Shown here: positions 1 through 64,000 of the stretch, one piece after another
Position numbering within the stretch: the stretch's first letter is position 1
How the letters are laid out: each line of letters begins with the position of its first letter
Origin: Candidatus Hydrogenedens sp.
GTDB lineage: Bacteria; Hydrogenedentota; Hydrogenedentia; Hydrogenedentales; Hydrogenedentaceae
Assembly (NCBI GenBank): GCA_049968235.1
Contig: JBMFRC010000004.1
Coordinates: forward strand, 96,001 to 160,000
DNA: 64,000 nucleotides
Reading direction: 5' to 3'
Notes under the pieces: generated by a model
Seen by the model: only the letters and a program-made list of their open reading frames with translations
Databases searched by the model: none
What the model was told of the DNA's origin: nothing
Program-made: the position numbers and the translations under genes

Positions 1-100
1 CACATGTTTCCATAAAATTCCTTCTTTAAAACCTAAGACACACTCCTTATAAAATGCTTTATAACAATTGTAAAACTTATCTAAACAAATTCAGATAAGG

Positions 101-121
101 GGTTATCACGAACAGTCCGAG
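101..121. repeat. 21-bp sequence GGTTATCACGAACAGTCCGAG, 20/21 identical to 3788-3808 (3' end of lipoprotein gene 3782..4741)
   Basis: Direct comparison of the two loci; degenerate flanking similarity (gtctga, ggtgg, attaaatc blocks) extends to ~60 bp. Confidence 0.7.
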
Positions 122-213
122 AGTATATGGATAGATTCGTCTGAGGTGGTGTATATTAAATCACATAAAACATAAAATATCAATAGTCTTCTCGACTGAA
201 TCTTAACAAAATA

Positions 214-1164
214 TTACCATTCGTCCAGTTCATAAGGACCTGCTCCAATTACTTGTTCACTCTCTACATCCACCCAAATTACTCCATGGTTCTCTTTATA
301 TCCTCCCCAAATTAACGGAACTTCCCAAGCATAAAAAAATTTGCTATTATTATTTGAAAGATTTTTTGGACCCCTTATTAAGAAAAAATTTATAGAAGGA
401 GCTATTACTAATTTAGGGTTTATATCTTCATTCATTTTCACAGAATACCTTGAAAAATACGGGTCATTTTCACACCATTTTTTTACTATATTTATTATCT
501 TTGTATTGTCTATTTTTATTTCAGGATTTATGTGATTAGAAGGAAGAGAAGGGGGAATATTAATATATCTGATAATTTCCCCATTCTCCATAGAAACCCA
601 TATTCTTAACACATGTTTTGAACGACAGGGAACATTTTTCAAACTAGATTTAAAAATAAACTCATAAGAACAAACTCTATCTAAACGGATTACTTTATAT
701 TCACTCGATATTTTATATGGGCTTTTTATTAAAAAATCTCCTGATTTTATTAAATTCTCAATTTTTTCCGAAGCTTTAGCTTCAGATAATAATTTATCAT
801 TCTTCACATCATTATCTTTTATAGTATTCATTAGATCAAGTAAATTTGTTATCTCAAAATAATAGACTCCCTTACATTCTCTGTCTATCCAGACATAATA
901 TTTGTTATCAAGTAATAAAGGTATATATTCACCTGATGGAATCTGAGAAGTTAAGAACTCACCTTTAAATTTATTCTCTTCTAAAATATTTATTTTTTCC
1001 ACTTTGTAATCCGCAACATTTGCAAAAAAATCCCTTATATAATTTTTACACTTTTCGTCTAACTCTTTTTCTTCCGAGTATAATGTTGATGTTAAACTAA
1101 ATAGAAGAAAACATATTATAATTAGATTTCTTTTTCTACTGTTCATCATTTTTTCATCCTCCAT
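214..1164 (-). CDS. hypothetical secreted protein (N-terminal signal peptide), Asn/Lys/Ile-rich; in AT-rich block
   Basis: ORF track; N-terminus MNSRKRNLIIICFLLFSLTSTLYS looks like a signal peptide; I recognise no domain; stop overlaps the start of the next gene. Confidence 0.5.
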   Translation of the reverse strand: MEDEKMMNSRKRNLIIICFLLFSLTSTLYSEEKELDEKCKNYIRDFFANVADYKVEKINILEENKFKGEFLTSQIPSGEYIPLLLDNKYYVWIDRECKGVYYFEITNLLDLMNTIKDNDVKNDKLLSEAKASEKIENLIKSGDFLIKSPYKISSEYKVIRLDRVCSYEFIFKSSLKNVPCRSKHVLRIWVSMENGEIIRYINIPPSLPSNHINPEIKIDNTKIINIVKKWCENDPYFSRYSVKMNEDINPKLVIAPSINFFLIRGPKNLSNNNSKFFYAWEVPLIWGGYKENHGVIWVDVESEQVIGAGPYELDEW

Positions 1165-1973
1165 TATTTCTTTTCAACAATTGCTATTTCATGCACTTCA
1201 TTATACGATGTATTTACAGCGATTAGAATTCTCTTTATACTACCTCTATTAAAGCACTTACCATTACTACTATTATGAAAGAATATAATGTGGTAACCAC
1301 TTATGAGATTGTCTGAAACAATGTCTTCAATTCCATTTTTGAAATTAGAAAGATAATTCATTTCTATTCCGAAATAATCGAGTATAGGCATCAGATGATA
1401 TTCAGAAATACAATTTTTAATAGATTTACTATCATTATTACTTAATGAAGAATATATATTTCTTTTAGAACGATACAAAAAACTGTATAAATTTCTAATC
1501 TGACAACTTTTCCTATCAAAAATAACCATTACATATGGGTCATACTGAAGATTAATTGAAAAGATGTTCACTATATCATTATTTTTATTTGGGAAACAAT
1601 TATTTTCAGGGACAAAAATAATTTCTATACCATTATTGTTTTGCTTAAAACATCCGAAAGGGAATTTACACTCATATATTGAATTAAGTAATAAAACAAT
1701 CTTATCGAAGTCTGTTTGTATCATTAGATTTTTGTCACATAAAGTTGTTTCTACTTTATCAATTTTTTCTAAATCTAATACTTTAGATGAAGCAAAGAAA
1801 CAATTACCTTCCCATAAACCAAGTTTAACTCCAATAGGATAAATAAATATTGAAGAAGAATGAATAATCTCTATTAAATTTTCTTTGCACATATTCAAAC
1901 AAAAATATCCTAAAGAGGAAAAAACCATAGTCAAGACCAAAATTACCAATAAAGATAGTAAAGTAACTCTCAT
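1164..1973 (-). CDS. hypothetical secreted protein (signal peptide), Cys-containing, AT-rich block
   Basis: ORF track; N-terminal hydrophobic signal MRVTLLSLLVILVLTMVFSS; stop/start overlap with downstream ORF suggests an operon. Confidence 0.5.
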   Translation of the reverse strand: MRVTLLSLLVILVLTMVFSSLGYFCLNMCKENLIEIIHSSSIFIYPIGVKLGLWEGNCFFASSKVLDLEKIDKVETTLCDKNLMIQTDFDKIVLLLNSIYECKFPFGCFKQNNNGIEIIFVPENNCFPNKNNDIVNIFSINLQYDPYVMVIFDRKSCQIRNLYSFLYRSKRNIYSSLSNNDSKSIKNCISEYHLMPILDYFGIEMNYLSNFKNGIEDIVSDNLISGYHIIFFHNSSNGKCFNRGSIKRILIAVNTSYNEVHEIAIVEKK

Positions 1974-2002
1974 ACTAACAATTCAGTCTATTTCTATTAA
2001 AG

Positions 2003-2695
2003 TTAAGGATAAAAATCCTGATATCCTAATCTCCAGAATTTATTAAATAAACAACAAAAAGACATTTTTTTCTTATTAAAATTATAGTAAAATTCAAAGG
2101 GAATGTTATACAAAACATCTGTAGAGAATTCTTTATTGTCTGAACTACCATAGATATTTATTCTTTCAACAGTCTCCTTTGGCCATAAATCAGCAAACCT
2201 CATACCACCTGAAATATAAATATTCTCATCCGATGTTTTAATAGAGTATAATTTCTTATCTTTTCTAAGCTGTAAATAATCTAATAAAGAAAGTGTTAAA
2301 TTAAATACTTCTTCTTCCCTATAGTTAAAAAATTTTTCTAATACAGAATATTTACCTATTGGAGGACCTTCATAGAATATTACATTAAGCGTTGCTGGAT
2401 CGGTTACCAAATAAAAAATTTTCCCATTATCTGTTTTATATTCTATATAATAATATTCTCTCACCCGTGAAAAATCCATAATATGCCAGGTATCAAAATC
2501 TCCTAAAAATCGTTTTTTAGGAACCGCATTTCTCTCACCTAAAATTTCTTGTAAAAATATAGTATTTGCTTTATATACCTCTTCAGGAACATCAGCAAGG
2601 GAATAAATCTCCAATGCTTCTCTGAATATAAATGCAGAACTCACCACTAATCCAAAAGCAAACAATATAATTATTATATATATTTTCTTTTCCAT
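2003..2695 (-). CDS. hypothetical secreted protein (signal peptide)
   Basis: ORF track; N-terminus MEKKIYIIIILFAFGLVVSSAF is signal-like; co-oriented and tightly spaced with its neighbours. Confidence 0.45.
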   Translation of the reverse strand: MEKKIYIIIILFAFGLVVSSAFIFREALEIYSLADVPEEVYKANTIFLQEILGERNAVPKKRFLGDFDTWHIMDFSRVREYYYIEYKTDNGKIFYLVTDPATLNVIFYEGPPIGKYSVLEKFFNYREEEVFNLTLSLLDYLQLRKDKKLYSIKTSDENIYISGGMRFADLWPKETVERINIYGSSDNKEFSTDVLYNIPFEFYYNFNKKKMSFCCLFNKFWRLGYQDFYP

Positions 2696-2717
2696 TTCTA
2701 TGTTTTTTTAATTAAAA

Positions 2718-3761
2718 TTAAAATATATCATCAAACCACTCATCTCCAAGTACTCTAAAATGAATATCGTATCCTGTTTCATCATAAGTATCTATCCATG
2801 CTTTATTTGCTGAGAGCGAAACTTTACGATAATTATATTCAGGAGCATAAACTAAATAATACCAAAAATAAGCGTCATATTTTAATAAGAGACTCTCCAG
2901 ATATTCTTCATCAAATCCTAATGCACAATTTGCATTGAAAACATCTTTCCAGGTGGATAATCTTGTTCCTGTATAACATGCAAAAAGATAGATAAATCTG
3001 TAGTTATGTTCCCTATTATAATAATTTACTGATATAGTATCTAATGCATCAAATTGTGAACATGCAGGAGGGTCTATGCATTCACAAGTAAGTGTGAAGT
3101 AACCGTCAACCTGTAAACATAATTGCTCACCATCAGCTGAATGTCCATCAAATACGAATATATCATGATGACATTTTAGTGATTCTAATACTGGGTCAGG
3201 GGTTGAAGGCTGGTCAATATATGTAACATAGCATCCTTGAGATTCTAATACACTCCGAGCATCAGATTCTCCTGGTAAAAGACTCCTTGTATCTCCATGA
3301 GCAATTAATACAGACGGTAATTTTTTAAACACACTTTTGACGTTAAGTTCATTGGTGTTAGGGGAAATGTGGATTTCGCCGTTTTGGCTTTCCCATTTGT
3401 TCATGTATATCTCCAATGGGTTGATACCGCCAATATTTTGATATTGACCATCTCCATTTTCTATCTCCCAATGGTCAAAGCTATATCCCAGACACGATTC
3501 CGCTGTCAGTTCTACTTTATTTGCATACATATCTTTATTGCTCAATATCTCATCTAAAAAACCCCCACTTGGAGTAGAATAATATCCATACAATATAGGT
3601 TTAAAAGGAAACGGGTTCCACCCATAATTCACTTTTCGACTATCATCAAACCCAATGGAGTCCGGATAAAAATTCACTAAAGGTCCCATTTTAATTACTC
3701 CCCCTTTATTAGCAATACATTCATTACCCGATATACAACCTACATCATAATTTAAGTACAC
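2718..3761 (-). CDS. hypothetical protein with caspase-like (clan CD cysteine peptidase-like) His/Cys dyad signature; GTG start; no signal peptide
   Basis: Hydrophobic strand then His (DIFVFDGHSADG), ~55 aa later a hydrophobic strand then Cys (FIYLFACYTG), like caspase SHG / QACxG spacing; start codon read as GTG at 3759-3761. Confidence 0.35.
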   Translation of the reverse strand: MYLNYDVGCISGNECIANKGGVIKMGPLVNFYPDSIGFDDSRKVNYGWNPFPFKPILYGYYSTPSGGFLDEILSNKDMYANKVELTAESCLGYSFDHWEIENGDGQYQNIGGINPLEIYMNKWESQNGEIHISPNTNELNVKSVFKKLPSVLIAHGDTRSLLPGESDARSVLESQGCYVTYIDQPSTPDPVLESLKCHHDIFVFDGHSADGEQLCLQVDGYFTLTCECIDPPACSQFDALDTISVNYYNREHNYRFIYLFACYTGTRLSTWKDVFNANCALGFDEEYLESLLLKYDAYFWYYLVYAPEYNYRKVSLSANKAWIDTYDETGYDIHFRVLGDEWFDDIF

Positions 3762-3781
3762 CTTATCCGTAACAAGTGCAA

Positions 3782-4741
3782 CTAAGTGGTTATCGCGAAC
3801 AGTCCGAGGATAAGGGGGGGATTAAATCCTGTCTGAACCGGTGGATACTCAATTGCTGGACGTACGAAATAATAATTGTCTTCCTGACTAAACCAGAAAA
3901 CCAAGGATTTACTTGTTTCTGGAAGAAATGCTAAATAAAAGTATGAATAATTGGTATTATAACAACTCCTTGAAAAATTACCTAAATAACAACCCGGATC
4001 TAATAAACAGCCATAACAATCATATCCATTACAAAACAGTGTTCCTGACACTCCTGATGGAAATAAAGATAAATTAACTGTATTATAGTAAATCTGGTAT
4101 GGAAAAGTATAATAGTATTGATATCGGATAGCTACATTCTCCGGTTTCAACATCTGTATCTGCACAACATTTTCAAAAAAACGAACCCCACCTATAGTCA
4201 ACATAAAATTTGGTGGAGAATTCCCTTCTACTTCTATTTCCGCAGTCTCTCCATAATCAAAATATTTCGTTTTGATCCATTGACTACTAGTCTCTATCAA
4301 TTCTTCATTACTTCCTCCTAAGATATTTACTTCTCCCGGTGCCGGCGCAGGATAAAATTTTTCTAAAACTACACTTAATCTTTGTCTCCCTTCCACCACC
4401 GCCGTTATTGTGGTATTTCCACTCAATATAAAACAGGTCACTGGTAAAAGGAAATTAGATACTGTATTTAGGCCATACGATTCCAAATAATTCCCATATA
4501 AAGATGCTTTCCATCTGATAAAGGTATAACCTTCTGCTGGAGTAAATTGCAATACTACCATCTGACCCTTTTTATATGTTGGGCCTTCAGGATATACCTC
4601 TATAGTCCCTGCATCTGTTAAAGTAGATCCAGTTAAATTCTTTATACTTAAGTCTAATGAAAAATTTTCTCCACAATCACACAGTTGGGGCAACTCCTGT
4701 GGGCAACCTGTTAAAAGAATGGAAACTATGCAAAAGAGCAA
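3782..4741 (-). CDS. hypothetical lipoprotein (lipobox LLTGC), Tyr/Asn/Gly-rich
   Basis: ORF track; N-terminus MLFCIVSILLTGC is a lipoprotein signal with Cys; C-terminus ...LILGLFAITT is encoded by the 21-bp sequence that recurs at 101-121. Confidence 0.5.
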   Translation of the reverse strand: MLFCIVSILLTGCPQELPQLCDCGENFSLDLSIKNLTGSTLTDAGTIEVYPEGPTYKKGQMVVLQFTPAEGYTFIRWKASLYGNYLESYGLNTVSNFLLPVTCFILSGNTTITAVVEGRQRLSVVLEKFYPAPAPGEVNILGGSNEELIETSSQWIKTKYFDYGETAEIEVEGNSPPNFMLTIGGVRFFENVVQIQMLKPENVAIRYQYYYTFPYQIYYNTVNLSLFPSGVSGTLFCNGYDCYGCLLDPGCYLGNFSRSCYNTNYSYFYLAFLPETSKSLVFWFSQEDNYYFVRPAIEYPPVQTGFNPPLILGLFAITT

Positions 4742-4803
4742 AGGAACAAAACATAATAGATTGTTATAAATTACCTTTTTCGTTTTTCTTCCCTCCTATT
4801 TCT

Positions 4804-6318
4804 TTATTGCGGGTTTATATTTTGCAGAAAAGATTTCTGTAATGGTTCTAAAGCAGGGTCGTAATTGGAAAATAGAGATTCTTCCAGGTCATTCATTCGC
4901 CGATTGTACTTTAACTGTTCCATGGGATGAATCTGCTGGGTTACTAATCTCGCTCGCAAATCCGAATTCGGTGTGCGTTCCGATATATCCCGATAATATC
5001 CGGTCACCTTTTCTCGTTCTCCACTTCTTCGACTCCCTTCTATTTCCATCGCTATCACCTCTAAACTCGCATCTATCGGACTTCGCTCTATCTGCTTCGC
5101 CCATGAATTTGCATTCCTCGCTATCTTTGAACCCGGATATTTTTTCGCCAGCCCGCCATATATCTCTCCTACCTCCGAGTACCAACCATATCGCAGAAAA
5201 TATCTACCCATTTTTTCCAACACACTTACCTGTTCATTATATAAATTTCTATCTATTACCCCAGGCAACACTCCCCAGTTTAATATCTCCTTGCCTAATT
5301 CCCGCATCCGTTTTACTTCATGTCCTTTCTGCAAATATTCTGCTAACAATAATTTCGCCCGTATCTGCACTACATCGCTGGCATCTGTCTGTTTGATTAC
5401 TTCCTCAAGGCTATCTCGAATTATCTTATCCCATTTCATATATTTACCTAATTGACTTAACATTACTATCTGCCCATATTGACATATACTATCCTTCTCA
5501 CTTACTATACCATGGGCTAACTTTTGTATTCCCAACTCTATCCTATTTCGTTCTCTATCTAATTCAGTTATCTTCTCAACTATACAACCTAAACTCGGCA
5601 TATCTGTCCCAATGCCCATCAATACACCCGCTCCATATACATTTAGCATCTCTACTACTCGTTCAAAAAAATATTTCTGTCCTTTTATATCCTCTACATA
5701 TTGTTTCTCCATATATTCCAATACCGGCAATAAAGACATCTGACGAACTATATTTAGACCTTTATAGGGCTTTGCCATTTCTAAAGTTTTCACTGAAAAT
5801 TGTATCGGGTCCTCTTTACAAAACTCCCTCGGCATTCCCAACATGCATATCACAGAGGAGATAAACTGCACACCTCGATGGAAACTATTTGTCAATCCAT
5901 ATAATTTTACATAGCCTGTATATTTCATCATATCTTTTTCATTCAATAATACCAGTCCACTTATTAACTCATCCGTCGGATATTTACCAAAATCTTCTAT
6001 TCGATTATCTCCCATTCCTCGCTCAAATTCGATTGTTCCAAATTTACCTCCCATGTATTGTTCCATGCCGAATATAAATAATTGGACAGGGCTTATCAGT
6101 ATATCTACACATTGCACATCATCCGCAGGCATCTCACGAAATAGATACACCAACCTCTTTAATCCGTCTCGTCCTTTGCCTGAGCATATCTCATCATAGG
6201 CAAGTTGTTCTTCTGCCTTCACCTTTTGTAAAAATGCTGGGTCAAGACTGTAGGAACTAATAGAACACAAACTACTGATAATTATTACACAACAGGAAAG
6301 ATATACAGACTTTCTCAT
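4804..6318 (-). CDS. hypothetical secreted protein (signal peptide), 504 aa
   Basis: ORF track; N-terminal signal MRKSVYLSCCVIIISSLCSISSYS; no domain recognised; composition less AT-skewed than genes to its left. Confidence 0.5.
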   Translation of the reverse strand: MRKSVYLSCCVIIISSLCSISSYSLDPAFLQKVKAEEQLAYDEICSGKGRDGLKRLVYLFREMPADDVQCVDILISPVQLFIFGMEQYMGGKFGTIEFERGMGDNRIEDFGKYPTDELISGLVLLNEKDMMKYTGYVKLYGLTNSFHRGVQFISSVICMLGMPREFCKEDPIQFSVKTLEMAKPYKGLNIVRQMSLLPVLEYMEKQYVEDIKGQKYFFERVVEMLNVYGAGVLMGIGTDMPSLGCIVEKITELDRERNRIELGIQKLAHGIVSEKDSICQYGQIVMLSQLGKYMKWDKIIRDSLEEVIKQTDASDVVQIRAKLLLAEYLQKGHEVKRMRELGKEILNWGVLPGVIDRNLYNEQVSVLEKMGRYFLRYGWYSEVGEIYGGLAKKYPGSKIARNANSWAKQIERSPIDASLEVIAMEIEGSRRSGEREKVTGYYRDISERTPNSDLRARLVTQQIHPMEQLKYNRRMNDLEESLFSNYDPALEPLQKSFLQNINPQ

Positions 6319-6596
6319 ACTCTATTCTCCTCTTTTAAGGTCTGTTCCTATTCAATTTTTCCTATACTACTTAATTAATTGTCTTTTTTAATTATAAAAA
6401 AAAAAAATTATTTGTCAAGACCTTTTTCTAAATTTTCTAAATTTTATAAATTAATTATTTTGAAAAAGAATGTTTTCTCCCATAAAGAACATTATTGAAC
6501 AAACCCTAAGTATGTATGACTTTTCTTTTATATAATATTTCTCCAAGGTAACATAAAAGTGAATAAAAACATAACTAACCCAACATATTCTAATCA

Positions 6597-7610
6597 TCAC
6601 TTTTTAATTTTGTATAGTCTTATTTCATGGGTTTTGTTGGGACAAACGACTTCTGCATAGACCCATATTTCATTATTCACCCAGATCCATTGTGAATAAC
6701 GAAATGTTGCAAACATATCTCCCGGTGTATTACTTACTAAAATTGGGGAATCCGGAGTCAAATCAATAATATTATGTAAATCAAAGGTAAATCCTAATCC
6801 TGTAGCAATATTGTAAACAGGGTCATACCATTTTGTATTTGAACCCTCATAAACAAATAGGAACCCAACACCGATAGGTAAGATAGAAGCAGGTCTCACA
6901 AAGAAATTATGCCAACCATTTAAGTTCATAATTGGCTCATTTACATCTCCTACAGGTTTCCATACCTCACCATCTTCACTTGTAAAATGAAAAATCCACT
7001 CATTTTCTCGAATATAACCAATGGTATAACAATGGTAAATACCACCATTTATGAATATAACAGGATCTTTATATCCACGGGGACGAATATCTCTTTCAAA
7101 TCTTTTTTCAGGAGGTAATATTACTCGTTTTGCAGTCTCGGGTTGAAAATTTTCGGGCGATTCAACATCATCAAATTTTAAGATAGACCATATACCATCA
7201 TTATTTGGAGCACATGCATATAGTTTAAACTTTTTTGTAATAGGGTCTATTATCATTGCAGGGCGTTCAAAACCGGGAACAGGAACCTGTTCTCTCAAAA
7301 TACTTTTAACTTTATCAAAATGCTCTCCATCTTTGCTTTTTAGAATTCGGATTTCATATCCACGAAATCCCCTCTGTCCTTCTGCTGTTCTCATCCTGCA
7401 TGCAAGCCAAAAAGCTCCTTCTTCATCCTGCACTACCGATGGAGCTCCTGCCCACCACTCGGGTTCATCTTTATCGGGGCGAAGTATTAGTTGATAGTTT
7501 GAAAATTTTTCCCTGATTTTTAAGAAATTCTTTTCAATTTCCGGGCATACAAATTCATCTGGAGATGCGGTCTTAATAAAACAGATAACACAAAACAGCA
7601 CTGCATTCAT
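6597..7610 (-). CDS. beta-propeller-fold glycoside hydrolase-like protein (GH43/GH130-superfamily-like), signal-like N-terminus
   Basis: WWAGAPSVVQDEEGAFWLACRMR-type motif and Trp/Gly-rich blade-like repeats; ~337 aa as for 5-bladed propeller GHs; family call is by resemblance only. Confidence 0.4.
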   Translation of the reverse strand: MNAVLFCVICFIKTASPDEFVCPEIEKNFLKIREKFSNYQLILRPDKDEPEWWAGAPSVVQDEEGAFWLACRMRTAEGQRGFRGYEIRILKSKDGEHFDKVKSILREQVPVPGFERPAMIIDPITKKFKLYACAPNNDGIWSILKFDDVESPENFQPETAKRVILPPEKRFERDIRPRGYKDPVIFINGGIYHCYTIGYIRENEWIFHFTSEDGEVWKPVGDVNEPIMNLNGWHNFFVRPASILPIGVGFLFVYEGSNTKWYDPVYNIATGLGFTFDLHNIIDLTPDSPILVSNTPGDMFATFRYSQWIWVNNEIWVYAEVVCPNKTHEIRLYKIKK

Positions 7611-7734
7611 TTTTTATATCCTCTTATTTATTGTTTTTATGTTTAATGTGTATTTGTTATAGTATAATTTGACCTTACATCTCGATTAAAAGTAAAATTT
7701 TAACTTTCAAGTTCGAGACAATTAAGGGTTTTGC

Positions 7735-10700
7735 ATGTTCCCGAACCGACAAAAATTGAATATGAATGGAGTTTGGCTCTTCATCCCTGACTGTGAAAAT
7801 ATAGGTGAAGAGAATCGATGGTATTTAAATCCGCCCGTTGACCAGGGAGCGGAAATTTCACTTCCTTTGTTAGAACCCATCTATGATATTAGCGATTCTA
7901 CTGCATTGTGGTTTATTAAAGAATTTAATATTGACAATTTACACGATGAAACTCTTCTGTTTCTATACTTACAGAATGTTAATTTTAAATCCGTTATATG
8001 GCTAAATGGACAGTATATAGGAATCCATGAGGGTGCTTTTACCCAATTTAACTTTAATATCACACGACATGCGCACATCGGGAAGAATTTACTTGTAATT
8101 AAGGTATCTCCATTTCCACAGCAGAATCTATCAAAGTTTACCATGATATATGATTCATCATGGATACAATTTCCGGGAATTTGGGGCGAGATATACATTG
8201 AATTCGTTCCTCGTTATCACATCCAAAATGTTCAGGTAAAACCGGATATACGTGGTAAAAGAATAGTAGTCAATGTATATGTAAATCATAGAGATAGTGT
8301 GTTGCGGGCAACAATACCTGAATTAAATACGGAGATAAAAAGTAAAAAACCGAAACTGATAATACCTTTGAAAGATTTTGAGACATGGGGGCCTCATTCT
8401 CCTAAGTTATACACTCTGCAAGTAGAATTTGTAACCCCAACATCTTCTGATTTTGCAGAGGTTCAGTTTGGAATGCGAGATTTTAGTATAAATGAAAACC
8501 AATTTACATTAAATTTTAAACCTTTTTTTGTTCGGGCATTCCATTTTGATTGGAATATAAAAGATTTAAATAGTCCTTCTTATTTAGATGATAATCTGAA
8601 AGATTTTTTTTCAAAACTACGTAAAGACAATTTTAATTTGATTCTATCTTATGGACAACCCTTACCTGAAAAGATACTTCGTATTTGTGATGAACACGGA
8701 ATTATGGTCGCTCAGACTCCCTCGATACAATCTGATACTAATTCAAAGAAATGGAGAGAACTGGCACAAACTGAAATCGAAGAATTGTTAAACAATAATA
8801 TTAACAACCCTTCTTTTGTATGGTTATGGTTTGAATACACATCAAATAATTTTAATATTTCAAAGTTTGTCCATAATATTCGTAAAATAGACCGAAGTAG
8901 ATTAATTACGGTATATTCACCACCTCCTTACTTCAAATATCCTTCTTACTCCTGTATTCCTTATAACATACACTTATTAACTATGGGACAGATATGTACA
9001 CAATCTTTCGATTATGTGAACAACCCAACGCAGAAATTTTTAAGAAATGCTGGTGAGGATAAAATACTTAATTTTGCAGTTCAGACAGTATCAGGGGAAG
9101 TAGAACATCAAAATATAAATATCAGAGATAAATATGAATCTTATATATCTAAAATTAAGGATGGATTTATAGAACGAGATTTAAGTTTAACATTAACATC
9201 TGTCGAGAATCTTTTGGAACAAATAAAAGAAATTCACATTGCTAATTTGCAGGAGTATGTAAATTCTATATTATGGAATCCAAAAATAAAAGGGTACTGT
9301 TTACAAAACTTATCAGAAAAAAGTATTCTTTCTTCTAATGGATTTATAAATTTTTTAAAACTACCTGACAATGTACATAAGCAACTGCGTCAAATAAACA
9401 ACCCTCTTCGCTTAATAATTGCATTAGAAAAAACGAATATATTGCAAGATGAAGAAACCGCTATTAATGTCTCTTTTTTCACCCAAAATGATGAATATCT
9501 ATCAAATGAGACAGAAAATAAAGGTTTATTATCGATTCATATATCCAGTCCGACACAACAGGTATTATGGAAGAAAAGAAAGGATATTAAATTTAAAAAA
9601 GATAATAAGGAACTGTGGGTAGGAGATATTTCTGGTTCCAGAAATATAGGACAACATACATTAGTAGCAAGACTATCATTAAACAATCAAATAATTTCTG
9701 AAATTTCAAGCCCTATAAATGTGTTCCCTATTCCCCAACCTACAAATATCCCCGTTGAATTTATTGATATAAACAAACAATTTTCAAAGATATGTTCTCC
9801 ATGGGTAAAAGAACCCACAACATTCCCGCCCATTTACATAGTTCCTCCTATTTACAATTCCGTGTTTGCATATCCTGAAACTGAATTTATTTCGATGATG
9901 GAGCATGTAAGACATGGGGCAATTGGAATTATTTTCTCCCCTCCTGACGATTGGAATGAACTAATCAAATGGTTGCCGGATTGTCCACAATTTACACCTA
10001 TAAATCTTGGGTATCCCGATAAATTTTTACACTTTCACTATGTAAAACCTCATCCATTGTTTCTTAACCTTCCCAATCGTTGTTTAATGAAACAAGAATA
10101 CAAGAACATCTTGCCATCTAAAGTATTTTTGGAGAAAGGGGATGAAGATATTTGTGGTTGTGTTGTAATTCCACAAGGAAAAGATATGGAACCATTCTGG
10201 GGTTCTGATATTCTTGTTAGTCGTTATGGAGTTGGAAAACTGGTTTTCGTTCACTTAAGAGTATTAGAAAATATACCTGAAGACCCAGTTGCAGTCCATT
10301 TATTTATTAATATGGTAAATTATTTTGCCCGCAGGGCGATTCCTTCCTCAACAGATATTCCATTACCACAAAATACCCTTGAACAATTGCGACTTCAAAG
10401 AAGTAAGAAATTGCGGAAGTGGATGGTTATAGGCGAATTTCCTATTATAAATGAAGAAACGGGAAACACATTATATCCCAATATTGATTCTATAGATTTA
10501 ACCTCAACCTATTGGGGCAAGTATGGAGCAATAGGATGGAAACCCTATTATACCGATATAAAGAAAAACCACCTACTTGATTTTCATGAGGCTTTATCTA
10601 TCCCTTTATCGCCTTATCATCTCGTACAGGATAACGGTGTAGCATTTGCTTTTGCCGAATTTACTTATGAAGACAACGAGGAAATGATTCTGCAAATAGA

Positions 10701-10911
10701 AACTTCCAACTCATTTATATTATGGTTTAATAACAATATAGTTTTTGAAAACCAAAATCCACTTCCACAAGTCCAAATATTTGAAACAAAAGTATCTTTG
10801 CGCAAATGGAAAAATTCAATATTTATTAAAATGATTAAAAACAAAGGCGAACATTCTTTTATCGTTAATTTCAACGATAATAAAAGAAAAAAGATTGATA
10901 TAAATTGGTAA
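7735..10911 (+). CDS. large GH2-like protein (N-terminal GH2 sugar-binding/jelly-roll domain) with long uncharacterised C-terminal region; no signal peptide
   Basis: N-terminal WLFIPD...WYLNPPV...LYLQNVNFKSVIWLNGQYIGIHEGAFTQFNFNIT...GKNLLVIKV resembles the GH2 N-terminal domain pattern (W..W...V..NG..vG.H.g.FtpF..dIT...G.N.L.V.V); AAGGG RBS 6 nt upstream of the ATG. Confidence 0.5.
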   Translation: MFPNRQKLNMNGVWLFIPDCENIGEENRWYLNPPVDQGAEISLPLLEPIYDISDSTALWFIKEFNIDNLHDETLLFLYLQNVNFKSVIWLNGQYIGIHEGAFTQFNFNITRHAHIGKNLLVIKVSPFPQQNLSKFTMIYDSSWIQFPGIWGEIYIEFVPRYHIQNVQVKPDIRGKRIVVNVYVNHRDSVLRATIPELNTEIKSKKPKLIIPLKDFETWGPHSPKLYTLQVEFVTPTSSDFAEVQFGMRDFSINENQFTLNFKPFFVRAFHFDWNIKDLNSPSYLDDNLKDFFSKLRKDNFNLILSYGQPLPEKILRICDEHGIMVAQTPSIQSDTNSKKWRELAQTEIEELLNNNINNPSFVWLWFEYTSNNFNISKFVHNIRKIDRSRLITVYSPPPYFKYPSYSCIPYNIHLLTMGQICTQSFDYVNNPTQKFLRNAGEDKILNFAVQTVSGEVEHQNINIRDKYESYISKIKDGFIERDLSLTLTSVENLLEQIKEIHIANLQEYVNSILWNPKIKGYCLQNLSEKSILSSNGFINFLKLPDNVHKQLRQINNPLRLIIALEKTNILQDEETAINVSFFTQNDEYLSNETENKGLLSIHISSPTQQVLWKKRKDIKFKKDNKELWVGDISGSRNIGQHTLVARLSLNNQIISEISSPINVFPIPQPTNIPVEFIDINKQFSKICSPWVKEPTTFPPIYIVPPIYNSVFAYPETEFISMMEHVRHGAIGIIFSPPDDWNELIKWLPDCPQFTPINLGYPDKFLHFHYVKPHPLFLNLPNRCLMKQEYKNILPSKVFLEKGDEDICGCVVIPQGKDMEPFWGSDILVSRYGVGKLVFVHLRVLENIPEDPVAVHLFINMVNYFARRAIPSSTDIPLPQNTLEQLRLQRSKKLRKWMVIGEFPIINEETGNTLYPNIDSIDLTSTYWGKYGAIGWKPYYTDIKKNHLLDFHEALSIPLSPYHLVQDNGVAFAFAEFTYEDNEEMILQIETSNSFILWFNNNIVFENQNPLPQVQIFETKVSLRKWKNSIFIKMIKNKGEHSFIVNFNDNKRKKIDINW

Positions 10912-10946
10912 ATAAATTTCAATATTAAAATTAAAAGGGATAGAAA

Positions 10947-13301
10947 ATGAAAAAACAATTTATTTTCGCACTTTTATTGTTATCCTTCCTCATCCATGCA
11001 ACAGTTGCTTTTACACAAAGAAATGAGCCTTTTATCCAAGAAGTGCGGACTTTTTTCAGAGAAAAAGAAGGTTTAATAGAAGGGAATATAAGATATGTAG
11101 TCTATCTACAAACCTACGGAGTTTTTGTTTTATCTCACTCGGGTAATATCCAAAATTATAAAAATAATCAATGGCATTCTATTTCAAATGATACCTCTAT
11201 AAAACCTACTTACATGACAGGAGCAGGAAATTTTGTTTTTATTTCTGACCATAAACAAGCTGCACAGTATAATTTAGATGAAAATAAATGGGATATTCTC
11301 AGTTTGCCGATAGAACAAAAAATTAATGGTTTATATGCCACAATTTTATCCGATAAACAGTTAAAACTCTTTGTAATCTGCGAAACAAAAATAATTTGTT
11401 GTGGACTTAATTCTGCTGACTCAAAAATAATTAACGACCCCGGGACAAAAATATATTCTATTGCCGTAGGAGGAAGTGGTGATATTTTTGTTGGCACTCA
11501 AGAAGGCATCTACCAATATGATTCTTCAAAATCAGATTGGCAGTGGCTTTTACCGGAAGACAATAAGCGTAGATGGGCACCACGAAATGTAAAGGCTCTT
11601 ACTTTTGATAAGGAAGGAAACTTATGGTTCGGAAGTAAAGAGGGAGTAGGAAAATACAACCGAAGCACATGGGCATTATATACAGGAGCCGAAGGTTTGC
11701 CATGGAACGAATTTCTTTCTGCAGTTTCCGGTGAAAAGGATGATGTTGTATGGTTTGCAACAACCCGGGGAGCTATTCGGCATGAGAAAGGAAAATTTGA
11801 TTATCGTTTTAGTCATCGCTGGTTAATGAATGATTTCGTTAATTCAATTGCTGTAGAACCCAATGGAAATGCCTGGTTTGCTACACCCGAAGGTCTATCT
11901 CTTATCGAACGGAAACTCATGAATTTTGATGAGAAATCGGACTATTTCATTCAACAAGTAGAAACCCGTCATAATAGAGATGGATATGTTACTTCTTGTA
12001 AACTTAAAGAGCCTTTCAATACAGATACATGGGACCCATCAATCTCTGACAATGACGGCTTATATACAGCGATGTATGGAGCAGGGCATGCATTCCGTTA
12101 TGCAGTAACAAAAGACCCAAAGTCCAAAGAAATTGCTAAACGGAGTTTCTTTGCATGTAAACGACTTGTTGATATTACGGGCAGAGGTATGCCTGCTCGT
12201 TTCATAATACCCATTGATTGGCATGAACCTGTAAACGAGATTATGGGTGCTGAATATAATGCTTATAGGCAGAAAACCGACCCCCTATGGAAACAAATTG
12301 TGCCCCGTTTCGTAACCTCTTCTGACGGCAAATATATGTGGAAATGTGATACAAGTTCCGATGAATTGATAGGTCATTATTTTTTCTATGGTATTTATTA
12401 TGACCTTGTTGCAGAAACAGAAGAAGAAAAACAACCCGTAAGAGAAGTTGTCAAAGCAATAACAGACCATCTTATTAATAACAATTATTGTTTAGTAGAC
12501 CATGATGGAAAACCTACACGATGGGCATTTTTTAATCCTGAAATGCTTCACTCATTAAAAGGTTGGGAACAACGGGGGTTAAATTCAATGATGATGTTAT
12601 CTTTTCTTCGGGTGGCTTATCATATAACCGGGGATGAGGTTTATAATGAGAAATTTAATGAACTTTGCAATAAATATTTTTATCATGTCAATGCCATGCA
12701 GTCTAAAATGTATTTTCCTCCTGATTATGTGGTCCCCTGGGATAACAATCTTTGCCTTATGAGTTGGTATGGATTATTTCGTTATGAAGAAGATAGAGAA
12801 AAACTCTTGATGTGGAGAATAGCATTAGAGCATGCATGGCAACATGCCGGCAGAATGAGGCAACCCTTCTGGAATTTCTTATACCTTGCCAGCGAAAAAA
12901 ACTTTGCCCGACATTTAGAAACAAAGAAATTTGACGATTTATATTCGGATGTCCCGGGATTAGTTCCTAAGGTATTAGAAACCTTTGACAAACCCAATCC
13001 GACTGCTCTGGAACATGCAATAGAAACCTTGAAGGGTATCCCGTTAGACTTAATATTCTACTGTATGGACAATACACATAGACTTGATATTATTTTAGAT
13101 GCGGATAAACATCCCGAAAAAGTCCGTGGATGGAAAATAGATGGTTATGCGATACCTATACAGGAAAGTCCTCATATTCGTAACGATAATGACCCATTTT
13201 CTTTAAGCAGTTGCAAAGGTAAAGATGGTGTAGTTGAAGAAGAAGGAACTTTTTTCTTACTTCCTTACTGGATAGGTGTTTATTACGGATTTATTAAATA
13301 A
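10947..13301 (+). CDS. secreted protein: N-terminal beta-propeller (two-component-regulator-propeller-like repeats) + C-terminal uncharacterised (possibly alpha/alpha-barrel-like) domain
   Basis: Signal peptide MKKQFIFALLLLSFLIHATVA; repeated G-x-LWFGS/WFAT-type motifs (GNLWFGSKEGVGKY, DVVWFATTRGAIRH, GNAWFATPEGLSLI); immediately downstream of the GH2-like gene. Confidence 0.45.
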   Translation: MKKQFIFALLLLSFLIHATVAFTQRNEPFIQEVRTFFREKEGLIEGNIRYVVYLQTYGVFVLSHSGNIQNYKNNQWHSISNDTSIKPTYMTGAGNFVFISDHKQAAQYNLDENKWDILSLPIEQKINGLYATILSDKQLKLFVICETKIICCGLNSADSKIINDPGTKIYSIAVGGSGDIFVGTQEGIYQYDSSKSDWQWLLPEDNKRRWAPRNVKALTFDKEGNLWFGSKEGVGKYNRSTWALYTGAEGLPWNEFLSAVSGEKDDVVWFATTRGAIRHEKGKFDYRFSHRWLMNDFVNSIAVEPNGNAWFATPEGLSLIERKLMNFDEKSDYFIQQVETRHNRDGYVTSCKLKEPFNTDTWDPSISDNDGLYTAMYGAGHAFRYAVTKDPKSKEIAKRSFFACKRLVDITGRGMPARFIIPIDWHEPVNEIMGAEYNAYRQKTDPLWKQIVPRFVTSSDGKYMWKCDTSSDELIGHYFFYGIYYDLVAETEEEKQPVREVVKAITDHLINNNYCLVDHDGKPTRWAFFNPEMLHSLKGWEQRGLNSMMMLSFLRVAYHITGDEVYNEKFNELCNKYFYHVNAMQSKMYFPPDYVVPWDNNLCLMSWYGLFRYEEDREKLLMWRIALEHAWQHAGRMRQPFWNFLYLASEKNFARHLETKKFDDLYSDVPGLVPKVLETFDKPNPTALEHAIETLKGIPLDLIFYCMDNTHRLDIILDADKHPEKVRGWKIDGYAIPIQESPHIRNDNDPFSLSSCKGKDGVVEEEGTFFLLPYWIGVYYGFIK

Positions 13302-13314
13302 GCCTAATTTTTCG

Positions 13315-14376
13315 TTAAATTTTCTTCTTTTGTTTTATTTGTCTTGTTCTTTTTTTTGTATTTTGTGTTTTTACAGTTTCTTTTTTACCTGTGTAGGTCC
13401 TGTTAGTTTTTTTTCGGGTCTTTATATTTGTCTTTTTCTTTTCAGATTCTTTTGAACTTTCTTCCATATCTTTCATTACTTTTTTTATATCTCCTTTATA
13501 AAAAGGGTCTGGTGGGACATAACTACCCAACAAAGTATCTTCTACTGCAAGAATATATCTTTTTTTCTCCTTTTTTGAGAAGTGCTCTATATGAGAATCT
13601 TCAAAATTCTGAACGGTTCTTTGTTCCTCGTGAATATTTGTTGTATCTGGATTATCGCTGGGCGAATCTGTTTTACAGATTGCTTGTAAACGGGCGATCT
13701 CAGCACTTGCAATTGTATGGAAAGGTGTTTTCGGTCTCTTCCTCAAAATTTGTTTATATAATTGAATGGCTTCGTTATATTTTTTGAATATTGCAGACTT
13801 TATCTTTGCCTGATAGTATTTTGCCTCAATCCATGCAGATGTTCGTTCTCCATAGTTATCAATAATCTCTTGTAAAGTCTGGAACGCCTCTTCATATCTT
13901 TCTTTTGATTTTAGTAATCGAAATACTTCAAAAAGGGCTTCCACCTGGTTATTCTTATAACTTCGATATAAGGCAATAGCCCCATTAATATCTCCCATAA
14001 GTGCTAATTTTCTTGCTTTAGCAAAGGGAGATGGATCATCCACTTTATCCCCTATAGGACTAATCTGTTCTACTATTCGTGAAGATACGACATTCACGAA
14101 GAAAAAAGAATAATAAAACATAGGGATAAACCAGAAAAGTAAAGACCAACCTAATATAACCAAACGATGATGAGGTTCAGCATTCAAAAATAAGTATCCT
14201 GAAAATAGAACATACGAGGTGATAACCATAATCCACACAAAAAGAATCAATGAAAATTTTGATAATTCTTTTCTTTGTAATAATATATTTTTAATCAATT
14301 TTCCTGTCAAAATAAGAAAAAGGACAAAACATGATAAAGAGATAAATTCCTCTAAATGCGGGTAGTATATATTCAT
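13315..14376 (-). CDS. membrane-anchored TPR-like protein with highly basic Lys-rich C-terminal tail
   Basis: N-terminal ~110 aa with 3-4 hydrophobic helices, a central TPR-like helical region, and a C-terminal ~60 aa that is >40% Lys/Arg/Thr (KKKTNIKTRKKTNRTYTGKKETVKTQNTKKRTRQIKQKKKI). Confidence 0.5.
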   Translation of the reverse strand: MNIYYPHLEEFISLSCFVLFLILTGKLIKNILLQRKELSKFSLILFVWIMVITSYVLFSGYLFLNAEPHHRLVILGWSLLFWFIPMFYYSFFFVNVVSSRIVEQISPIGDKVDDPSPFAKARKLALMGDINGAIALYRSYKNNQVEALFEVFRLLKSKERYEEAFQTLQEIIDNYGERTSAWIEAKYYQAKIKSAIFKKYNEAIQLYKQILRKRPKTPFHTIASAEIARLQAICKTDSPSDNPDTTNIHEEQRTVQNFEDSHIEHFSKKEKKRYILAVEDTLLGSYVPPDPFYKGDIKKVMKDMEESSKESEKKKTNIKTRKKTNRTYTGKKETVKTQNTKKRTRQIKQKKKI

Positions 14377-14456
14377 AACAGTTATAAACCCCCAACAAAT
14401 TTATTAACATTGCCCGATTTAACTTTGTTATATTATAACAGAAGAGGACTATATTC

Positions 14457-15725
14457 ATGAGAAAAAAAATTGAAAAAAATTTAGAAAATAAAATTGTCCC
14501 TTTGAATGAAATACAAAAATATGTAATGGCTTCATTGGAAAACGATGATGAAAACCAAATAGCAGAATTTGTAGATTTTATTATCAGTCAGGGTGCTTAT
14601 CACATAGCAAGTGATATACATTTAGAGCCATGGTCCGAACACATAGCATTACGGTATCGTATAGATGGGATGCTTCACCAGGTTGCACTTATCCCACGAG
14701 AATATCAATCAAGAATTACAGCACGAATAAAGATTTTATCAGACCTTATTATTTACAGGAAGGATGTTCCTCAGGATGGTCGGATAGATTCAAATAAAAC
14801 GACCTGTCAACGACCTTTAAGGGTATCGATTGTTCCAACAATTAAAGGGGAAAAAGTTGTCATTCGTATTTTAGGGGAATCTCAGGATTTATTTCATCTT
14901 GATGTATTAGGATTTCAACCTTACGTCGAAGAAAAACTTAAAGAATTAATTAAAAGGAATCAAGGAACACTTCTACTTACAGGACCCAGTAGTAGCGGTA
15001 AGACCACAACTATCTATGCAATTATTCAGGAGATGATACAATCAAACCGTTCCCTCCCTAATATTGTTACTATTGAGGACCCTGTGGAATATTCAATGGA
15101 TAAAATTTCACAAATACAAATCAATCCTCATGTAGATTTTACATTTGCTAATGCCCTACGTTCTATTTTACGGCAGGACCCGGAAGTAATTATGGTAGGA
15201 GAAATTCGTGATTATGAAACAGCACATATAGCCATTCAAGCGGGACTTACGGGGCATTTTGTGATTAGTACTATCCACAGTGGAACATCAGCAGGTGTTT
15301 TTATTCGCTTACTGGATATGGGAATAGAACCTTATTTAGTTGCTTCTTCTGTAATTGCTACATTAGCCCAGCGACTTATCCGAATTAATTGTCCCGATTG
15401 TATTGAAACTTATAGACCCCATGTATCTACTTATTTATTCTTAAACTTATCTAATAAAGAAGAGATATTTTATAAGAGTAGAGGTTGTTCTATGTGTCAA
15501 TATATTGGTTATAGAGGGAGGGCATGTATAGGAGAGTTGTTGTCGGTATCCTCTGAAATAGAGGAATTGGTATTAAAACATCCCACCGCTTCTCAATTAC
15601 ACAATCTTGCTGTCTCTTTAGGGATGGAAACCATGTCAGAAGATGGATTAAAAAAAGCACGAAAAGGGATTACAACCCTCGAAGAACTTATTCGTGTTTT
15701 GCCTTCAGGTTCCCATATTTATTAA
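14457..15725 (+). CDS. type II/IV secretion system ATPase, GspE/PilB family, short form (core ATPase + C-terminal tetracysteine motif only)
   Basis: Walker A GPSSSGKTTT; conserved ASDIHLEP block; C-terminal CPDC...CSMC tetra-Cys as in GspE; 422 aa, lacks the N-terminal N1 domain. Confidence 0.75.
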   Translation: MRKKIEKNLENKIVPLNEIQKYVMASLENDDENQIAEFVDFIISQGAYHIASDIHLEPWSEHIALRYRIDGMLHQVALIPREYQSRITARIKILSDLIIYRKDVPQDGRIDSNKTTCQRPLRVSIVPTIKGEKVVIRILGESQDLFHLDVLGFQPYVEEKLKELIKRNQGTLLLTGPSSSGKTTTIYAIIQEMIQSNRSLPNIVTIEDPVEYSMDKISQIQINPHVDFTFANALRSILRQDPEVIMVGEIRDYETAHIAIQAGLTGHFVISTIHSGTSAGVFIRLLDMGIEPYLVASSVIATLAQRLIRINCPDCIETYRPHVSTYLFLNLSNKEEIFYKSRGCSMCQYIGYRGRACIGELLSVSSEIEELVLKHPTASQLHNLAVSLGMETMSEDGLKKARKGITTLEELIRVLPSGSHIY

Positions 15726-15753
15726 ATTTCTTTTAATGTTTGGAGAAGAAGTT

Positions 15754-16677
15754 ATGTATCAAGGAGTAATATTAGCTGCGGGACATGGAGCCAGACTCGG
15801 TCCCTTTGGTGAACAAAATCCTAAACCTATTGTCCCTATCGCAAATAAACCTTTAATCGTTTACCAGATTGAAGCATTAAAAGCCCTTGGTGTTACTGAT
15901 TTTATTGTGGTTATAGGACATTTAGGGTATCGAATTATTCAGACGTTAGGAAATGGAAACAATTGGGGTATTAATATTCAGTATGTAGAACAAGAAAAAC
16001 GATTAGGATTAGCACATGCAGTAGGGCAATTGGAACCGCATATTAAAGGTCCTTTTTTTCTTCTTTTAGGAGATATATTTTTCCATGCTCCTCGTTTGAA
16101 CCTCATGTCCGAAGTCATGCTCCAGAACCAATGTGCCTGCGTATTAGCTACAAAAGAAGAAGATAATATTGAAAACATAAAGAAAAATTTCAGTGTTTAT
16201 ATTTCTAAGGAAGGGTTTGTAACAAAGGTGGTGGAAAAGCCTAAATATCCTCAAACGAACTTAAAAGGGTGTGGCATTTATTTGTTTGATGAACGGATTT
16301 TTGAAGGTATTCGACGAACTCCACGCACTGCATTAAGAGATGAATATGAATTAACGGATTCTATTCAAATCCTTATTGATTTTGGTTATCCTGTGAAAGC
16401 ATTATCTATTATCGAATGGGATGTAAATTTAACCTATATTAAAGACCTTATTACATGTTGTAATTACGAATTAGCGAGACAGAAAAAAACATATATAATC
16501 GGAAATGATTGTAAAATTGGGGACAACTGTTCTTTTATAGAAACTGTAATTGGAGATAATGTCTCTATTGGAGATAATTGCACATTTAATAAATGTGTTA
16601 TTTTAAATAATGTTTCTATTTTGCCCAATACCTACCTTAAAAATTGTATAGTATCCCCCGAAGGTATTTTAGAATAA
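15754..16677 (+). CDS. sugar-1-phosphate nucleotidylyltransferase with C-terminal left-handed beta-helix (hexapeptide repeats)
   Basis: N-terminal GVILAAGHGARLGPF...KPIVPIANKPLI NTP-transferase motif; C-terminal IGDNCSFIETVIGDNVSIGDNCTF hexapeptides; start moved to the ATG at ~15754, which follows a GGAG RBS. Confidence 0.7.
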   Translation: MYQGVILAAGHGARLGPFGEQNPKPIVPIANKPLIVYQIEALKALGVTDFIVVIGHLGYRIIQTLGNGNNWGINIQYVEQEKRLGLAHAVGQLEPHIKGPFFLLLGDIFFHAPRLNLMSEVMLQNQCACVLATKEEDNIENIKKNFSVYISKEGFVTKVVEKPKYPQTNLKGCGIYLFDERIFEGIRRTPRTALRDEYELTDSIQILIDFGYPVKALSIIEWDVNLTYIKDLITCCNYELARQKKTYIIGNDCKIGDNCSFIETVIGDNVSIGDNCTFNKCVILNNVSILPNTYLKNCIVSPEGILE

Positions 16678-16690
16678 AAAATCTAATGAA

Positions 16691-17728
16691 TTATTTATGA
16701 TGTTCGTTTAGAATTCCCGTTTCAGGATTATAATCCCATTCGCGGTCTTCATAAGGATGTTCAGGTAAAAAGGTCATAACATTCTTATTTAATATATCTT
16801 GAAGAGTTGGTGGATATGTTCCAAATCGTTCATAATACATTTTTATTCCATTTTCTAATAAATGTTTGTTTCGTTCTAATTGCTCATCTAATATTGTAGT
16901 ATTCTCGACTTTACCTGATTGTGATATAAAAAACCTTCCCCCTAATGGGTCGCGAATGGAATCTGAAGATAATCCTATTTCTTCTAATTTTTCCGGTAAT
17001 TTGTTATTTGCTTGTTTATATTTCTCCACACGTGCTGTTAATTCACGACAAATTTGTTTGATTTCCACCATTAGCAATTTTCTTTCGGCTAAATCGCGTA
17101 ATAATTTATCTCCACTCTTTAATAAATTTGACCACATATCTCTCTCGATTTCTATCAAATCATGTTCATAATTTAATTTTTCCGCCAAATCTATTATAAA
17201 TTGTGGTGTTTTTCCTGTTGCAGAACTCATGGCAAGATACATTCCGGCAAGTTTTCTTGAACCGGGTTCGTTGGTTCTATTAAGAAGATATATCATACCT
17301 GCCTCATAGGGTAAGTCCCAGGTCTCCGGACGGTAGTAAATGCCACGGTGGAGTAATTTCAGGGCAGAATCGGAATCAGCTCGTAATGAGGATAAAAAGA
17401 CACTACCAAAGCGATATACTTCTCTAAAATAAGGGTCTAACTGAACGACCGCATTTAACATTTTTTCCAACCACTCGAAAGAAAAATCTCCATGAATTTC
17501 AGCACCCACGTATAATAAACAATGTATCCACAAGAAATCGGCAATTATTGTATCTAATCCAGCGGTAAAATATCTTAATAACTTTTCATTAGGTAAATAT
17601 AGCAATTCTTTACTTTTTACTTTTGAAAATGATGTTATTTGAAATTGGATACAAATAATTGAGGATAGCAATATAATAATAAGAATAGATTGGAATATTT
17701 TATTTCTGATGAAATAAGATTTAAACAT
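16691..17728 (-). CDS. hypothetical protein with N-terminal TM/signal anchor, co-operonic with ABC-2 exporter
   Basis: ORF track; N-terminal hydrophobic segment; 8-nt overlap with the upstream ABC-2 permease gene; no domain recognised. Confidence 0.45.
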   Translation of the reverse strand: MFKSYFIRNKIFQSILIIILLSSIICIQFQITSFSKVKSKELLYLPNEKLLRYFTAGLDTIIADFLWIHCLLYVGAEIHGDFSFEWLEKMLNAVVQLDPYFREVYRFGSVFLSSLRADSDSALKLLHRGIYYRPETWDLPYEAGMIYLLNRTNEPGSRKLAGMYLAMSSATGKTPQFIIDLAEKLNYEHDLIEIERDMWSNLLKSGDKLLRDLAERKLLMVEIKQICRELTARVEKYKQANNKLPEKLEEIGLSSDSIRDPLGGRFFISQSGKVENTTILDEQLERNKHLLENGIKMYYERFGTYPPTLQDILNKNVMTFLPEHPYEDREWDYNPETGILNEHHK

Positions 17729-18482
17729 CTTTCCTCTGAAACATTAAAACTGCAAGATAAATGAAAAATATTGAATATAAGATTCCATATAGGATGGTGT
17801 AAATCACATATAAATAGGAAACGGGTACCCCATTAACAACTTCGGAACGAATATCAAAGTTAGCAAAATTAGGTAAAATGTAATAAAGTGCCTGCAATAG
17901 TGGTTTACTCCATGTCCCTTCAAAATTGGGAGGAAGGTCAATTAATACTCCTGTTGAATGTCCAAATACATAGAAACAGAAGACAATAATTGCCCCTAAA
18001 ATAGGAGAACTTAAAGTAGAGAAAAGAACTGCAAGGGCTGTTACTAATAATAACTTCATAAACACAAGAAACGAAGCGATAAAATACCAATGATTAATCT
18101 CTCCTCCTAAAATAACGATATATATAGCAGATATAATACTCATCAAGATAACTACCCCAAAAATTAAAAGGGACAATCCCAGATATTTTCCGATAACAAA
18201 TTCATAACGATGTAATGGTTGAGCAATGATAGTATAAATTGTCCGTTTATCAATTTCTTTGTAAACCAGATTAGTCCCCACAAAAATAGCAATTAAAGTC
18301 CCGAAAATGGACATTCCTGCTAATGATAGGTCTTTAATAATCTTTATATCCTGTCCAATACTTATCCACCCTACTGCTTTTGAACCTATAATAACCACTC
18401 CTGCAAAAAGTAATAGTACATATAATACTTTATCGCGGACAGATTCGCGAAAAGTATTTTGTGCAACTGCTAAAATTTTCAT
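17721..18482 (-). CDS. ABC-2 family transporter permease
   Basis: ~6 predicted TM helices; 253 aa; immediately downstream of the ABC ATPase with a 3-nt gap. Confidence 0.65.
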   Translation of the reverse strand: MKILAVAQNTFRESVRDKVLYVLLLFAGVVIIGSKAVGWISIGQDIKIIKDLSLAGMSIFGTLIAIFVGTNLVYKEIDKRTIYTIIAQPLHRYEFVIGKYLGLSLLIFGVVILMSIISAIYIVILGGEINHWYFIASFLVFMKLLLVTALAVLFSTLSSPILGAIIVFCFYVFGHSTGVLIDLPPNFEGTWSKPLLQALYYILPNFANFDIRSEVVNGVPVSYLYVIYTILYGILYSIFFIYLAVLMFQRKDV

Positions 18483-18485
18483 ATT

Positions 18486-19463
18486 TTATTCCTCAACACG
18501 GGAATAGTAAATATCATTTTTCTTTTTTAGAGTATCTTCAACAATTTGCATTCTCATAAAGTAATCTTCTAATGTCTCTCTTTGAGGACTACATTCAATA
18601 ATAATGGCACCTTTTTGAATACATTCCGCTATTACTTGATTTGCGGTGGAAATATTTTCAAATCGGAATTGGAAGTAGTCTTCCCATGTTTGAAGTAAAC
18701 ACCCTTTTTGTTGTAATAAAGGTATCAAGGAAGTATTTAAATTTTTAAAGGTTACCTCGACCTGCCGAATATCTTGCTGTAATACTTCACGAATATGTCC
18801 TATAGCAACAAGTTTACCTCTGGATAATACACCCACTCTATCACATAACTGTTCTACATCACTCAAAACATGAGAACTGAAAAAAATAGTCTTTCCTAAT
18901 TCTTTTTGCTGATGAATAAGTTCTCGTATATGTTTTCTACCTACGGGGTCTAATCCACTCATGGGTTCATCTAAAATTAAGAAATCGGGATTACCGACTA
19001 AGGCTATGGCAAAACCTATTTTCTGTCGCATCCCTTTGGAAAAATTTTTTAATCGGATATCTGCAATTGCTTTTAAATCAAGGAGTTCGGAAAGTCTTAG
19101 CCATTCTTGTTGTCTTTCTTTTGTATCTATTCCTTTTAACCTACAGTAGAATTCAATCGTTTCCCGAGGTGTAAGGTATTCGTAAAAATAAGGTTGTTCC
19201 GGAAGGTATCCAAGATTTTTTCTTGAATTGGGGTCAGTGGTTTCAATATCATTAATATATACTTTCCCGGAGGTAGGTATTAATAATCCACAAATCATCT
19301 TTATTGTTGTTGTCTTACCGGCCCCATTCCTCCCTAAAAAGCCAAATACTTCTCCTTTATTTATTTCAAAGGATAAATCATCTACCGCATAATATCCTTT
19401 TGCAGAAAGTCCCGAGTATTTTTTTGTTAAATGAATTGTTCTTAAAATTGCAATTGTGTTCAT
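18486..19463 (-). CDS. ABC transporter ATP-binding protein
   Basis: Walker A GRNGAGKTTT, signature LSKGMRQKIGFA, Walker B FLILDEP. Confidence 0.85.
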   Translation of the reverse strand: MNTIAILRTIHLTKKYSGLSAKGYYAVDDLSFEINKGEVFGFLGRNGAGKTTTIKMICGLLIPTSGKVYINDIETTDPNSRKNLGYLPEQPYFYEYLTPRETIEFYCRLKGIDTKERQQEWLRLSELLDLKAIADIRLKNFSKGMRQKIGFAIALVGNPDFLILDEPMSGLDPVGRKHIRELIHQQKELGKTIFFSSHVLSDVEQLCDRVGVLSRGKLVAIGHIREVLQQDIRQVEVTFKNLNTSLIPLLQQKGCLLQTWEDYFQFRFENISTANQVIAECIQKGAIIIECSPQRETLEDYFMRMQIVEDTLKKKNDIYYSRVEE

Positions 19464-19484
19464 ACAATTGTTTTATCTTCTTAT

Positions 19485-19940
19485 TTATAATTCTTTTTCA
19501 TCTTTTTTTAATATTTTCTTTTCTGAGCGAACAAACCAGTATGCAACAGCAACTGCAATTACCAATGCTCCTAAAGCAAGAACATTAAATGCTTCTACTT
19601 TATTAAAATCCATGATAATTACTTTTCTACTAACAGCAATAAGTGCGGTAGCAACAACAACACGGACATGAATAACATCTTCTCGAAGATAGATAACTAT
19701 ATTTTCATAAATTTCAATGGCTATCAATACCCCTAAAAATGCTCCAAAAATATCCACCAGGTCATCTACTGTGAGAAAGAATTTCGGGACATTCCATATT
19801 TTTGAAAATACTACACTGACAATATCCAAAGCGGAATAAGCAATAACAAATACCATTATAATAGTCAGAAAACGAACTACCCAGCGAATACATTCCTGAG
19901 AAAATTCCATTACTTTTTGGTCAATCTTATTTTCTTTCAT
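19485..19940 (-). CDS. PsiE-like (phosphate-starvation-inducible E family) small membrane protein
   Basis: 151 aa, 4 TM; the pattern of hydrophobic helices with an interspersed charged segment (IEIYENIVIYLREDVIHVRVVVATALIAVSRKVIIMD) resembles E. coli PsiE. Confidence 0.4.
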   Translation of the reverse strand: MKENKIDQKVMEFSQECIRWVVRFLTIIMVFVIAYSALDIVSVVFSKIWNVPKFFLTVDDLVDIFGAFLGVLIAIEIYENIVIYLREDVIHVRVVVATALIAVSRKVIIMDFNKVEAFNVLALGALVIAVAVAYWFVRSEKKILKKDEKEL

Positions 19941-19955
19941 CTATATGCATCCACC

Positions 19956-22900
19956 TCAACTACGATAATATACTTTTATCGTCTTGATTTCAAATGGACT
20001 AACTGAAATTTTAATATTGTTATTCACCACATCTATAGAACTGATATTTTCTTCTAATAGATTACACTCATAGGCTTTTTTTACTCTAAACGGGAAAGAG
20101 AGGGTTACGGGACCTCTTGTTTTTCCTGCCTCATAGAAACGGATTATTATAGATTCGTCTAATTCACATTTTTTCACAGTCTCAATAATAACACTGGGAT
20201 TCTCAATCCGACATAAAGATAGATTTTCTTGTGTTGGTTCTTCTTTTGTATGATGAGTAACAATATCCATAGGAACATTTAATTCATAAGCGGAACGTAC
20301 AACGGATTTAACATTAAAGTCTCCTATATGAGGTAAAATGGCGTAAGTAAATTCATGGTTTCCCTGGTCTGCTTGCATATCCGGTGCCATAGGGGAACGA
20401 AGAAGTGTTAGAGAAATCCTTCCATCGCAGGCATCATGCCCATATTTACAATCATTCATCAATGCCACTCCATAGTCTGCTTCTGATACATCTACCCACT
20501 TATGAGCACAGACTTCAAATTTGGCTCTATCCCATGATGTGTTTTGGTGTAAGGGTCGAATTACATAGCCAAATTGAATTTCATTTTTAAATTCCTCAGC
20601 AAGAATATTAAAATAGAAACCTGTTTTTAATAGTGTATGTTTTTCATGCCAATCTACTTCTGTTTTAAAATCAATCCGTCGATTTTTTGAATAAAAGATA
20701 ATATTCTGAATAAGAGTTGACCTCTTTCCTATTTTATATTCTCTACGAATCACATGAATAAGAGGTCCATCTTCAACTATCTTTGAAGAAATGAGGTTTT
20801 CTTCATTCCGTATTTTATCTCTGTAATCCGAATTAATATCCCAGGCATCCCAGCAAACAGGAATATCTTCTGCTGTATATATAGAATTTAAGGAGTATCC
20901 TTCTTTTACGACTTCTCGGTTTGCTTCTTTGTCCCACAGGCTAATAATTCTACCCGCTTTATCAAATTTAACTTTATAAAAAGGCGTTTCTAATGTATCA
21001 TTGATATTGACAAATGGACTTGGCTTAATACTCTCCGTTTTTCTCAAAGCGATAGGAATAATGGTCATCGGTGGGACAGAAACGGAAATATACAGTCCTT
21101 CCTGAGTTTGTTGAGTTTCTAAACTATTACCATTTATATCAATAGCATCGTTATATTGCTTATTGGGGATGAAAACAGTATCACTTCTTTCCCAGGATAA
21201 AGAGTTGCAGATTAAACATCCTTTATCATCAGGGTCTGAATGAATTTTAGTCCCTAAAAAGTTAATAGTTTCTTCTTGAATATCTTTTAATTCCTTTTCT
21301 ATTTCCGCAAACTCTTTTTCTGCATCACGGTAAACTTCACGGATTGAACTACCGGGAAGTATATCGTGAAATTGATTTGTTAATAATTTTCTCCATAACA
21401 GTTCAATTTTTTGTGATGGATATTCTTTTCCATGTATGAATGCCAGAGAAGCCCAAATTTCTACATTCCGTAAAAGTATTTCTAATTTACGCATATATTT
21501 TTTTGTTTTTGCCTGCGTTGTATATGTGCCTCGATGAAGTTCCAGATATAGTTCCCCTACCCAATGAGGAATCTCATCTCCGATGTCTTCACGAAGTTTG
21601 GATAAGAATTCCGAAACATTTACGAAACTAACTTTGGGACAGCCTTCTAAATCTTTTAGTCGTTTGGCTATTTCAATCATTTCTATAGTAGTTCCCCCAC
21701 CTCCATCACCATATCCAATAGAACATAAGACTGCGTTCTGGATTTCTTTTTGTTGGACATAATCCCATGTTTCTTTAATAACGATAGGATTGGGAAAAGC
21801 ATTATAGCCATTGGTTCGGGTTGTTAAGAAATGTGTAAAAATACGAGAACCATCTATTCCCTGCCACCAAAATGTATCATACGGGAAGCGATTTGTATCA
21901 TTCCAATTTATTTTACTTGTAACAAAGTTTTTTATATTACATTTATTTAAGATTTGTGGCAGGGCAGAAGAATAACCGAAGACATCGGGTAACCATAATG
22001 TATCGGGGACATATCCGAAATATTTTTTTACCGCTTTTATTCCTTCCAGAAATTGTCGAACCAGTGATTCCCCTCCTGAAATATTACAATCCGCTTCAAC
22101 CCACATTCCACCGTTAGGTTCCCAGCGTCCTTCTTTTACTCTTTTTACTATTTTTCCTAAAAGTTCCGGATAATATTCTTCAATCATTTGATACAAAACA
22201 GGCTGTGACTGAATAAAACGGAATTCGGGATAAGTTTCCATAAGTAATAACATAGTTGAAAAAGTCCGAGCCGTCTTTCGTATCGTTTCTCGAACAGGCC
22301 AGAGCCATCCGATATCAATATGGGCGTGTCCAACGATACCTACAAAAGGCGTTGTGGTTCCATTTTGACACTTCATTAAAGAGTTAATTACCTTTTGAGC
22401 AGATTTTATAGCCGTTTCTAACTCCTCCTCCGTGTCCCAATGCATTGGAACAAGGTCTAATGCTTCGTTTGCCCCTTTTAATATTTTAGCGCGTCTCATA
22501 GAATTTTTATCGAGAATCTTCGCTGTTTGAAACAAAGCAAGTGCATCAAAATATAATTGTGTTACATAAATCCTCTCGTATAATAATTCACTTGCTTCTA
22601 ATTCAAGGGGAGGTTCACTCTCAGGTGCTTCTCCTACCGAATGTAAAGTTCTCAATCTAATATCATAGCCCTCAACACCGGGGAATGGATGTCCACAATA
22701 TGCCTCTACATAAATGTTGTATTGTTCTCCACCTCTTGAATAAGGATTTAATAATACTACGGGATGTTTTATATCCATCCCGGCATAGGGTTTCCCATTT
22801 ACAAACAACAATTTTTCTGCGATACTTTCATGTCTGTAATATATTCGATAGCCTCTATATTGTTTGGGTATTTCTATTTGCCCGCGAAACCAGACCGTCT

Positions 22901-23084
22901 CCCAATGCTTACCCCATTTTGAACCCACAGGAGCGGGTTTGTATTCAAGTTGTTCCGGAGGGGTTCTGTAATGCTCCATCGTTGCAGTTATTTCTAAATC
23001 AACTTCGCTTATTTTTCCATAACGCCATTTATTAATCACTTCAAGCCGATGTTGTAGTTTGTGTTCCACTTCTAATGGAAGCAT
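19956..23084 (-). CDS. GH38 family alpha-mannosidase
   Basis: 1042 aa; GH38 N-terminal metal-binding motif GHAHIDIGWLW (H-x-H-x-D-x-G-W); overall length and architecture typical of bacterial GH38. Confidence 0.8.
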   Translation of the reverse strand: MLPLEVEHKLQHRLEVINKWRYGKISEVDLEITATMEHYRTPPEQLEYKPAPVGSKWGKHWETVWFRGQIEIPKQYRGYRIYYRHESIAEKLLFVNGKPYAGMDIKHPVVLLNPYSRGGEQYNIYVEAYCGHPFPGVEGYDIRLRTLHSVGEAPESEPPLELEASELLYERIYVTQLYFDALALFQTAKILDKNSMRRAKILKGANEALDLVPMHWDTEEELETAIKSAQKVINSLMKCQNGTTTPFVGIVGHAHIDIGWLWPVRETIRKTARTFSTMLLLMETYPEFRFIQSQPVLYQMIEEYYPELLGKIVKRVKEGRWEPNGGMWVEADCNISGGESLVRQFLEGIKAVKKYFGYVPDTLWLPDVFGYSSALPQILNKCNIKNFVTSKINWNDTNRFPYDTFWWQGIDGSRIFTHFLTTRTNGYNAFPNPIVIKETWDYVQQKEIQNAVLCSIGYGDGGGGTTIEMIEIAKRLKDLEGCPKVSFVNVSEFLSKLREDIGDEIPHWVGELYLELHRGTYTTQAKTKKYMRKLEILLRNVEIWASLAFIHGKEYPSQKIELLWRKLLTNQFHDILPGSSIREVYRDAEKEFAEIEKELKDIQEETINFLGTKIHSDPDDKGCLICNSLSWERSDTVFIPNKQYNDAIDINGNSLETQQTQEGLYISVSVPPMTIIPIALRKTESIKPSPFVNINDTLETPFYKVKFDKAGRIISLWDKEANREVVKEGYSLNSIYTAEDIPVCWDAWDINSDYRDKIRNEENLISSKIVEDGPLIHVIRREYKIGKRSTLIQNIIFYSKNRRIDFKTEVDWHEKHTLLKTGFYFNILAEEFKNEIQFGYVIRPLHQNTSWDRAKFEVCAHKWVDVSEADYGVALMNDCKYGHDACDGRISLTLLRSPMAPDMQADQGNHEFTYAILPHIGDFNVKSVVRSAYELNVPMDIVTHHTKEEPTQENLSLCRIENPSVIIETVKKCELDESIIIRFYEAGKTRGPVTLSFPFRVKKAYECNLLEENISSIDVVNNNIKISVSPFEIKTIKVYYRS

Positions 23085-23167
23085 CTTATTTTTCCTTTCT
23101 GTTTTATATATTTAAAAAAATACTACCTTTTATAATAAAGTTTGTATGTATTACTTTTGTTATAAGG

Positions 23168-23734
23168 TTACCTTTGATAAGTGCCCATATATTCTGATGT
23201 AGAAAGAATATGCCCTTCCATTGCCTTTAATAATTCTGACTTTTTTACACCTGCGGGCAAGTCTAATAACATATCCAGAGCATATAATTTAAAGTAATAT
23301 CTATGGGGTTTGCCAGGAGGTGGGGCAGGTCCATTATAACCAATTTTACGAAAATCGTTTATTCCCTGCTTGGCACCATCAGGAAGGGTATTTTGTTTTG
23401 GAACTCCTTCAGGAAGTCCTTTTGCGGAAGCAGGAATATTAAAAATAACCCAATGAACCCATGTTCCAACAGGAGCATCCGGGTCGTCTGAAATTAGAGC
23501 AAATGATTTTGTTCCCTCAGGAACCCCATCCCAGATTAAAGGCGGAGAAACATCAATCCCGTCTCCTGTATATTTTTTGGGGATGGGAGATCCCATCTTA
23601 AATGCTGAACTTGTAATAGTTAAATGAGAGGTTGCCATATCTGCATTTCCTATGTTTCTAATATCTTCACTCCATAAATAAAAGGTGCATATAAATAATA
23701 TAAAGGCAAAACAAAGAAAGCATTGCTTTTTCAT
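23168..23734 (-). CDS. YbhB/YbcL family (PEBP / Raf-kinase-inhibitor-like) protein with signal peptide
   Basis: DDPDAPVGTWVHWVIFNIP and HRYYFKLYALD motifs characteristic of bacterial PEBP family. Confidence 0.75.
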   Translation of the reverse strand: MKKQCFLCFAFILFICTFYLWSEDIRNIGNADMATSHLTITSSAFKMGSPIPKKYTGDGIDVSPPLIWDGVPEGTKSFALISDDPDAPVGTWVHWVIFNIPASAKGLPEGVPKQNTLPDGAKQGINDFRKIGYNGPAPPPGKPHRYYFKLYALDMLLDLPAGVKKSELLKAMEGHILSTSEYMGTYQR

Positions 23735-23823
23735 ATTATTAAAACCTTACTTTATAAATAAATTATAAATCAATTATTAAATAAAAGTAAATACATTCTA
23801 ACATTATTAGAGCATGAGCTTTC

Positions 23824-26577
23824 TTATTTTTTAATACGAATTGTCTCACCGACTTGAAGGACTTTTTTTTCATCGAAATTATTAATCTCCATAAGTTCCT
23901 TCAAAGAGACGCCTACTTTTTTAGAAATTATATATAAAGAATCGCCCTTTTGAACAGTGTAAACATCTGTTTTAGACTGTTTGTTATTTTCCTCTGGAAT
24001 AACTTTTGTTTTTTCCGTGGTAGTTAGGGTAGATACTTGTATCCTATTTTTATTATCTTTATCTTTGTTTTGTTTTGCTACCTGTTGTATTTTTAGTTCT
24101 TGTCCAATTTTTAACTGTTTTGATGCATCTAAATTATTCCATTGCATAAGTTCATTAACAGTAATGTTATTCTTTCGTGCTATTAACCATAAATTATCTC
24201 CCGCTTGGACACGATATATGATAGTATTTTGGGAAGAACTATCCTCTTTCTTAGGCACTTTTTCTTGCGATATTTGGAAAGAACTATTCTCTTTTATAGA
24301 TGGTTTTTCTTGTGATATTTGGGGAATATTTCTTTTATCATTCGTTATTTCCGGTGATAAAATGATTTTTTGTCCTATTTGTAAATTTGAGTTTTCATTC
24401 AGGTTGTTTAACTCCATAATATTTTTTATATTTGTATTATTTTCTTTTGCTATCTTAGAAAGTGTATCCCCTTGCTTTATAATGTATATTGCCTGTCCTT
24501 GAGGCTTTTTCTCGTGAGGTTGGACATTATCGTTTATTTCAGGGTCATATAAATATATTTTTTGTCCTATTTGTAGAGAGAATTTATCATCCAGATTGTT
24601 CCATTGTTTTAATTTATTTATATCTACCTTATAAAAAGAGGCAATTTTCCCAACTGTATCTCCCTTTTGAACTTCATGCACTTTGTTTTCATTTTTTACT
24701 ATTGTAATCTCATTATTTTTGGGGATATCGGTGGAAATAGTTGTTGGCTTTGTCTCTGTTGTTTCTTTAATTGTTTCTTTTCCGACAAGGAGTCTTTGTC
24801 CTATATACAATATTGACTTTGAAGAAAGGTGGTTCATCTCCATAATTTTTTCAGGTTTTGTTGAGTATATTTTGGCAATTCCATTAATAGTATCTCCTGA
24901 TTTTACTACATGATAAATATCTTTCGTTTGCACTTTTTCTTCTTTCTGGAGAATAGGTTGGGATATTTCAACATTTTTTGAAGGGACTGGTTTTAAGGAT
25001 ATTTTATCGCCCACTTTTAATCTCTGGTCATTTTTCATGTTATTCCATACAGCAAGGTCTTCTACTTCAATTCCATATTTTTTACCGATAGCAAATAAAG
25101 TTTCTCCTTTTTTAACCAGATGGTAATCTTCTGATTGTTGTTCAGTCTCTCTTTTTGTCTCATTTTTGGCAAAACTGAAATGTTCCCTTTTAGAAAGAGG
25201 AACCTGTATTTCCATGCCGGGTTTTACAGATTTCACACTATTTAATCCGTTTACTTTTAACAATTCATTGACAGGAATGTCATATTTTTTTGCAATATGA
25301 TAAGCAGTTTCGCCTTTCTTAACTGTGTATGCAACCACTTCCGCTTGTTTAATAGATGGATTGTTTAATATGGCTGATAGTTTTGTGCCATCCCCAGCGG
25401 GCAACATTAATTTACATCCTGTCGGTGGAGTTGTTCCACGAACTAAAAATGGATTCCATGTAGAAAGTGTTCCGGGTGTATAACCCATTGCTTTATCTAA
25501 TGCATCTAGAGCATACATCCCTCGTATTTCTACTTCATCCCATTTAATAGGTTGATAGGGGGAGGGTGAAAAGCCATAAGGGACAGGGTCGTTACAAATA
25601 AGTATATAAGCAAGGAAGCGTGGAAGATATTTTTTTGTTTCATCTTTAATTTCGTAAGAGGCAGGAGGGGTCTCGATAAGTTTCCAGAAATTTCTATCGC
25701 CTCCATTGGCTTCAATTTTACGCATTAATGCTCCTTCGCCCATATTGTAAGCACTTATAGCCAGTTCCCAATTCCCTTTAAAGAAGTTATGAAGATTAAT
25801 TAAATACTCGATAGCGCAAGAAGTTGCTATAACCCAATTATACCTTTCATCAATATAAGAGTTTATTCGCATATTGTAGTGTTCTCCGGTTGAACGAATA
25901 AATTGCCACATACCCGCAGCACCCACAGAAGAGTATGCTTTTAGTTTATACATGCTTTCTACCATTGCTAACCAGCATAATTCTTGAGGTAAGCCTGCTT
26001 TTTTTAGGGATTCTCTTATATAGGGGACATAATACCCACTTCGGTGTAAACCCTCCTGAAAACGGTCGGGATACCTTGTCTGGGCATCTTCTATTTCGTA
26101 TAGAACTTTTTCCGGAACAGGAAATGGAATAGTAATAGAACTATAAGGAGGAGAGCCTTTCAGTCCTTCTATTATTTTATATGTATTAAGGGATTCAAGA
26201 TTTATTTTTCTCTCTGCTTCGGGGAGCATGTCCTTTTCCCATGATTCCAAATCGCTGAAGATACCGGGAACAATACCACCGCTAATTAGTGTCCTTCGGG
26301 CAGTTAAATACTTTTCTTGTGCTGTTTTTTTATCCCCTTTCTGGAGTGCCTTCTGTGCTTCTTCAAAATAAGCATTGGCTATCCTAATAGCCTGAATGGG
26401 AGAGGCTGTTGCCACAGGGGGTAATTCCTGAGATGGGATTTCCGGAGGAGGTGCAGGTCTAAAATGTATAGGTTTTAGATTATGTTCTTTTGCACATCCT
26501 GATAATAAATTTATAATGATAGATATACAAATCAAACCTGCAAGGGAAATCGAATAGTATAATTTTTTTCTATTCAT
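23824..26577 (-). CDS. membrane-bound lytic murein transglycosylase D-like lipoprotein with 7 C-terminal LysM domains
   Basis: Lipobox LLSGC; SLT domain with catalytic region AMVESMYKLKAYSSVGAAGMWQF; seven repeats of Y/H-x-V-x-x-G-D/E-T/S...I-A-x-K...L-x-x-x-N...L-x-x-G-Q. Confidence 0.8.
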   Translation of the reverse strand: MNRKKLYYSISLAGLICISIIINLLSGCAKEHNLKPIHFRPAPPPEIPSQELPPVATASPIQAIRIANAYFEEAQKALQKGDKKTAQEKYLTARRTLISGGIVPGIFSDLESWEKDMLPEAERKINLESLNTYKIIEGLKGSPPYSSITIPFPVPEKVLYEIEDAQTRYPDRFQEGLHRSGYYVPYIRESLKKAGLPQELCWLAMVESMYKLKAYSSVGAAGMWQFIRSTGEHYNMRINSYIDERYNWVIATSCAIEYLINLHNFFKGNWELAISAYNMGEGALMRKIEANGGDRNFWKLIETPPASYEIKDETKKYLPRFLAYILICNDPVPYGFSPSPYQPIKWDEVEIRGMYALDALDKAMGYTPGTLSTWNPFLVRGTTPPTGCKLMLPAGDGTKLSAILNNPSIKQAEVVAYTVKKGETAYHIAKKYDIPVNELLKVNGLNSVKSVKPGMEIQVPLSKREHFSFAKNETKRETEQQSEDYHLVKKGETLFAIGKKYGIEVEDLAVWNNMKNDQRLKVGDKISLKPVPSKNVEISQPILQKEEKVQTKDIYHVVKSGDTINGIAKIYSTKPEKIMEMNHLSSKSILYIGQRLLVGKETIKETTETKPTTISTDIPKNNEITIVKNENKVHEVQKGDTVGKIASFYKVDINKLKQWNNLDDKFSLQIGQKIYLYDPEINDNVQPHEKKPQGQAIYIIKQGDTLSKIAKENNTNIKNIMELNNLNENSNLQIGQKIILSPEITNDKRNIPQISQEKPSIKENSSFQISQEKVPKKEDSSSQNTIIYRVQAGDNLWLIARKNNITVNELMQWNNLDASKQLKIGQELKIQQVAKQNKDKDNKNRIQVSTLTTTEKTKVIPEENNKQSKTDVYTVQKGDSLYIISKKVGVSLKELMEINNFDEKKVLQVGETIRIKK

Positions 26578-26674
26578 AAGCCTGAGTTATAAATTTGTTT
26601 TTTATTTTTATATAACTATAACACAACTAATAGGGTCAGAAAAAATGATAATACAATTAGTAGTTCTTCTTTGG

Positions 26675-28525
26675 TTAAAAATTCAGACTTGTTTCTACAA
26701 TTTTTCTAAGGTCTTCAAATTGAAATGGCTTTTCCAGGCATAGACTTTTCACTTTTTGCAAGAATTTTTGTGTGGATAGATTCATGTTATCAGCAGTTAT
26801 CAATATTACTTTATTGGGTGGATATTTTCTTTCTTTTATTATGTAGTCATATAATTGATAACCTGTCAGGGAACCTGGAAGTTGAATATCGAGGATAATT
26901 GCATCAAAATTTTGTTGTTTCAACTTTTGGACTGCTTCATCTGTAGAGTAAGCACTGGAAATATCTATGCCTAACTCTTTTAGAGAGATTATAATAAGTT
27001 GCTGTAAATCTCTTTCATCTTCAACAATAAGTAACTGGTATTTTTTGACTTGTGTAGAAACTTCCTGTATATTATTTTCATCCGTATCTTCTTGATATAT
27101 GGGAATATTTAATATAAAATTTGCACCTCCTAAATCACTTGTTTTAACCTGAATTGTTCCACCGATGGATTCAATTACTGCTTTTGCAAGAGTTAGTCCC
27201 AGACCTAATGTTTTTGAACTGTCATCTGTAGTAAAAAAAGGTTCAAATATTTTTCTTTTCATTTCTTCAGGAATTCCCGGTCCATCATCCATTATAGAAA
27301 TAACAACATTGTTTTCGTTAATACTCATGTCGACAATAACTTCGTTTTCTGCGTATTTAACTGCATTGTTTATGATAGAGATAAGAGACTGTGCAAATTG
27401 TTGAGGAATACAATAAATATATACAGCAGGACCTGGAAAACGAAACGCAACGTTTTTAGGACATTTTGCAGAATATACAGGAAGGACCATAGAACGAATT
27501 AAAGCATTTACTTCAACTTTGATAACCCCTTCATGGGATATACCTTTATATTCGTAAATTTGATTTATAATAGAACGGCATTTTTCACAGTTTTTCTGTA
27601 GTTTTTCAATAACAGTTCTTAGAAGAGGCTCTTGTATATTACTGGCAAGAATTTCTATAGCACCGGCTATAACAGTTAAAGGATTTTTTAGGTGTCGTGC
27701 CAGAGTTATTGATAATTGAGAGGCTACAGAATCCTGTTGCGTAAACATCAGATATTTTTCTACATTTTTTTCCATCCGTCTTTGTTCAGTTATATTATCA
27801 ATGGTACTTAAAATGGCTTTAACTCTTTTTTGCTCGTCGAAGAGAGGTGCAATGACAATTACTAACCAAACGGGACCTGATTCTGTTTCTAAACTTACTT
27901 CTTCTACAAATGTTTTTCTTTCTTTTAGTGCTTTCTCACAGATACATTCTCTTAGATTTTTTTTCTTTTTCATTATGTAGCAACAGAATCGTTCGTTCGT
28001 ATCAATGTGTTTTACAGGGTCAGGAAGGTCGTCCCAGTTTATAGAATATAATACTTTCTTTTGGGAATCAATGATTTGGCTTACTAATGGGATATAAGGC
28101 AGTAAATATTCTCCAAGATACATTAGAATATCGTTCATAGAAAAATGAGCAGAAAGTTCGGGTTCTATAAATAGTATTAATTCTTTTTTTTGTTGTTCCT
28201 CATCAAAAATGAAATTAGCTGTGAAATTTGCTGGAATTAGTGTGCCTTCATCACTTTTAATTCCACCCTTAAAAATAAAAGGTCCAATCAGGCTTCTGTG
28301 TTTTAATATTCGTTTTATTTCTTTACTTGCTTTATCATCACAGAACAAAAAAAATGATTTGTTTACCAACTCTTCTTCATACTTTTTAACTATTTTGGGG
28401 AAGTACTTGTTCGTTTCAAATATATTTCCATTACTATCCAATACGACCAAAGGTTTTTCGCAATAATCTATTAGTAAACTCATTTTTCTTCGTAATAAGG
28501 AATTTGATGAGTCGTCCATAATCAA
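26675..28525 (-). CDS. hybrid sensor histidine kinase / response regulator (PAS-like N-terminus, HisKA, HATPase_c, C-terminal receiver)
   Basis: H-box LARHLKNPLTVI; G-box DDGPGIPEE...GLGLTLAK; receiver LLIVEDERDL...DAIILDIQLPG. Confidence 0.8.
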   Translation of the reverse strand: MIMDDSSNSLLRRKMSLLIDYCEKPLVVLDSNGNIFETNKYFPKIVKKYEEELVNKSFFLFCDDKASKEIKRILKHRSLIGPFIFKGGIKSDEGTLIPANFTANFIFDEEQQKKELILFIEPELSAHFSMNDILMYLGEYLLPYIPLVSQIIDSQKKVLYSINWDDLPDPVKHIDTNERFCCYIMKKKKNLRECICEKALKERKTFVEEVSLETESGPVWLVIVIAPLFDEQKRVKAILSTIDNITEQRRMEKNVEKYLMFTQQDSVASQLSITLARHLKNPLTVIAGAIEILASNIQEPLLRTVIEKLQKNCEKCRSIINQIYEYKGISHEGVIKVEVNALIRSMVLPVYSAKCPKNVAFRFPGPAVYIYCIPQQFAQSLISIINNAVKYAENEVIVDMSINENNVVISIMDDGPGIPEEMKRKIFEPFFTTDDSSKTLGLGLTLAKAVIESIGGTIQVKTSDLGGANFILNIPIYQEDTDENNIQEVSTQVKKYQLLIVEDERDLQQLIIISLKELGIDISSAYSTDEAVQKLKQQNFDAIILDIQLPGSLTGYQLYDYIIKERKYPPNKVILITADNMNLSTQKFLQKVKSLCLEKPFQFEDLRKIVETSLNF

Positions 28526-28649
28526 ACCTTATGTTTATTATCTGATTAGGTTAAGAAAAGAGTTATAAGTACTTCGTTGTTTTGATTTAACTTGCCTATT
28601 CCAAATTTTAGTGTACTCACTTGTTTGTTAATACCATCAATTCGAAGTC

Positions 28650-30512
28650 TTAATTTGTTTTTAAATCACTCTGTATCATATTAGCACTATCGGGAATAGA
28701 ATTCAACAAAGCATTATTTTCAAGGGGTAGGTGAAGAAGAAATAAGGGAGTATTTTTTAAGGTAGGTACATAAGTATCTGTTGTCCACTTTTTCAATCCT
28801 AATCGCACTTGTTTTCCTGCAACTCCATCTACAGGTAAGCCCATTTCTTTCTGCAAATTTTTTACTGCTTTTTGTGTTTCCTCGTCAAATTTATCTGTGT
28901 TGTTATTTTTAGATAACCATCCCCCTTTTTGTAGAAGTGTTTTCAATTGGGCAACAGTGTCTCCAGAAGAACCTATTGATAATGATTTAACTCTGGAGTC
29001 ATCATCTTTCCAAGGTATAACAGTAAGGTTTGTAAAAATAGCACGAAATTGGTCTTTGGGGACTTCTACTAATCTTTGTGAACCTAAAAATAAGACAATT
29101 TTATCTCCCCTTTCCTGAACAAGAGCACACCAGAATTCTTTTTCATTCTGTTTTATATATACCATTGCAGGCAATCCAATTGTTAAAAATTGCGAGACAG
29201 TTGTTTGTAATATTTCTGCGGATAAGCCATTTTCATTAAAAAATCGCACCAATCCTTGCGGAGAGTTATCGTCGGGTTGGCTTTTTACTTGAGCCATGTT
29301 CCACATTCGTAATAAGAGTAAGGCTCCATCTACACGACTCTTTTCTACATCTGGATTCAGTTCTTCTATAGATGGTATTGTGTCTTTTTCTTTTTGGGGC
29401 ATCTCTTCAAAAAATCGTTTCCATAAACCTTCAATGAGTTTTGCGGAAAATTCCGGATTAATATCATTTGCCGGATTTTTACTAACGGCTTCCACTTGTG
29501 ATGTAAAATTTGGATTTGTGTTAGAACTTTGAGAATGCGGAGAAAAGATATCATTAAAGTTTCTTAATTCTTGAGCCATTTCATTTATAGGGATATACCA
29601 TATACGAAGAGCAATCAGGATTAAAGCAATTCCAACAATTAATGACGGGCTTGGGATAAGTTTTTTCCAGTCTTTTTTTCTTATTGGGGTGGGTTGTGGA
29701 TTTTCGAGTTGTCCATGGAGTTCTTTCAATGCCTGTTTTACAATATATTGGTCTATTACTTTCTTTTCTCGTGTATAACCAACCAGCAAAGCCCTGTCAC
29801 AGATAGAATTTATAAGGCGGGGAATACCTTTACTATGTTTATAAATCAATTTATATGCTTTTGGAGCAAATTGAATCCGCTTTTTTCCCCCTGCAATATG
29901 AATTCGATAGGCAATATATTGCCGTGTTTCTTGTTCATCCAGAGCATTTAAATGATAGCGGGCTGTTATTCGTTGATTTAACTGCCTTAATTCATGTAGT
30001 TTAAGACGGTCCAACAATTCGGGTTGCCCAATCAGAACAATTTGTAATAGTTTTTCCTTTTCTGTTTCTAAATTTGATAATAACCGTATTTGTTCAAGAA
30101 CAGAAGGGGTCAGGTTTTGTGCTTCATCAATAACCAGGACACAGTTTTTTTGTTGTCGTGATTTAGATAAAAGGAATTCATTTAACTGGTCGGTTAAATC
30201 GAGTAAAGTATCTGCCTTTGTCTGGACTCCGAATTCAGTAAGAATTCTCTTTAATAATTCCACAGGATTAAGGCAGGGATTGAAAATAAAAGCGAGTTCT
30301 GTATCGGGGTCAAGTTGAGATAAAAGTGCACGGCAGATAGTTGTTTTTCCTGTTCCAATTTCCCCTGTTACCATAATAAAACCCATTCTATTTTTTATTC
30401 CAAACAATAGATGAGCAAAAGCCTCTTTGTGCTTTTCACTCAAAAAGAGGTATTTGGGGTCTGGTGTAAGACTAAATGGTTTTTCTTTTAATCCGTAAAA
30501 AGATTCATACAT
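28650..30512 (-). CDS. ExeA/GspA-like AAA ATPase with C-terminal peptidoglycan-binding domain
   Basis: N-terminal FYGLKEKPFSLTPDPKYLF...MVTGEIGTGKTT (ExeA-type AAA_22); central TM; C-terminal PG_binding_1-like GDTVAQLKTLLQKGGWL...DGVAGKQ. Confidence 0.7.
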   Translation of the reverse strand: MYESFYGLKEKPFSLTPDPKYLFLSEKHKEAFAHLLFGIKNRMGFIMVTGEIGTGKTTICRALLSQLDPDTELAFIFNPCLNPVELLKRILTEFGVQTKADTLLDLTDQLNEFLLSKSRQQKNCVLVIDEAQNLTPSVLEQIRLLSNLETEKEKLLQIVLIGQPELLDRLKLHELRQLNQRITARYHLNALDEQETRQYIAYRIHIAGGKKRIQFAPKAYKLIYKHSKGIPRLINSICDRALLVGYTREKKVIDQYIVKQALKELHGQLENPQPTPIRKKDWKKLIPSPSLIVGIALILIALRIWYIPINEMAQELRNFNDIFSPHSQSSNTNPNFTSQVEAVSKNPANDINPEFSAKLIEGLWKRFFEEMPQKEKDTIPSIEELNPDVEKSRVDGALLLLRMWNMAQVKSQPDDNSPQGLVRFFNENGLSAEILQTTVSQFLTIGLPAMVYIKQNEKEFWCALVQERGDKIVLFLGSQRLVEVPKDQFRAIFTNLTVIPWKDDDSRVKSLSIGSSGDTVAQLKTLLQKGGWLSKNNNTDKFDEETQKAVKNLQKEMGLPVDGVAGKQVRLGLKKWTTDTYVPTLKNTPLFLLHLPLENNALLNSIPDSANMIQSDLKTN

Positions 30513-30711
30513 ATTAAATATAACGGTTGTTTTTTTGGGAATATTTATTTCTTCTATATTTTACCGATTTTCAATAGCAAATAGAAAACGACTATTATAT
30601 AGGATTATAAATTTGCTATAATATACATTAATATTACTCTTTTAGTCTATAAGACGGTGAAGAGTTTTTTAAAATCTAATTTAACCTATAATTGTTTTGG
30701 AGGTTATATCT

Positions 30712-32076
30712 ATGAAAGATAGTCAATTAACCCGTCGAGCATTTCTTGCTGTAAGCACAACATTTGCCGTTGCTGGAACAGCCCTTGCAAAGAAACAAAA
30801 AGTAAACACCGCCAGTGTCGTTCCAAGAAAAGTTTCTCCGAATGAGAAACTTAATATTGCAGGAATTGGAGTAGGTGGACAGGGAAAAGGCGATATTATG
30901 AATTGCAAGAGTGAAAACATTATTGCTCTATGTGATGTAGATGATAAAAGAGCGGAAGAAACATTTTACCTACTTCCGGAGGCAAAAAGATATAAAGACT
31001 ATCGGAAGATGTTGGAGGAAATGGACAAAGAAATTGACGCAGTTATTATCTCTACTCCCGACCATGTTCATGCTCCTGCGGCATATATGGCTATGATGAT
31101 GGGAAAACATGTTCGCGTTCAGAAGCCGTTGACACATACAATTGCAGAAGCCCGCTTATTAACTAAAATTGCGAAAGAAACAGGCGTAATTACACAGATG
31201 GGAAATCAGGGACATGCAGGCGATGGTGTTCGTGAATTGTGTGAGATGGTTTGGGCAGGTGCTATAGGTGATGTAAAAGAGGCGCATATATGGACAAATC
31301 GTCCTATCTGGCCTCAGGGTATTGAGAAACCTTTACCTAAACGCGACATTCCACCTACGATTGATTGGAATTTGTGGATAGGTCCGGCTCCCATGCGGGA
31401 TTATAATCCGGGTTATGCTCCTTTTAAGTGGAGAGGCTGGTGGGATTTTGGATGTGGTGCTATTGGAGATATGGCTTGCCATATTATGGACCCTGCATTC
31501 TGGGCATTGAAATTATATGAAGCACCGAAATACACAGTAGAAGTTCTTCAACAGGAAGGTATGAATAAGCAAACGGCGCCGAAAAAATCCATAATAAAGT
31601 ATCAATTCCCTGCTCGTGGGAATATGCCTCCCGTAGATATATATTGGTATGATGGTGGTCTTTTACCCAAACGACCCGAAGGTATCCCTGCAGATGAAAA
31701 GTTAGGCGATGGTGATAATGGCTCTTTATTTATAGGGACAAATGGTTATCTTACCACGGGTTGTTACGGGGGTGATTCTAGATTGGTTCCTGCTGAAAAG
31801 ATGAAAGATTATAAGAGACCTGAACCTACAATTCCGCGCATTCCAGAGGAAAATCCGTTTAAGAATTGGATAGAAAGCATAAAAGCAAATCAGAAGGCAT
31901 GTTCTGATTTTGAATATGCAGGACCTTTAACGGAAGTTGCTAACATGGGGAATGTAGCGCTATGGGCAGGTGAAAAAATTGAATTTGATGTCGCTTCTAT
32001 GAAGATTACAAATATTAAGGAAGCCAATAAGTACTTAACAAAAGAGTATCGTAAAGGCTGGGAATTGCCTTTATAA
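30712..32076 (+). CDS. TAT-exported Gfo/Idh/MocA family NAD-binding oxidoreductase (GH109-like architecture)
   Basis: Twin-arginine signal MKDSQLTRRAFLAVSTTFAVAGTALA; Rossmann NIAGIGVGGQG; ~455 aa as for GH109-type enzymes; start set at the internal ATG after a GGAGG RBS. Confidence 0.7.
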   Translation: MKDSQLTRRAFLAVSTTFAVAGTALAKKQKVNTASVVPRKVSPNEKLNIAGIGVGGQGKGDIMNCKSENIIALCDVDDKRAEETFYLLPEAKRYKDYRKMLEEMDKEIDAVIISTPDHVHAPAAYMAMMMGKHVRVQKPLTHTIAEARLLTKIAKETGVITQMGNQGHAGDGVRELCEMVWAGAIGDVKEAHIWTNRPIWPQGIEKPLPKRDIPPTIDWNLWIGPAPMRDYNPGYAPFKWRGWWDFGCGAIGDMACHIMDPAFWALKLYEAPKYTVEVLQQEGMNKQTAPKKSIIKYQFPARGNMPPVDIYWYDGGLLPKRPEGIPADEKLGDGDNGSLFIGTNGYLTTGCYGGDSRLVPAEKMKDYKRPEPTIPRIPEENPFKNWIESIKANQKACSDFEYAGPLTEVANMGNVALWAGEKIEFDVASMKITNIKEANKYLTKEYRKGWELPL

Positions 32077-32081
32077 TTTAT

Positions 32082-32894
32082 TTAGGAACTAATTTCTAGT
32101 TTTGCATTGCAAGTTAAAAGCCTTGTAAGTTCTATCTTACAAGGCTTTTTGATTTCTTCTTCTAATTTTCCAATTGAGTAAAACTTTATTTTGCCAGATA
32201 TTGTATCTTTTACAATCAGACATCCTGTAATGGGGGTTGTTTCGTCTTTCCATATAAAGATTATATACTCATAAGCAGGAATAGTCCAGAAATTAAAATC
32301 ATTAAGTTTTTGAGGCAGGTTCTCTTTTATTATAGATAATACCTTGTTTAAAATTTTTTTTCTTTTTTCTACTGGGGATTTCAATTTATATAGTGATTCA
32401 TATACTGTCCAGAGGATTAATGATATACCTGGACTTTCATCTAGACCGTTTAAATAGTTTTTTTCGTTTAAATATTGTTTTATTTTTTCTGTTTTTCTTC
32501 TGGAGTTTTCTATGTCAATTCCTACTGGGGATTTAGAATACAATGCCAATATCATCCATTTATCTGTGTGTGCAATCGAAAGGAAAATGGTTTGAGGTGG
32601 GGTAGAAAAAAAATTATTATGTAATATTTCTTCTTCTCTTTTTATGGAATTATAATATCGTATATTTACAGGGTTTGTCTGCATAATGTATAGGAAAAGG
32701 AGCCTACTTAATAATAATTCTTTCCTTCGTTTTTGTGATTGGCAGTTGGAAATATGGTTAGTAAATTCAGATGTAACTATTTTGTTTTTCTGAACAAGGA
32801 CAGACAAATCCTGTTCTGAGAATAAATCCATAGGTATTAATAATAGGGAGATATTTTCATCCAATAAAAAATGGGGCATAAAGAAAAGACTCAT
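32082..32894 (-). CDS. Sfp-type 4'-phosphopantetheinyl transferase
   Basis: SIAHTDKW...VGIDIE (G-x-D-x-E) and W..YESLYKLK (W-x-x-K-E-S-x-x-K) PPTase motifs; 4-nt overlap with upstream gene. Confidence 0.65.
   Translation of the reverse strand: MSLFFMPHFLLDENISLLLIPMDLFSEQDLSVLVQKNKIVTSEFTNHISNCQSQKRRKELLLSRLLFLYIMQTNPVNIRYYNSIKREEEILHNNFFSTPPQTIFLSIAHTDKWMILALYSKSPVGIDIENSRRKTEKIKQYLNEKNYLNGLDESPGISLILWTVYESLYKLKSPVEKRKKILNKVLSIIKENLPQKLNDFNFWTIPAYEYIIFIWKDETTPITGCLIVKDTISGKIKFYSIGKLEEEIKKPCKIELTRLLTCNAKLEISS
32116..32149. terminator. perfect 14-bp inverted repeat hairpin with flanking T/A runs (candidate bidirectional rho-independent terminator), lying within the 3' coding end of the PPTase ORF
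   Basis: aaaagccttgtaag-ttctat-cttacaaggctttt followed by ttt on plus strand; 40 nt downstream of the Gfo/Idh/MocA stop. Confidence 0.55.
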
Positions 32895-34447
32895 TTCTTC
32901 CTTTCATATATATGTAATGCTCTACCGGAAGGCAAAATATATTGTTTGTAAACATAGTTCTTTTGAAATTCTGCTTCTACAGCCATTTCACGGTCACTTA
33001 CAAATCGAGGTTCTTTATTTCCCGTAGCAGAGCCGAACATAATATAATCGGGTTTTCTTGAAAGGACATACTTTCCATCCCCTTTTTCATGTCCTGCAAA
33101 ACCTTTTCCTAATGTTTTTATCTCTCTATGAGCTATATGTTCATCATTAAGACCTAACATATCAATTATCTTTAAATGTGAATAATAAGCGACACTTCCC
33201 GCTGTATTTGTAGCAAGCAGGGAATTCGGTGGAACATTATCACGGAGCCATAATCCGGTTTCCTTTCCCCTCTCAGCAACGACATCAGCCACAATGCGTT
33301 CGTAAAGGTATGGGTCATTTTTTAATTGCCACAAATTAAAAATTACAATAATAATTACCAATAATAAACTACGAAAGTATGATACGCCGGGAAGGAAGAG
33401 GGAATATGCACTTACGGCAACCAATAAAGGGGTAATGGGAGTATAAAAGCGATGTGCGGGCATACAATCTCCACCTACGGATATAACATAGAGCATATTC
33501 AAAAGAACTGCTAAACTCATCGAAAAAACGACATAACCTCTTTTCTCTAATGTTTTTAGGGGAAATATTTGAAGCATAATAAAAGGAGCCCAGATGAGGG
33601 AAGTCCCTTTCAGAAAGTAGAATGCATAAGTTAATCCTCTTTTAATTTGTTCTTTTGATGAACCTACCTTTACATAGAAAGTATTGGGTAGTAACCAACC
33701 ATAATAGTTATATCTCCATATAAAATAGGGAATAAATACAAGGGAAAATCCTAATATGATAAATATAGGATTAAAGTATTGCTTTTCTTTGAAGGCGTGA
33801 AGAAATGAACAAAAGACAAGAACAGGGAGAATTATTCCTGCATCAGGACGTGACATCACTGCGAGGGCTATTACAACTCCCACAAGGAAATAACCCGATA
33901 ATAATTCTTTATTCCGTGAAATGAAAGCACCAAATAACAATATCGACAGGAAAATTAAAAAGGCGGTCATACTTGTTTCCATACCGCTCATAGCCCAGGA
34001 AGTAAAAGCACCCATAGAGCCTAAAATTAAAACACCTGCAACAGAAACGAGCCAATGCGTTCCTTTAATAATTTTATGGATGCAGGACATTAGAAATATA
34101 GTAATAAATGTAAATAGAACACCCAGAATTTTTGATGTTATAGGCAAATCCAAGCCTATTTTATGTAGTCCCGCTAATAATAGGACCCATAAAAAGCAGG
34201 TATAGCCCTCTACATATTCACCTTCGTTATAGACAATACCTTTTCCTTCGGAAAAATTTTCTGCATACCGAAATGCAATATATGCATCGTCTAATGTCCA
34301 TGGTTGTAAGTAATAGTTATACAAAGATACTAATATTAATGAAATACCAAGAGATATAAGGATAATGAACTCTCCATAACGGGAAATATTAAGTTTTTCC
34401 TTTTTCTCACCTATCTTAAAAAAGCGGAAATTTTCATAAGAATTCAT
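32891..34447 (-). CDS. GT-C fold integral membrane glycosyltransferase-like protein (ArnT/PMT-like), ~11-12 TM + C-terminal soluble domain
   Basis: Many TM helices; first-loop acidic motif LDDAYIAFRYAENF resembles the DE/DD motif of GT39/GT83 enzymes; 518 aa. Confidence 0.5.
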   Translation of the reverse strand: MNSYENFRFFKIGEKKEKLNISRYGEFIILISLGISLILVSLYNYYLQPWTLDDAYIAFRYAENFSEGKGIVYNEGEYVEGYTCFLWVLLLAGLHKIGLDLPITSKILGVLFTFITIFLMSCIHKIIKGTHWLVSVAGVLILGSMGAFTSWAMSGMETSMTAFLIFLSILLFGAFISRNKELLSGYFLVGVVIALAVMSRPDAGIILPVLVFCSFLHAFKEKQYFNPIFIILGFSLVFIPYFIWRYNYYGWLLPNTFYVKVGSSKEQIKRGLTYAFYFLKGTSLIWAPFIMLQIFPLKTLEKRGYVVFSMSLAVLLNMLYVISVGGDCMPAHRFYTPITPLLVAVSAYSLFLPGVSYFRSLLLVIIIVIFNLWQLKNDPYLYERIVADVVAERGKETGLWLRDNVPPNSLLATNTAGSVAYYSHLKIIDMLGLNDEHIAHREIKTLGKGFAGHEKGDGKYVLSRKPDYIMFGSATGNKEPRFVSDREMAVEAEFQKNYVYKQYILPSGRALHIYERKK

Positions 34448-34450
34448 ATA

Positions 34451-35170
34451 TTAACCTCTGCTTAATTTTATTGTCCACCATATACTATACAAGAAATAGT
34501 AAATAACATATATTAGAGATAAATAAATATAGATATGATGTTTGGGATAGTTATAAATAGATAGTATGATAAGAAATGCCCAGATTGAAACTAAAATGAG
34601 ATTTAGTAAACGGTATTGAATGGCTCTGCTGGGATATAAGTAACGAATAGGAATGAATACTAAAATAGTTAACGATAAAATTATTATAAAATTAACTTTC
34701 TCCGGGAAATCTAAAAGAAATATATAAAGCACCACAATATTCCAATACGAAGGGAAACCTTTGAACCAATGGTCTTCTGTTTTTGCATCGGTCTGGCAAA
34801 ATTGATATGCAGAAGAAAGGGTTATCAAAATTGAAGATAATAAATTTAGTTTATAAGGGACACTGTGGGTCTCATATAAAAAACTGGCGGGTACTATTAC
34901 ATAAGTAAAATAATCAACAATATTATCTAATAAAGCACCGTCGAAATTAGGGAGGACATCTTTTACCTTAAATGCACGAGCCAGGATACCATCAATAGAA
35001 TCTATAAAAACAGAAATAGCCATCCATGTAAATGCCTGGACCCATTGATGTCTACCGATAGCAATAATTGCCAAGAAGCCGAAAACAGCACCCATTGCAG
35101 TAAGTAAATGTATCGACCACGCAAGGGTGTATTGAATGCAGGAATACTCTTTATTGTTTGTCATATTCAA
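34451..35170 (-). CDS. CDP-alcohol phosphatidyltransferase family protein, phosphatidylcholine-synthase-like motif spacing
   Basis: DSIDGILARAFKVKDVLPNFDGALLDNIVD = D-G-x2-A-R-x12-G-x3-D-x3-D; x12 spacing rather than x8 is the variant described for Pcs; 239 aa, multi-TM. Confidence 0.5.
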   Translation of the reverse strand: MNMTNNKEYSCIQYTLAWSIHLLTAMGAVFGFLAIIAIGRHQWVQAFTWMAISVFIDSIDGILARAFKVKDVLPNFDGALLDNIVDYFTYVIVPASFLYETHSVPYKLNLLSSILITLSSAYQFCQTDAKTEDHWFKGFPSYWNIVVLYIFLLDFPEKVNFIIILSLTILVFIPIRYLYPSRAIQYRLLNLILVSIWAFLIILSIYNYPKHHIYIYLSLIYVIYYFLYSIWWTIKLSRG

Positions 35171-35193
35171 GCAGTCTATTTATTCTCATGCCT

Positions 35194-36456
35194 TCAAGTC
35201 TTTTCAATATCATGTAATAATTTTACCTTTTTACGAAGGTAATAAAAAAGCAATAACTCAGCAAGTATAACAAAAAATACAAGGAATGTTATGTATTTGT
35301 AAGATATTGTTACTCCGTATTTATCTACTAAAAAACCAAAGATAAGACTTCCCACGACACCCCCTAATCCTACAAGCCCTTCATTAATTGAAGCCCTGCC
35401 ATGTCGGAGAACAGGGTTATTAACACTATAATAGGTGCTGGCAAAGAAAGTTAAGCCATGGTTTGCACCGATTACAGCAAAAGATATGCATATTAATAGG
35501 ATACTTTTTGTTTCTGACAAGAGGTAAAATGTAATAGCACATATCCCTTGAGAAATAATAAGTAAAGAAATGCGATGTTTCCAGAAGTAGGTCCATGCGA
35601 ATAGTAAAAACACACCCGCAGTAGTAAAAGCCATCATTGCAGATGGCCAGGAAAATTTTGTTGCGGGGTCTCCAGTAAGAATAGGACTGACTGAATTTTC
35701 AAATAAGAACCGAAGTTCATTGTTTGAAACTAATTTTTTTAGGTGTTCAGCGTAAGTAGAACGAGGAATTATTGACATTAAGTTGGCAAGAAAAACCCCT
35801 ATCCAAAAAGGATACAAAAACAGATTGTTTGTTTCATCGCCATTGTGATTACTCTCAGAATTTTGTGGGGAGTTATTTTTCAGATTATAATGGCTATTTT
35901 CATTTTGTATGAACAAAAGAAAAATAAAGGAAAGAATGCTTATAAAAAATATCAGGATATAGGGTAATCTGAAATCAATATCGTAAAGAGGTCCTGCAAC
36001 CAGTGGACTAATTGTAAAACCCAAACTCCAAGCAATATTGAAAAAAGCAAGATTTCGTTGTCTTTTAGTTTCATTTGTTTCAGTTCCCACCCATGCATAG
36101 AATGCAGGCCAGGTAATTGCCATACCTATAAAAGCCATTGCAGATAGTAGATAAAAAGCATATTTAGAAGGGAAAAAAGGATATAAGGGATAAGAAAAAG
36201 TAAAAATAATGACCCCCCATCTTGCCCATGATAATATGTTTTTTGATTTTCCCACAATCCTTGATGTTAAAAGACAGGTAATTGTGTAAACTGCCATTTG
36301 TATAGCAAAGACATTTCCGGAGATAGCCGTGTTTCCATTGGGGAGATGGTCGAGAATGAGAAAAGGCAATGCAACAATACCTGCCATAATGGCAAAATCT
36401 ACCCAAAAACCGACCTGGCATAGTAAAAAGAAGGATATAAATCTTTTACGGGACAT
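35194..36456 (-). CDS. MFS family transporter (12 TM)
   Basis: 420 aa with ~12 hydrophobic helices; basic cytoplasmic loop GKSKN between TM2 and TM3 is MFS-like; 23-nt gap to the Pcs-like gene. Confidence 0.65.
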   Translation of the reverse strand: MSRKRFISFFLLCQVGFWVDFAIMAGIVALPFLILDHLPNGNTAISGNVFAIQMAVYTITCLLTSRIVGKSKNILSWARWGVIIFTFSYPLYPFFPSKYAFYLLSAMAFIGMAITWPAFYAWVGTETNETKRQRNLAFFNIAWSLGFTISPLVAGPLYDIDFRLPYILIFFISILSFIFLLFIQNENSHYNLKNNSPQNSESNHNGDETNNLFLYPFWIGVFLANLMSIIPRSTYAEHLKKLVSNNELRFLFENSVSPILTGDPATKFSWPSAMMAFTTAGVFLLFAWTYFWKHRISLLIISQGICAITFYLLSETKSILLICISFAVIGANHGLTFFASTYYSVNNPVLRHGRASINEGLVGLGGVVGSLIFGFLVDKYGVTISYKYITFLVFFVILAELLLFYYLRKKVKLLHDIEKT

Positions 36457-36560
36457 ACTATTCTATTTCTCTATGTTGTGTGGGATATTATAGGATTAGA
36501 TAAATTAATGGATTATCGTTTATATGAAGGGAAAACTGCAAATTTAAATAACTTGCAATT

Positions 36561-37691
36561 TTATCCAATCGTTTTATGGAATCGGAATGAGGCAATAAAA
36601 AGGATGATAATCCCCATAGCTCCGAGAATTGCACCGTTGTGCCATAAATCCCAGAAACCTGCATTGCGAAGAATAATCCCGCGTAGAATTCGAATAAAAT
36701 AGGTAGCGGGGACAATCTGTCCAAACCAATAAATAATTTTGGGCATGGTTTCTTGTGGGAACATAAAACCGGAAAGAAGGAATGAAGGTAATAGTATCAG
36801 AAATGAGATTTGTAATGCTTGAATTTGATTCTGGGCAAAAGTAGAAACCAGTAATCCCATACCTAATGTAGTGAAAAGAAATATTCCGGCGAAGAAAGCC
36901 AGGAGAAGGACACTTCCGGCAATAGGAACTTGAAATAAAAATCGCATTAAAAACAGAACCGAGGCTGTTTCACATATTCCCACACCTAAAAAAGGAATTA
37001 ATTTACCTAACATCAGCCCAAAGCGAGAGACAGGTGTAACCACCAATTGTTCTAATGTTCTCTGTTCTTTTTCTTTTACAATAGCGAAAGATGTTAGGAG
37101 CATTATTACTACTTGAAGGATAACTCCGCATAAGCCGGGAATCATAAAATTTGCTGTTCTCATATCGGGATTGAATAATACGCGGGGTCGCATATCAATA
37201 GGGAACTGAGAAGGTAGGACTTTTGTTTTGTTTAATACTTTTATTGAAGCCCTTAATCCGATGGCATTACTTACATTTAAAGCCTGCATTGCCACTGTAG
37301 AATCGCTACCATCGATGAGGATTTGTATGCTAACATGTTCATTTTTCAACACGCGGTCTGTATAGTAAGGAGGAATATGGATACCGACACGAACATCTCC
37401 CCTACGCATAGATGTAGCCATTTCTTCTTCATTGTTGAAAATCTTAACAATGTCAAAATATCCTGAATTTACGAACTGGTCTGCTAAATTTCTACTCTCT
37501 ATCTTTTTATCTTGATTTAATATACCTGTCCGAATATTTTTTATATCTAAATTGACAGCAAAGCCAAAAATGATGAGTTCAATACTTGGAATAACTAACA
37601 TTAAGAAAAGACTTCGTGGGTCTCTGACAATGTGTCTTGTTTCTTTGTAAATAATTGCAAAAAGCCCTTGAAACATATCTTCACTTTCCAA
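36561..37691 (-). CDS. ABC-2 type transporter permease
   Basis: 376 aa; N-terminal TM, periplasmic domain, then a C-terminal bundle of 5 TM helices; overlaps the ATPase gene by 11 nt. Confidence 0.75.
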   Translation of the reverse strand: MESEDMFQGLFAIIYKETRHIVRDPRSLFLMLVIPSIELIIFGFAVNLDIKNIRTGILNQDKKIESRNLADQFVNSGYFDIVKIFNNEEEMATSMRRGDVRVGIHIPPYYTDRVLKNEHVSIQILIDGSDSTVAMQALNVSNAIGLRASIKVLNKTKVLPSQFPIDMRPRVLFNPDMRTANFMIPGLCGVILQVVIMLLTSFAIVKEKEQRTLEQLVVTPVSRFGLMLGKLIPFLGVGICETASVLFLMRFLFQVPIAGSVLLLAFFAGIFLFTTLGMGLLVSTFAQNQIQALQISFLILLPSFLLSGFMFPQETMPKIIYWFGQIVPATYFIRILRGIILRNAGFWDLWHNGAILGAMGIIILFIASFRFHKTIG

Positions 37692-38667
37692 AAGAACGAG
37701 TTAAAGTCACGAAAACATCTTCAAGTGTTGGCGGAACTACTCGTAAACTCTGAATATGAAATCCTTTTTTCTGAATAGATTGTTGGAGTTCATCTTCGCT
37801 TCCCTTTTGAATAAGAATATGAATAACATCCGAAAACATGGTGGCATCCCTGACAAAAGTCATTCTTAACAACTCTCGCATGGCTTCTGTAAGTCGGTCT
37901 ATTCTGAGTTCATATCGCACAAATCCTTCTGGTGTTACTTGTGGCATCTTTTTTAATTCTTCCGGGGAACCATAAGCAATAAGTTTTGAAAAGTAGATAT
38001 ATCCGAGGTGGGAACATCGTTCCGCTTCATCCATATAGTGAGTTGTAACAAAAAAAGTCGTTCCACGTGCGGAGAGGTCAAATAAGAGATTCCATAAGTC
38101 ACGACGGGCAACAGGGTCAATTCCTGCGGTAGGCTCATCTAAGAATAACAATTTCGGATTATGAACCAGTGAACAGGCAAGAGCAAGTCTTTGTTTCCAT
38201 CCTCCGGATAAAGAACCTGATAATTGGTTCAGGTAAGGTTTGATATCTACAATATTAATTACTTCATCAATTCGCTCTTTTCTTTGTTTTCGGGGGATAC
38301 CGTAAATTTTAGCATAAAAAGTAATATTTTCAAGGACGGTGAGGTCAGCATATAGACTGAATTGTTGGGACATATAGCCAATCGATTTTTTTATTTCTTC
38401 ACTTTCAGAAACTACATCATAACCTAAAACCCTTGCTTCACCGGAGGTAGGACGAAGAATACCACATAACATACGAATTAAGGTTGTCTTTCCGGAACCA
38501 TTAGGACCTAAAAAACCGAATATATCTCGTTTTCGAACTGTTAATGAAACACGGTCAACAGCAGTGTGTACGCCAAATTTTCGGGATAATTCATTTACCT
38601 CGATTACTGCAGGGTAAACCTGCTGTGAAATGTGGTTGTCTTCTACCTGTGACATATATAGGCTCAT
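37681..38667 (-). CDS. ABC transporter ATP-binding protein
   Basis: Walker A GPNGSGKTT, signature LSGGWKQRLALA, Walker B LLFLDEPTAGID. Confidence 0.85.
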   Translation of the reverse strand: MSLYMSQVEDNHISQQVYPAVIEVNELSRKFGVHTAVDRVSLTVRKRDIFGFLGPNGSGKTTLIRMLCGILRPTSGEARVLGYDVVSESEEIKKSIGYMSQQFSLYADLTVLENITFYAKIYGIPRKQRKERIDEVINIVDIKPYLNQLSGSLSGGWKQRLALACSLVHNPKLLFLDEPTAGIDPVARRDLWNLLFDLSARGTTFFVTTHYMDEAERCSHLGYIYFSKLIAYGSPEELKKMPQVTPEGFVRYELRIDRLTEAMRELLRMTFVRDATMFSDVIHILIQKGSEDELQQSIQKKGFHIQSLRVVPPTLEDVFVTLTRSFGK

Positions 38668-39800
38668 CGTGTTAATGGGACTTTCACAGTAGCAGTCATT
38701 CCTGCACGAAGTTTACCGTTATATGAGTTAAGGGACAATTTCACAGCAAACACTTGTTGTATTCTCTCTTCCTGTGTTTGTAAATTTCGAGGAGTAAATT
38801 CACCTTCGGAAGCAATATAGATAATTTTTCCTGAAAATGTTTCATCTCTATGAGCGTCTGTAACAAAGGTCAAATTTTGTCCTATGGAAATATAACCCAA
38901 CACATAGGCAGGGACATATATAACCATTTCCAAATCGTCCGGGTTCACAATACGGATACAGGGACCCGGGGGAACAATATCTCCTTTACGAACAGATACA
39001 GACTCTACAATACCATCGATTGGCGAGTTAACAGTGCACTCTTTCCTGACTGAATCAGCCCTTGATAATTCGGCGAGGGCTGATTCTAAAGCCGATTCTG
39101 CAGAACGGATATCTTCAATTCGTGGTCCTCTTTTTATTTCATCAAACATAGCAACAGTTCGTTCCCAATTTGCTTTTGCTGATTCTATTTCTTCTTCCCG
39201 GGCACCTTTTTGAAGTTGTTTATATCTTTCATCCGCTACGCGATATTCTGCTTTTGCTTTTTCAAAAAGTATTTTTGCTTGTTCCCATTCTTTTTTAGAA
39301 ACTGCTCCTTCGTTAAATAGTCGTTCTGCTCGTTCGTAATCGCGTTTGGCTATTTCAAAGGTAGATTTTGCGGATTCCAGTGTAGCTTTTGCAGATTGTT
39401 TATCTTCTTCTCTTGCTCCTGCAAGCAAAAGCCGATATTGTGCTTCTGCAGTTTTCATAGCATTTTCTGCCTGACGGAGTTCTTCCTCCGTAGCACCTCT
39501 TTTTAACTTTTCCACCAGGGATTCGGCACGTTTAACTCCAGCAAGGGCGGATTGATACATTGACTCCTGTTGGTTACAGTCAAACTGAATTAGAGTAGTA
39601 TCTTTTTTTACGAAATCCCCTTCTTTAACAAAAACATCAATAATACGACCTCCAATTGTCGAACCTGGCGTATGGACTTTGCATTCGATTTGTCCTGAAA
39701 CTAAAAAGGAAGTTTTTTCTTCTTTGGTGCATGAGCAAAATGTAATAGAACTAATTAAAAGTATTGTAGGAATTTTTTTGTAGAAAATCTTATATTTCAT
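38664..39800 (-). CDS. HlyD-family membrane fusion (periplasmic adaptor) lipoprotein
   Basis: Lipobox ITFCSC; long coiled-coil with repeated EEEL/ERLF heptads; C-terminal beta-barrel segment; 4-nt overlap with the ABC ATPase. Confidence 0.75.
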   Translation of the reverse strand: MKYKIFYKKIPTILLISSITFCSCTKEEKTSFLVSGQIECKVHTPGSTIGGRIIDVFVKEGDFVKKDTTLIQFDCNQQESMYQSALAGVKRAESLVEKLKRGATEEELRQAENAMKTAEAQYRLLLAGAREEDKQSAKATLESAKSTFEIAKRDYERAERLFNEGAVSKKEWEQAKILFEKAKAEYRVADERYKQLQKGAREEEIESAKANWERTVAMFDEIKRGPRIEDIRSAESALESALAELSRADSVRKECTVNSPIDGIVESVSVRKGDIVPPGPCIRIVNPDDLEMVIYVPAYVLGYISIGQNLTFVTDAHRDETFSGKIIYIASEGEFTPRNLQTQEERIQQVFAVKLSLNSYNGKLRAGMTATVKVPLTR

Positions 39801-39921
39801 TTTTTTGTCAAAAAATATTTTATATACATTAATTTTTCAATATTGTTACTAAAAATTCAGGTAGAAAATAATAACTTACTTAAAATAATAAATACAAAAT
39901 AAGAGGAGGTGAAGGGGTAAG

Positions 39922-41253
39922 TTATTTTTTAATTTCAACGAGCCCGAAAGTCATTGATGCTTCTGCAACGACTTGATTTTCTACAGAAGCAATTACTCTT
40001 GCTTTGAACAAATCATTTCGGTAATACAACATCTCTGCTTCTACAACAAGTTGGTCTCCGGGAACGACTAAGCGTCTTAGTGAAGCATTCTCTATCCCAA
40101 TGAAATATGCTTGATAAAGTGGGGGTTCTCCATTTTCACGGAATATAAGGACAGAAGAAACCTGTGCCATGGCTTCAAGAATTAAAACACTGGGCATTAC
40201 AGGAACATCAGGCCAGTGTCCTTGAAAGAATGGCTCGTTTACAGTTACATTTTTGATACCCACTACTTTTTTCATAGATGTAAATTCTATAATTCTATCC
40301 ACCAGGAGAAATGGGTAGCGATGCGGTAATATTCTTAATATTTTGTTTACATCTAAAACAGGGATTTGTCGGTGAGCAGTGGGTCTCGGGTCATGAACCG
40401 CATAAATGCCATATCCGTTTAAATATACTTTTTTAATTTGTTTTGTAAACATGACATTTTTTTCATGTCCGGACTTGACACCGATAATATGTCCAATTAG
40501 AGGTCGCCCTAAAAGATAGGTATCTCCAAGCAAATCAAGAATTTTATGGCGAACGAACTCATCCGGGAAACGAAGTCCATCATTTAGAATTTCTTCATCA
40601 CCAATAACGACTGCACTTTCAAGACTACCTCCCATAATCAATCCCTGTTCTTTTAACATTTTTACTTCTTTCAGAAAACAAAAAGTTCGGGCGGGGGCGA
40701 TTTGAGACATAAAGGTTTCTTCGTTTACGGGGAAACTTGCATACTGGGTTCCGATGGCTACATGGTCGTATGCAATAGTCATTGTTACTCGTAATTCATC
40801 GGAAGGGAGAATATTTAAGGTAACTTCATCCTGTCTATAATAAACAGGTCTATCCACAAGCAGTGCCCTTTTTGGCTCTTCTTGTTCGGTAATTCCTGCT
40901 CTTAAAAGGCAATTCATTACAGGGAGGGCACTACCATCTCCATTGGGTATTTCTTCATTGTCGAGTTCTATATATAAATTATCAATACCTAAACCTGCCA
41001 TTGCTGCTAAGCCATGTTCAACGGTGCGGACTTTAGCACTACCAATACCTATTGTCGTTCCTCGTGAGACATCAACAACATGGTCAATATTAGCAGGGAT
41101 AGCGGGTTTACCAGCCATATCTGTTCGTATAAAAATGATACCTGTATCGGGTGGAGCAGGTTTGAATGTTACTGTGGTCAAACTTCCACTATGTAATCCT
41201 ACTCCTGAAAAAGATACTTCTTTGCTAATGGTTCTTTGGTTTTTCATACGCAA
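39922..41253 (-). CDS. lpxC-fabZ: bifunctional UDP-3-O-acyl-N-acetylglucosamine deacetylase / 3-hydroxyacyl-ACP dehydratase (LpxC-FabZ fusion)
   Basis: N-terminal LpxC block (FVRHKILDLLGDTYLLG...KSGHEKN, matching E. coli VRHKMLDAIGDL...KSGH); C-terminal FabZ block (LPHRYPFLLVDRI...GHWPDVPVMPSVLILEAMAQ). Confidence 0.85.
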   Translation of the reverse strand: MRMKNQRTISKEVSFSGVGLHSGSLTTVTFKPAPPDTGIIFIRTDMAGKPAIPANIDHVVDVSRGTTIGIGSAKVRTVEHGLAAMAGLGIDNLYIELDNEEIPNGDGSALPVMNCLLRAGITEQEEPKRALLVDRPVYYRQDEVTLNILPSDELRVTMTIAYDHVAIGTQYASFPVNEETFMSQIAPARTFCFLKEVKMLKEQGLIMGGSLESAVVIGDEEILNDGLRFPDEFVRHKILDLLGDTYLLGRPLIGHIIGVKSGHEKNVMFTKQIKKVYLNGYGIYAVHDPRPTAHRQIPVLDVNKILRILPHRYPFLLVDRIIEFTSMKKVVGIKNVTVNEPFFQGHWPDVPVMPSVLILEAMAQVSSVLIFRENGEPPLYQAYFIGIENASLRRLVVPGDQLVVEAEMLYYRNDLFKARVIASVENQVVAEASMTFGLVEIKK

Positions 41254-42305
41254 TCGTTCTCTATTTTTTGAATTTTTATTTCAAGGTCTTTAACTCTTTT
41301 AAGTAGTTCTGGTAAATATTGTTGGGCAACTAATATCCGTTTGGCTCGGGAATGCTCTACAGCAGGAAATCCTGAAAGAATAGCGTCTTTTTCTACGGAT
41401 TTTACTACTCCCGACCATGCGCCGATAGTTGCATTATCTTCGATTGTTATATGTCCGTTAATACCGGCACCTGCACCAATACGAACGCCATTGCCTATAA
41501 CTGCGCTTCCGGCTATGCCCGTAGTTGCAGCAATAGCACAATTATCACCAATTTTAACATTATGTCCTATCTGAACTAAATTATCAATTTTAGTTCCGGA
41601 ACCTATTTTTGTTTCGCCAAAGGTTGCTCTATCAATACAGGAATTACTTCCAATTTCTACATTATCACCAATAATTACCCGTCCCATTTGAGGAACTTTA
41701 ATCCATGCATTACCATCGAACACAAAACCAAATCCGTCCGTGCCGATACAAACTCCAGCATGTATAATACATTGAGAACCTATGGTAGTATTTTCGCGAA
41801 TGGTTACATTAGGGAAAATACATGTGTTCTCGCCTATCTGGCAATTATCGCCGATATAGACATTGGGAAAGATTATGGTGTTTTTCCTAATTTGTGAGTT
41901 TTTTCCAATAAATACATGAGGGCCTATTGCAATTCCTTCTTCTAATTGCACATTTTCTTCAAGAATAGCAGTAGGATGAAGTCCTCTGGGAATAGAAGGT
42001 TGAGAAAATCCAATTTTTTGGAGTATTTGAATAAAAGCAATTTCCGGGTTTTTTACGGCAATGCACACGATTTTTTCAGGTAGGGGAACTGTGGGTTCTT
42101 CTGCGATAAGAACAGCGGAAGCACGTGTCTGGGAAAGGAAAGTTTCATATCTTTTATCACGAATAAATATTAAATCTCCTTCGCGTGCATTCTCTATACT
42201 ATTCAAACCTGTTATTAAAGTATCTTCCTCCCCCCTGATAATTTTGCCGTCTACCCATTGTGCTATTTGTATTGCTTTTATTTGCATTTGTTTTCGAGTA
42301 TTCAA
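41244..42305 (-). CDS. lpxD: UDP-3-O-(3-hydroxyacyl)glucosamine N-acyltransferase
   Basis: 353 aa; N-terminal LpxD domain followed by extensive hexapeptide repeats (IGDNCQIGENTCIFPNVTIRENTTIGSQCIIHAGVCIG...); conserved position between skp and fabZ. Confidence 0.8.
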   Translation of the reverse strand: MNTRKQMQIKAIQIAQWVDGKIIRGEEDTLITGLNSIENAREGDLIFIRDKRYETFLSQTRASAVLIAEEPTVPLPEKIVCIAVKNPEIAFIQILQKIGFSQPSIPRGLHPTAILEENVQLEEGIAIGPHVFIGKNSQIRKNTIIFPNVYIGDNCQIGENTCIFPNVTIRENTTIGSQCIIHAGVCIGTDGFGFVFDGNAWIKVPQMGRVIIGDNVEIGSNSCIDRATFGETKIGSGTKIDNLVQIGHNVKIGDNCAIAATTGIAGSAVIGNGVRIGAGAGINGHITIEDNATIGAWSGVVKSVEKDAILSGFPAVEHSRAKRILVAQQYLPELLKRVKDLEIKIQKIENDCV

Positions 42306-42337
42306 ATATGATTATAGTATTGGCAATTCTACCGCAG

Positions 42338-42931
42338 TTATTTTTTGGGTTTGGATGTATCCGTTGCGGAAGAATTAGAATTTAAATATGTTAAAACTTT
42401 AGAAGTAATATCCATAGTTGGACTATGAAATAGCAAGCTACTTTTTAGAGATTTACCCGCATTAAAAACAAGGTGATAATTATCAGAAGTTGCTATTATA
42501 TTTACTGCATTCTGAATATCGTCCAGACATTCACGAATAATTCTTTCTTCTTTACTATCAATTGTCTTTTGTCGTTTCTCAAGTTCAGCCCGATATGATG
42601 CTGCTTCTTGTTCTATCTTCATTTTCAAATCAAGTTTTTCTTCATCGCTCAGGGTTGCTTTACCGGATTCAAGTTTTTTACGGTCTTCTTCAATGCGGTT
42701 CATTAAACTATCTAGGTCTTTTTGCTGAGTGTCTACTTCTTTCTGGAGTTCTTCGTATTTTTGTTTTCTTTTATTATATTCCCTCATAATAAGTTCAACA
42801 TCGACAACAGCGATTCTGTAAGATGTTCCTGTACCTGTAGTTTTAGCAGGTTCTTGTGCTGTTACATACCTTAAAGGAATTAAAATACAACTTAAAGCGA
42901 ATAACGAAATGAAAAAATATCTCCCTTTCAC
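42338..42931 (-). CDS. skp: OmpH/Skp-like periplasmic chaperone
   Basis: 197 aa, signal peptide, highly charged coiled-coil (QKYEELQKEVDTQQKDLDSLMNRIEEDRKKLES); canonical position after bamA. Confidence 0.7.
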   Translation of the reverse strand: MKGRYFFISLFALSCILIPLRYVTAQEPAKTTGTGTSYRIAVVDVELIMREYNKRKQKYEELQKEVDTQQKDLDSLMNRIEEDRKKLESGKATLSDEEKLDLKMKIEQEAASYRAELEKRQKTIDSKEERIIRECLDDIQNAVNIIATSDNYHLVFNAGKSLKSSLLFHSPTMDITSKVLTYLNSNSSATDTSKPKK

Positions 42932-43055
42932 AACTTTTCCTTTCTTTTATAGGGTTAATTAACAATTCAGTATAATAAACGAAAGTATATCACATTTTTA
43001 TTTTAAATTTCATTATTTCATGATAGAGAAAATGATTTTAAACTATACTTATGAA

Positions 43056-45371
43056 TTAAAATTGTAAACCTGTGGTCAGATGTAACTTACCATTTCCCTG
43101 GTCTTCATCTGGGTTAAGCGGTATGCCGTAATCTATACGAATAGGTCCAAATTTTGGAATTTCGGCGCCCAATCCAAGTCCGGCACTATACTTTAGGTCG
43201 GATAAATCAAAGTCATTTTCATCCTTCCATACACCACCCATATCAACAAAGGAGTAAATACGGATCATATTTGTTAATTTATATTTTAATTCTAAATTAT
43301 TGACCAGACGGAGATTCCCTCCTTCAGCAATCCAGTCTCCAAACCAGCCATATTCACGAATCTTAGGACCGATATCACGGTAATCGTATCCACGGACTGT
43401 AGTAGTTCCACCTGCATAAAATCTGTAAATCAATGGGATATAATCGGAATCGCCATATTCAGTCATCCAGCCTTCACGGGTTCTTAACATTAAGACCCAT
43501 TTTTGATTTTTGTCTAATGCCTTAAACCATGATAGGTCTAATTGCAACTTAACAAAATTATTGTCGCCTCCGAGTCCTGCAAGCTCAGAACTCAAGATGG
43601 CATTGATACCCCGGGATGGGTCTCTGGGACGGTCCAAAGTATTTCTTTCAAGACTCAATATAGTGCTAACTGTGGTTGAATTTTCGGTTTGTCTACGAAT
43701 TTCTCTATTAATGAACCATGGCAAATCACTAACATCTACATCTTCTACACGGAATGATAAACGGGCGGTGTTATATAATGAAAGAGCTTTTCCAAATCGT
43801 ATTTGTCCACCTGCCTGATTTTCCCGATAATCCGCACCACCCCTTACCCAATAGGATTCGTTATAGAGGTCAACACCTAAAGATATAGGGTAACCTAAAA
43901 TTTCAGGGTCTGTAAAACTTACATTATAGCGGTCTCTTCTATCCCCAAGGTGAACGCGAGCTGAAAATTGCTGTCCACCACCAGAAAAATGGGGCCAGTT
44001 GGTAATGTCAAAGTTTCTCAAACGAAGTTGTGCAAATCCACCAACACCTTCATCTGTGCTATAGCCTGCCCCAAATAAAAATGAATTGGTTTTTCCTTCT
44101 TCAACATCGACAAGCAAATTGGAATATCTTGTGTCAATCTCATCATCTGTAAGTGTGATACGAACTTTATCAAAATAGTCTGTATTTTCAAGCCTTAACC
44201 GACTGGATTCTATAGAGGAGCCATCATACCTTTCACCGGGCTTTATTAACATTTGTCGGCGAATGACATCATCTTGAGTAACATCGTTACCGGTAATATC
44301 TATTTGTTTAATATATTTTAATTCGCCTTCTGATATATTATATACGATATTTGTTGTTTTATTTTGTTCATCTTTTGATACCTGTGGTGTAACTGTTGCA
44401 TCGACGTAGCCACTATCGCGATATTTGATTTCTAATTTTTGGGCATCTTTAGCAACCTGCCCTTTATTATGAATATCTTCAGGTTTTACTTTTATTTCTT
44501 TCTCGAATTCGTCATTGTCGTATACAGTATTATTTGCATACTGAATGGAATTAACTTTGTACTGTTCTCCTTCTTCTACAAATAATTTAATTTTTAATTT
44601 TTTACCTCCATCTGTGTAGAGGACATCTGTATGTGTTACCTTTGCATCTAAATATCCGTTATCTCCATATTTATTTATGACATTTTCCAAATCATTTTCG
44701 AATTTTGTTTCATCATATTTTCCACCTAAAAACCACCAAGCAGGTTTTGTCTTCATTGCCTTTTTAATTTGTCGGTCTGATAAAGCGATGTTTCCTTCGA
44801 TTTCAATTTCTTTAATACGTGCTTTTTTACCTTCATCAATGGAGTATATAATCCGAACAAGTCCGGGTTCTATTTTTTCCGTTATGACATCAACTTTCGT
44901 ATTTGCATAACCTTTGCCCTGATACATATTAATAATAGATTTTCTGTCTTCTTCACATAATTCTGGAATAAAGGAAGCACCTCTTTTCTGTTTTAAGGTA
45001 GGTTCTATGACACGTGGTTTTATCTTCTTGCAACCTATTATTTTTACATCTGCAATTCTTCGTTCTTCTTCAACAATGAATACAACCTTCACTCCATTTC
45101 CTTCTGGAGTAACTTCTGCATCGACTTTTACAAAATAACCCAGACCGTAAATTCTTTTTAAATCTCTTGCGATAGAACGAGGATTTAAGTTTTGTCCCGT
45201 TTTTGTTTCTACTTTACCCAAAACTACCTGTTCATTTATTTTTTCTAATCCTTTTACCTGAACAGCAGTTATTTCCTTTCCGGCGTATTCTTCTAATTGA
45301 GCCATGAGATTACTGCAAAACAGAAAAATAGCGAAAAAATAACCTACATACATGTATCTTGTGTTCAACAT
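43056..45371 (-). CDS. bamA: outer membrane protein assembly factor BamA
   Basis: 771 aa; signal peptide; POTRA-like repeats followed by C-terminal beta-barrel ending ...KLHLTTGLQF (aromatic C-terminal residue). Confidence 0.8.
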   Translation of the reverse strand: MLNTRYMYVGYFFAIFLFCSNLMAQLEEYAGKEITAVQVKGLEKINEQVVLGKVETKTGQNLNPRSIARDLKRIYGLGYFVKVDAEVTPEGNGVKVVFIVEEERRIADVKIIGCKKIKPRVIEPTLKQKRGASFIPELCEEDRKSIINMYQGKGYANTKVDVITEKIEPGLVRIIYSIDEGKKARIKEIEIEGNIALSDRQIKKAMKTKPAWWFLGGKYDETKFENDLENVINKYGDNGYLDAKVTHTDVLYTDGGKKLKIKLFVEEGEQYKVNSIQYANNTVYDNDEFEKEIKVKPEDIHNKGQVAKDAQKLEIKYRDSGYVDATVTPQVSKDEQNKTTNIVYNISEGELKYIKQIDITGNDVTQDDVIRRQMLIKPGERYDGSSIESSRLRLENTDYFDKVRITLTDDEIDTRYSNLLVDVEEGKTNSFLFGAGYSTDEGVGGFAQLRLRNFDITNWPHFSGGGQQFSARVHLGDRRDRYNVSFTDPEILGYPISLGVDLYNESYWVRGGADYRENQAGGQIRFGKALSLYNTARLSFRVEDVDVSDLPWFINREIRRQTENSTTVSTILSLERNTLDRPRDPSRGINAILSSELAGLGGDNNFVKLQLDLSWFKALDKNQKWVLMLRTREGWMTEYGDSDYIPLIYRFYAGGTTTVRGYDYRDIGPKIREYGWFGDWIAEGGNLRLVNNLELKYKLTNMIRIYSFVDMGGVWKDENDFDLSDLKYSAGLGLGAEIPKFGPIRIDYGIPLNPDEDQGNGKLHLTTGLQF

Positions 45372-45430
45372 TTAACAAATCCCTTTATTGGTTTTTTAAG
45401 TTATTTCAAAACTTTGCCTACAGTAAAGCC

Positions 45431-47932
45431 CTAATTTGTTATTAATTTTACTGTATTATTATCGTTTTTTTGTAACTGATTTTCAAATTCATTTTCTATC
45501 TGAGTAAATTCCAATTTTTTGTTATCCTCGGAAAATGTAATTAGTATAGTATTTCCTTCTTTAATATCACCAATAAGTAATTTTTCTGCAAGGGGGTCTT
45601 CGATATTTTGTTGAATAGCCCGTCTTAAGGGTCGAGCTCCATATTCTTCACTACTACCAATTTGCACAAGGAATTTTTTTGCTTCAGGTGTAATTTCTAA
45701 TTTTACCTGTTTCTCCGTTAATTTTTTAGCAACTTCGGCAATCTGTATATCTATAATTTTTTCTAATTCTTCCTGAGTAAGCCGATGAAACACTAAAATC
45801 TCATCCAATCTATTTAGAAATTCGGGATTAAAAGTTTTTCGTACTTCTTCCATTACGCGGTCGCGCATTTTTTCGTATTCTTCTTCAATGGTATCTTTTT
45901 GAAATCCTAACGAAGTGGATTTTCCGATTTTACGGGCTCCAATGTTGGAAGTTAATACTATAACTGTGTTTTTGAAATCTATTTTTCTTCCACTCCCATC
46001 TGTCATTTGTCCTTCTTCAAGGATTTGAAGTAATGTGTTAAATATATCTGGATGTGCCTTTTCTATTTCGTCGAACAGAACAACTGAATAAGGTCTTCTT
46101 CGCACCTGCTCTGTAAGTTGTCCTCCTTCATCATAACCAATATATCCTGGAGGTGCACCCATTAAACGGGATACAGTAAATTTTTCCATATATTCGGACA
46201 TATCCAGTGTAATTAATGCTCGCTCATCTCCGAATAAAAATTCTGCCAATTTTTTTGCAAGTAATGTTTTACCTACACCGGTAGGACCTAAGAAAAGAAA
46301 AGACCCTACAGGGCGATTACTATGGCGTATGCCGGCTCTTGACCTTTGTATGGCTCGGGTAATAGCATCGATAGCCATATCCTGTCCGACGATAGATTTA
46401 TGTAATTCATCACGCATACGAAGTAATCGTTCGGATTCTGTTTCTCCAATTTTGGTCAGGGGAACACCTGTCCATTTGGATACGACATAAGCAATATCTT
46501 CCGAAGTTACAATTGCTTGAGAAGAATCCCTTTGTGATTCCCATTCTTTTTTCTTTTCCTGATACTGGGACTGAAGTCGGCGTTCTTTGTCTCTCAATGA
46601 CGCTGCTTTTTCAAATTCCTGATGCTTTATTGCTATTTCTTTTTCTTGTGTTACTTTTTCTATTTCTATTTCTAACTCTTTTAATTCTTTAGGACGTGTA
46701 GTAATCTGCAATCGCACTCGACTTCCGGCTTCATCCAACACATCTATTGCTTTATCCGGTAAATAACGGTCTGTAATATATTGGTCGGAAAGTTTCACGG
46801 CAGAGATAATGGCATCATCTGTATATTTAACTTTATGATGGGCTTCATATTTATCCCGGAGTCCTTCGAGAATTTTTATTGTTCCTTCTGGAGAAGGCGC
46901 TTCAACAAAAATAGTTTGAAAGCGTCTGGCTAATGCTGCATCTTTTTCAATATATTTTCGATATTCATCCGCAGTAGTTGCACCAATGCATTGAAGTTCT
47001 CCTCGTGCGAGTGCGGGTTTTAACATATTTGCTGCGTCCACAGCCCCTTCTGCGGCACCTGCACCGACAATGGTATGTATTTCATCAATAAAAAGAATGA
47101 TATTATCTTCACGTTGAATTTCTTTCATTACACTCTTTAGTCGCTCTTCAAACTGGCCTCGATATTTTGTCCCTGCAATAACAGACCCTAAATCCAATGT
47201 CAATACTCTTTTATTAAGAAGTAAATCGGGGACATTTCCATTAACAATAGATTGAGCAAGTCCTTCCACAATTGCAGTTTTACCTACGCCGGCTTCTCCA
47301 ATTAAAACAGGATTATTTTTTGTTCTTCTGCTCAATATTTGTATAACCCTCTCTATTTCAGTTTCTCTGCCAATTACAGGGTCTAATTTCCCTTCTCTTG
47401 CTAAGAAAGTTAGGTCTCTGCCGAATGTGTCAAGTGCCGGTGTTGTAGATTTTCTCCGTTCGTGCATTTCACCTTTAGAACTGGGTTTTCCATGTTCCCC
47501 AAGTAGTTTCATGATTTCTGTTTGTGCTCGATTTAAATCGACACCAAACTCGGCTAACAATTTAGCGGCGACACTTTCTCCTTCTTTGATTAGCCCTAAA
47601 AGTATATGTTCTGTCCCGATATAGCTATGATTAAAGCGATGTGCTTCTTCTGCTGCCATTTCCAATACTTTTTTGGCACGGGGAGTATATGTTATTTCTT
47701 CGGAGGTAAGTAAGGCAGGTCCCTGCGGACTCCGGTGTTCTATTTCTTGTATTAATTGTTCTAAATCTATCCCCATACTCAGTAATGCTTTTGCTGCAAT
47801 TCCTTCAACTTCGAGACAAAGAGCAAAGAGGATATGTTCGGTTCGTACATATTCACTGCCTCTTTTCACGGCTTCAGTTCGAGCAACTGATATTACATGT
47901 CGGGCTCTCTCTGTAAAGCGTTCCCACAACAT
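45431..47932 (-). CDS. clpC: ATP-dependent Clp protease ATP-binding subunit ClpC (ClpA/B family with mid UVR motif)
   Basis: Two Clp_N repeats; NBD1 Walker A GEAGVGKT; internal UVR-like [16 protein letters not shown] between NBDs; NBD2 Walker A GPTGVGKT. Confidence 0.85.
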
Positions 47933-47969
47933 TTATTTTCTCCCTAAAAATGTATTCTTTTATGAATAA

Positions 47970-49112
47970 TCAATTGTTGAATATTTCTTTAAATTTATTA
48001 GCACGCATCAAACTCATTTTTACCGTATTATTCCCATTAGAAGTTAGATTTACAAGAATGTGCCCTCCTTGAAGTTCAAATAACAGGTGCAAAGGTAATA
48101 AGGGAATTGATGCTGATGTTAAATTTAAGGAAAACCCTAATTGAAGAGCAGACCATAATTCTATAGCTTCCGCAAACTCTAAAAATCGTGACCCTTTTGC
48201 AACTCCTTCTGCTCTACCCACCATATCTTCTAATGTTAGTTTACTGGAAGTAAGTAGTTTTTGTCGTGCATCCATTTCCGCTTTTGTTATTTCACTGGCC
48301 ATGTGAGATAAGGAGAAAACAATTTCTGCCTCTGAAAAACCTAATGTATATCTATTCCCAATAACGAACAAGCTACCTACTGTTTCAATTAAGCCTACTG
48401 TTACAGGGGATGATAAGGAACTATGAAGCCCCTGTTCGATTATATGTTTGGGTATTGCCAGAGGTCGTGCATCGGCGGGGGGACCTGTTTTTACACCTTT
48501 GAGATAAAAACCTAAAGATTTTAATTTTTCTTCCCAGAGTAAGATACTTCCTGTTCTTGCTAAACCGGGAAGGTGAAGTATGGTAAATAATTTTAACCCT
48601 GTTCCAATAAAGTTTAAATCTGAAGTTAAAAAACCTAATCTTGGGTCGGTCATATAATCTACAGAAATACTCATACGGTCATCTATCTGGTTCAGGAGTT
48701 CCCATACTTTCTCTACTTGAAGTCCGGCGAATACTGTGCGGTAAGCAATATGTTCTCCTGCATTTACCATTACTGAGAATCGCTGGTCTTTACTAATAAA
48801 TGCACCTCTATGTCCAATTCCGGAAAGTAAGTCGTAAGCCACAAGAAACCGTTCTGACAGGAACAGATTTTCTCGTGGTGAAGTCCCGGCAAAACTAATG
48901 TAATCATCTATTGAAATTCCATCTAATCGGAGAGTATTTTCTTTTACTAAATCCTCGAGCCGTTGTTTCTCTTCTTCGCTCATTCTCATAGGGAAAAAGA
49001 AGCCGGCAACATTACGGCACAGCGTCCCTATAGTTAAAATCGACACGGGTGCACCGGAGATTTCTTCTTTCCACCAAACAGGTTTATTTTCGACCCATGT
49101 TTTCATCATCAT
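47970..49112 (-). CDS. mcsB: protein arginine kinase McsB (ATP:guanido phosphotransferase family)
   Basis: Block GFLTSDLNFIGTGLKLFTILHLPGL matches the B. subtilis McsB block [25 protein letters not shown]; located between mcsA and clpC. Confidence 0.75.
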   Translation of the reverse strand: MMMKTWVENKPVWWKEEISGAPVSILTIGTLCRNVAGFFFPMRMSEEEKQRLEDLVKENTLRLDGISIDDYISFAGTSPRENLFLSERFLVAYDLLSGIGHRGAFISKDQRFSVMVNAGEHIAYRTVFAGLQVEKVWELLNQIDDRMSISVDYMTDPRLGFLTSDLNFIGTGLKLFTILHLPGLARTGSILLWEEKLKSLGFYLKGVKTGPPADARPLAIPKHIIEQGLHSSLSSPVTVGLIETVGSLFVIGNRYTLGFSEAEIVFSLSHMASEITKAEMDARQKLLTSSKLTLEDMVGRAEGVAKGSRFLEFAEAIELWSALQLGFSLNLTSASIPLLPLHLLFELQGGHILVNLTSNGNNTVKMSLMRANKFKEIFNN

Positions 49113-49115
49113 AAA

Positions 49116-49643
49116 TTAATTTTTACCTATTTTCCATGAAGATAGCATTTTTTCTAAATCTAAAATTTCATCACGTAATTTGGCTGCGGATTCATAGTCT
49201 TCTGATTTAATAGCCTGTCGTATCAATGCTTTTTTAGTATCCAGTAGAATTTGTGTCCGAACCCGTTCCTCATCATTGGCATAATTTAGTTTTTTGCCGA
49301 TATGGGAACTTCCTCCTTGAATAACCTCAAGAATAGATTCTATTTCAGGACCAAAAGTTTTGTAGCAAGTGAAACATCCTACTTTATTTTTTTCATGAAT
49401 ATAATTAATTTGCGTTCCACAAACAGAACATACAGTTTTTGTTTTTGATTTTTTTATAGTCACTTCTGTTTCCTCAAGTCGGTCTTTAACCTGTGGTTCC
49501 ACGAAATTAAAACTAAAGCCCTTCGGATTTTTCTGAATTTCGACAAGGCAATCGGGGCATAAATGTATTTCTGTTACATGCCCATCAATCACTTCCGCAT
49601 ATCGAACTGATGCAAGTTTTTTATGGCATTTTTGACAAAGCAT
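49116..49643 (-). CDS. mcsA: McsA-like protein (UvrB/UvrC-motif protein with two pairs of CxxC zinc knuckles)
   Basis: CQKC...CPDC and CSVC...CFTC pairs; C-terminal UVR motif YESAAKLRDEILDLEKM; 4-nt gap to mcsB. Confidence 0.7.
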   Translation of the reverse strand: MLCQKCHKKLASVRYAEVIDGHVTEIHLCPDCLVEIQKNPKGFSFNFVEPQVKDRLEETEVTIKKSKTKTVCSVCGTQINYIHEKNKVGCFTCYKTFGPEIESILEVIQGGSSHIGKKLNYANDEERVRTQILLDTKKALIRQAIKSEDYESAAKLRDEILDLEKMLSSWKIGKN

Positions 49644-49847
49644 TTTGTGTTCCTTTAACTTTTACCTATAATTATAACATTATAAGTATATTCCCTTCAC
49701 ATTTGTATGTTTAGAATTGAGATTTACAATTTGAGGAAGAGAATTGAAATTATCTACAATAAATCTAATTCTAATTTTTATTCTGTAATTGAAAGTGTTT
49801 ACCCGGTGAACGAGAAGAGAAAACAATACAAATTTACAATAAGGAAA

Positions 49848-50141
49848 GTGGCTATACATAATCAAAAACTAATAAAGATTGTTTGTATAGCACTTGCTTT
49901 GTATCTGTTGATTGCAGTTCTTCATGGATTGCTACCTGGCATCTGGGATAAATCTTTTGGTGGTAAAGAGGGAAAAGGACCTTTCCGAATTTTAATGTTT
50001 ACCCCTCTTCTTGTTTTATTGTTATTTTTTACCCTGATGAAGTATCCGTCAGAAAAAAATATCTTCCCAAAACCTAAAAACAGTTATATAAAGGTTATAC
50101 TCCAGCCTAATTCTCATCGGGGACCTCCTTCTTTTATGTAA
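49848..50141 (+). CDS. possible small 2-TM membrane protein (GTG start)
   Basis: AAGGAAAG RBS 0-1 nt before GTG at 49848; encodes ~97 aa with two hydrophobic helices (LIKIVCIALALYLLIAVLHGLL / ILMFTPLLVLLLFFTLM); the ORF track lists a longer in-frame ATG version starting at 49707. Confidence 0.3.
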   Translation: MAIHNQKLIKIVCIALALYLLIAVLHGLLPGIWDKSFGGKEGKGPFRILMFTPLLVLLLFFTLMKYPSEKNIFPKPKNSYIKVILQPNSHRGPPSFM

Positions 50142-50238
50142 GAGATTTTGTATCACATCTATTTTCTTTTCTTTTATTATTTTTTATTATCATTGATTAT
50201 TTTTATAAGTTTAAAATTGTTTAATTATAAGGAGTAAT

Positions 50239-51189
50239 ATGATGCGGGAAAAAGGTTTTACACTAATAGAACTACTGGTAGTTATAGCCATAATTGGAAT
50301 TCTGGCGGCTATTTTGTTGCCTGCATTAGCCAGAGCAAGAGAAGCAGCACGCAGGTCAAGTTGTCAAAATAATCTGAAACAATGGGGACTTATTTTTAAG
50401 ATGTATTCTGGTGAAGCTAAAGGTGAACGGTTCCCCATGATAATTATTAATAGGGAACCTCTTTATGATTGTGAGACATTAACGCCCACAGGAAGTAGTA
50501 ATTATGTCTATGGATTAAATCCTCGTATCTCTACGATTTATCCTGAATATTTGACAGACCCATCTATCCTTGTTTGTCCATCTAACTCAACGGTTTCAGT
50601 ACAAAATCTGAAGAATTCAAAAGGTGAATGGACTATCAATTATGCCTGTGTCAATAGTACAGGGGGATTATTACATTCCGCAGGTATTCGATTAGGTTGT
50701 AGTAGTTATATATATACAGGTTGGGTTTTTGACCGTTGTGAATTGGAAGACCCATATACCTATTTGGCTCCATTCCATGCAGATAGAATAGGAAGTAAAC
50801 AGTTATGGAAAGCCCTTGCTTATACTGCCATGCAAGGTGCTATGGCACATAATTATGCAGTTGCAGATATGGATATATCTGGTCTTTCTCCGGATGGCAA
50901 TGCGGGTGGCGATGTTGTCTATAGACTACGTGAAGGTATTGAGCGATTTTTAATTACGGATATAAACAATCCAGCGGTTAAAGCTCAGGCACAAAGTAGT
51001 GTATGGATAATGTTTGACATCATTGCAATAGGTGATAAAGCAAGTTATTTTAATCATATTCCTGGTGGTTGTAATGTTTTATATTTAGATGGACATGTTG
51101 AATTTATTCGATATGAAGGGAAAGCACCTGTAAATCGATATGTTGCAGAATGTTTAAGTGCAATTCCTTATGCACTCTCATTCCATTAG
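50239..51189 (+). CDS. prepilin-type N-terminal cleavage/methylation domain protein (DUF1559-like, with C-terminal H-X9/10-DG-like motif)
   Basis: [43 protein letters not shown]; C-terminal [13 protein letters not shown]; GGAG RBS upstream. Confidence 0.8.
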
Positions 51190-51205
51190 GATTACATAGA
51201 AATTT

Positions 51206-52051
51206 TTAATAAACGGTAATAATATCCTGTACAATAGGTTTGCCGTATTCGACTTCTCCTACTTTAATATGTAGGTTGGGCAAAATGTGAACATCGGCAA
51301 AGCCGTGTGTATGTCCGCATAGAACAAGGAATTGGTGATACATACTACTTATAGCCATTTCTTGAATTACTTCACCAATAGCACCACAGGTATAGTTGGG
51401 TAACCATTTGGCGTCTCCTCTCCTCCCCTGATGCCAGCAGGCTTCTGCAAAAGGGGGGACATGAGTTGCAATGATGATAAATTGAGCCCGATTCATTGCT
51501 TCAGGTAAAGCGCGAGCAATATAATTTGCTGAATCTTTACCTAAAGACTGAATTACCTGTTTAATTTGAGGTCTGTTTAGACCTATGAGTTCTTTAATAA
51601 ATATATAATCGCTCATCTTGGTATCCGAACGGTCAAAATCTCCTAAGCGTGCATCTCCCCATCCATCACAGCCAATAAGAATAGTATTAGGAGTGAGTGA
51701 AACCAATCCCACTTCGGGTAACCAGCGTACTCTCTGCGAATACCGGCTAATTTGTCGCGCCTTTTGTCGAACCTGTTCTATAGAACCGTGATAATAATCA
51801 TGATTTCCCAGAACAAAATATACAGGACAGGTAAAAACTCTATCCATATATAGTAACCATTTATCCACAGTTTCTGCAGTAGATATATCTCCGGTAATGA
51901 CTGCTACAGAGGGTTTTTGTTCTGCCATTTCTTTAATAAAAGAAGCCCCTTGCTCCGGAGAAAGGTGGTCTAAATGAATATCAGTTGCCCATAATAGTTT
52001 TATTGCTTGTTTTTTTTCATCATTTGTTTTATTACTTTTTATTGTTGACAT
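51206..52051 (-). CDS. calcineurin-like metallophosphoesterase
   Basis: Motifs ATDIHLDH, TGDIS, LGNHDYYHG, and a later GHTH. Confidence 0.7.
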   Translation of the reverse strand: MSTIKSNKTNDEKKQAIKLLWATDIHLDHLSPEQGASFIKEMAEQKPSVAVITGDISTAETVDKWLLYMDRVFTCPVYFVLGNHDYYHGSIEQVRQKARQISRYSQRVRWLPEVGLVSLTPNTILIGCDGWGDARLGDFDRSDTKMSDYIFIKELIGLNRPQIKQVIQSLGKDSANYIARALPEAMNRAQFIIIATHVPPFAEACWHQGRRGDAKWLPNYTCGAIGEVIQEMAISSMYHQFLVLCGHTHGFADVHILPNLHIKVGEVEYGKPIVQDIITVY

Positions 52052-52074
52052 ACTGCAATAGTTTTTATATTCGT

Positions 52075-52950
52075 TTAGGTTGTTTCTGCCAATTTTTTGT
52101 CATGTTTAATCCAGATAACACAGGAAATAGAAGTTAATACTATTATCATACCTGATATTAATTCAATGTTAAGTTTTAGTTTGTTGAGGAGAAGTTCAAG
52201 TAATGTAGTAAAAATGACCTGACTTAATCCTGTAATCGAGACCCACTGAGGTTTTCCTGTTCCATAGGCATATGTTAAAAATATCTGTCCCAATGTTCCA
52301 CTTAAACCTATTACCACGAGTAATACTCCATATTTTTCAAGAATTTCTACGAATGCAGGCATATCCGAATTTGAAAGATAGAATATACAAAAGGTTGTCA
52401 TTAAAGCAACTAAACTATAATGGCTGACAACAGTTATGGGGGTAATTAGTCCACAAAAACTTAAACTTACCATTGCAGACCCTGCACAGATTGCCCCTAA
52501 AAATGCTATAAAAATAGGGAAAAAATCACCTTTAAATTGTGGTTTTTCGATTAAATAAATACCTAAAAAAGTAGAAATAACAAATAACCAGAATAAAGAG
52601 GGTACCTTATCAGAAAATAGTATATACATAATGAGTGTAACCCAGATAGGGGTTGTTGCAGAAATTGTTACTGCATCGGTGGCGTTCATTCGTGATAAAG
52701 AATAAAAGGTACAGAGTAATGCGATAGTACCCAAAATACTTCGTAACCATAGGGAAAGTGAGGAAAATATTATTACTTTTTCTTTACGGATAAAAGCGAC
52801 TGTAACAACGAAAATAAATGTGGGAGCAATACGAAAAAAAGCAACGGTAGTCCATGAAAGGTTATTTCCAATCATGCTTCCACAAACAGCCATTATGGCA
52901 AAACAAAAAGCGGAACACAACATATAAAAGTATGGGGATAACAATTTCAT
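52075..52950 (-). CDS. EamA/DMT family transporter (10 TM)
   Basis: 291 aa, two internal 5-TM halves. Confidence 0.65.
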   Translation of the reverse strand: MKLLSPYFYMLCSAFCFAIMAVCGSMIGNNLSWTTVAFFRIAPTFIFVVTVAFIRKEKVIIFSSLSLWLRSILGTIALLCTFYSLSRMNATDAVTISATTPIWVTLIMYILFSDKVPSLFWLFVISTFLGIYLIEKPQFKGDFFPIFIAFLGAICAGSAMVSLSFCGLITPITVVSHYSLVALMTTFCIFYLSNSDMPAFVEILEKYGVLLVVIGLSGTLGQIFLTYAYGTGKPQWVSITGLSQVIFTTLLELLLNKLKLNIELISGMIIVLTSISCVIWIKHDKKLAETT

Positions 52951-53015
52951 CTCTTTTCTGATATATGTTAATATACAACTACATGTTTAATAAGGGTATT
53001 TAAGAGAAAGATAAT

Positions 53016-53930
53016 ATGTGTTACGGTGAGTATATTTCAAAAAATGTTTCTGATTTGTTAGACAAAACTTTCAAAATGTTTTTGATTTTTTGTTTTGTAA
53101 TTCATTCTGGATGTGCGATATTTCATCAGAAAAAGGGGCATTTTACAACAAATCAAGGTATTTCTCTTCATTATGTAGAAAAAGGAGAAGGACAGCCCGT
53201 TATTTTAATTCATGGCATTTTAGCAAATGCTGACATTAACTGGCGATTTCCGGGGATTATTAATAGACTATCTAAAAATTTTTATGTTATTGCTTTTGAT
53301 TTAAGAGGACATGGGAAATCGGACAAACCACAAGGTAAAGAAATGTATGGAATCCAGTTAGTTAATGATGTTTGTAAGATTATGGACCATCTTAATATAG
53401 AAAAAGCACATGTTGTAGGGTATTCTCTTGGAGGATTTATTGCTTTAAAACTTGTAACCTGTTATCCCGAAAGAATTTATTCTGTAACAATTGCAGGGGC
53501 AGGATGGGAGAAATCTACACCGGAGAATTTAGATAGGTTGGAGAAAATATACACAGCAATGCGAAATAATAATGATTGTACTCCCTTGTTTGAACTCGTT
53601 GGTATGAGAAAACGGGGAGTGGAACGGATTTCTGTTGCAATTGGGAATTGGTATTTTCGTAGAACAAATGATCTGGATATTATTGCTGATTTGTTAGAGA
53701 GCACCCCGGATTTGGAGGTGAAAGAAGAGGATTTAAAAAACTGTAATGTACCTATATTGCTTATTGGGGGAACAGCAGACCCCATGTGTAAAACGATACC
53801 TGAATTGAATGATGCCCTACCTAATAGTCAGGTAGTTTGGATAAATAAAGGCACTCATCTCACCACCTTATTTAAAAAAGAATTTGTCAAATCTATTGAG
53901 AATTTTTTAATAAACAATAAACAACCATGA
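53016..53930 (+). CDS. alpha/beta-fold hydrolase (paralogue 1 of a tandem pair), N-terminal signal/TM
   Basis: HG-box ILIHGIL; nucleophile elbow GYSLGG; His near the C-terminus (GTHL). Confidence 0.75.
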   Translation: MCYGEYISKNVSDLLDKTFKMFLIFCFVIHSGCAIFHQKKGHFTTNQGISLHYVEKGEGQPVILIHGILANADINWRFPGIINRLSKNFYVIAFDLRGHGKSDKPQGKEMYGIQLVNDVCKIMDHLNIEKAHVVGYSLGGFIALKLVTCYPERIYSVTIAGAGWEKSTPENLDRLEKIYTAMRNNNDCTPLFELVGMRKRGVERISVAIGNWYFRRTNDLDIIADLLESTPDLEVKEEDLKNCNVPILLIGGTADPMCKTIPELNDALPNSQVVWINKGTHLTTLFKKEFVKSIENFLINNKQP

Positions 53931-54823
53931 GGATGACTCCTATGAATATTCTATTTTTTATTTTGCTTGTTCTAATTGCACTTGTATTGATGTTTTTGGG
54001 TGTAGTTATATTTTTATTAAAATATCGAGTAAGAGGAGATTTCTTTAACTCTAATGGGTGTATGATTCATTATCGTATGGAAGGTAGTGGACCTCCATTA
54101 ATTCTTATTCATGGGTATGCTGTAAATGCGGATATTAACTGGAGATGGAATGGACTTATTCGTAAACTAAAAAAACACTTTACCACAATTTCTTTTGACC
54201 TTCGAGGGCATGGACTAAGTGATAAACCCACGCAACCGGGCAGTTATGGAATTGAAATGGCAAAAGATGTAATCCGACTCATGGATTATCTTAATATTTC
54301 AAAAGCATATATTATGGGTTATTCAATGGGGGGATTTACTACATTGAAACTGGTAACTATGTATCCGGAGCGAATAATTAAGGCTGTAGTAGGTGGGGCA
54401 GGTTTTGAAAAAGTAGATGGAGATAATGTTCGAATTTTAATGGAGTTGGTTGAATCGCTTGAAAAAGGTAAAGGCTATGCTCCCCTTACCAAGGCTTTGG
54501 AACCTGATAGAAAAGACCCGCCTGTATGGAAAACTAAACTGCTCGATTTTGGACTAAATATGTTATCGGATGCTCAGGCTATGGCAAATGTAATGAAACA
54601 GTTTCCTGAAATGGCAGTCTCTGAAGAGCAGTTAAAAAACAATCAAGTCCCTGTCCTTGCAATAGTAGGAACAAATGACCCTTTGAAAGCAGGTGTGATG
54701 GAAATGGAAAAATATTTAAGCAATGCCCGATTTATTTATTTGGAAGGAAGAGACCATATGACTGCGATGACGGGGACAAAATTTTATAACATTGCTCTTG
54801 AATTTTTACAAGAGAGGAAATAA
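53927..54823 (+). CDS. alpha/beta-fold hydrolase (paralogue 2 of a tandem pair), N-terminal TM
   Basis: LILIHGYA; nucleophile elbow GYSMGG; RDHM near the C-terminus; ~45% identical by eye to the upstream paralogue; 4-nt overlap. Confidence 0.75.
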   Translation: MRMTPMNILFFILLVLIALVLMFLGVVIFLLKYRVRGDFFNSNGCMIHYRMEGSGPPLILIHGYAVNADINWRWNGLIRKLKKHFTTISFDLRGHGLSDKPTQPGSYGIEMAKDVIRLMDYLNISKAYIMGYSMGGFTTLKLVTMYPERIIKAVVGGAGFEKVDGDNVRILMELVESLEKGKGYAPLTKALEPDRKDPPVWKTKLLDFGLNMLSDAQAMANVMKQFPEMAVSEEQLKNNQVPVLAIVGTNDPLKAGVMEMEKYLSNARFIYLEGRDHMTAMTGTKFYNIALEFLQERK

Positions 54824-54825
54824 AA

Positions 54826-55569
54826 CTATTTTTTATCAGAGCGTTTTGTAAATATAAAATAAAGGATGGTTTTAAGGATCCGGAAGGAGTCATAAAATTT
54901 GCGGAAATGGGAAGAGCGGTTTTTTTCTTCATAAATGGATGGTATGGGGATAGTTCCTATGTTTCTTTTTTGCTTTAAAGCCAGAAGTAGTATCCATGTT
55001 TCCGTTTCATATCTACCGGGGGGAATTTTTTCAATAATTTCTTGTGCAAATGAACGGGAATACAAACGGAAACCGCATTGTGTATCTGATAAAGGGCATT
55101 TTGCTAATATACGGAGAAGATATTGGGTTATGTAATTACCCAATTTGCTGGGTAAAGGTGTTTTTTCAGGGCTAAGGTCACGCTGTCCAATTATAATATC
55201 CGCTTTATTTTCCTTCCATTTCTCAATAAACAAAGGGAGTAATTCAGGAGCATGTTGGCCATCTGCGTCCATAAAACAAACTATTTCATATTGAGGAAGA
55301 TTTAAAACATGTTTTAATCCTTCGATAATAGCAAATCCTTTCCCTTTATTTACAGGGAAAGAAATAACAGATACAGGCATATTTAATACCGATGCAATGC
55401 AATTATCCGTAGAGCCATCGTCCACAATATAAATGTCTGCCGGAAATATTGTAACCGCTTTAATGACTTTTTCTAATCGGTTACCTGCGTTATAACATGG
55501 AATAATAACGGCTACATTATTTTTTTGTTTCATTGTATATTCTTGATTATATTCTTTGTTAATCTGCAT
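54826..55569 (-). CDS. GT2 family glycosyltransferase, polyprenyl-phosphate sugar synthase (Dpm1/GtrB)-like
   Basis: VAVIIPCYNAG...IYIVDDGSTD...FMDADGQH (DxD) typical of GT2 Dpm1-like enzymes; 247 aa. Confidence 0.75.
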   Translation of the reverse strand: MQINKEYNQEYTMKQKNNVAVIIPCYNAGNRLEKVIKAVTIFPADIYIVDDGSTDNCIASVLNMPVSVISFPVNKGKGFAIIEGLKHVLNLPQYEIVCFMDADGQHAPELLPLFIEKWKENKADIIIGQRDLSPEKTPLPSKLGNYITQYLLRILAKCPLSDTQCGFRLYSRSFAQEIIEKIPPGRYETETWILLLALKQKRNIGTIPIPSIYEEKNRSSHFRKFYDSFRILKTILYFIFTKRSDKK

Positions 55570-55628
55570 AAAGTTTTTCTTTTCATTTATGTTAACTATT
55601 ATAATTAAAATAAAAAAGGAAATGGCTT

Positions 55629-56027
55629 ATGACAATATTATTATCAATAATTACTTTAACGACCTTTACAGCGAATGCCATAGTTGTGGAGAAGGACAAA
55701 CCTATTGATTATGCTTATGCCATGTATGATAATTTTGATATGATTGACGCAAATGGAGATGACTTGATTACCTTACAGGAAGCACAGAGATTGATAGAAG
55801 GACTGGATTTAGAAATATTTCTTTCTTTTGATATAGATGGGAATCAACAACTATCCATGGAAGAATTGCAATCAGCCATAAAACAGTTGAGCACTTGTGG
55901 TTCTCAATTACAACGGGGTTGTTCTTGTGCTGTGAACAGGGTTGAAACATGGATAACTGATTTTATAACTATCCTCTTTTCAATGACTATTCTATTTTTT
56001 ATGAGCTCTTCAAGAAACATCAAATAA
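55629..56027 (+). CDS. secreted/membrane-anchored EF-hand calcium-binding protein (2 EF loops)
   Basis: Signal peptide MTILLSIITLTTFTANA; EF loops DANGDDLITLQE and DIDGNQQLSMEE; C-terminal hydrophobic segment. Confidence 0.55.
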   Translation: MTILLSIITLTTFTANAIVVEKDKPIDYAYAMYDNFDMIDANGDDLITLQEAQRLIEGLDLEIFLSFDIDGNQQLSMEELQSAIKQLSTCGSQLQRGCSCAVNRVETWITDFITILFSMTILFFMSSSRNIK

Positions 56028-57006
56028 ATTTTCGTGAGACTTTATCAATTTCGTCTATTTCTGCCTCAGAGAGGTGGAATTTGAATGTCCCCAGGTTTTG
56101 CATTGCTTGTTCTTTTCGAGTAGCACCGGGAATGGCGACAACGCGTTCCCCGTGAAAAGAAATTAACCAATTCAGAGCAACTTGAGAAGGAGTAGCCCCA
56201 TATCGTTCTGCAATTTTTTTTAATGTATCTATTACAGGTTTTGTTCGTTCAAGACCGGAGGGACGATAAAGGGGAAAATATTTTCGCCATCCTACTCGTG
56301 TTTTAATTAGTGATGGGTTTTCATGGAATTTTCCTGTTAAGAGTCCCTGTTCTAATGGTGAATAAGCAATAATAGTCATTCCTAATTCTTGTGCTGTTTT
56401 TAATATTCCATTTCGTTCAATTCTACGATTTAATAAACTGTAATGGACTTGATTTGAAACAAGAGGAAAACCTAATTTTTCCAGATGTGTGTAGGCACTT
56501 TTCATTTGCCTTGCGGAATAGTTGCTTACACCGGCAGAACGAATAATGCCTGCTTTTAACAAATCTGCCATAACTTCCATTTCTGTTTTTATTGACGAAA
56601 GGGATGTTGGAGAATGAATCTGATAAAGCGAAATTTTATATGGAGCCAGACGTTGAATTTGTTCTTCAATAGAATGGAGCATTCTTTTGGCTCTACGAGC
56701 AACAGGATGCCACTTCGTTGCGATTATTGTTTTTTCGACGGGAGCATTTATTTTTAGAAGTCCCTGAGAAACACATTTTTCGGAGGCACCCCATCCGTAC
56801 ATTTCTGCTGTGTCAAACCAGTTAATACCACCTTCCCAACTCACTTTTATAATCTCATCACTTGGGACTTCTTCAAGTGAGGGCCAGAACTTTCCCGCAA
56901 AGCCAATTCTGTTACTAAACTGCCAGCATCCCAACCCCAAAGGGGTAATTTGAATATCGCTTTCGCCTAATTGACGGAGTTTTATATCCATTTGTTTTTC
57001 CTTCAT
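56020..57006 (-). CDS. aldo/keto reductase family oxidoreductase
   Basis: 328 aa; N-terminal LGESDIQITPLGLGCWQF and overall (alpha/beta)8 AKR pattern, Tas/YghZ-like. Confidence 0.75.
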   Translation of the reverse strand: MKEKQMDIKLRQLGESDIQITPLGLGCWQFSNRIGFAGKFWPSLEEVPSDEIIKVSWEGGINWFDTAEMYGWGASEKCVSQGLLKINAPVEKTIIATKWHPVARRAKRMLHSIEEQIQRLAPYKISLYQIHSPTSLSSIKTEMEVMADLLKAGIIRSAGVSNYSARQMKSAYTHLEKLGFPLVSNQVHYSLLNRRIERNGILKTAQELGMTIIAYSPLEQGLLTGKFHENPSLIKTRVGWRKYFPLYRPSGLERTKPVIDTLKKIAERYGATPSQVALNWLISFHGERVVAIPGATRKEQAMQNLGTFKFHLSEAEIDEIDKVSRKFI

Positions 57007-58121
57007 TGTTGTGTAAGAATCTTTTGAATATCTATTTTTTGAAATACAATTTTTTCATAGGGGCTTTTTTCGCCACATTCAAATAGAATTCCTACTTCAT
57101 TTTCATTTATAGAATAAAGAGAGGAATATGCAGAGGGTCCTTCATACAACATTTTTTGATATTTCCATGTTTTCCCGAAATTGTCACTTATTTTGACTGT
57201 CATTTTTATTCTTTCTTTTTTATCTGCTGGATTTGAAAAAATCAAGTAGTCTCCATTTTTCGATGAATGTTTAATCAAACTTGCCTGGCATACAGGTTCG
57301 ATGAGCGCTAAATCGTAATCTAAATTAGTCCATGATACGCCGCCATCTTCACTCATGGAGGTAGCCCTACATGTATATTCTCTATTGTAATTTCTCATGT
57401 TAATAAGCAACTTATTGTCTGTTAATTCTACAACCTGACATTCATTGGTTTTAATACCTACGGGATTACTATATGACCATGTTTTTCCAGCATCATCTGA
57501 ATAGATAATGTGAGAATACCATTGTTTATCGTTTTTATTTGCATGGTCACAAGGAATAATAAGTCTGTTTTTATATTTATCCCCTGTCATTTGTATTCCT
57601 ATTCCCGGACCTGTAGCATACCAACTCCAGTCGGGATGTTTTGTTGTAGTTGTTATTTCGTCAGGTTTGGTCCATGTCTGTCCATTATCCGTAGAATAAG
57701 CAATAAATACACGGCGAGTATCTTTTGAAACGCCATTAATAATTTCTATTTCATTATCATCCCCCTGATTCCATGTCATCAGCATAATAATATTTCCTGT
57801 AGTTTTATCTATTACGGGGCAGGGGTTTCCGCAGGTATTCTTTTCATCATCCCACAAAAAATATATATTACTCCATGTTTTTCCATCATCTCGGGATAAT
57901 TTATAAATAAGGTCTATATCTCCTGCATCAGATACAGAAGTTTTTCTACCCTCACAGAAGGCAATTAATGTTCCGTCTTGTGCTTTAATTAAAGAAGGTA
58001 TTCTGTAAGTGTTGTATCCTCCTTCACCGGACTGAAAAACTGTGATGGATACTTCTTCTCCCCAAATAGAAAAAGGTAGAATAAATAACATTATCATGGT
58101 TAATTTAAAGATAATCTTCAT
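57003..58121 (-). CDS. GH33 exo-alpha-sialidase / BNR-repeat glycosidase, secreted
   Basis: YRIP motif (GGYNTYRIPSL) plus five Asp-boxes: SRDDGKTW, STDNGQTW, SDDAGKTW, SEDGGVSW, SDNFGKTW. Confidence 0.8.
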   Translation of the reverse strand: MKIIFKLTMIMLFILPFSIWGEEVSITVFQSGEGGYNTYRIPSLIKAQDGTLIAFCEGRKTSVSDAGDIDLIYKLSRDDGKTWSNIYFLWDDEKNTCGNPCPVIDKTTGNIIMLMTWNQGDDNEIEIINGVSKDTRRVFIAYSTDNGQTWTKPDEITTTTKHPDWSWYATGPGIGIQMTGDKYKNRLIIPCDHANKNDKQWYSHIIYSDDAGKTWSYSNPVGIKTNECQVVELTDNKLLINMRNYNREYTCRATSMSEDGGVSWTNLDYDLALIEPVCQASLIKHSSKNGDYLIFSNPADKKERIKMTVKISDNFGKTWKYQKMLYEGPSAYSSLYSINENEVGILFECGEKSPYEKIVFQKIDIQKILTQQ

Positions 58122-58145
58122 GGTGTTTCCTTTTTTTATATAGAC

Positions 58146-58177
58146 ACAAAAAATGGAGATGGTATCCCCATCTCCAT
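58146..58177 (-). terminator. rho-independent terminator hairpin after sugar-isomerase-like gene
   Basis: Minus strand reads atggagatgg-ggata-ccatctccat followed by tttttt; 10-bp perfect stem. Confidence 0.55.
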
Positions 58178-58206
58178 TCTACCTGAATATTGTGAAAGAA
58201 TAAAAC

Positions 58207-59109
58207 TTACTTTTTGGATGATAATTCTTTTGCAACTTCATCAAAATATTTTACACATTGAGAAATTTCAGGAAGAGAATTTTCCCAATTGTATTCGTAT
58301 TCGATTGAGAAAACGCCTTTAAATCCTTTTTGATATAGATATGTTAAGATGGCTTTCATATCTGCCTGTCCTGTGCCCCAGATAGTATCATGGGCTTCTC
58401 TATTGCCAAATTCATTTAAATCTTTAAGATGGAATGAAATAATTCTTTTATCTAAAGATTGAATTGCTTCAAGAGGTTTTATACCGGAACGCATCCAATG
58501 TCCAGTATCCGCACAGGAACCGATATTAAGGCTCACATTTTTTGTAACTTCCAGAACTTTTTTGTAATCCCAGTAAAGGGAAGGTTTGGGATGATTATGT
58601 ATAGCCACTCTTATACCATATTCCTGGGAAAGTTTATCTACTAACGGCATAGCATTGGGAGGCGGTTCGGAAACAATAGTTTCAATACCCATGGCTTTTG
58701 CAAAATCGAATACTTTTCGTGCTTCTGTTTCATCGTTAGGTAATCCTACGACACCATAGTTGACAAGTTTTACATTTGCAGATGCTAATTTTTCTTTTAC
58801 TTTTTGCTGAAGTTCTGGAGAGAGATTATGGTCGAATTTTACATCATCGGTCTCATTTGATAATTTTTGTCCGGGATATGCTTCAATGTAATGAAGCCCA
58901 ATTGACGAAACTTTATCAATGGCTTCAAAGAAGGTAAAACGATTGAAGGAATACGCCTGACATCCGATTTTCCAACCAATAGATTCTGCGTTCGGAGCAC
59001 CCCCTGTGTACAATTCAGTGTCTGCGTGGGAGATTTTTGTCCCTAACAAAACGACAGACATTAGTAATATTAACGATACAAAAAAGGAAAAAACAAAAAT
59101 GTTTTGCAT
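58207..59109 (-). CDS. sugar phosphate isomerase/epimerase (xylose-isomerase-like TIM barrel), signal peptide
   Basis: TIM-barrel AP-endonuclease-2 family pattern with conserved H/E/D positions (...AIHNHPKPS...SFHLKDL...FSIEYEY); start moved to the internal MQNIFVFSFFVSLILLMSVVLLG signal; the ORF track extends to 59193. Confidence 0.6.
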   Translation of the reverse strand: MQNIFVFSFFVSLILLMSVVLLGTKISHADTELYTGGAPNAESIGWKIGCQAYSFNRFTFFEAIDKVSSIGLHYIEAYPGQKLSNETDDVKFDHNLSPELQQKVKEKLASANVKLVNYGVVGLPNDETEARKVFDFAKAMGIETIVSEPPPNAMPLVDKLSQEYGIRVAIHNHPKPSLYWDYKKVLEVTKNVSLNIGSCADTGHWMRSGIKPLEAIQSLDKRIISFHLKDLNEFGNREAHDTIWGTGQADMKAILTYLYQKGFKGVFSIEYEYNWENSLPEISQCVKYFDEVAKELSSKK

Positions 59110-59208
59110 ATACGGACCCTTTCTTCTTATTTGTTTATATCTTATTTGAATAACCGATGGACTATTATGTTTCAAAAAAAAGTAAAAAATCAATTTTGTA
59201 GTTTCACT

Positions 59209-59970
59209 TTATATAGGTCGTTGTTTTTGAGATATAATTCTAACAGAGGCAGAAATCACCCGAAATAACCTGTCCTCTTTTGTATTTTTGTTTTTTTTAT
59301 TTTTTAAATGCTGGTAAACTTTAAATATCATTGTCTTTTCTTGAGGAGTAAGCATTTCTACCTTATTATTCCATACCTTATTCAAGCCAGAAACGAGTAA
59401 ATTTCTCAATTGTAAGTATACAGGTTCTGACCTGATTGTCGTTTCTATTTCTTCATCTGATTTTGGGAAAATAGATTGTTCATATTTTCCGTCTTTTACT
59501 GTTTCTTCTGATGAAGATTTCATACTAATAATTATCTGTGATAGTTCACCCAAACTCAGTTCTCCCCATTTTTCTGCGGTAGTTTCGAGGACTATCTCTG
59601 CTAACCTGTTATCTTTGACCTCTTTTTCATTGAGAAGTTCTTGTTCCTCTTTTGTAAGTGAAATATCAGGAAGTATTGGTTCCTCGGACTTAGAACTTAA
59701 AAGAAGTTCTTGGTATTCTTTTTGCAACTGCTGAAGATTTATGATTCTTCCCTGAAGGATTCTTCGTGTTTCTATGAGTGAATCTTCTAAATGTTCAATA
59801 ATACTCATCCAGCGATCATAATTTTCCGTTTCTTCTTTAAAACGCTGGTCTGCCTTACTAAGCAATTCATTAATTTTTTTTATTGCCTCGTTGTCTTTAT
59901 TAATTAAACCTTTTAGTTTTTCTATTTCATTACTTATTTTGGCTAATATATTTTTTTTGTCTTCTGGCAT
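59209..59970 (-). CDS. hypothetical acidic coiled-coil protein
   Basis: ORF track; Glu/Lys-rich heptad-like sequence; no domain recognised. Confidence 0.4.
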   Translation of the reverse strand: MPEDKKNILAKISNEIEKLKGLINKDNEAIKKINELLSKADQRFKEETENYDRWMSIIEHLEDSLIETRRILQGRIINLQQLQKEYQELLLSSKSEEPILPDISLTKEEQELLNEKEVKDNRLAEIVLETTAEKWGELSLGELSQIIISMKSSSEETVKDGKYEQSIFPKSDEEIETTIRSEPVYLQLRNLLVSGLNKVWNNKVEMLTPQEKTMIFKVYQHLKNKKNKNTKEDRLFRVISASVRIISQKQRPI

Positions 59971-59995
59971 TTACCAGACCTCAATCCTTTTTATA

Positions 59996-60271
59996 TTAAT
60001 AGCGTATCTCAAAATTATTATATTTTTCATCGCCTTCTTCCCATTGGACATCAATTTTAGAGACATAGGCACCTGAGGGACCTTTCCGACACCATGAAAG
60101 CATTTCATCTATCTTTTCACGAGAACCTTCAAAAACAGCCTCTACACTTCCATCGTTTTTATTATGGACCCAACCTGTAATACCTAATTGCAAAGCCTTT
60201 CGATAAGTCGAGTATCTATACCCAACTCCTTGAACAATACCATAAATTACGATGTAAACTCTGGATTTCAC
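59996..60271 (-). CDS. acylphosphatase
   Basis: 91 aa; VQGVGYRYST...GWVHNKNDGSVEAVFEG acylphosphatase signatures. Confidence 0.8.
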   Translation of the reverse strand: MKSRVYIVIYGIVQGVGYRYSTYRKALQLGITGWVHNKNDGSVEAVFEGSREKIDEMLSWCRKGPSGAYVSKIDVQWEEGDEKYNNFEIRY

Positions 60272-61626
60272 AGTTCTCCTTTTAATTTAATATATTTTTC
60301 ACGGTAGGTTGGTAAGGTAACACCGACAGCGGCACGAGAGCCTTCAAAGGCAACATCAATATCTCTGCTTTCTATAGATGAGGGTAAAATTTTTAACAAA
60401 TTTTTATCACCCAATTTGAAAATAAGGTAACAGATTTCTTTCCTTACATTTGTAGTTCCTTCTCTCATTAATTCCTGATATTGAGGTAAAAGTGTAGGGT
60501 CTCCCCCCTGATATAAGGCGGTAATTGCCTTTGCTCGATAAATAAGATTTACATCAGTAGGATTTTCTCTTCGAGTAAGTCTTGCTCTTAAGAATTGTTG
60601 GGCTTTCCATTCTTGTACCTTTGCTAGAATAAGAGCAATTTCGGGGCGAAGCGTTATTTGTTCCTCATATAGTTGGGAAAGGAGGGATTTACCTTGAGGT
60701 TCTTTAAGATAGAACAGGGCTTTAATGGCTCTATATCTTGCCATGCCCTCTAATCGTGGGAGAAGTTGAAGTAGTTGTTCACGAATATCATCACCCCCGA
60801 GTGTAACGAGAGCATAAACCGCCGATTCAGATTTTTCTTCGTTTTGTGATATTAACATTTCTAAAAGTTTTGGGATAATTTCTCGGACACCTAAATAGGC
60901 TAATGCGCGTGCGGAAGGTCCACTAATTTCACCTGAACGGTCTTGTAACATATTCATCAATGATGGTATGCCATCACGATAGCCCATCAGACCACTTAAA
61001 ATAGCGGACTGAATTCGAACGGACCTGTTTCCATGTTCTAATCCGCTACGAAGCAACGCAGTTGGAACTTGATTTCCTGTTAGATACATACCTTTTGCGG
61101 AGACCAATTGTGTTGTTATCTCATTTGAAGAAAGTAGTTTTTGTAAATATTCATTGGCTTCTTGAGAACCATGTAATACTAATAAGACTGCACATTCTAC
61201 TTTCAGGTCCTGGTTCCCTTCGGAAGATTTGAATATTTCATCCAATCTACTCCATGCTCTTTCTACTGTTACCTTGTCTTCTGTTCTAAGTGTAACTCCG
61301 GGTGAAAGTTGAATAGATGGCTTTTCTTTCTTTTCTGTTTGTACTATAATCTCTGCAATTTGGTCTAACCGATAAGTTACCCTATCTTCTTTTTCTGTCT
61401 CAAAAGCAAGATATTGGTCATGTATTTCTACGAGTTGAAGGTTTACATCTTTTGCTCCTGAGTTCTTTATTATTACGGTTATGAGATTATTTGAATTTAA
61501 TAGTTCATTTAAGGATTTTCCTCCCGTTATTTTTATATCTTCAGCAAGAATTGATAGAGATGTGATACATAAAATTACAAATAGAGTTCCTAACATTATT
61601 TTTTTTAGGTTCCTTATATTGTCCAT
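60268..61626 (-). CDS. secreted HEAT/PBS-lyase-repeat protein
   Basis: Signal peptide; repeated ~30-aa helical HEAT-like units (…SVRIQSAILSGLMGYRDGIPSLMNMLQD…ARALAYLGVREIIPKLLEML…); 4-nt overlap with the acylphosphatase gene. Confidence 0.5.
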   Translation of the reverse strand: MDNIRNLKKIMLGTLFVILCITSLSILAEDIKITGGKSLNELLNSNNLITVIIKNSGAKDVNLQLVEIHDQYLAFETEKEDRVTYRLDQIAEIIVQTEKKEKPSIQLSPGVTLRTEDKVTVERAWSRLDEIFKSSEGNQDLKVECAVLLVLHGSQEANEYLQKLLSSNEITTQLVSAKGMYLTGNQVPTALLRSGLEHGNRSVRIQSAILSGLMGYRDGIPSLMNMLQDRSGEISGPSARALAYLGVREIIPKLLEMLISQNEEKSESAVYALVTLGGDDIREQLLQLLPRLEGMARYRAIKALFYLKEPQGKSLLSQLYEEQITLRPEIALILAKVQEWKAQQFLRARLTRRENPTDVNLIYRAKAITALYQGGDPTLLPQYQELMREGTTNVRKEICYLIFKLGDKNLLKILPSSIESRDIDVAFEGSRAAVGVTLPTYREKYIKLKGEL

Positions 61627-61744
61627 AACATTCCTTTCTTTATTTACATCTAAAAATTATTATAAGCATATTATAGATTAATTATCTCATGAATGGATAA
61701 CATACCCATAGTTCTAACTGTTTTATAAAGGGTGAAATAGATTT

Positions 61745-63037
61745 TTATTTAAACCATTCTATCTTTTTTGTTTGAATAAATTCATCTAAAAATAATTTTG
61801 CTTTAGTAAATGAATCTACAAACGGATTAATAGCAAGGGCTTTCAGTGCATAATTATACGATTTATTGACAATGGCTTCTATCATAAGTCGGTCACTTTC
61901 TTTAGCTGTTAAGAGTAGCCCCCGGAAGACTTCCGGTAATTTGGTATGGATAGAAGGTTTTAATCCTTTATTGTTTATTTCACAGGGTATTTCAATTGAT
62001 GTATCAAAAGGGAATTCGGGTAAGTAGTCTTTATTGGGAATACAAACGATATGTTCCTCTGAGCGTTGTTTTTGTAAAGCACAAATGATAGGAATGATGA
62101 TTTCGTCGTACCATAATGGATTTCGTTCATAAACAACATCAGGAATTGTTGCTATTTCGGGGTTTTTATAAATATTCAATATCTTCGATTCATGTTCGTA
62201 AAGCATCTCTGAACGAAATTGTGATTTCTTTTTTTGTTCTTTTAAATAATCACTCTTTCTTAAAAATATGTTTAAGGCTCTGGAAGGTATAATGTTAAAA
62301 GAAGAGATAAGTTGGTTATCAAACGAGGGGATATTTTCCTTTTCCAATTTATCAATAAGTTCCATCATGATGCTTTTATTGCGTAGATATACATCACAAA
62401 TTGCCCCCAGGTGGTAAAGTCCTATGTATTGAATACGAATATGCTTTTCGGAGACATTGAATAATTGTGAAATAATCTTTTTATCAGAAGTAGAGGATTC
62501 ACAAATACCAATTACCTGTTTTAACCCTGCAAATCGTGTGAGTGTTTCAACAACAAGTCCCATCGGATTGGTCATATTTATTATATAGGCTGAAGGATTT
62601 ATTGAAGATATTTTTTTACCTATCTCCAGCATTACAGGTATCGTGTAAAAAGCATTCAGAAAACTTCCGGCTCCAAAACTTTCATCACCAATTAAATCGT
62701 AGTTTACGGGTCTTTTCTCATAATCAATTCTCGCAAGAAAGCCACCTACACGGATATGGCTAAGTATTATATGAGCCCCTTCTATTCCTGTTTCTATTGA
62801 GGTAGTTTCTTTAATTCGTATAGGATATCCAATGTTATCGATCATTCTTTTACAAAACGATGCAACGATATTAAGTTTCTCTGGATTTTTACCTATTAAA
62901 ATAATTTCTTTTAATCGAACATTATTTTGCATGAGGGCTGATAAGAAAACAGGAATATAGACGCTACTTCCCCCAAGCACGGCTAATCGCGTTATCATTT
63001 TTGCGTTGTAATTTTGATTTACTTCTTTTTTCTTCAT
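61745..63037 (-). CDS. GH4 family NAD/Mn-dependent glycosidase (6-phospho-glucosidase/alpha-glucosidase-like)
   Basis: N-terminal Rossmann LAVLGGSSVYIPVF; NMTNPMGLVVETL motif typical of GH4; ~430 aa. Confidence 0.65.
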   Translation of the reverse strand: MKKKEVNQNYNAKMITRLAVLGGSSVYIPVFLSALMQNNVRLKEIILIGKNPEKLNIVASFCKRMIDNIGYPIRIKETTSIETGIEGAHIILSHIRVGGFLARIDYEKRPVNYDLIGDESFGAGSFLNAFYTIPVMLEIGKKISSINPSAYIINMTNPMGLVVETLTRFAGLKQVIGICESSTSDKKIISQLFNVSEKHIRIQYIGLYHLGAICDVYLRNKSIMMELIDKLEKENIPSFDNQLISSFNIIPSRALNIFLRKSDYLKEQKKKSQFRSEMLYEHESKILNIYKNPEIATIPDVVYERNPLWYDEIIIPIICALQKQRSEEHIVCIPNKDYLPEFPFDTSIEIPCEINNKGLKPSIHTKLPEVFRGLLLTAKESDRLMIEAIVNKSYNYALKALAINPFVDSFTKAKLFLDEFIQTKKIEWFK

Positions 63038-63067
63038 TGATGCCCCTAAAATGAAGCTATATGGTAA

Positions 63068-63673
63068 TTAGAGAAGGAGTATATTGTCTGGTTCTGTAAT
63101 AGGTTCCCCTTTCTTGCATAGTTCACACTCTTCGGGTAGCCAACTTGGTAAATGAATTTCAGATAGGGAATAAAATGGTATGTCAAAGGATACATTTTTA
63201 GGATTTCTATTTACAATACACCCAATACCCACAACATCTGCACCTCTTTCCTGTAAATGTTTTATACATTTTTTCACGGAACCACCTGTTGTTGTGATAT
63301 CTTCAACTATAATTACTTTCCAACCTTTAACCAATGTGAACCCTCTTTTCATAGCCATACTGCCATCCGATTCTTTTTCGAGAAACGCAGAACGGCAATT
63401 AAGATACTTGGCTACCTCATGAGCCAGAATGATACCACCTGTAGCAGGACCTGCAACCAAATCAACCTGTAAATTTGTAAAGTATCGATATAATTCATAA
63501 CATAGTTTTTCTACAACTCTGGGATATTGTAATATGCGGGCAAATTGTAGGAACTGATTTCCATGTCTGCCACTGGCATAAACAAAATGTCCATCAAGCA
63601 ATGCTTTATGTTTAATAAACAAATCTAACACTTCTTCATTTTTCATTTTCAATTTCCTTTGTAATACGCTCAA
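63068..63673 (-). CDS. pyrE: orotate phosphoribosyltransferase
   Basis: PRPP-binding motif VIIVEDITTTGGS; type I PRTase fold pattern; the true start may be the internal ATG at ~63646 (MKNEEV...). Confidence 0.8.
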   Translation of the reverse strand: MSVLQRKLKMKNEEVLDLFIKHKALLDGHFVYASGRHGNQFLQFARILQYPRVVEKLCYELYRYFTNLQVDLVAGPATGGIILAHEVAKYLNCRSAFLEKESDGSMAMKRGFTLVKGWKVIIVEDITTTGGSVKKCIKHLQERGADVVGIGCIVNRNPKNVSFDIPFYSLSEIHLPSWLPEECELCKKGEPITEPDNILLL

Positions 63674-64000
63674 ATGCGAAATGAGGATTTTCGGCTTTTA
63701 ATATGGGACGGGAAAGTACCAACATATTGGCACCTCGAGAAATCGCTTCTGATGGTGTCATAACTCTTGCCTGGTCATGGGTATCGGAAGCCCATACAGG
63801 GCGGACACCTGGTGTAATTAATAAAAAGTCAACACCTAATTTTTCTCGTAAAAGGGATATTTCCATAGGTGAGCATACAATTCCATGAGCACCTGATAAA
63901 AGAGCCATCTTGGCGAGATAAAATACGGTATCTTCCAGATTCCATTTAATTCCTAATTCTGTTTGTATTTGTTCTTCGGTATGGCTTGTTAAAATAGTTA
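63636..64000 (-). CDS. pyrF: orotidine 5'-phosphate decarboxylase, C-terminal part (5' end beyond window)
   Basis: In-frame continuation upstream of the listed ATG gives ...LSGAHGIVCSPME..., cf. E. coli pyrF GLDGVVCSAQE; C-terminal VLSRPI; the frame is open to the window edge. Confidence 0.7.
   Translation of the reverse strand, partial: TILTSHTEEQIQTELGIKWNLEDTVFYLAKMALLSGAHGIVCSPMEISLLREKLGVDFLLITPGVRPVWASDTHDQARVMTPSEAISRGANMLVLSRPILKAENPHFAFERITKEIENEK

What the first reader, a model, noticed from the sequence alone, without database searches (positions are those of the whole stretch)
77..132. Short near-identical sequence at two gene 3' boundaries inside the AT-rich block
GGTTATC(A/G)CGAACAGTCCGAG occurs at 101-121, in non-coding DNA just downstream of gene 214..1164, and at 3788-3808, where it encodes the C-terminal LGLFAITT* of lipoprotein 3782..4741. 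Flanks retain degenerate similarity (gtctga, ggtgg, attaaatc blocks) over ~60 bp. Read in the matching frame, the 77-132 copy encodes ...YPYTLGLFVITPYLNLFR* but has no start codon, and it is not in frame with the upstream gene. So it looks like a decayed remnant of a paralogous 3' end, or a recombination/cassette-junction site at which N-terminal parts are exchanged.
Basis: seen in the sequence. Interest (0 to 1): 0.5.

Follow-up and report, generated by a model that had tools for sequence, protein, structure and literature searches.

The report
Relic of a spare toxin-gene cassette
The repeated 21-base sequence is real. It is the best-preserved piece of a decayed partial copy of the middle of a neighbouring surface-lipoprotein toxin-like gene, the leftover that swapping of toxin "cassettes" leaves behind, so it is an ordinary feature of a known kind of locus in a family that appears undescribed.

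Summary

In that frame, copy 1 (window ~70-224) is a decayed fragment with two in-frame stops and one frameshift. It matches residues 276-324 of this protein.

Homologues share the N-terminal body but carry at least seven different C-terminal domains. Their downstream genes change with the C-terminal domain, and an upstream ~500-aa gene stays constant. Related contigs place 5'-truncated C-terminal cassettes exactly where copy 1 sits. They also show abrupt identity breakpoints at a shared 5' "handle".

This is therefore a polymorphic-toxin-type locus, and copy 1 is the relic handle of a displaced or orphan cassette. The rest of the putative orphan lies off the window and was not seen.

The parts
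101..121 (-). Copy 1 of the 21-mer. In the relevant frame it encodes (S)RTVRDN inside a decayed gene fragment.
70..224 (-). Decayed 5' 'handle' of a presumed orphan or displaced C-terminal cassette. It reads ILLRFSREDY*YFMFYVI*YTPPQTNLSIYSRTVRDNPLSEFV*, is homologous to residues ~276-324 of the main gene, carries two in-frame stops and a 1-nt deletion, and overlaps the last codons of accessory gene 214..1164.
1..90 (-). Frame open to the window edge (ICLDKFYNCYKAFYKECVLGFKEGILWKHV..), with an RBS+ATG in another frame at 13. This may be the continuation of the orphan cassette. Similarity to the main gene is not significant here.
   Evidence: position argued from L012/L007/L009
76..99 (-). Perfect 10-bp AU-rich hairpin (CUUAUCUGAA-UUUG-UUUAGAUAAG) followed by UUUUAC, directly 3' of copy 1. 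It is absent at copy 2.
3788..3808 (-). Copy 2 of the 21-mer. It lies mid-gene and encodes (P)RTVRDN in the frame that continues into ORF 2718..3761.
3771..3916 (-). Stretch of the main gene homologous to copy 1 (residues 276-324: SLVFWFSQEDNYYFVRPAIEYPPVQTGFNPPPYPRTVRDNHLVAL). It is the end of the first module, just before the second B-repeat module.
3814..3820 (-). C7 homopolymer (G7 on + strand), the only G/C run of 7 or more in the 64 kb. It is C8 in the near-identical contig L001, and the length difference splits or fuses the main gene.
2718..4783 (-). Main gene, a polymorphic lipoprotein of ~674 aa after the 1-nt correction. It contains lipobox LTGC, the C.C motif, Flg_new_2 B-repeat (about 4400-4615), a second B-repeat (about 3399-3572) and the C-terminal domain. 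There is no canonical start before the signal peptide: AGGAGGG + 7 nt + ACG at 4783..4781.
2721..3344 (-). C-terminal clan CD (caspase/gingipain/CHAT-fold) peptidase domain, with His in FDGHSADG and Cys in LFACYTG.
2003..2695 (-). Accessory gene A (230 aa, N-terminal TM/signal). It is conserved in order in L007 and L012.
1164..1973 (-). Accessory gene B (269 aa). It is conserved in order in L007 (weakly) and L012.
214..1164 (-). Accessory gene C (316 aa, signal peptide, ..FYAWEVP..IWVDVE..VIGAG type). This family follows every clan CD cassette examined and is the candidate immunity or inhibitor protein.
4804..6318 (-). Upstream 504-aa secreted protein. It is conserved next to family members whatever their C-terminal domain type, so it is a candidate constant partner.

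Best explanation
The two 21-mers are the best-preserved part of a ~140-150-nt duplicated coding segment in a polymorphic-toxin-type locus.

The main gene (window 2718..~4783, - strand) encodes an outer-surface lipoprotein. It has a constant N-terminal body of InlB-type B-repeats and a replaceable C-terminal module, here a clan CD cysteine-peptidase domain. Three accessory genes follow it. The last of them belongs to a family that always accompanies this C-terminal domain and is the likely immunity or inhibitor protein.

Copy 2 lies inside the main gene, just before the second B-repeat module. Copy 1 lies directly after the last accessory gene. It is the 5' 'handle' of a displaced or orphan cassette. 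This is the sequence left when a new [handle-C-terminal module-accessory genes] unit recombined into the gene and pushed the previous 3' part downstream.

Shown: the homology, its frame and its decay; the split of the main gene by a homopolymer indel; the peptidase fold; the family's variable C-termini; co-variation of the downstream genes; and orphan cassettes and recombination breakpoints in relatives.

Inferred: that an orphan C-terminal module continues to the left of the window; that the protein is a toxin and the accessory protein its immunity factor; and that the handle arose by cassette displacement rather than plain duplication.

In its present state copy 1 carries two stops and a frameshift. 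A crossover in the 21-mer would give a truncated protein (..RTVRDNPLSEFV*), so copy 1 is most likely a non-functional relic.
For: (1) Frame and gene model. L001 (NCBI GCA_049969095.1, 99.92% identical) has C8 where the window has C7, and a 634-aa gene is called through the site. The corrected ORF is 674 aa.

(2) Copy 1 matches residues 276-324 of that protein in the RTVRDN frame and has two in-frame stops. DNA similarity ends near window 70-84.

(4) An exhaustive HMMER search found 56 relatives. Full-length members share the lipobox, C.C motif and B-repeats, but their C-termini differ: clan CD, DUF7689, DUF6973, Peptidase_M15_3 and at least three unannotated types.

(5) The downstream gene tracks the C-terminal domain. 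The YAWEVP-type protein follows clan CD cassettes in the window, L006, L007, L008, L009, L010 and L012. Unrelated genes follow the DUF7689 and DUF6973 members. The upstream 504-aa gene is conserved regardless of type.

(6) Synteny. L012, the closest relative (69% DNA identity over 3.2 kb), and L007 have the same order of C-terminal domain and three accessory genes. Next comes a 5'-truncated second copy of the C-terminal module at the position of copy 1. L009 is an array of at least four such cassettes.

(7) Recombination. L007 and L009 are 99.66% identical for 3264 nt and diverge abruptly ~190 nt into the orphan cassette. L008 and L007 break at the same point. Two cassettes within L009 share a 179-nt handle at 86% identity.

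(8) This matches the published definition of polymorphic toxin loci, in which cassettes occur as toxin-immunity pairs that recombine onto a constant 5' gene body and Tox-Caspase appears as a C-terminal toxin (PMC3482391). It also matches start-less mafB-CT cassettes (PMC4287609).
Against: - The sequence left of window position 1 is unavailable, so no orphan C-terminal module was actually seen here. The 83 nt left of the handle show no significant similarity to the main gene.
- No toxicity or immunity has been tested for any family member. A clan CD peptidase could equally be a surface or nutrient protease with an inhibitor or chaperone.
- Three accessory genes per cassette is more than the usual single immunity gene.
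- The main gene itself looks damaged: ACG where a start is expected, and a frameshift in each of the two assemblies. The whole locus may be decaying, or the assemblies may carry homopolymer errors.
- The structure prediction for the accessory protein failed (pLDDT 46.8).
- No further copies of the 21-mer were found elsewhere, but the source genome was apparently not searchable.
Confidence: 0.75

Rival explanations
1. Live switching site. The 21-38-nt near-identical core is maintained as a recombination handle. Loop-out between the two direct repeats, or gene conversion, swaps the C-terminal module of the lipoprotein.
For: The core is better preserved than its flanks: 20/21 against 57% outside, and the probability of such a run is 0.006-0.025. 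It lies at the 3' end of the homologous span, where homology stops. Relatives show breakpoints at an analogous handle.
Against: Copy 1 has two stops upstream of the core and, downstream, a stop six codons after it plus a 1-nt deletion. A crossover in the core would therefore yield a truncated product. About 21 nt of identity is at the lower limit for homologous recombination (general knowledge). The RTVRDN stretch is not conserved across the family.
Confidence: 0.1
2. Plain decayed tandem duplication. A partial duplicate of the gene is rotting in an intergenic region and has no connection to cassette exchange.
For: The fragment carries stops and a frameshift. Nothing beyond the ~150-nt fragment is demonstrably homologous within the window.
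Against: The fragment sits exactly where intact 5'-truncated cassettes lie in three related loci, directly after the YAWEVP-type gene. The family is demonstrably polymorphic with recombination breakpoints.
Confidence: 0.1
3. One reading: a shared C-terminal tail (..LGLF[A/V]IT) or a 3'-end element marking the ends of two genes, such as a sorting signal.
For: In the window as given, ORF 3782..4741 does end ..LILGLFAITT*.
Against: The tail exists only because of the C7 frameshift, and the C8 contig reads through. Copy 1 in that frame has no start and is not in frame with the upstream gene. No homologue ends with this tail. Six-frame search of the window finds only the two copies plus one unrelated LGLFA at 42712.
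Confidence: 0.02
4. A cis-acting RNA or DNA element, such as a terminator or processing site, a riboswitch-like motif, or the att or recombinase site of a 3.7-kb insertion.
For: The two copies are direct repeats 3687 nt apart and flank four genes. A hairpin plus U-run lies next to copy 1.
Against: There is no Rfam match. The two copies share no fold, and copy 2 is no more stable than its shuffles (z -0.17). The hairpin is absent at copy 2. None of the seven neighbouring proteins has a recombinase or integrase domain. Similarity is best explained at codon level, with a synonymous mismatch and a protein-level alignment across indels.
Confidence: 0.02
5. Chance similarity in AT-rich DNA.
For: The 21-mer also occurs once each in three unrelated genomes among 596 Gb, about the number I expect by chance.
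Against: No match is expected within 64 kb. The flanks align over ~150 nt, and the translated alignment scores 11 sd above shuffles.
Confidence: 0.01

Closest known systems
Polymorphic toxin systems with standalone C-terminal cassettes (Zhang, Aravind et al. 2012, PMC3482391), Sec/T2SS-exported class with Tox-Caspase C-terminal domains
   Same: It has a constant N-terminal body with a signal and variable C-terminal enzymatic domains among homologues. The downstream gene co-varies with the C-terminal domain. 5'-truncated or start-less cassettes lie downstream and share a short conserved 5' stretch with the full gene. Closely related strains show recombination breakpoints.
   Different: The scaffold is a lipoprotein built of InlB-type B-repeats (Flg_new_2) rather than RHS, filamentous haemagglutinin, PAAR or LXG. 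One cassette type has three accessory genes. A conserved ~500-aa upstream partner is present. No toxicity has been shown. In this window the junction lies before a second B-repeat module rather than directly before the toxin domain.
Neisseria MafB / mafB-CT cassettes (PMC4287609)
   Same: It is a compact, non-filamentous secreted toxin with downstream alternative C-terminal cassettes, each followed by its immunity gene. Some cassettes lack an initiation codon and share a conserved 5' region that could allow recombination. An upstream partner gene (mafA) is present.
   Different: No sequence relationship was detected or claimed. MafB is not a lipoprotein (MafA is), and its motifs and toxin domains differ.
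Myxobacterial SitA lipoprotein toxins (sitBAI; PMC5562445)
   Same: These are polymorphic lipoprotein toxins with a lipobox, a variable C-terminal toxin domain, a downstream immunity gene and an upstream signal-peptide partner gene (sitB). The layout is analogous to 4804..6318 / main gene / accessory genes.
   Different: SitA is restricted to Myxococcales, is delivered by TraA/B outer-membrane exchange and mostly carries nucleases. No homology was found here, and the delivery route here is unknown.
CdiA-CT / Rhs-CT orphan modules (VENN or PxxxxDPxGL junctions)
   Same: A short conserved stretch marks the border between shared and variable sequence and is retained at the head of orphan modules.
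   Different: There is no family-wide junction motif here. RTVRDN is lineage-specific, and orphans in different lineages are truncated at different points.
Homopolymer phase-variable surface-protein genes (contingency loci)
   Same: A C7/C8 tract inside a surface lipoprotein gene differs between two 99.9%-identical genomes and toggles full-length against truncated product. It is the longest G/C run in 64 kb.
   Different: Only two observations exist. The other indels between the assemblies are also in homopolymers (T3/T4, T11/T12), so sequencing or assembly error is an equally good explanation.

Membership tests
Polymorphic toxin system (sensu Zhang et al. 2012) | Exported multidomain protein with an N-terminal trafficking signal | tested here: met
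   A lipoprotein signal ending in the lipobox L-T-G-C was read from the sequence. Homologues P0003, P0014, P0024, P0025 and P0026 have full lipoprotein signals. Caveat: no canonical start codon precedes the signal in this window.
Polymorphic toxin system (sensu Zhang et al. 2012) | Homologues share the N-terminal body but carry unrelated C-terminal domains | tested here: met
   Searches show clan CD, DUF7689, DUF6973, Peptidase_M15_3 and at least three unannotated C-termini on the same scaffold.
Polymorphic toxin system (sensu Zhang et al. 2012) | The C-terminal domain is an enzymatic toxin | tested here: inconclusive
   The fold is clan CD peptidase with His and Cys in place, and Tox-Caspase is a listed toxin class. 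Toxicity itself cannot be tested with these tools.
Polymorphic toxin system (sensu Zhang et al. 2012) | A cognate immunity gene lies immediately downstream and co-varies with the toxin domain | tested here: met
   Co-variation is shown. The YAWEVP-type gene follows all clan CD cassettes, and unrelated genes follow DUF7689 and DUF6973. Immunity function was not tested, and the structure model failed.
Polymorphic toxin system (sensu Zhang et al. 2012) | Standalone or orphan C-terminal cassettes lie downstream and share a 5' stretch with the full gene | tested here: inconclusive
   This is met in relatives L007, L008, L009 and L012. In the window only the decayed 5' stretch is visible, and the rest lies beyond the window edge.
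Polymorphic toxin system (sensu Zhang et al. 2012) | Evidence of cassette replacement by recombination | tested here: met
   This was seen in relatives only. The 99.66% identity between L007 and L009 stops abruptly inside the orphan cassette, and L008/L007 break at the same point.
Shared C-terminal sorting tail (PEP-CTERM-like and similar) | The same hydrophobic tail ends several proteins and is in frame with them | tested here: not met
   The tail results from a frameshift. No homologue ends that way. The motif search finds only the two copies.
Site-specific recombination or att site, or shufflon | A recombinase gene lies nearby and the repeats bound a mobile or invertible segment | tested here: not met
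   The neighbouring proteins have no recombinase domain. The repeats are direct, and their similarity is at codon level and extends ~150 nt with indels.
Structured RNA family | A match to a covariance model, or a shared stable fold | tested here: not met
Phase-variable contingency gene | A coding homopolymer whose length varies reversibly within a population | tested here: inconclusive
   C7 against C8 between two near-identical assemblies, in the longest G/C run in the window. Read-level data are not available.

The most novel reading that the evidence does not exclude
The C7/C8 tract six bases upstream of the 21-mer is a genuine slipped-strand (or -1 frameshifting) switch. It toggles this lipoprotein between a scaffold-only form and a full-length peptidase-toxin form. 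The adjacent conserved core is still used as a recombination handle. The locus would then combine phase variation with cassette switching, in an undescribed B-repeat lipoprotein toxin system that has a dedicated upstream partner protein.
Probability: 0.1. Interest if true: 0.55.

Novelty: new member of a known kind. Interest (0 to 1): 0.33.

Why it matters
The repeat itself is explained by a well-known process, relic handles of displaced toxin cassettes, so it is not surprising to a specialist.

The by-product is of moderate value. It is a coherent and apparently undescribed polymorphic lipoprotein family with four parts:
- a B-repeat scaffold;
- at least seven C-terminal domain types, including a clan CD peptidase that matches no Pfam or NCBIfam model;
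- a dedicated accessory or candidate immunity family (YAWEVP type);
- a constant ~500-aa upstream partner.

The family occurs in uncultured low-GC diderm bacteria. It could be tested as a new contact- or surface-dependent antagonism system. It also assigns a context to DUF7689 and DUF6973.

There is also a practical lesson. A single homopolymer indel made a mid-gene sequence look like a gene end.

Tried and rejected
- 21-mer in public collections. Genomes gave 3 unrelated hits (Acetobacteraceae, Dehalococcoidia, Pseudomonadota), close to the roughly 2 I expect by chance. Metagenomes gave 0 and viral contigs gave 0. The source genome seems absent or masked, so genome-wide copy number could not be measured.
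- Word-indexed protein search with the corrected 674-aa protein found nothing useful. Only the exhaustive HMMER search found the family.
- Pfam and NCBIfam on the neighbouring proteins gave only Flg_new_2 on the N-terminal part. PDB sequence search on the C-terminal half gave nothing.
- Tests of the RNA-element idea were negative: Rfam and folding of both strands of both copies. The promoter/terminator scan was at background level.
- Extension of homology to the left of window 84 was not significant at either protein or DNA level.
With 2 sequences it gave pLDDT 46.8 and is unusable.
- Literature search for DUF6973 and for the assembly accessions found no papers.
- Exact-protein look-up of ORF 3782..4741 was not on record. 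This was the first hint that other assemblies call the gene differently.

Full report
OBSERVATION

The 21-mer GGTTATC[A/G]CGAACAGTCCGAG is present at 101-121 and 3788-3808 and nowhere else in the window, even with three mismatches allowed. None of 100 dinucleotide-preserving shuffles gave any match. Ungapped similarity extends over 84-121 / 3771-3808 at 84%. A gapped alignment extends it to about 64-211 / 3752-3898, which is 148 columns at 62% identity. All genes in this part of the window are on the - strand. The region is 27-32% G+C against about 34% for the window.

THE '3' BOUNDARY' AT COPY 2 IS A FRAMESHIFT EFFECT

An exact-protein look-up of gene 214..1164 returned a 5271-bp NCBI contig (GCA_049969095.1, JBMFPN010000220.1 = L001). 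It equals window 5312..44 at 99.92% identity. The two sequences differ by two SNPs and two homopolymer indels:
- The C-run on the - strand at 3814-3820 has 7 C in the window and 8 C in L001.
- A T-run at 2857 has 3 T in the window and 4 T in L001.

With 8 C the 'lipoprotein' ORF does not stop at 3782. It reads ..NPPPYPRTVRDNHLVALVTDKVYLNYDVGC.. and continues into ORF 2718..3761, and L001 carries a single 634-aa gene call. Combining C8 with the window's T3 gives one 674-aa ORF. The ..LILGLFAITT* tail is therefore an out-of-frame product.

In the RTVRDN frame the only mismatch in the 21-mer is a synonymous CGT/CGC change.

The G7/C7 tract is the only G/C run of 7 or more in the 64 kb. A second contig of the same assembly (L005) differs from the window by two SNPs and a T11/T12 indel. 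I cannot tell whether C7/C8 is real slippage or a homopolymer error.

WHAT COPY 1 IS

tblastn of the corrected protein against the window finds, besides the gene itself, residues 276-324 matching window 224..84 on the - strand (45% over 49 aa, E=0.005). The two sequences compare as follows:
- Copy 1: ILLRFSREDY*YFMFYVI*YTPPQTNLSIYSRTVRDNPLSEFV*
- Main gene: SLVFWFSQEDNYYFVRPAIEYPPVQTGFNPPPYPRTVRDNHLVALV

The Smith-Waterman score is 78 against 29+-4.4 for shuffles (0/2000). Copy 1 is thus a decayed fragment of the middle of a paralogous or ancestral copy of the main gene. It has two in-frame stops, and the DNA alignment shows a 1-nt deletion.

Left of about position 84 there is no significant similarity at either protein or DNA level, although one frame stays open to the window edge. 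The 21-mer is somewhat better preserved than its flanks, which are 57% identical. The probability of a 20/21 run somewhere in the span is 0.006-0.025. It sits at the 3' end of the homologous span.

WHAT THE GENE IS

The N-terminal half has a lipobox (LTGC), a C.C motif and a Flg_new_2 (divergent InlB B-repeat) domain. The word-indexed protein search found nothing. An exhaustive HMMER search with the C-terminal half found 56 relatives.

Full-length relatives of about 590-675 aa (P0003, P0005, P0014, P0024-26) share several features: the lipoprotein signal, the C.C motif, the B-repeats and a conserved stretch ..GQGVVTSPxF..WNP..GWxFxHWE..YMNWW..HVPxG..AVF. After that stretch they diverge. The C-terminal types seen are:
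- the same H/C domain as here (P0003, P0005, P0008, P0010 and others);
- DUF7689 (P0014, P0037);
- DUF6973 (P0026);
- Peptidase_M15_3 (P0046);
- at least three unannotated types.

LOCUS ORGANISATION IN RELATIVES

Five related loci bear on the finding.

- L012, with L013 (Logan), is the closest relative, at 69% DNA identity over 3.2 kb. It has the same order: C-terminal domain, then genes of 237, 269 and 313 aa. An ORF overlaps the end of the 313-aa gene: MSSTVFYNMFDFSDGSRIKNYSWNSFFFSPITDGYYLTPSGGFWDEILRHKDV.. It is 65% identical to residues ~352-395 of the window's main protein. So a 5'-truncated second copy of the C-terminal module lies exactly where copy 1 lies.
- L007 (JGI) has the same layout, with an intact 241-aa 5'-truncated cassette (P0007) after the third accessory gene.
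- L009 (GCA_964549105.1) is an array of at least four cassettes, each followed by one to three accessory genes. One cassette's reading frame extends upstream of its called start with no start codon.
- L007 and L009 are 99.66% identical over 3264 nt. That identity stops abruptly ~190 nt into the orphan cassette, after which they encode different C-terminal domains. L008 and L007 (91.9% identical) break at the same point. Inside L009, two cassettes share a 179-nt 5' handle at 86% identity. This is direct evidence for cassette replacement at a conserved handle.

The accessory protein family of 214..1164 (..FYAWEVP..IWVDVE..VIGAG) follows every clan CD cassette, including the distant P0003 and P0005 loci (E 9e-14 and 5e-11; alignment). 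The DUF7689 and DUF6973 members are followed by unrelated genes.

The upstream gene 4804..6318 has homologues next to both clan CD and DUF7689 members (E 1e-20 and 3e-24). It therefore belongs to the constant part of the system.

INTERPRETATION

These features match the published definition of polymorphic toxin systems. That definition includes a constant 5' gene body, C-terminal toxin cassettes organised as toxin-immunity pairs, arrays of cassettes downstream of the full gene and replacement by recombination. Caspase-like domains are among the C-terminal toxins and Sec/T2SS is among the export routes (PMC3482391). Start-less cassettes that share a conserved 5' region are described for mafB-CT (PMC4287609). 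Lipoprotein polymorphic toxins with an upstream partner gene are described for sitBAI (PMC5562445).

I conclude that copy 1 is the relic 5' handle of a displaced or orphan cassette and that copy 2 is the corresponding stretch of the resident gene. Three points remain inferred rather than shown:
- an orphan module continues beyond the window edge;
- the peptidase acts as a toxin;
- the YAWEVP protein is its immunity factor or inhibitor.

Copy 1 carries stops and a frameshift, so a crossover within the 21-mer would produce ..RTVRDNPLSEFV*. It is most likely no longer functional.

RIVALS

- Chance is excluded.
- A shared sorting tail is excluded.
- An RNA element finds no support. There is no Rfam match and the copies share no fold. 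An AU-rich 10-bp hairpin plus U-run at 99..76 next to copy 1 is specific to that copy.
- A recombinase site is unsupported. No recombinase domain lies nearby, and the similarity is at codon level.
- Two readings remain open at about 0.1 each: a live recombination handle, and a plain duplication relic.

LIMITS

- The 21-mer searches of genomes, metagenomes and viral contigs found only three unrelated hits in genomes, about what chance would give. The source organism is evidently not searchable, so the genome-wide copy number is unknown.
- The organism is an uncultured low-GC diderm bacterium, judged from BamA, an LpxC-FabZ fusion and many glycoside hydrolases.
- The accessory-protein structure could not be modelled.

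VERDICT

The stated anatomy (two gene ends, shared tail) is wrong. The 'cassette junction / decayed paralogue' idea is partly right. The phenomenon is a known kind, seen here in a family that appears undescribed.

Noticed in passing
window 4781-4797 (- strand): The main lipoprotein gene has no canonical start in front of its signal peptide. A strong RBS (AGGAGGG, 4797..4791) is followed after 7 nt by ACG (4783..4781), then AAA AAG GTA ATT .. = (M)KKVIYNNLLCFVPLLFCIVSILLTGC. This is either an ATG>ACG mutation (gene decay) or a near-cognate start. The near-identical contig L001 has the same sequence, and its gene caller used the TTG at 4741, inside the signal peptide.
   Followed up: partly
window 3814-3820: The G7 (C7 on the coding strand) tract is the longest G/C homopolymer in the 64 kb. 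It is C8 in the 99.92%-identical NCBI contig, and the difference toggles a truncated against a full-length lipoprotein. It could be phase variation or a homopolymer sequencing error.
   Followed up: partly
window 2857 and 6396: Two further homopolymer indels separate the window from the NCBI assembly. T3 against T4 at 2857 truncates the C-terminal domain in L001 and creates a spurious 53-aa ORF (P0002). T12 against T11 at 6396 is intergenic. Three of the seven differences found in 13 kb are homopolymer indels.
   Followed up: yes
window 4804-6318 (- strand): This 504-aa signal-peptide protein has no Pfam match. Homologues lie immediately upstream of family members with different C-terminal domains (L010: split into 309+199 aa; L014: 475 aa). 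It is a candidate constant partner, by analogy with sitB or mafA.
   Followed up: partly
window 76-99 (- strand): A perfect 10-bp AU-rich hairpin (CUUAUCUGAA UUUG UUUAGAUAAG) followed by UUUUAC lies directly 3' of copy 1. It is partly built from the repeated sequence and is absent at copy 2. It may be a weak terminator or stabiliser after the accessory genes.
   Followed up: no
L009 1-8503 (GCA_964549105.1 CAZJTZ010000051.1): This contig is an array of at least four 5'-truncated clan CD cassettes, one reduced to a 95-aa remnant. Each is followed by one to three accessory genes, and a 73-nt inverted match (6-78 against 1558-1486, 90%) was also seen.
   Followed up: partly
L014 1071-1895: A Y1 (IS200/IS605-type) transposase gene lies just upstream of the DUF7689-type family locus.
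   Followed up: no
P0014/P0037 (DUF7689), P0026 (DUF6973), P0046 (Peptidase_M15_3): Two Pfam domains of unknown function occur as alternative C-terminal modules on the same lipoprotein scaffold as a peptidoglycan-peptidase domain and a clan CD peptidase. This suggests they are toxin or effector domains.
   Followed up: partly
window 23824-26577 and 39922-41253 (- strand): The window also encodes a 917-aa protein with an SLT lytic transglycosylase domain and seven LysM repeats, and an LpxC-FabZ fusion protein. Together with BamA, these show that the organism is a diderm.
   Followed up: no

Follow-up and report, generated by a model that had tools for sequence, protein, structure and literature searches.

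Two open reading frames annotated as separate genes in Candidatus Hydrogenedens sp. are the two halves of one frameshifted gene. They lie in a stretch of 64,000 nucleotides (contig JBMFRC010000004.1, positions 96,001 to 160,000), which is called the window here. Positions ~2718–4783 of its minus strand very probably form one gene that encodes a lipoprotein of ~675–690 aa with a predicted clan CD peptidase domain at its C-terminus. ORF1 covers the N-terminal half of this lipoprotein, and ORF2, the reading frame that was originally flagged, covers the C-terminal half (Table 1). A frameshift of 1 nt in a poly-C tract separates them, so that ORF2 appeared to be a signal-less gene with a GTG start. 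Because ORF2 is the distal part of a lipoprotein gene, the enzyme appears to be built for the cell envelope and not for the cytoplasm. The case brings together a clan CD family that is new, the architecture of a lipoprotein with B-repeats and a predicted partner of the PepSY type.

Table 1. Features of the protease gene and its neighbourhood. Positions are counted from the first nucleotide of the window.
Feature	Position	Strand	Description
Partner gene	214..1164	-	316 aa; predicted membrane anchor and YpeB-like tandem of PepSY-like domains
Cluster gene	1164..1973	-	269-aa exported protein, no fold assigned; relatives seen only in L004 and L005 (near-identical)
Cluster gene	2003..2695	-	230-aa exported protein; family also in L009 cluster
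ORF2 (flagged ORF)	2718..3761	-	347 aa, GTG start; C-terminal half of lipoprotein
Clan CD (CHAT/gingipain-like) cysteine peptidase domain, predicted	2742..3320	-	ORF2 residues ~148–340
T-run ~2760	~2760		Window T4, L004 T4, L005 T3
T-run ~2857	2854..2858 (approximate)	-	Window T3, L004 T4, L005 T4
Codon of putative catalytic Cys262	2976..2978	-	End of β4, A-C-x-x-G motif
Codon of putative catalytic His207	3141..3143	-	End of β3, G-H motif
Last InlB-B-repeat-like β domain	3321..3524	-	ORF2 residues ~80–147; motif GYSFDHWE
ORF1	3782..4741	-	N-terminal half of lipoprotein; InlB B-repeat-like β domains
Poly-C tract	3814–3820	-	Splits gene by frameshift; window C7, L004 C8, L005 C7
Lipobox region	4703..4741	-	TTG 4741 is the mechanical ORF start; LLTGC, lipidated Cys codon 4705–4703
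ACG at expected start-codon site	4781..4783	-	Putative ATG-to-ACG change or very weak start
Shine-Dalgarno AGGAGG of ancestral full-length gene	4792..4797	-	Read off the sequence; 8 nt 5' of ACG 4783–4781
Cluster gene	4804..6318	-	504-aa exported protein, conserved 5' of protease gene

Three-frame translation of positions 3650–3960 indicated that the ORF2 frame is open 5' of both candidate starts, until a TAA that abuts the C7 run (G7 on the plus strand). ORF1 closes 30 nt past this run. When one C was added to the tract, ORF1 and ORF2 fused into a single ORF of 674 aa. The 90%-identity cluster of P0001, the NCBI version of ORF2, yielded a 634-aa protein (P0061) from another Ca. Hydrogenedens MAG, and this protein equals the reconstruction across the junction (...GFNPPPYPRTVRDNHLVALVTDKVYLNYD...). 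The L004 contig, which encodes it, matches the window DNA at 99.92% identity and carries C8 at the tract. ORF1 and ORF2 are together colinear with P0003 (590 aa) and P0005 (610 aa), each of which is one single gene on its own contig. ORF1 by itself is colinear with residues 24–237 of P0003 (E 2e-9) and residues 1–95 of P0005 (E 1e-8). These results show that ORF1 and ORF2 belong to a single gene. When the window was translated in six frames and searched with a profile, this was the sole copy of the family and no paralogue turned up.

The original prediction had described ORF2 as starting with GTG and lacking a signal peptide. The 347-aa frame does exist as a mechanical ORF, but its GTG cannot be taken as a biological start: NCBI starts the protein at ATG 3689 (P0001, 323 aa, 'hypothetical protein'), and the frame is open further 5', to the poly-C tract. 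A Shine-Dalgarno-like AAGGGGGAG is present 8 nt 5' of ATG 3689. It lies within the codons for NKGGVI, a segment that aligned to the conserved family motif GQGVV. The lack of a signal peptide also turned out to be apparent only, as ORF1 (303 aa in NCBI, 'InlB B-repeat-containing protein') supplies a lipoprotein signal with LLTGC and the C8 sister contig reads through the junction. Since the two annotated ORFs are one disrupted gene, signal-peptide reasoning on such fragments is misleading.

In-frame translation from the ACG at 4783 gave (M)KKVIYNNLLCFVPLLFCIVSILLTGC, a canonical lipoprotein signal with the same length as that of P0003. The sequence in frame 5' of TTG 4741 is RKTKKVIYNNLLCFVPLLFCIVSILLTGC, with AGGAGG before it. 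An ATG in place of the ACG would thus give a textbook lipoprotein signal, and the full n-region is obtained only if translation begins at ACG 4783. No difference between the window and L004 was listed at the ACG site, a position that the L004 contig spans. The LLTGC of ORF1 aligned with the lipoboxes LAGC and VAGC of P0003 and P0024 and, judged by eye, conforms to the pattern [LVI][ASTVI][GAS]C. ORF1 matched the Pfam model Flg_new_2 (InlB B-repeat, PF18998) with 28.7 bits (E 1.3e-6), above the threshold of 23.6 bits, and P0061 matched it with 37.2 bits. The last repeat lies in ORF2. It was recognized there solely by phmmer, in which many multi-repeat proteins matched residues 64–122, and the AlphaFold 2 model has β strands at residues 82–147 (pLDDT 83–91).

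The motifs on which the original prediction was built are present: IFVFDGHS starts at ORF2 residue 201 and contains His207, FIYLFACYTG starts at residue 256 and contains Cys262, and the two residues are exactly 55 positions apart. Phmmer was run exhaustively against 1.84 billion representative proteins and gave 59 matches. About 12 of them covered the C-terminal domain, and the rest fell on the B-repeat. At 50% identity, the protease domain forms about a dozen clusters among these proteins. Members with a taxonomic label, from this lineage and L001, all belong to Hydrogenedentota, an uncultured phylum. Cys262 was found in 14 of the 14 distinct aligned members; Gly265, Trp271, Gly282 and Trp300 are likewise invariant or almost so. 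Of the 11 distinct homologues that cover the site, 8 retain His207. The expected conservation of the dyad therefore held completely for Cys and for most members in the case of His; three short members (P0012, the 257-aa form of L009 and P0051) have Glu at this position. Part of the family may thus be non-catalytic.

A profile built from 14 family sequences was compared with the PDB. There was one significant match, SAVED-CHAT 8tl0_A, at E 7.3e-5 (9.9e-5 with a domain-only profile). The family GHG aligned with the GHG of 8TL0, the Cys of the family C-x-x-G aligned with the first Cys of NACC, and the helix after β5 was aligned as well. The aligned His and Cys are 47 residues apart in the 8TL0 chain. 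In SAVED-CHAT the dyad H375/C422, with a spacing of 47, has been proven by mutation (bioRxiv 10.1101/2023.06.23.546230). The aligned residues are presumably this dyad; the offset between the chain numbering and that of the paper is unexplained.

The structure of the ORF2 protein was modelled using AlphaFold 2 with the 14-sequence alignment, which is shallow. The mean pLDDT was 74.9. Most blocks of the catalytic domain exceeded 90, and low values were confined to residues 1–79 and a Cys-rich loop at 221–232. The predicted order is β1(150–155)-α1-β2(178–183)-α2-β3(201–205)-α3-β4(256–260)-α4-β5(279–283)-α-α5-β6(335–339). Clan CD is defined by a central, mainly parallel β-sheet of order 2-1-3-4-5-6 with about five flanking helices, in which the catalytic His follows β3 (usually as H-G) and the Cys follows β4 (usually as A-C) (PMC4357240). 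The model has this strand and helix order, with G206-H207 directly after strand 201–205 and A261-C262 directly after strand 256–260. Foldseek with the model returned 8TL0 at E 1.6e-9. The structural neighbours, with their scores, were SAVED-CHAT (8tl0_A, 17.3), the gingipains RgpB (4ief_B, 16.4) and Kgp (4rbm_A, 15.0), separase (13.0), metacaspases (12.2) and legumain (12.1). The assignment to clan CD made in the original prediction is thus borne out by the profile match, with its aligned GHG and Cys, and by the predicted fold. The likeness to clan CD is homology, not chance. The C-terminal domain is a predicted clan CD peptidase, nearest to CHAT in sequence and to CHAT and gingipains in modelled fold.

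ORF2 as a query gave nothing significant against Pfam, NCBIfam or PDB sequences. For this domain, no family member reached the threshold of a Pfam or NCBIfam model, and the sub-threshold Pfam matches were only to clan CD families (C25, C13 and CHAT). For CHAT (PF12770, threshold 24 bits), ORF2 had no match at E ≤ 1, and the best member, P0009, scored 10.8 bits (E 0.32). For Peptidase_C25 (PF01364, threshold 23 bits), ORF2 had no match, and P0021 scored 21.3 bits (E 1.9e-4) over profile positions 228–274 only, a match that spans its His...Cys region. C14, C13 and C11 gave no Pfam or NCBIfam match, with C13 at E 0.24 in one member, and the likeness to these families is structural only. As no model was matched at threshold, the peptidase domain represents an unclassified clan CD family. 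No conserved S1-pocket residue was identified. Matches to bleomycin hydrolase and AcrIIC3 (E 0.3–0.7) fell within the B-repeat region and were discarded as noise. Clostripain was rejected as the closest relative, the C11 structures being among the weaker clan CD matches.

The new family is placed between cytoplasmic CHAT defence proteases and surface gingipains. In CHAT proteases, such as SAVED-CHAT of Haliangium ochraceum (8TL0) and Csx29/TPR-CHAT of Craspase, the catalytic His and Cys are the counterparts of the GHG and (N/L)xC motifs in the alignment. These named examples are cytoplasmic, are fused to sensors (SAVED, TPR) and belong to defence systems, whereas the protein here is a lipoprotein with B-repeats and a predicted PepSY partner and has no PADLOC match. 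The gingipains RgpB and Kgp (C25) are, as the protein here would be, extracytoplasmic surface-associated clan CD peptidases with Ig-like β domains. Gingipains carry a prodomain at the N-terminus and a T9SS domain at the C-terminus. Pfam found no C-terminal sorting domain in the protein here. It differs from them in that its β domains are N-terminal to the catalytic domain, its anchor is a lipobox and the part of inhibitor would fall to a separate protein. Caspases, metacaspases and paracaspases (C14), legumain and GPI8 (C13), separase (C50) and clostripain (C11) share only 7–15% identity with it. In contrast to these caspase-type families, it has no QACxG pentapeptide and no recognizable S1 Arg/Gln/Arg or acidic pocket residues.

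The neighbours of ORF2 had been described as secreted, and direct reading agreed: hydrophobic signal-like N-termini were found on the partner gene, the three other cluster genes of Table 1 and ORF1. Four independent lineages could be compared, namely the window with L004 and L005; L001, a Hydrogenedentota MAG; L002 with L003; and L007 with L008 and L009. In all four lineages with flanks, an exported partner homologue of ~300 aa adjoins the protease gene or is at most two genes away. The block is therefore a cluster conserved across Hydrogenedentota and not the accessory cassette it had been taken for. In L008 and L009, protease-like genes that are short, lack a signal and stand alone, with Glu in place of the His, are interleaved with three partner paralogues. 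In the partner model, whose mean pLDDT is only 76, a membrane helix at the N-terminus precedes domains that tentatively resemble a PepSY tandem of the YpeB kind. Pfam PepSY gave a weak match below significance to one member of the partner family (E 0.12). YpeB is a chaperone-inhibitor of SleB, and PepSY/FTP propeptides have the same role for M4 peptidases (PMC13556211). The modelled fold and the gene linkage suggest that the partner is not a substrate of the protease but regulates or chaperones it, and the YpeB-like protein probably keeps the protease in check. As with ypeB–sleB, the partner gene forms an operon-like pair with the gene of its putative target enzyme (PMC13556211). Unlike YpeB–SleB and the PepSY/FTP systems of M4/M36, the enzyme here would be a clan CD cysteine peptidase and not a metallopeptidase or lytic transglycosylase.

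The following mechanism is proposed. The intact protein would be exported, lipid-anchored through the lipobox LLTGC and active in the cell envelope. Its several B-repeat domains may serve as a stalk or binding module. By homology with CHAT proteases, gingipains and caspases, Cys262 would attack the scissile bond with His207 as the general base. At least one predicted membrane-anchored YpeB-like tandem-PepSY protein is co-encoded. It would most likely bind the protease domain and serve in trans as its chaperone-inhibitor, the role that propeptides play for M4 proteases and YpeB for SleB. In the window strain, C7 in place of C8, a 1-nt deletion, interrupts the gene and would leave it off or almost off. 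Taken to its full extent, the proposal is a Hydrogenedentota-specific envelope module that combines a lipid-anchored clan CD protease of a new family, trans-inhibition by a YpeB-like PepSY protein and expression toggled by the poly-C tract; we consider this whole speculative and rather doubtful. The linkage to YpeB-like proteins leads to the hypothesis that PepSY proteins may regulate caspase-fold cysteine peptidases. If this is true, chaperone-inhibition of the PepSY type extends from M4 metallopeptidases and SleB to caspase-fold enzymes.

The state of the gene was compared among the near-identical MAGs. The window, L004 and L005 contigs have 4.3–5.3 kb in common at 99.5–99.9% identity; besides that of the window, the assemblies are GCA_049969095.1 and GCA_049971155.1. 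An intact ORF was found in none of the three, and each carries at least one frameshift in the gene. T4 at ~2857 in L004 and L005 causes a second frameshift, after which the frame ends in FWYYFSLCS*. All three indel differences among the contigs fall inside the 2-kb gene, of ~5.3 kb aligned, and our calculation puts the probability of this by chance at ~0.06. L005 has an N10 scaffold gap within the gene, and the L007 homologue is likewise frameshifted. The poly-C tract is the sole G/C homopolymer of at least 7 nt in the window, which comes from a genome of 35% GC; chance alone would produce ~0.5 of these tracts per 64 kb. It is not conserved in homologues. Because the scaffolds are short and SPAdes-like, a simple homopolymer sequencing error appears less likely here. 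Given the C7 frameshift and the ACG at the start site, the gene is probably switched off or decaying in the window strain, and the enzyme may not be made here.

The same observations could mean that in this lineage the gene has died and persists as a pseudogene, with the protease domain a relic and nothing functional made from 2718–4783. We regard this as a serious possibility, though somewhat short of an even chance. Three lesions argue for it, namely the ACG start site, the poly-C frameshift (window and L005) and the T-run frameshift (L004 and L005), as do the lack of any intact copy, the concentration of indels in the gene and the frameshifted L007 homologue. Indels aside, however, the coding sequence is intact with perfect catalytic motifs, and one added C restores the window copy downstream of the start. 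As the lesions differ among strains that are almost identical, they must be recent or reversible, and errors of assembly could account for some of the indels or for all of them. Decay is also compatible with the reading of the encoded product as a clan CD lipoprotein. Another reading is that the poly-C tract is a contingency locus, where slipped-strand change between C7 and C8 turns a surface protease on in some cells of a population and off in others, so that the frameshift would be regulatory and neither decay nor error. The tract is unique in the window and lies within a surface-lipoprotein gene, C7 and C8 alleles occur among contigs more than 99.5% identical, and the sharing of C7 by the window and L005 but not L004 would, given the shared SNPs, need recurrent change or recombination. 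The short L004 and L005 contigs, with the gap of L005 in the gene, also suggest strain heterogeneity. We nevertheless think phase switching unlikely: only three sequences were compared, such a tract is close to chance expectation, ordinary T3/T4 runs account for the two further indels, the ACG start favours decay and the tract is absent as a conserved feature in homologues.

The two remaining readings concern the product. ORF2 could be a real gene of its own, with translation from ATG 3689 or GTG 3761, whose caspase-like product works in the cytoplasm as an effector or in defence. The NCBI-annotated start is preceded by the Shine-Dalgarno-like AAGGGGGAG, L008 and L009 have short signal-less paralogues as tightly packed single genes, and the closest solved relatives are CHAT proteases associated with CRISPR and CBASS. 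Against this, homology to full-length relatives runs in frame 5' of both starts to the poly-C tract, the sister strain has the fused ORF and the Shine-Dalgarno-like string is inside the NKGGVI codons. The short forms begin ~100 residues further in, and those of L008 and L009 are without the His. PADLOC defence models matched neither the ORF2 protein nor its block. Four Cys residues between His207 and Cys262 (residues 215, 226, 228 and 234) would also be typical of an exported protein. We therefore judge a stand-alone effector very improbable. To the other reading, that the domain is a transpeptidase, sortase or ligase that attaches or matures the exported neighbours, as in the precedents PorU (C25-like), GPI8 and legumain-type ligases, we give the least credence of all. 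It would fit the structural neighbours, which include gingipain/C25, the legumain-type ligase OaAEP1 and GPI transamidase, as well as a block whose neighbours are all exported and the placement of Hydrogenedentota in the FCB group by NCBI taxonomy. Yet nothing in the sequence links the domain to PorU or GPI8, and the conserved neighbour resembles a PepSY regulator, not cargo. A lipid-anchored clan CD protease under a YpeB-like regulator remains our preferred reading.

Among the other genes of the cluster, no relation was found between the 269-aa protein and the partner family. Hhalign tied the 230-aa protein only weakly to that family (probability 20%), and in phmmer this protein matched a 248-aa gene of L009 at 8345–9091 (E 3.8e-11). 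Homologues of the 504-aa protein are located 5' of the protease gene in L009 (556 aa) and, split into 309 and 199 aa, in L002.

Contigs L004 and L005, from near-identical sister MAGs, were compared with the window. In addition to the poly-C site, at which the protease gene is frameshifted, single-T indels in T3/T4 runs distinguished both contigs from the window, and an N10 scaffold gap was also among the differences (listed in the table with the other features located). The poly-C site, the single-T indels and the N10 gap were all within the protease gene; its flanks of about 3 kb contained substitutions only. The protease gene looks like a hotspot either of strain-level variation or of assembly trouble.

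Features located in the window and in homologous contigs
Feature	Location	Strand	Size or residues	Remark
Differences of sister contigs (L004, L005) from the window	window ~2857, ~2760 and 3713			T-run indels, N10 gap
Strong SD AGGAGG and ACG 8 nt downstream	window 4781-4797	(-)		ACG where ATG is expected
Four cysteines, C215, C226, C228 and C234	window 3080-3120	(-)	ORF2 residues 215-234	
Stand-alone signal-less protease-domain paralogue	L009 6253-7026		257 aa	His to Glu, Cys kept
Stand-alone signal-less protease-domain paralogue	L008 1201-2001		266 aa	His to Glu, Cys kept
Split homologue of the 504-aa exported protein	L002 338-1882		309 + 199 aa	
GH2-like protein	within window 7735-23084		1058 aa	cluster flanks
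GH38 alpha-mannosidase	within window 7735-23084		1042 aa	cluster flanks
Reg_prop beta-propeller protein	within window 7735-23084			cluster flanks
T2SSE ATPase	within window 7735-23084			cluster flanks
ABC-2 transporter	within window 7735-23084			cluster flanks

A frameshift also split the homologous protease gene in L007 (MAG GCA_015657915.1) at about 480-540, where …FPIPSIPK* was followed by PEVNLSIEEGLADVF… in a different frame; the annotation gives a 169-aa gene and a 400-aa gene. In Logan contigs L002 and L003, the gene homologous to 4804..6318, which encodes a 504-aa exported protein in the window, was split into two ORFs (309 and 199 aa).

At the start of the lipoprotein gene, the ACG was in frame with the canonical lipoprotein signal KKVIYNNLLCFVPLLFCIVSILLTGC and stood at its head. 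The sole remaining canonical start was TTG 4741, which would leave 12 residues before the Cys and no charged n-region. The ACG may represent a lesion of the start codon; alternatively, it may itself act as a non-canonical start. The comparison of the window with L004 listed no differences in this SD/ACG region.

The four cysteines of ORF2 listed in the table, the C-terminal half of the protease gene, were located in a low-confidence loop between the predicted catalytic His and Cys. Cys-rich insertions occupied the same place in its homologues. This arrangement would be consistent with disulfides in an enzyme that is exported, or with a loop that covers the active site and has a regulatory role.

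The short forms in L008 and L009, with Glu for the catalytic His, may be pseudo-proteases. Their genes were interleaved with three paralogues of the PepSY-like partner. The L009 cluster also encoded a homologue (E 3.8e-11) of the window's 230-aa exported neighbour (2003-2695, minus strand). In hhalign, this 230-aa protein weakly matched the first of the partner family's PepSY-like modules (prob 20%, E 1e-3), and it may be another, divergent PepSY-like protein.

The cluster flanks encoded many glycoside hydrolases. Together with the Reg_prop beta-propeller, T2SSE ATPase and ABC-2 transporter, these fit an envelope or polymer-degrading lifestyle. The window's longest homopolymer, A12 (6396-6407), was intergenic, upstream of the 504-aa gene.

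Follow-up and report, generated by a model that had tools for sequence, protein, structure and literature searches.

What would an MFS transporter, a CDP-alcohol phosphatidyltransferase of the phosphatidylcholine synthase (Pcs) type, a GT-C membrane glycosyltransferase and a 4'-phosphopantetheinyl transferase (PPTase) do together? Their genes form a four-ORF unit on the minus strand at positions 32082–36456 of the window (the whole 64,000-nt stretch of DNA analysed), which comes from a Candidatus Hydrogenedens metagenome-assembled genome; its phylum, the Hydrogenedentota, lives in digesters and sediments and is uncultured. Genes that overlap or nearly abut are usually coupled in function, and a preliminary description of the locus had proposed an uncharacterised lipid or glycolipid modification module. 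The comparative data do not support that proposal, because co-occurrence of the genes is confined to a collinear neighbourhood in Hydrogenedentota. On balance, and with moderate confidence, we favour a lineage-specific envelope operon in which each enzyme does the usual job of its family, rather than one new pathway.

A tight gene unit beside an envelope biogenesis cluster

The MFS gene (35194–36456, minus strand; 420 aa) opens the unit and is followed on the same strand by the genes for the transferase (34451–35170), the GT-C (32891–34447; 518 aa) and the PPTase (32082–32894). ORF calls reproduced the gaps of 23, 3 and −4 nt given in the preliminary description, which apply to the longest ORFs. 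The true starts of two genes probably differ slightly from these. For the transferase, a 239-aa ORF with a TTG start, public gene calls and all homologues begin at the ATG at 35164, and a 237-aa product is more likely; for the PPTase, a 270-aa ORF, they begin at M6 (ATG at position 32879), and 265 aa is likely. With the starts used by databases and homologues the gaps become 29, 3 and +11 nt and the packing stays tight, and in relatives L086–L088 the MFS, Pcs and GT-C genes overlap by 8–23 nt. Given that gaps of ≤29 nt or overlaps are kept across the clade, as against the 104 nt (~100–138 nt in relatives) that separate the ABC-2 permease gene from the MFS gene, co-transcription of the four genes is plausible. 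All four are under purifying selection, with dN/dS values of 0.05–0.10 for the MFS, Pcs and GT-C genes and 0.27–0.36 for the PPTase gene.

Directly upstream, again on the minus strand, lie genes for an HlyD-type adaptor, an ABC ATPase and an ABC-2 permease (36561–39800; Pfam/NCBIfam), which together resemble the YbhG/F/S exporter. Beyond these are bamA, ompH/skp, lpxD and an lpxC-fabZ fusion (39922–45371, minus strand; Pfam Omp85/POTRA, OmpH and LpxD/Hexapep), orthologues of the fusion carrying LpxC and FabA domains. The bamA-skp-lpxD-lpxC/fabZ genes form a cluster for biogenesis of the outer membrane and of lipid A, the enzymes of which use acyl-ACP.

The transferase is a Pcs-family member preceded by a generic MFS transporter

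From residue 55 the transferase carries the motif DSIDGILAR-AFKVKDVLPNFD-GALLDNIVD, that is, DxxDGxxAR-x12-GxxxDxxxD, which is invariant, x12 spacing included, in 13/13 diverse relatives; this x12-spaced, modified CDP-alcohol motif has been described for Pcs (PMC3972451). Its five top NCBIfam matches are all Pcs models, with scores of 233, 183, 178, 169 and ~167 bits (E 4e-69 to 6.5e-49), as compared with 52 bits for archaetidylserine synthase, 49 bits for PssA (6.5e-13) and 18 bits for PIP synthase (1e-3). The match to the Legionella-type Pcs model is full-length (residues 4–234 against 2–241), and the family shares many invariant residues besides the motif. A search returned 3,659 relatives, many annotated as phosphatidylcholine synthase, with 50–61% identity across phyla. 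The sequence thus marks the protein as a clear member of the Pcs family: both the Pcs-like identity and the D-G-x2-A-R-x12-G-x3-D-x3-D spacing noted in the preliminary description held up, with HMM assignment favouring Pcs (166–233 bits) over PssA (49 bits). The protein did not group with PgsA or archaeal-type transferases, all five best NCBIfam models being Pcs. The protein resembles the Sinorhizobium, Legionella, Agrobacterium, Pseudomonas and Borrelia types in its full-length HMM match, x12 motif, length (~240 aa) and multi-spanning topology, and differs from them in that its gene is set between MFS and GT-C genes, an arrangement found only in Hydrogenedentota. All five scores fall under the respective equivalog cut-offs (233 versus 440 bits for the Legionella type), which places the protein in none of the five characterised Pcs clades; use of choline is accordingly suggested by family membership alone.

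The Pcs pathway depends on imported choline (PMC10434233), and the preliminary description suggested that the adjacent transporter could supply it. The MFS assignment was borne out (Pfam MFS_1, 4.7e-22), the protein being generic and DHA1-like, with weak similarity to Tet/NorA-type transporters and with orthologues in Hydrogenedentota that are 54–94% identical. It lies in MFS_1, outside the known bacterial choline importer families (BCCT BetT, ABC ChoXWV/OpuB and DMT LicB). In the closest outgroups, L089 and L090, an EamA/DMT transporter gene follows the Pcs gene in place of the MFS gene; the pairing of Pcs with a transporter therefore recurs outside the clade, but the transporter family differs. 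A role for the MFS protein in choline supply is plausible, although its resemblance to drug:H+ antiporters (NorA/Tet) counts against it.

The GT-C is nearest to mycobacterial AftB

The GT-C matched no Pfam family. When its family profile was compared with the PDB, the sole match was AftB (9dlf; E 4.3e-23), with the DD, RPE and GGDxM motifs aligned. An AF2 model (pLDDT 87, pTM 0.89) has a multi-helix transmembrane core and a periplasmic cap, as expected of the GT-C fold, and Foldseek ranked AftB best (E 3.2e-10, TM 0.62), followed by STT3, AglB, PglB and ArnT. In AftB, the catalytic Asp of the DD motif (D62) is at the tip of JM helix 1, and R221 and R372 bind phosphate (PMC12041299). In the HMM alignment, D53-D54 of the window protein correspond to AftB D61-D62 and R200 to R221, while R333 is one position off R372; D53-D54, R200 and R333 are invariant in 19 sequences. 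We conclude that, by sequence and fold, this GT-C is nearest to mycobacterial AftB, so that of the "ArnT/PMT-like GT-C" named in the preliminary description the GT-C class stands and the likeness to ArnT or PMT does not.

AftB itself is a terminal beta-(1->2)-arabinofuranosyltransferase (GT-CA; PDB 9dlf/9dlh), with which the window protein shares the DD motif, the R of RPE, GGDxM and a C-terminal iD.lGl...aH...GH.K pattern. The two are only 19–20% identical, however; the window protein has 518 aa against 669 aa and a much smaller periplasmic domain, and its host is a diderm without arabinogalactan. Its NCBIfam AftB score of 52 bits is far from the cut-off of 1050 for AftB orthology, and the 64-kb window holds no genes of the DPA pathway (no UbiA-type PRTase and no DprE1/E2). 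The only GT2 gene in the window that resembles the polyprenyl-phosphate-sugar synthases PpgS/AglJ (54826–55569) is 20 kb from the GT-C gene and is a candidate for the donor synthase.

The last gene encodes a divergent Sfp-type PPTase

The PPTase scored 17.4 bits against Pfam ACPS, under the gathering score of 25, which its next-tier relatives pass. Its family profile (A2) nevertheless matches B. subtilis Sfp (1qr0) at 2e-5 over H90/D107/E109/W147/E151/K155, and all 13 Foldseek matches of its AF2 model (pLDDT 86) with E<=1e-3 are group II PPTases (AASDHPPT, PptT and PptAb; probability 1.00), which bears out the Sfp-type identity first suggested for it. The motifs SxSH[ST], IDI(E) and WTxxE[SA]xxK, here SIAHT101, VGIDIE120 and WTVYESLYK157, are present in 11/11 orthologues, and H104, D122, E161 and K165 are invariant even where identity drops to 20–28%. 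With Sfp, human AASDHPPT, PptT/PptAb, PcpS, AcpT and HetI the protein shares the two-lobed fold, the three signature motifs, the Mg2+/catalytic Asp/Glu residues and the Lys; it differs from Sfp-type enzymes in its sub-threshold ACPS score and in the W/F-x-x-K-E motif, where Tyr, Phe or His stands in for Lys.

Only nine representatives were found at E<=1e-10 among 1.84 billion proteins, and the protein is 35–60 aa longer than the 190–230-aa proteins that rank next in an exhaustive search. It is the fastest-evolving product of the block, with 25% identity where its neighbours hold 54–88%, yet every clade genome examined retains its gene in this place and has the catalytic residues unchanged. We conclude that this is a group II enzyme of a tiny, isolated, fast-evolving clade. 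A six-frame search of the 64-kb window with five ACP/PCP/ArCP queries (phmmer --max) found no carrier-protein-like ORF (best E 0.022, 10 bits), in agreement with the absence of such a gene nearby that had been remarked on before. PcpS likewise has no carrier-protein gene nearby, and in Pseudomonas this one Sfp-type PPTase serves fatty-acid synthesis (PMC13001928).

The four genes occur together only in Hydrogenedentota

Relatives within the phylum are collinear over ~20 kb, in the order bamA-skp-lpxD-lpxC/fabZ-hlyD-ABC-ABC2-MFS-Pcs-GT-C-PPTase, and the four genes are found together nowhere else. Outside the clade, 76 GT-C loci (65 with >=3 kb of upstream and 58 with >=3 kb of downstream sequence) were examined and no Pcs or PPTase of any kind appeared in them, even at profile sensitivity; likewise, 79 Pcs loci of other lineages lacked both the GT-C and a PPTase. 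No gene recurs beside the GT-C elsewhere, and a distant Hydrogenedentota MAG has Pcs with neither GT-C nor PPTase downstream. The synteny that the preliminary description had proposed to check in related genomes is kept in Hydrogenedentota and absent from the loci of other lineages, which largely speaks against the proposed module. In a clade whose neighbourhood is collinear throughout, tight synteny cannot be read as a sign of a common pathway: with the gene set confined to one lineage in which the whole neighbourhood has a fixed order, nothing establishes a new lipid-modification pathway.

Weighing the possible roles of the unit

In the envelope operon that we favour, the four-gene transcription unit would sit at the end of a conserved supercluster, bamA-skp-lpxD-lpxC/fabZ-hlyD-ABC-ABC2, and each product would perform its standard family job, in which case the genes do not make up a single dedicated pathway. 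Pcs would condense exogenous choline, its presumed substrate, with CDP-diacylglycerol to give phosphatidylcholine (PC), and the MFS protein, apparently translationally coupled to Pcs, would be the most likely inner-membrane route for choline or a related substrate. The AftB-like GT-C, in the inner membrane, may use the conserved DD aspartate to transfer a sugar, with a polyprenyl-phosphate sugar as putative donor, onto a glycan or glycolipid of the periplasmic envelope. The PPTase, with CoA and Mg2+, would convert an apo-carrier protein encoded elsewhere to its holo form, the substrate most likely being the acyl carrier protein that supplies LpxD, FabZ and the making of phospholipids. Were this correct, Hydrogenedentota would probably use scavenged choline to make PC, AftB-like GT-Cs would form a large family, unmatched in Pfam, that is spread over many non-actinobacterial phyla, and Sfp-type PPTases could diverge past the detection limits of standard annotation. 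Points against it are that genes which overlap or nearly abut may share a pathway, and that the divergence of the PPTase would be surprising in the only enzyme for an essential housekeeping task. There is a minor but appreciable chance that the PPTase is instead an accessory enzyme, placed here by historical accident, for a distant specialised carrier protein (secondary metabolism, PUFA or other), with a separate AcpS doing the housekeeping. Its dN/dS, its 25% identity at a divergence that leaves BamA 83% identical, the lack of a carrier protein within 64 kb and its nearest ordinary relatives (which resemble AcpT, HetI, EntD and AusB, mostly dedicated to one pathway) all fit this; its fixed position and intact catalytic residues in all clade genomes examined, and its location in a lipid cluster that consumes acyl-ACP, do not. 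Sfp-type PPTases are, moreover, poorly conserved in general.

Readings that join the genes functionally are harder to sustain. An integrated module, with a lipid-linked head group or donor made by the CDP-alcohol transferase, flipped to the periplasmic leaflet by the MFS protein and then glycosylated, or used as donor, by the GT-C, would follow a known design of synthase, flippase and GT-C (PMC11127046) and would link carrier-protein priming, PC synthesis and periplasmic glycosylation in a new way. Its appeal lies in the tight, partly overlapping MFS/Pcs/GT-C junctions conserved over the clade, and in the likeness of a GT-C beside a membrane transporter and a head-group-forming enzyme to three-component periplasmic systems (Gtr, GT136). 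In those systems, however, the synthase is GT2- or UbiA-type rather than Pcs and the flippase GtrA/MATE rather than MFS, neither of which is adjacent here, and the arrangement at this locus is confined to one lineage. PC, in addition, has no hydroxyl available for glycosylation, the transferase is solidly Pcs and 50–61% identical to hundreds of Pcs without a nearby GT-C gene, and the GT-C family stands alone in the 76 loci of other phyla; we regard this reading as improbable. It is very unlikely that in this lineage the Pcs-family enzyme accepts some alcohol in place of choline, giving a different phospholipid for the neighbouring gene products to process: the sub-cut-off scores would allow it, but the full-length alignment to the Legionella-type model, the Pcs-specific x12 spacing (PMC3972451) and the many invariant family residues speak for an ordinary Pcs. 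Still less credible, if only slightly, is a link between PPTase and GT-C through a holo-acyl carrier protein on the cytoplasmic face of the GT-C, as with AcpM on mycobacterial EmbB/AftD. EmbB2-AcpM2 complexes exist, and in vivo there is less arabinan branching when the interaction is lost (PMC7305291); AftD is named as another enzyme with bound ACP, the window GT-C is homologous to an arabinofuranosyltransferase, and its gene is immediately followed by that for the PPTase. Yet an acyl carrier protein is never mentioned in the AftB structure paper (PMC12041299), no other locus of the GT-C family has a PPTase nearby, and the window has no ACP gene; a PPTase-dependent GT-C would extend the unexplained Emb/AftD-AcpM association beyond mycobacteria. 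Overall, we give very little credence to the four genes being one new pathway, whether as an AftB-like GT-C dependent on a holo-carrier primed by a co-evolving PPTase or as a GT-C acting on, or regulated by, PC that the upstream MFS-Pcs pair makes and positions.

A hairpin within the 3' end of the PPTase gene

A separate observation concerns a covarying terminator hairpin inside the coding 3' end of the PPTase gene. A terminator scan and the sequence revealed a 14-bp stem with an A-tract and a T-tract at 32116–32149, lying within the final ~25 codons of the ORF and ~40 nt beyond the stop of a convergent GFO/IDH/MocA gene. It probably serves that convergent gene as intrinsic terminator and may act in both directions. 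The hairpin is retained in 10 relatives with compensatory substitutions, the stems of L086 and L087 being entirely different in sequence.

Organisation of the four genes

The four genes lie on the minus strand and encode an MFS transporter (35194-36456), a Pcs-family CDP-alcohol phosphatidyltransferase (34451-35170), a GT-C membrane glycosyltransferase (32891-34447) and a PPTase-like protein (32082-32894). Our ORF positions agree with the preliminary description, and taking the longest ORFs reproduces its spacings of 23, 3 and -4 nt. In public gene calls and in all homologues, the transferase begins at an ATG two codons downstream (position 35164; 237 aa) and the PPTase at M6 (position 32879; 265 aa), and hence the likely spacings are 29, 3 and +11 nt. 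An exact-sequence database look-up with the 239-aa transferase ORF returned no match because the database entries begin at the ATG. Throughout Hydrogenedentota, the MFS, Pcs and GT-C genes are at most 29 nt apart or overlap by 8-23 nt, and the gap upstream of the MFS gene remains about 100-138 nt, measuring 104 nt in the window. These junctions speak for a single transcription unit. With the exception of one strong hairpin, a promoter/terminator consensus scan was uninformative on operon boundaries, the counts being those of shuffled expectation. A defence-system search of the region gave no PADLOC matches.

This hairpin is the strongest of the region. Its 14-bp stem (32116-32149) falls within the final ~25 codons of the PPTase ORF, ~40 nt beyond the convergent GFO/IDH/MocA stop codon; KPCK and LTRL, which the two arms encode, form the best-conserved peptide of the fast-evolving PPTase. 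A hairpin of 12-14 bp is kept through compensatory substitutions in all 10 relatives (loci L001, L002, L004-L006, L008, L086-L088 and L108), and the stems of L086 and L087 are completely different. Given that a T-run lies 3′ of the hairpin on the GFO/IDH/MocA-sense strand in the cases inspected, the hairpin is most simply explained as the terminator of that gene, probably overprinted on the PPTase coding sequence. The Hydrogenedens group also has UUUU on the PPTase-sense side, and the terminator is possibly bidirectional.

A Pcs-family transferase and its transporter

The CDP-alcohol motif of the transferase, DSIDGILAR-x12-GALLDNIVD, was confirmed and is invariant across 13 diverse relatives; the x12 variant is the Pcs-specific form (PMC3972451). 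HMM assignment upheld the proposed Pcs-like identity: the top five NCBIfam matches are the five Pcs models, aligned end-to-end at 233 to 166 bits, as compared with 49 bits for PssA and 18 bits for PIP synthase. Many of the 3,659 relatives are labelled phosphatidylcholine synthase, with 50-61% identity across phyla. The protein scores under every NCBIfam Pcs equivalog cut-off, indicating a Pcs-family member outside every characterised clade. We infer that choline is its substrate.

The MFS protein matches MFS_1, is weakly similar to the Tet and NorA drug:H+ antiporters, and falls outside the known families of choline importers. NorA was its only match among solved structures (E about 1e-4). We set aside an LplT/Aas-type reading, for which the match was too faint to use (E 0.0046). 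These similarities are uninformative on the substrate.

Outside Hydrogenedentota, recurring neighbours of Pcs genes encode isoleucyl-tRNA synthetase, GNAT, alkaline phosphatase and GST proteins. Alkaline phosphatase directly follows Pcs in nine loci and GNAT in nine (the Pcs locus L161 is among such loci). In the two closest outgroups (L089 and L090; Pcs identity 58-62%), an EamA/DMT transporter gene lies directly 3′ of Pcs on the same strand; hence, these lineages differ from Hydrogenedentota in having a transporter of another family, rather than an MFS protein, beside Pcs. There are hints here of recurrent, lineage-specific choline-supply partners. In a distant Hydrogenedentota MAG, genes for an FKBP protein and an M50 protease lie downstream of Pcs.

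The glycosyltransferase resembles AftB

The third protein had been described as an ArnT/PMT-like GT-C membrane glycosyltransferase. The GT-C identity holds, but the closest relative in both sequence and fold is AftB rather than ArnT or PMT. A Pfam search of the protein returned no family, and a 19-sequence profile searched against the PDB had mycobacterial AftB as its sole match (E 4.3e-23). In this alignment WtlDD pairs with AftB WIADD, the arginine of the RPE motif with R221, and the GGDxM...R motif aligns as well, its arginine lying one residue off AftB R372; D62, R221 and R372 are catalytic or essential in AftB (PMC12041299). A C-terminal motif, iD.lGl...aH...GH.K, aligns weakly. AftB was also the best structural match of the confident AF2 model (pLDDT 87; E 3.2e-10, TM 0.62, about 540 columns), with oligosaccharyltransferases and ArnT ranking after it. 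We rejected a reading of the C-terminus as a sulfatase/alkaline-phosphatase-like phosphotransferase with PC as phosphocholine donor, since the whole protein aligns to AftB by sequence and fold.

The family is large, with no fewer than 488 protein clusters and 597 genome loci (30-48% identity, loci L009-L085 among them), and extends over many non-actinobacterial phyla, including Zixibacteria, Chloroflexota, Ignavibacteria, Myxococcota, Acidobacteriota and Planctomycetota. Recurrent neighbours in other phyla were sought as a guide to donor and acceptor, and no neighbour family was shared by more than 6 of the 76 loci.

An extremely divergent Sfp-type PPTase

The PPTase is annotated as 'hypothetical protein' in a Candidatus Hydrogenedens MAG (100% identity), which also encodes matches to the GT-C and the transferase, on a 254-kb contig. 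It scores only 17 bits against Pfam ACPS. Nevertheless, profile, fold and catalytic residues all bear out the proposed Sfp-type identity. A profile of 11 orthologues matches B. subtilis Sfp (2e-5) in an alignment spanning His90, Asp107/Glu109, Trp147, Glu151 and Lys155, and a confident model (pLDDT 86) gave 13 significant Foldseek matches, every one of them to a group II PPTase (AASDHPPT, PptT, PptAb). Residues H104, D122, E161 and K165 are invariant, even among orthologues of 20-28% identity. Of 1.84 billion representatives searched exhaustively with HMMER, only nine proteins reached E<=1e-10; next in rank come ordinary 190-230-aa ACPS/4PPT_N proteins, which form a continuum and most resemble AcpT, HetI, EntD and AusB.

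The PPTase gene is the fastest-evolving of the 20-kb block running from bamA (32082-32879 compared with homologous loci L001-L108). At the same depth its identity is 25%, as compared with 61% for GT-C, 65-67% for Pcs, 54-56% for MFS, 83% for BamA and 54-88% for the neighbours overall. Its dN/dS of 0.27-0.36 exceeds the values of the operon partners (0.05-0.10) and of the neighbours overall (0.01-0.10). Selection on the PPTase is relaxed, yet clearly purifying. No carrier-protein gene emerged when all six frames of the 64 kb window were scanned with five ACP/PCP/ArCP queries, in agreement with the preliminary description.

The combination is confined to one lineage

All four genes occur in the same order in every Hydrogenedentota relative examined (including L001-L008, L086-L088 and L108), down to 61% GT-C identity. 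The upstream order (bamA, ompH, lpxD, lpxC-fabZ, hlyD, ABC, ABC-2) and the downstream order (the convergent GFO/IDH/MocA gene, then genes for an AAA22/PG-binding protein, a hybrid kinase and an SLT/LysM protein) are kept as well. Conserved order among close relatives was weighed as a sign of coupling and rejected, since the whole ~20 kb is collinear, unrelated flanking genes included; gene order within Hydrogenedentota thus says nothing independent on whether the genes are functionally coupled. In other lineages, 76 GT-C-centred loci (1.14 Mb of flanks, searched at profile sensitivity) contained neither Pcs nor PPTase, and 79 Pcs-centred loci contained neither GT-C nor PPTase. Co-occurrence thus lends no support to the earlier proposal of an uncharacterised membrane-lipid or glycolipid modification module. 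We conclude that the parts are additional members of known families and that their arrangement is lineage-specific.

A proposed role and its rivals

We lean towards an envelope operon, specific to this lineage and attached to an outer-membrane/lipid A cluster, in which each enzyme acts as its family usually does. Pcs would make PC from exogenous choline, supplied by the product of the coupled transporter gene; the Pcs pathway requires exogenous choline (PMC10434233), which makes such coupling sensible. GT-C would perform periplasmic glycosylation using a polyprenyl-phosphate-sugar donor. A candidate maker of this lipid-linked donor is a 247-aa GT2 protein encoded 20 kb away (54826-55569, minus strand), whose best NCBIfam matches are of the PpgS, AglJ, PgfS and ArnC types, all below cut-offs. 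The PPTase would prime a carrier protein encoded elsewhere; a single Sfp-type enzyme could serve fatty-acid synthesis. LpxD and FabZ are acyl-ACP enzymes. Together with the precedent of Pseudomonas PcpS, a single Sfp-type PPTase serving fatty-acid synthesis (PMC13001928), their adjacency gives a rationale for the location of the PPTase gene without a carrier gene nearby.

Other arrangements can be envisaged, and none of them found positive comparative support. That the PPTase is an accessory enzyme for a distant carrier protein seems rather unlikely, and an integrated four-gene module resembling a three-component system, with partners absent from the loci outside the clade, more unlikely than that. 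An alcohol other than choline would be a very improbable substrate for a protein with the Pcs-specific motif. Binding of an ACP to GT-C has a precedent in the EmbB-AcpM complex (PMC7305291), and we regard it as a shade less probable still.

Genes surrounding the block

Immediately 5′ of bamA, and in its orientation, lies an mcsA-mcsB-clpC-like trio (45431-49643, minus strand) encoding a UVR-motif protein, an ATP:guanido phosphotransferase and a ClpC-type AAA+ protein. A single 443-aa fusion protein (39922-41253, minus strand) combines LpxC with FabZ, and its gene overlaps lpxD; lpxA is absent after the fusion gene, and a HlyD/ABC/ABC-2 exporter occupies that position. Seven consecutive ORFs of 230-504 aa (214-7610, minus strand) occupy the part of the window where GC content is lowest (27% at 1-2000); six have no Pfam match and one has only a divergent InlB B-repeat. 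Adjoining the block in all relatives is the gene for a 620-aa protein (28650-30512, minus strand) whose N-terminal AAA_22 ATPase domain scores 310 bits against the XrtA/PEP-CTERM-associated ATPase model (cut-off 324.5), and which further contains a C39-like region and, at its C-terminus, a peptidoglycan-binding domain.

What the first reader, a model, noticed from the sequence alone, without database searches (positions are those of the whole stretch)
39922..49643. mcsA-mcsB-clpC stress module in a diderm, contiguous and co-oriented with bamA-skp-lpxD-lpxC/fabZ, without ctsR
The McsA (zinc-knuckle/UVR) / McsB (arginine kinase) / ClpC trio is best known from Firmicutes, where CtsR represses it and McsB-made phospho-arginine marks proteins for ClpCP degradation. 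Here the same gene order is present but no ctsR and no CtsR box (GGTCAAA repeats) are visible upstream. The trio abuts bamA with only a 59-nt gap that has no recognisable terminator. This suggests co-transcription of cytoplasmic pArg-dependent proteolysis with outer-membrane biogenesis genes. The McsB motif aligned to B. subtilis [10 protein letters not shown] is TSDLNFIGTG (Cys replaced by Asp), so its activity or regulation may differ.
Basis: partly seen in the sequence, partly recalled or inferred. Interest (0 to 1): 0.6.

Follow-up and report, generated by a model that had tools for sequence, protein, structure and literature searches.

The report
ClpC operon with degenerate McsB, joined to bamA
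In this uncultured Hydrogenedens bacterium, a protein-unfolding machine (ClpC) and its two helper genes sit in one conserved gene block with the genes that build the outer membrane, and the helper that normally tags proteins with phosphate has lost every residue needed to do so.

Summary
On the minus strand, 49643..39922 encodes mcsA, an mcsB homologue, clpC, bamA, skp, lpxD and lpxC/fabZ. The clpC-bamA gap is 59 nt. No ctsR, CtsR box, CIRCE or terminator-like site was found. The window is a Candidatus Hydrogenedens MAG.

1. The block is not a local accident. The same seven-gene order occurs in 7 of 8 Hydrogenedentota lineages sampled, down to 30-36% McsB identity, and in a Krumholzibacteria-like contig. 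In the deeper lineages the bamA start codon overlaps the clpC stop, with a conserved Shine-Dalgarno inside clpC. Co-transcription is therefore very likely. One extended -10 promoter upstream of mcsA is conserved.

2. The McsB homologue keeps the McsB fold (AF2 pLDDT 93; TM 0.82-0.89 to 6TV6). It retains 0 of 8 key catalytic or ATP-binding residues, lacks the pArg receptor pair, and has a 36-aa insert in place of the lid loop. It is under purifying selection. It is best read as a pseudokinase partner of ClpC, so "pArg-dependent" proteolysis is doubtful.

Planctomycetota with similarly degenerate McsB place mlaEFD directly after clpC.

Verdict: a new variant of a known module. I found nothing describing it in the searchable literature.

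The parts
49671..49679 (-). Extended -10 promoter element TGTTATAAT, 28-36 nt upstream of the mcsA ATG. A GTGAAGG box further upstream is conserved within the genus.
   Evidence: TGnTATAAT / TGGTATACT occurs at the same distance from mcsA in the window, L001, L003, L006-L009, L011 and L013-L016. Coordinates verified.
49116..49643 (-). mcsA homologue (175 aa): Zn module 1 (C3, C6, C29, C32), Zn module 2 (C72, C75, C90, C93, 'GCFTCYKTF'), and a UVR/coiled coil.
   Evidence: NCBIfam McsA 89 bits (below the cutoff of 210); PF02151 UVR 30 bits.
47970..49112 (-). Degenerate mcsB homologue (380 aa): McsB fold with kinase-like and dimerisation domains, but without the catalytic residues.
48750..48764 (-). 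NAGEH in place of the catalytic NEEDH motif (E120 to A, E121 to G, D122 to E).
   Evidence: PMC11046695 names NEEDH together with C167 as the catalytic site.
48597..48626 (-). TSDLNFIGTG in place of [10 protein letters not shown] (catalytic Cys167 to Asp, Pro to Leu, Asn to Phe).
48384..48491 (-). 36-residue insert (residues 208-243) replacing the YGEGSE lid loop that carries E212.
   Evidence: (gap between the two aligned stretches), and (block-mean pLDDT 89-97 across the insert).
45431..47932 (-). clpC (833 aa): double Clp_N NTD, AAA1, short UVR M-domain, AAA2 and an LGF ClpP-docking loop.
   Evidence: The NTD matches the B. subtilis ClpC NTD (5HBN) at E = 5e-41.
45372..45430 (-). 59-nt clpC-bamA spacer. 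It has no terminator-like hairpin. It carries a TGTAGGC box conserved within the genus and an AAAGGGA Shine-Dalgarno.
43056..45371 (-). bamA (771 aa, 5 POTRA domains plus an Omp85 barrel).
   Evidence: TIGR03303 530 bits, cutoff 297.
42338..42931 (-). skp/ompH
   Evidence: PF03938 79 bits.
41244..42305 (-). lpxD
   Evidence: TIGR01853 355 bits.
39922..41253 (-). Bifunctional lpxC/fabZ, overlapping the lpxD end by 10 nt.
   Evidence: NF009667 498 bits.
36561..39800 (-). HlyD-type adaptor, ABC ATPase and ABC-2 permease. These are conserved downstream only within the genus and are not part of the phylum-wide block.
   Evidence: They are absent after lpxC/fabZ in L012-L018.

Best explanation
This is the Hydrogenedentota form of the McsA/McsB/ClpC module. 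It is fused into one conserved transcription unit with the outer-membrane biogenesis genes bamA-skp-lpxD-lpxC/fabZ.

Shown:
- The seven genes are real, co-oriented and tightly spaced.
- The order is kept across the phylum.
- In deep lineages bamA initiates at a TTG/GTG that overlaps the clpC stop codon, behind a conserved GGAAGG inside clpC.
- The only deeply conserved promoter element is an extended -10 box upstream of mcsA. It is of the housekeeping sigma-70 type. There is no CtsR or CIRCE operator.
- The McsB homologue has the McsB fold, has lost all catalytic and ATP-binding residues and the pArg receptor pocket, and is still under strong purifying selection.

Inferred:
- mcsA to at least bamA, and probably through lpxC/fabZ, is one mRNA.
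- The McsB homologue no longer phosphorylates arginine. It acts, bound to McsA through the conserved second zinc module, as a non-catalytic partner (adaptor or activity regulator) of ClpC(P).
- The operon therefore co-expresses cytoplasmic unfolding and proteolysis with outer-membrane assembly, rather than forming a CtsR-type heat-shock regulon.
For: - Gene content and spacing.
- Source organism: one search gives a 100% match to a Candidatus Hydrogenedens sp. protein. One search gives 92% identity to Ca. H. terephthalaticus.
- Synteny: the full block is present in L001 (60% McsB identity), L007/L009/L011, L012, L013, L014, L016 and L018 (30-36% identity). A Krumholzibacteria-like contig, L031, also has it.
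- Coupling: clpC stop and bamA start overlap (TTGA, GTGA, TTGTTAA) in L012, L013, L016 and L018. L014 also overlaps if the upstream TTG is used, which yields a proper signal peptide. GGAAGG lies 8-9 nt upstream.
- Promoter: conserved extended -10. No terminator-like site in any gap.
- McsB degeneracy: 69 canonical sequences are (near-)invariant at R29, R31, E120, E121, R125, Q127, C167, P168, N170, R176, R207, G211 and E212. The window protein has I, T, A, G, A, R, D, L, F, K, K, V and G/insert at these positions. No clade-specific replacement residue is conserved. It scores 0 of 8 key residues. The pArg receptor R337/D338 is M/S (PMC8370763). C167 and NEEDH are the catalytic site according to PMC11046695.
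- Fold: AF2 pLDDT 93.1, pTM 0.93. Foldseek top hits are McsB 6FH1/6TV6, TM 0.79-0.89.
- Selection: dN/dS 0.04-0.06 for mcsB between genus members.
- ClpC is intact, with a ClpP-docking LGF loop.
- Controls: loci with canonical McsB motifs have the Bacillus-type clpC-radA(-disA) continuation instead.
Against: - No transcript data exist. In the window's own genus the clpC-bamA gap is 55-69 nt. The best promoter-like match of the region (TTGAAA-17-GATAAT, 45486..45458) lies in the clpC 3' end, so bamA may also have its own promoter. Promoter-like matches overall are at chance frequency.
- Loss of kinase activity is predicted from sequence only. Asp could mimic the Cys thiolate, and two Arg are replaced conservatively by Lys. 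Single mutants of the equivalent arginine-kinase residues keep some residual activity (own knowledge; PDB 1P50, 1P52 and 1SD0 are such mutants).
- The ClpC N-domain keeps T7, E32, K85 and E106 of the two pArg pockets in nearly all lineages. That would fit continued pArg recognition. These residues also anchor the ClpC resting state (PMC12583610), so the conservation is not decisive.
- A second, canonical McsB elsewhere in the genome was not excluded.
- One Hydrogenedentota-type lineage (L017) has mcsA-mcsB without clpC or bamA. L006 breaks inside clpC, probably an assembly chimera.
- dS is saturated (above 1), so the dN/dS values are approximate.
Confidence: 0.6

Rival explanations
1. The McsB homologue is still an active protein arginine kinase with a rewired active site (Asp for Cys, shifted Glu and Arg, Lys for Arg). 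The module would then work as in Bacillus: pArg tagging followed by ClpCP degradation, but without CtsR.
For: The McsB fold and dimerisation domain are kept. McsA is kept with an intact second Zn module. Within the genus, D165, E120, K174 and an Arg two positions after the lost R125 are invariant. The ClpC pArg-pocket residues are kept. Purifying selection is strong.
Against: None of the 8 key residues is retained. Three of the five phosphate-binding Arg are replaced by I, T and A. Both catalytic Glu are lost, and the lid loop is replaced by an insert. Across the wider clade these positions are variable; position 167, for example, is S, D, A, R, E or Q. No alternative catalytic set is conserved. 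The pArg receptor pocket is lost. The protein falls far below the NCBIfam equivalog cutoffs.
Confidence: 0.22
2. The adjacency is conserved synteny without functional meaning. clpC and bamA would be separate or only loosely linked transcription units that happen to be neighbours in this phylum, and ClpC would have no specific role in envelope biogenesis.
For: A promoter-like site lies in the clpC 3' end of the window. The genus has a 55-69 nt gap with its own Shine-Dalgarno. The bamA-skp and skp-lpxD gaps reach 200-400 nt in some lineages. L017 lacks the linkage. Partly degenerate McsB loci L033 and L034 have malQ after clpC.
Against: Stop/start overlap with a conserved internal Shine-Dalgarno in at least 4 deep lineages. 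The order is retained at 30% McsB identity and in a second phylum-level lineage. A parallel tight junction, clpC-mlaE, occurs in Planctomycetota.
Confidence: 0.25
3. The trio was recently acquired by horizontal transfer from a Firmicute and inserted upstream of bamA.
For: The ClpC N-domain is very similar to that of B. subtilis ClpC. The gene order mcsA-mcsB-clpC is the Bacillus order.
Against: No compositional anomaly. The block is shared by lineages as divergent as 30% McsB, 50% BamA and 70% ClpC identity, so the junction is old. The McsB homologues form a distant, degenerate group separate from the canonical sequences in the NJ tree. Canonical loci continue with radA/disA, which is absent here.
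Confidence: 0.04

Closest known systems
Bacillus subtilis class III heat-shock operon ctsR-mcsA-mcsB-clpC(-radA-disA)
   Same: The order mcsA-mcsB-clpC is the same. McsA has two Zn modules and a coiled coil. McsB has the two-domain fold. ClpC has a double Clp_N NTD, a UVR M-domain and a ClpP loop.
   Different: No ctsR gene or CtsR box. The promoter is a plain extended -10. The McsB homologue lacks C167, NEEDH, all five phosphate-binding Arg, E212 and the R337/D338 pArg pocket, and carries a 36-aa insert. Downstream genes are bamA-skp-lpxD-lpxC/fabZ instead of radA-disA.
Chlamydia trachomatis McsAB (CT675/676) plus ClpC
   Same: A diderm with McsA, McsB and ClpC and without CtsR. Its ClpC degrades pArg-casein in vitro (PMC10128030).
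   Different: In Chlamydia, mcsAB is separated from clpC on the chromosome and is not linked to bamA. Here the three genes are contiguous and joined to the OM cluster. I did not examine the catalytic status of chlamydial McsB.
Proteobacterial envelope cluster rseP-bamA-skp-lpxD-fabZ-lpxA-lpxB (E. coli; own knowledge)
   Same: The core bamA-skp-lpxD-fabZ is the same, and it is preceded by a proteolysis-related gene.
   Different: The preceding gene here is the cytoplasmic AAA+ unfoldase clpC with its McsA/McsB partners, not the membrane site-2 protease rseP. lpxC is fused to fabZ. lpxA and lpxB do not follow.
Planctomycetota mcsA - degenerate mcsB - clpC - mlaE-mlaF-mlaD loci (L019, L020)
   Same: The McsB is degenerate (no Cys, no NEEDH). 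mcsA lies upstream. clpC is joined by a 3-nt gap or a 4-nt overlap to an outer-membrane biogenesis module.
   Different: The linked module is the Mla lipid transporter instead of BamA/Skp/LpxD/LpxC-FabZ. These McsB proteins lack the long insert.
Phosphagen (arginine/creatine) kinases, PF00217
   Same: The catalytic-domain fold is shared (Foldseek E about 1e-13, TM about 0.53), and the Pfam match is above threshold.
   Different: There is no N-terminal phosphagen-kinase domain. The active-site signature C-P-x-N-[ILV]-G-T (PROSITE PS00112, own knowledge) reads D-L-N-F-I-G-T here, so it is not met.

Membership tests
McsB protein-arginine kinase | Two-domain McsB fold (phosphotransferase domain plus dimerisation domain) | tested here: met
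   AF2 pLDDT 93.1. Best PDB matches are 6FH1 and 6TV6 over the full length, TM 0.79-0.89. PF00217 scores 106 bits against a cutoff of 22.4. PF27454 McsB_C is precomputed for the identical protein.
McsB protein-arginine kinase | Scores above the NCBIfam equivalog cutoffs (NF053707, NF002194) | tested here: not met
   149 bits against 500, and 171 bits against 385. NCBI names the identical protein 'hypothetical protein'.
McsB protein-arginine kinase | Catalytic cysteine (B. subtilis C167) in TxCPTNxGTG | tested here: not met
   Asp165 in TSDLNFIGTG. Cys is present in 69 of 69 canonical sequences.
McsB protein-arginine kinase | NEEDH motif (E120, E121) | tested here: not met
   NAGEH.
McsB protein-arginine kinase | Phosphate-binding arginines R29, R31, R125, R176, R207 | tested here: not met
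   I, T, A, K and K in the window protein. These positions are invariant or 67 of 69 in canonical sequences.
McsB protein-arginine kinase | Lid loop YGEGSE with E212 | tested here: not met
   Replaced by a 36-residue insert, residues 208-243.
McsB protein-arginine kinase | pArg receptor pocket in the dimerisation domain (R337/D338) | tested here: not met
   M/S at the aligned positions. The role of the pocket is taken from PMC8370763.
McsB protein-arginine kinase | Arginine kinase activity | not testable with these tools
   Requires biochemistry.
McsB protein-arginine kinase | Encoded between mcsA and clpC | tested here: met
McsA (kinase activator) | Two CxxC...CxxC zinc modules followed by a UVR/coiled-coil domain | tested here: met
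   C3/C6/C29/C32 and C72/C75/C90/C93. 'GCFTCYKTF' matches B. subtilis 'GCSECYKTF' (Bsu sequence from own knowledge). UVR scores 30 bits. The NCBIfam equivalog cutoff is not reached (89 against 210).
ClpC (class I Hsp100 unfoldase that partners ClpP) | Double Clp_N NTD, AAA1, short UVR M-domain, AAA2 and a ClpP-docking (I/L)GF loop | tested here: met
   Pfam architecture. NTD E = 5e-41 to the B. subtilis ClpC NTD 5HBN. 'KSTSLGFQ' loop. T7, E32, K85 and E106 equivalents are present.
CtsR regulon (class III heat shock) | ctsR gene and a CtsR operator (GGTCAAA repeat) upstream | tested here: not met
   No CtsR family hit in any ORF of 100 aa or more. Operator matches are at chance level and none is near the operon.
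bamA-skp-lpxD-fabZ envelope cluster | BamA (5 POTRA plus Omp85), Skp/OmpH, LpxD and FabZ in this order and co-oriented | tested here: met
   All score above the curated cutoffs.

The most novel reading that the evidence does not exclude
A catalytically dead McsA/McsB pair has been repurposed as a ClpC adaptor or sensor dedicated to outer-membrane biogenesis. It might tune LpxC/FabZ levels, as FtsH and Lon do for LpxC elsewhere, or clear unexported OMP or lipoprotein precursors. That dedication would explain why clpC became translationally coupled to bamA in Hydrogenedentota and Krumholzibacteria-like bacteria, and to mlaEFD in Planctomycetota. It would amount to a cytoplasmic proteolytic checkpoint for outer-membrane assembly shared by several little-studied diderm phyla.
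Probability: 0.15. Interest if true: 0.8.

Novelty: new variant of a known kind. Interest (0 to 1): 0.6.

Why it matters
McsB is the founding protein-arginine kinase. Its homologues in Gram-negative bacteria are described as never having been tested for activity (PMC11046695).

The data here point to a whole clade, spanning Hydrogenedentota, Krumholzibacteria-like bacteria and Planctomycetota, in which the fold, the McsA partner and the ClpC linkage are kept under selection while the entire catalytic apparatus is lost. That would make it a pseudokinase branch of the family. It is a concrete, purifiable test case for kinase-independent functions of McsB, such as acting as a ClpC adaptor or regulating ClpC activity.

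In the same clade, clpC is joined to outer-membrane assembly genes, often by overlapping stop and start codons. This gives a testable lead for how diderms outside the Proteobacteria coordinate cytoplasmic proteolysis with envelope biogenesis.

It also warns against annotating these genes as "protein arginine kinase", and against inferring pArg signalling from gene order alone.

Tried and rejected
- CtsR-box and CIRCE searches found nothing above chance. Rfam found no RNA family in the window.
- The consensus promoter/terminator scan is uninformative in this AT-rich DNA: 49 promoter-like sites against 47.5 expected, and 8 terminator-like sites against 10.2 expected.
The GTDB scan with the genus alignment returned only 6 close loci.
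- The Suskiewicz 2019 and Trentini 2016 papers are not held. Catalytic-residue roles therefore rest on PMC11046695, PMC12467219, PMC8370763 and PMC12583610, plus textbook knowledge of phosphagen kinases.
- The afdb50 fold library was unavailable.
- ClpC pArg-pocket conservation was examined as a test for pArg use. It was rejected as uninformative, because those residues also stabilise the ClpC resting state.
- Horizontal transfer from Firmicutes was considered and rejected.
- A decaying-pseudogene reading of mcsB was rejected on dN/dS of about 0.05 and the high-confidence fold.
- The small predicted hairpins in the 59-nt spacer (-12.6 kcal/mol over 105 nt, with no U-tract) were not taken as a terminator.

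Full report
**1. What is in the window**

The window comes from a Candidatus Hydrogenedens MAG. Its McsB-like protein is 100% identical to an NCBI protein from "Candidatus Hydrogenedens sp." and 92% identical to that of Ca. H. terephthalaticus.

Seven co-oriented genes lie on the minus strand:

- mcsA-like, 49643..49116
- mcsB-like, 49112..47970
- clpC, 47932..45431
- bamA, 45371..43056
- skp, 42931..42338
- lpxD, 42305..41244
- bifunctional lpxC/fabZ, 41253..39922

Spacing along the block is 3, 37, 59, 124 and 32 nt, followed by a 10-nt overlap.

No ORF of 100 aa or more in the whole 64 kb matches a CtsR, HrcA, LMW-PTP (YwlE) or ClpP family. CtsR-box matches are at chance level and lie elsewhere. 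CIRCE is absent. No terminator-like site falls in any gap of the block.

**2. The block is a phylum-level feature**

I fetched the surroundings of McsB relatives at decreasing identity. The full order mcsA-mcsB-clpC-bamA-skp-lpxD-lpxC/fabZ is present in:

- L001 (60% McsB identity)
- L007, L009 and L011 (78-87%)
- L012 (a 5.1-Mb contig), L013 (a "Candidatus Hydrogenedentes bacterium"), L014, L016 and L018, at 30-36% McsB, about 50% BamA and about 70% ClpC identity

Every named member of these protein clusters is Hydrogenedentota.

There are two exceptions. L017 has mcsA-mcsB only. L006 breaks inside clpC at residue ~655 into unrelated sequence, which is probably a chimeric join in a composite assembly.

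A GC-rich contig, L031, carries the same block. Its McsB-like protein is 50% identical to a Candidatus Krumholzibacteria protein, and its BamA is only 27% identical to the window's.

**3. The clpC-bamA junction**

In L012, L013, L016 and L018 the called bamA start (TTG or GTG) overlaps the clpC stop codon (TTGTTAA, TTGA, GTGA). A signal peptide follows immediately, and a conserved GGAAGG lies 8-9 nt upstream inside clpC. In L014 the same TTGA start gives a proper signal peptide. This is the signature of translational coupling.

Across lineages, clpC-bamA is as tight as mcsA-mcsB and lpxD-lpxC/fabZ. It is tighter than mcsB-clpC, where the gap reaches 304 nt.

In the AT-rich genus Hydrogenedens the junction has opened to 55-69 nt. 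The spacer there carries a conserved TGTAGGC box just after the stop codon and its own AAAGGGA Shine-Dalgarno. The best promoter-like match of the region (45486..45458) lies within the clpC 3' end. An additional internal promoter in this genus therefore cannot be excluded.

The one promoter element conserved at all depths is an extended -10 box (TGnTATAAT / TGGTATACT), 28-36 nt upstream of mcsA. In the window it is at 49679..49671. It looks like a housekeeping sigma-70 promoter, not a heat-shock operator.

**4. The McsB homologue**

PMC11046695 defines the McsB catalytic site as the catalytic Cys167 plus the NEEDH motif, covered by two active-site loops. PMC12467219 calls the S. aureus equivalent "catalytically essential" and describes a lid loop. 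PMC8370763 identifies R337/D338 as the pArg receptor site.

I aligned 163 homologues from an exhaustive HMMER search with B. subtilis McsB.

The 69 canonical sequences are invariant or nearly so at R29, R31, E120, E121, R125, Q127, C167, P168, N170, R176, R207, G211 and E212. The window protein has I, T, A, G, A, R, D, L, F, K, K and V at the first twelve. A 36-residue insert replaces the lid loop that carries E212. R337/D338 are M/S.

Across the 85 degenerate sequences these positions are variable. Residue 167, for example, is S, D, A, R, E or Q. No clade-specific conserved residue replaces any of them. What stays conserved is the scaffold shared with canonical McsB. That pattern is loss without replacement.

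The protein is not decaying:

- The AF2 model is very confident (pLDDT 93.1, pTM 0.93), including the insert.
- The best structural matches are full-length McsB (6TV6, 6FH1; TM 0.79-0.89).
- dN/dS within the genus is about 0.04-0.06, comparable to bamA (dS is saturated).

McsA keeps both zinc modules, including the McsB-binding Z2 motif GCxxCYKTF, and the UVR coiled coil. ClpC is a standard ClpC with a ClpP-docking LGF loop. Its N-domain is almost superimposable in sequence on that of B. subtilis.

The pArg-pocket residues T7, E32, K85 and E106 are kept. They also anchor the ClpC resting state and are conserved in organisms without McsB (PMC12583610). Their conservation therefore does not show that pArg is used.

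My reading is that this is a pseudokinase member of the McsB family that works with McsA as a non-catalytic partner of ClpC. I put the probability that it lacks arginine kinase activity at about 0.7. The adaptor role is inference by analogy with the adaptor function of Bacillus McsB.

**5. Wider pattern**

In an NJ tree the degenerate sequences fall together, apart from the canonical group (long-branch attraction is not excluded). The degenerate group includes the Hydrogenedentota, Krumholzibacteria-like and Planctomycetota sequences.

In two Planctomycetota MAGs (L019, L020) the order is mcsA, degenerate mcsB, clpC, then mlaE-mlaF-mlaD. The clpC-mlaE junction is a 3-nt gap in one and a 4-nt overlap in the other.

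By contrast, four loci with fully canonical motifs (L022, L024, L027, L029) continue with radA, and with disA in L022, as in B. subtilis. L027 has a ClpP-like SDH protease gene before radA. Partly degenerate L033 and L034 continue with malQ.

Linkage of clpC to an outer-membrane module thus recurs with degenerate McsB in at least two independent configurations (bamA and mla). It is not universal, and the sample is small.

**6. Comparison with what is known, and novelty**

McsAB/ClpC in diderms is already known:

- Chlamydia has McsAB and ClpC (PMC10128030).
- Homologues occur in Gram-negative bacteria, with activity "never identified" (PMC11046695).
- McsB is annotated in Omnitrophota, Elusimicrobiota, WOR-3 and Lentisphaerota.

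Absence of CtsR outside Firmicutes is expected.

Two features are not described in the literature I could search. The first is a catalytic-residue-free McsB clade. The second is the conserved, often translationally coupled, junction of clpC with bamA-skp-lpxD-lpxC/fabZ.

I class this as a new variant of a known kind, with interest 0.6. It is solid comparative genomics with a clear biochemical test. It concerns uncultured phyla, and there is no direct functional evidence.

**7. Limits**

- There are no transcript or biochemical data.
- Only 64 kb of the genome is visible, so a second canonical McsB, YwlE or ClpP elsewhere cannot be excluded.
- Taxon assignment of the related loci rests on the few named cluster members.
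- The mapping of arginine-kinase residue roles onto McsB comes partly from my own knowledge.

Noticed in passing
L019:7501-14226 and L020:7495-14351: Two Planctomycetota MAGs carry mcsA, a degenerate mcsB (no Cys, no NEEDH) and clpC, followed directly by mlaE-mlaF-mlaD (3-nt gap in L019, 4-nt overlap in L020). This is a second diderm phylum that joins this trio to an outer-membrane module, here the Mla lipid transporter.
   Followed up: partly
L031:1506-11534: A GC-rich metagenome contig has an ABC ATPase, a short mcsA (105 aa), a degenerate mcsB (HARDH; Cys to Asp; GTG to GPG), clpC, bamA, skp, lpxD and lpxC/fabZ. Its nearest named relative is Candidatus Krumholzibacteria (50% identity). The seven-gene block therefore exists outside Hydrogenedentota.
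   Followed up: partly
window 214-7610 (minus strand): Seven consecutive ORFs (316, 269, 230, 347, 319, 504 and 337 aa) have no Pfam match at E <= 1e-8. They sit in the lowest-GC part of the window (0.27-0.37), which also has strongly negative GC skew.
   Followed up: no
window 45408-45430 and the equivalent positions in L007, L009, L011 and L001: A short box, TGTAGGC, immediately downstream of the clpC stop codon is conserved across the genus even though the rest of the spacer varies. It is not part of a terminator-like hairpin. Its function is unknown; it could be a processing or regulatory site.
   Followed up: partly
L006:13100-13400: In the Ca. Hydrogenedens terephthalaticus composite assembly, clpC stops matching at residue ~655 and runs into unrelated coding sequence. 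The hlyD/ABC genes lie inverted about 6 kb away. This is probably a chimeric assembly join rather than a real rearrangement.
   Followed up: partly
L022, L024, L027, L029 (downstream of clpC): Metagenome loci with fully canonical McsB motifs continue with radA (and disA in L022), as in B. subtilis. L027 has a ClpP-like SDH-type serine protease gene between clpC and radA.
   Followed up: partly
L033:788-5920 and L034:7953-13015: Partly degenerate McsB (keeps four Arg; lacks Cys, E121 and the lid Glu), with no mcsA detected upstream by tblastn, followed by clpC and a GH77 4-alpha-glucanotransferase. This is a counter-example to the outer-membrane linkage.
   Followed up: no
window 49707-50141 (plus strand): A 144-aa ORF is transcribed divergently from mcsA and has no Pfam match. 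A shorter unannotated ORF (98 aa) occupies the same position in L001. It shares the 63-nt intergenic region that holds the mcsA promoter.
   Followed up: no
L016:6301-6780 (ClpC N-domain): In this Hydrogenedentota lineage the second pArg-pocket motif GTEH reads DTVH (E106 equivalent to Val). All other lineages keep it.
   Followed up: no
window 23824-26577 (minus strand): A 917-aa protein with an SLT lytic transglycosylase domain and seven LysM repeats. Neighbouring genes include a hybrid histidine kinase/receiver protein and an AAA_22 + PG_binding_1 protein.
   Followed up: no
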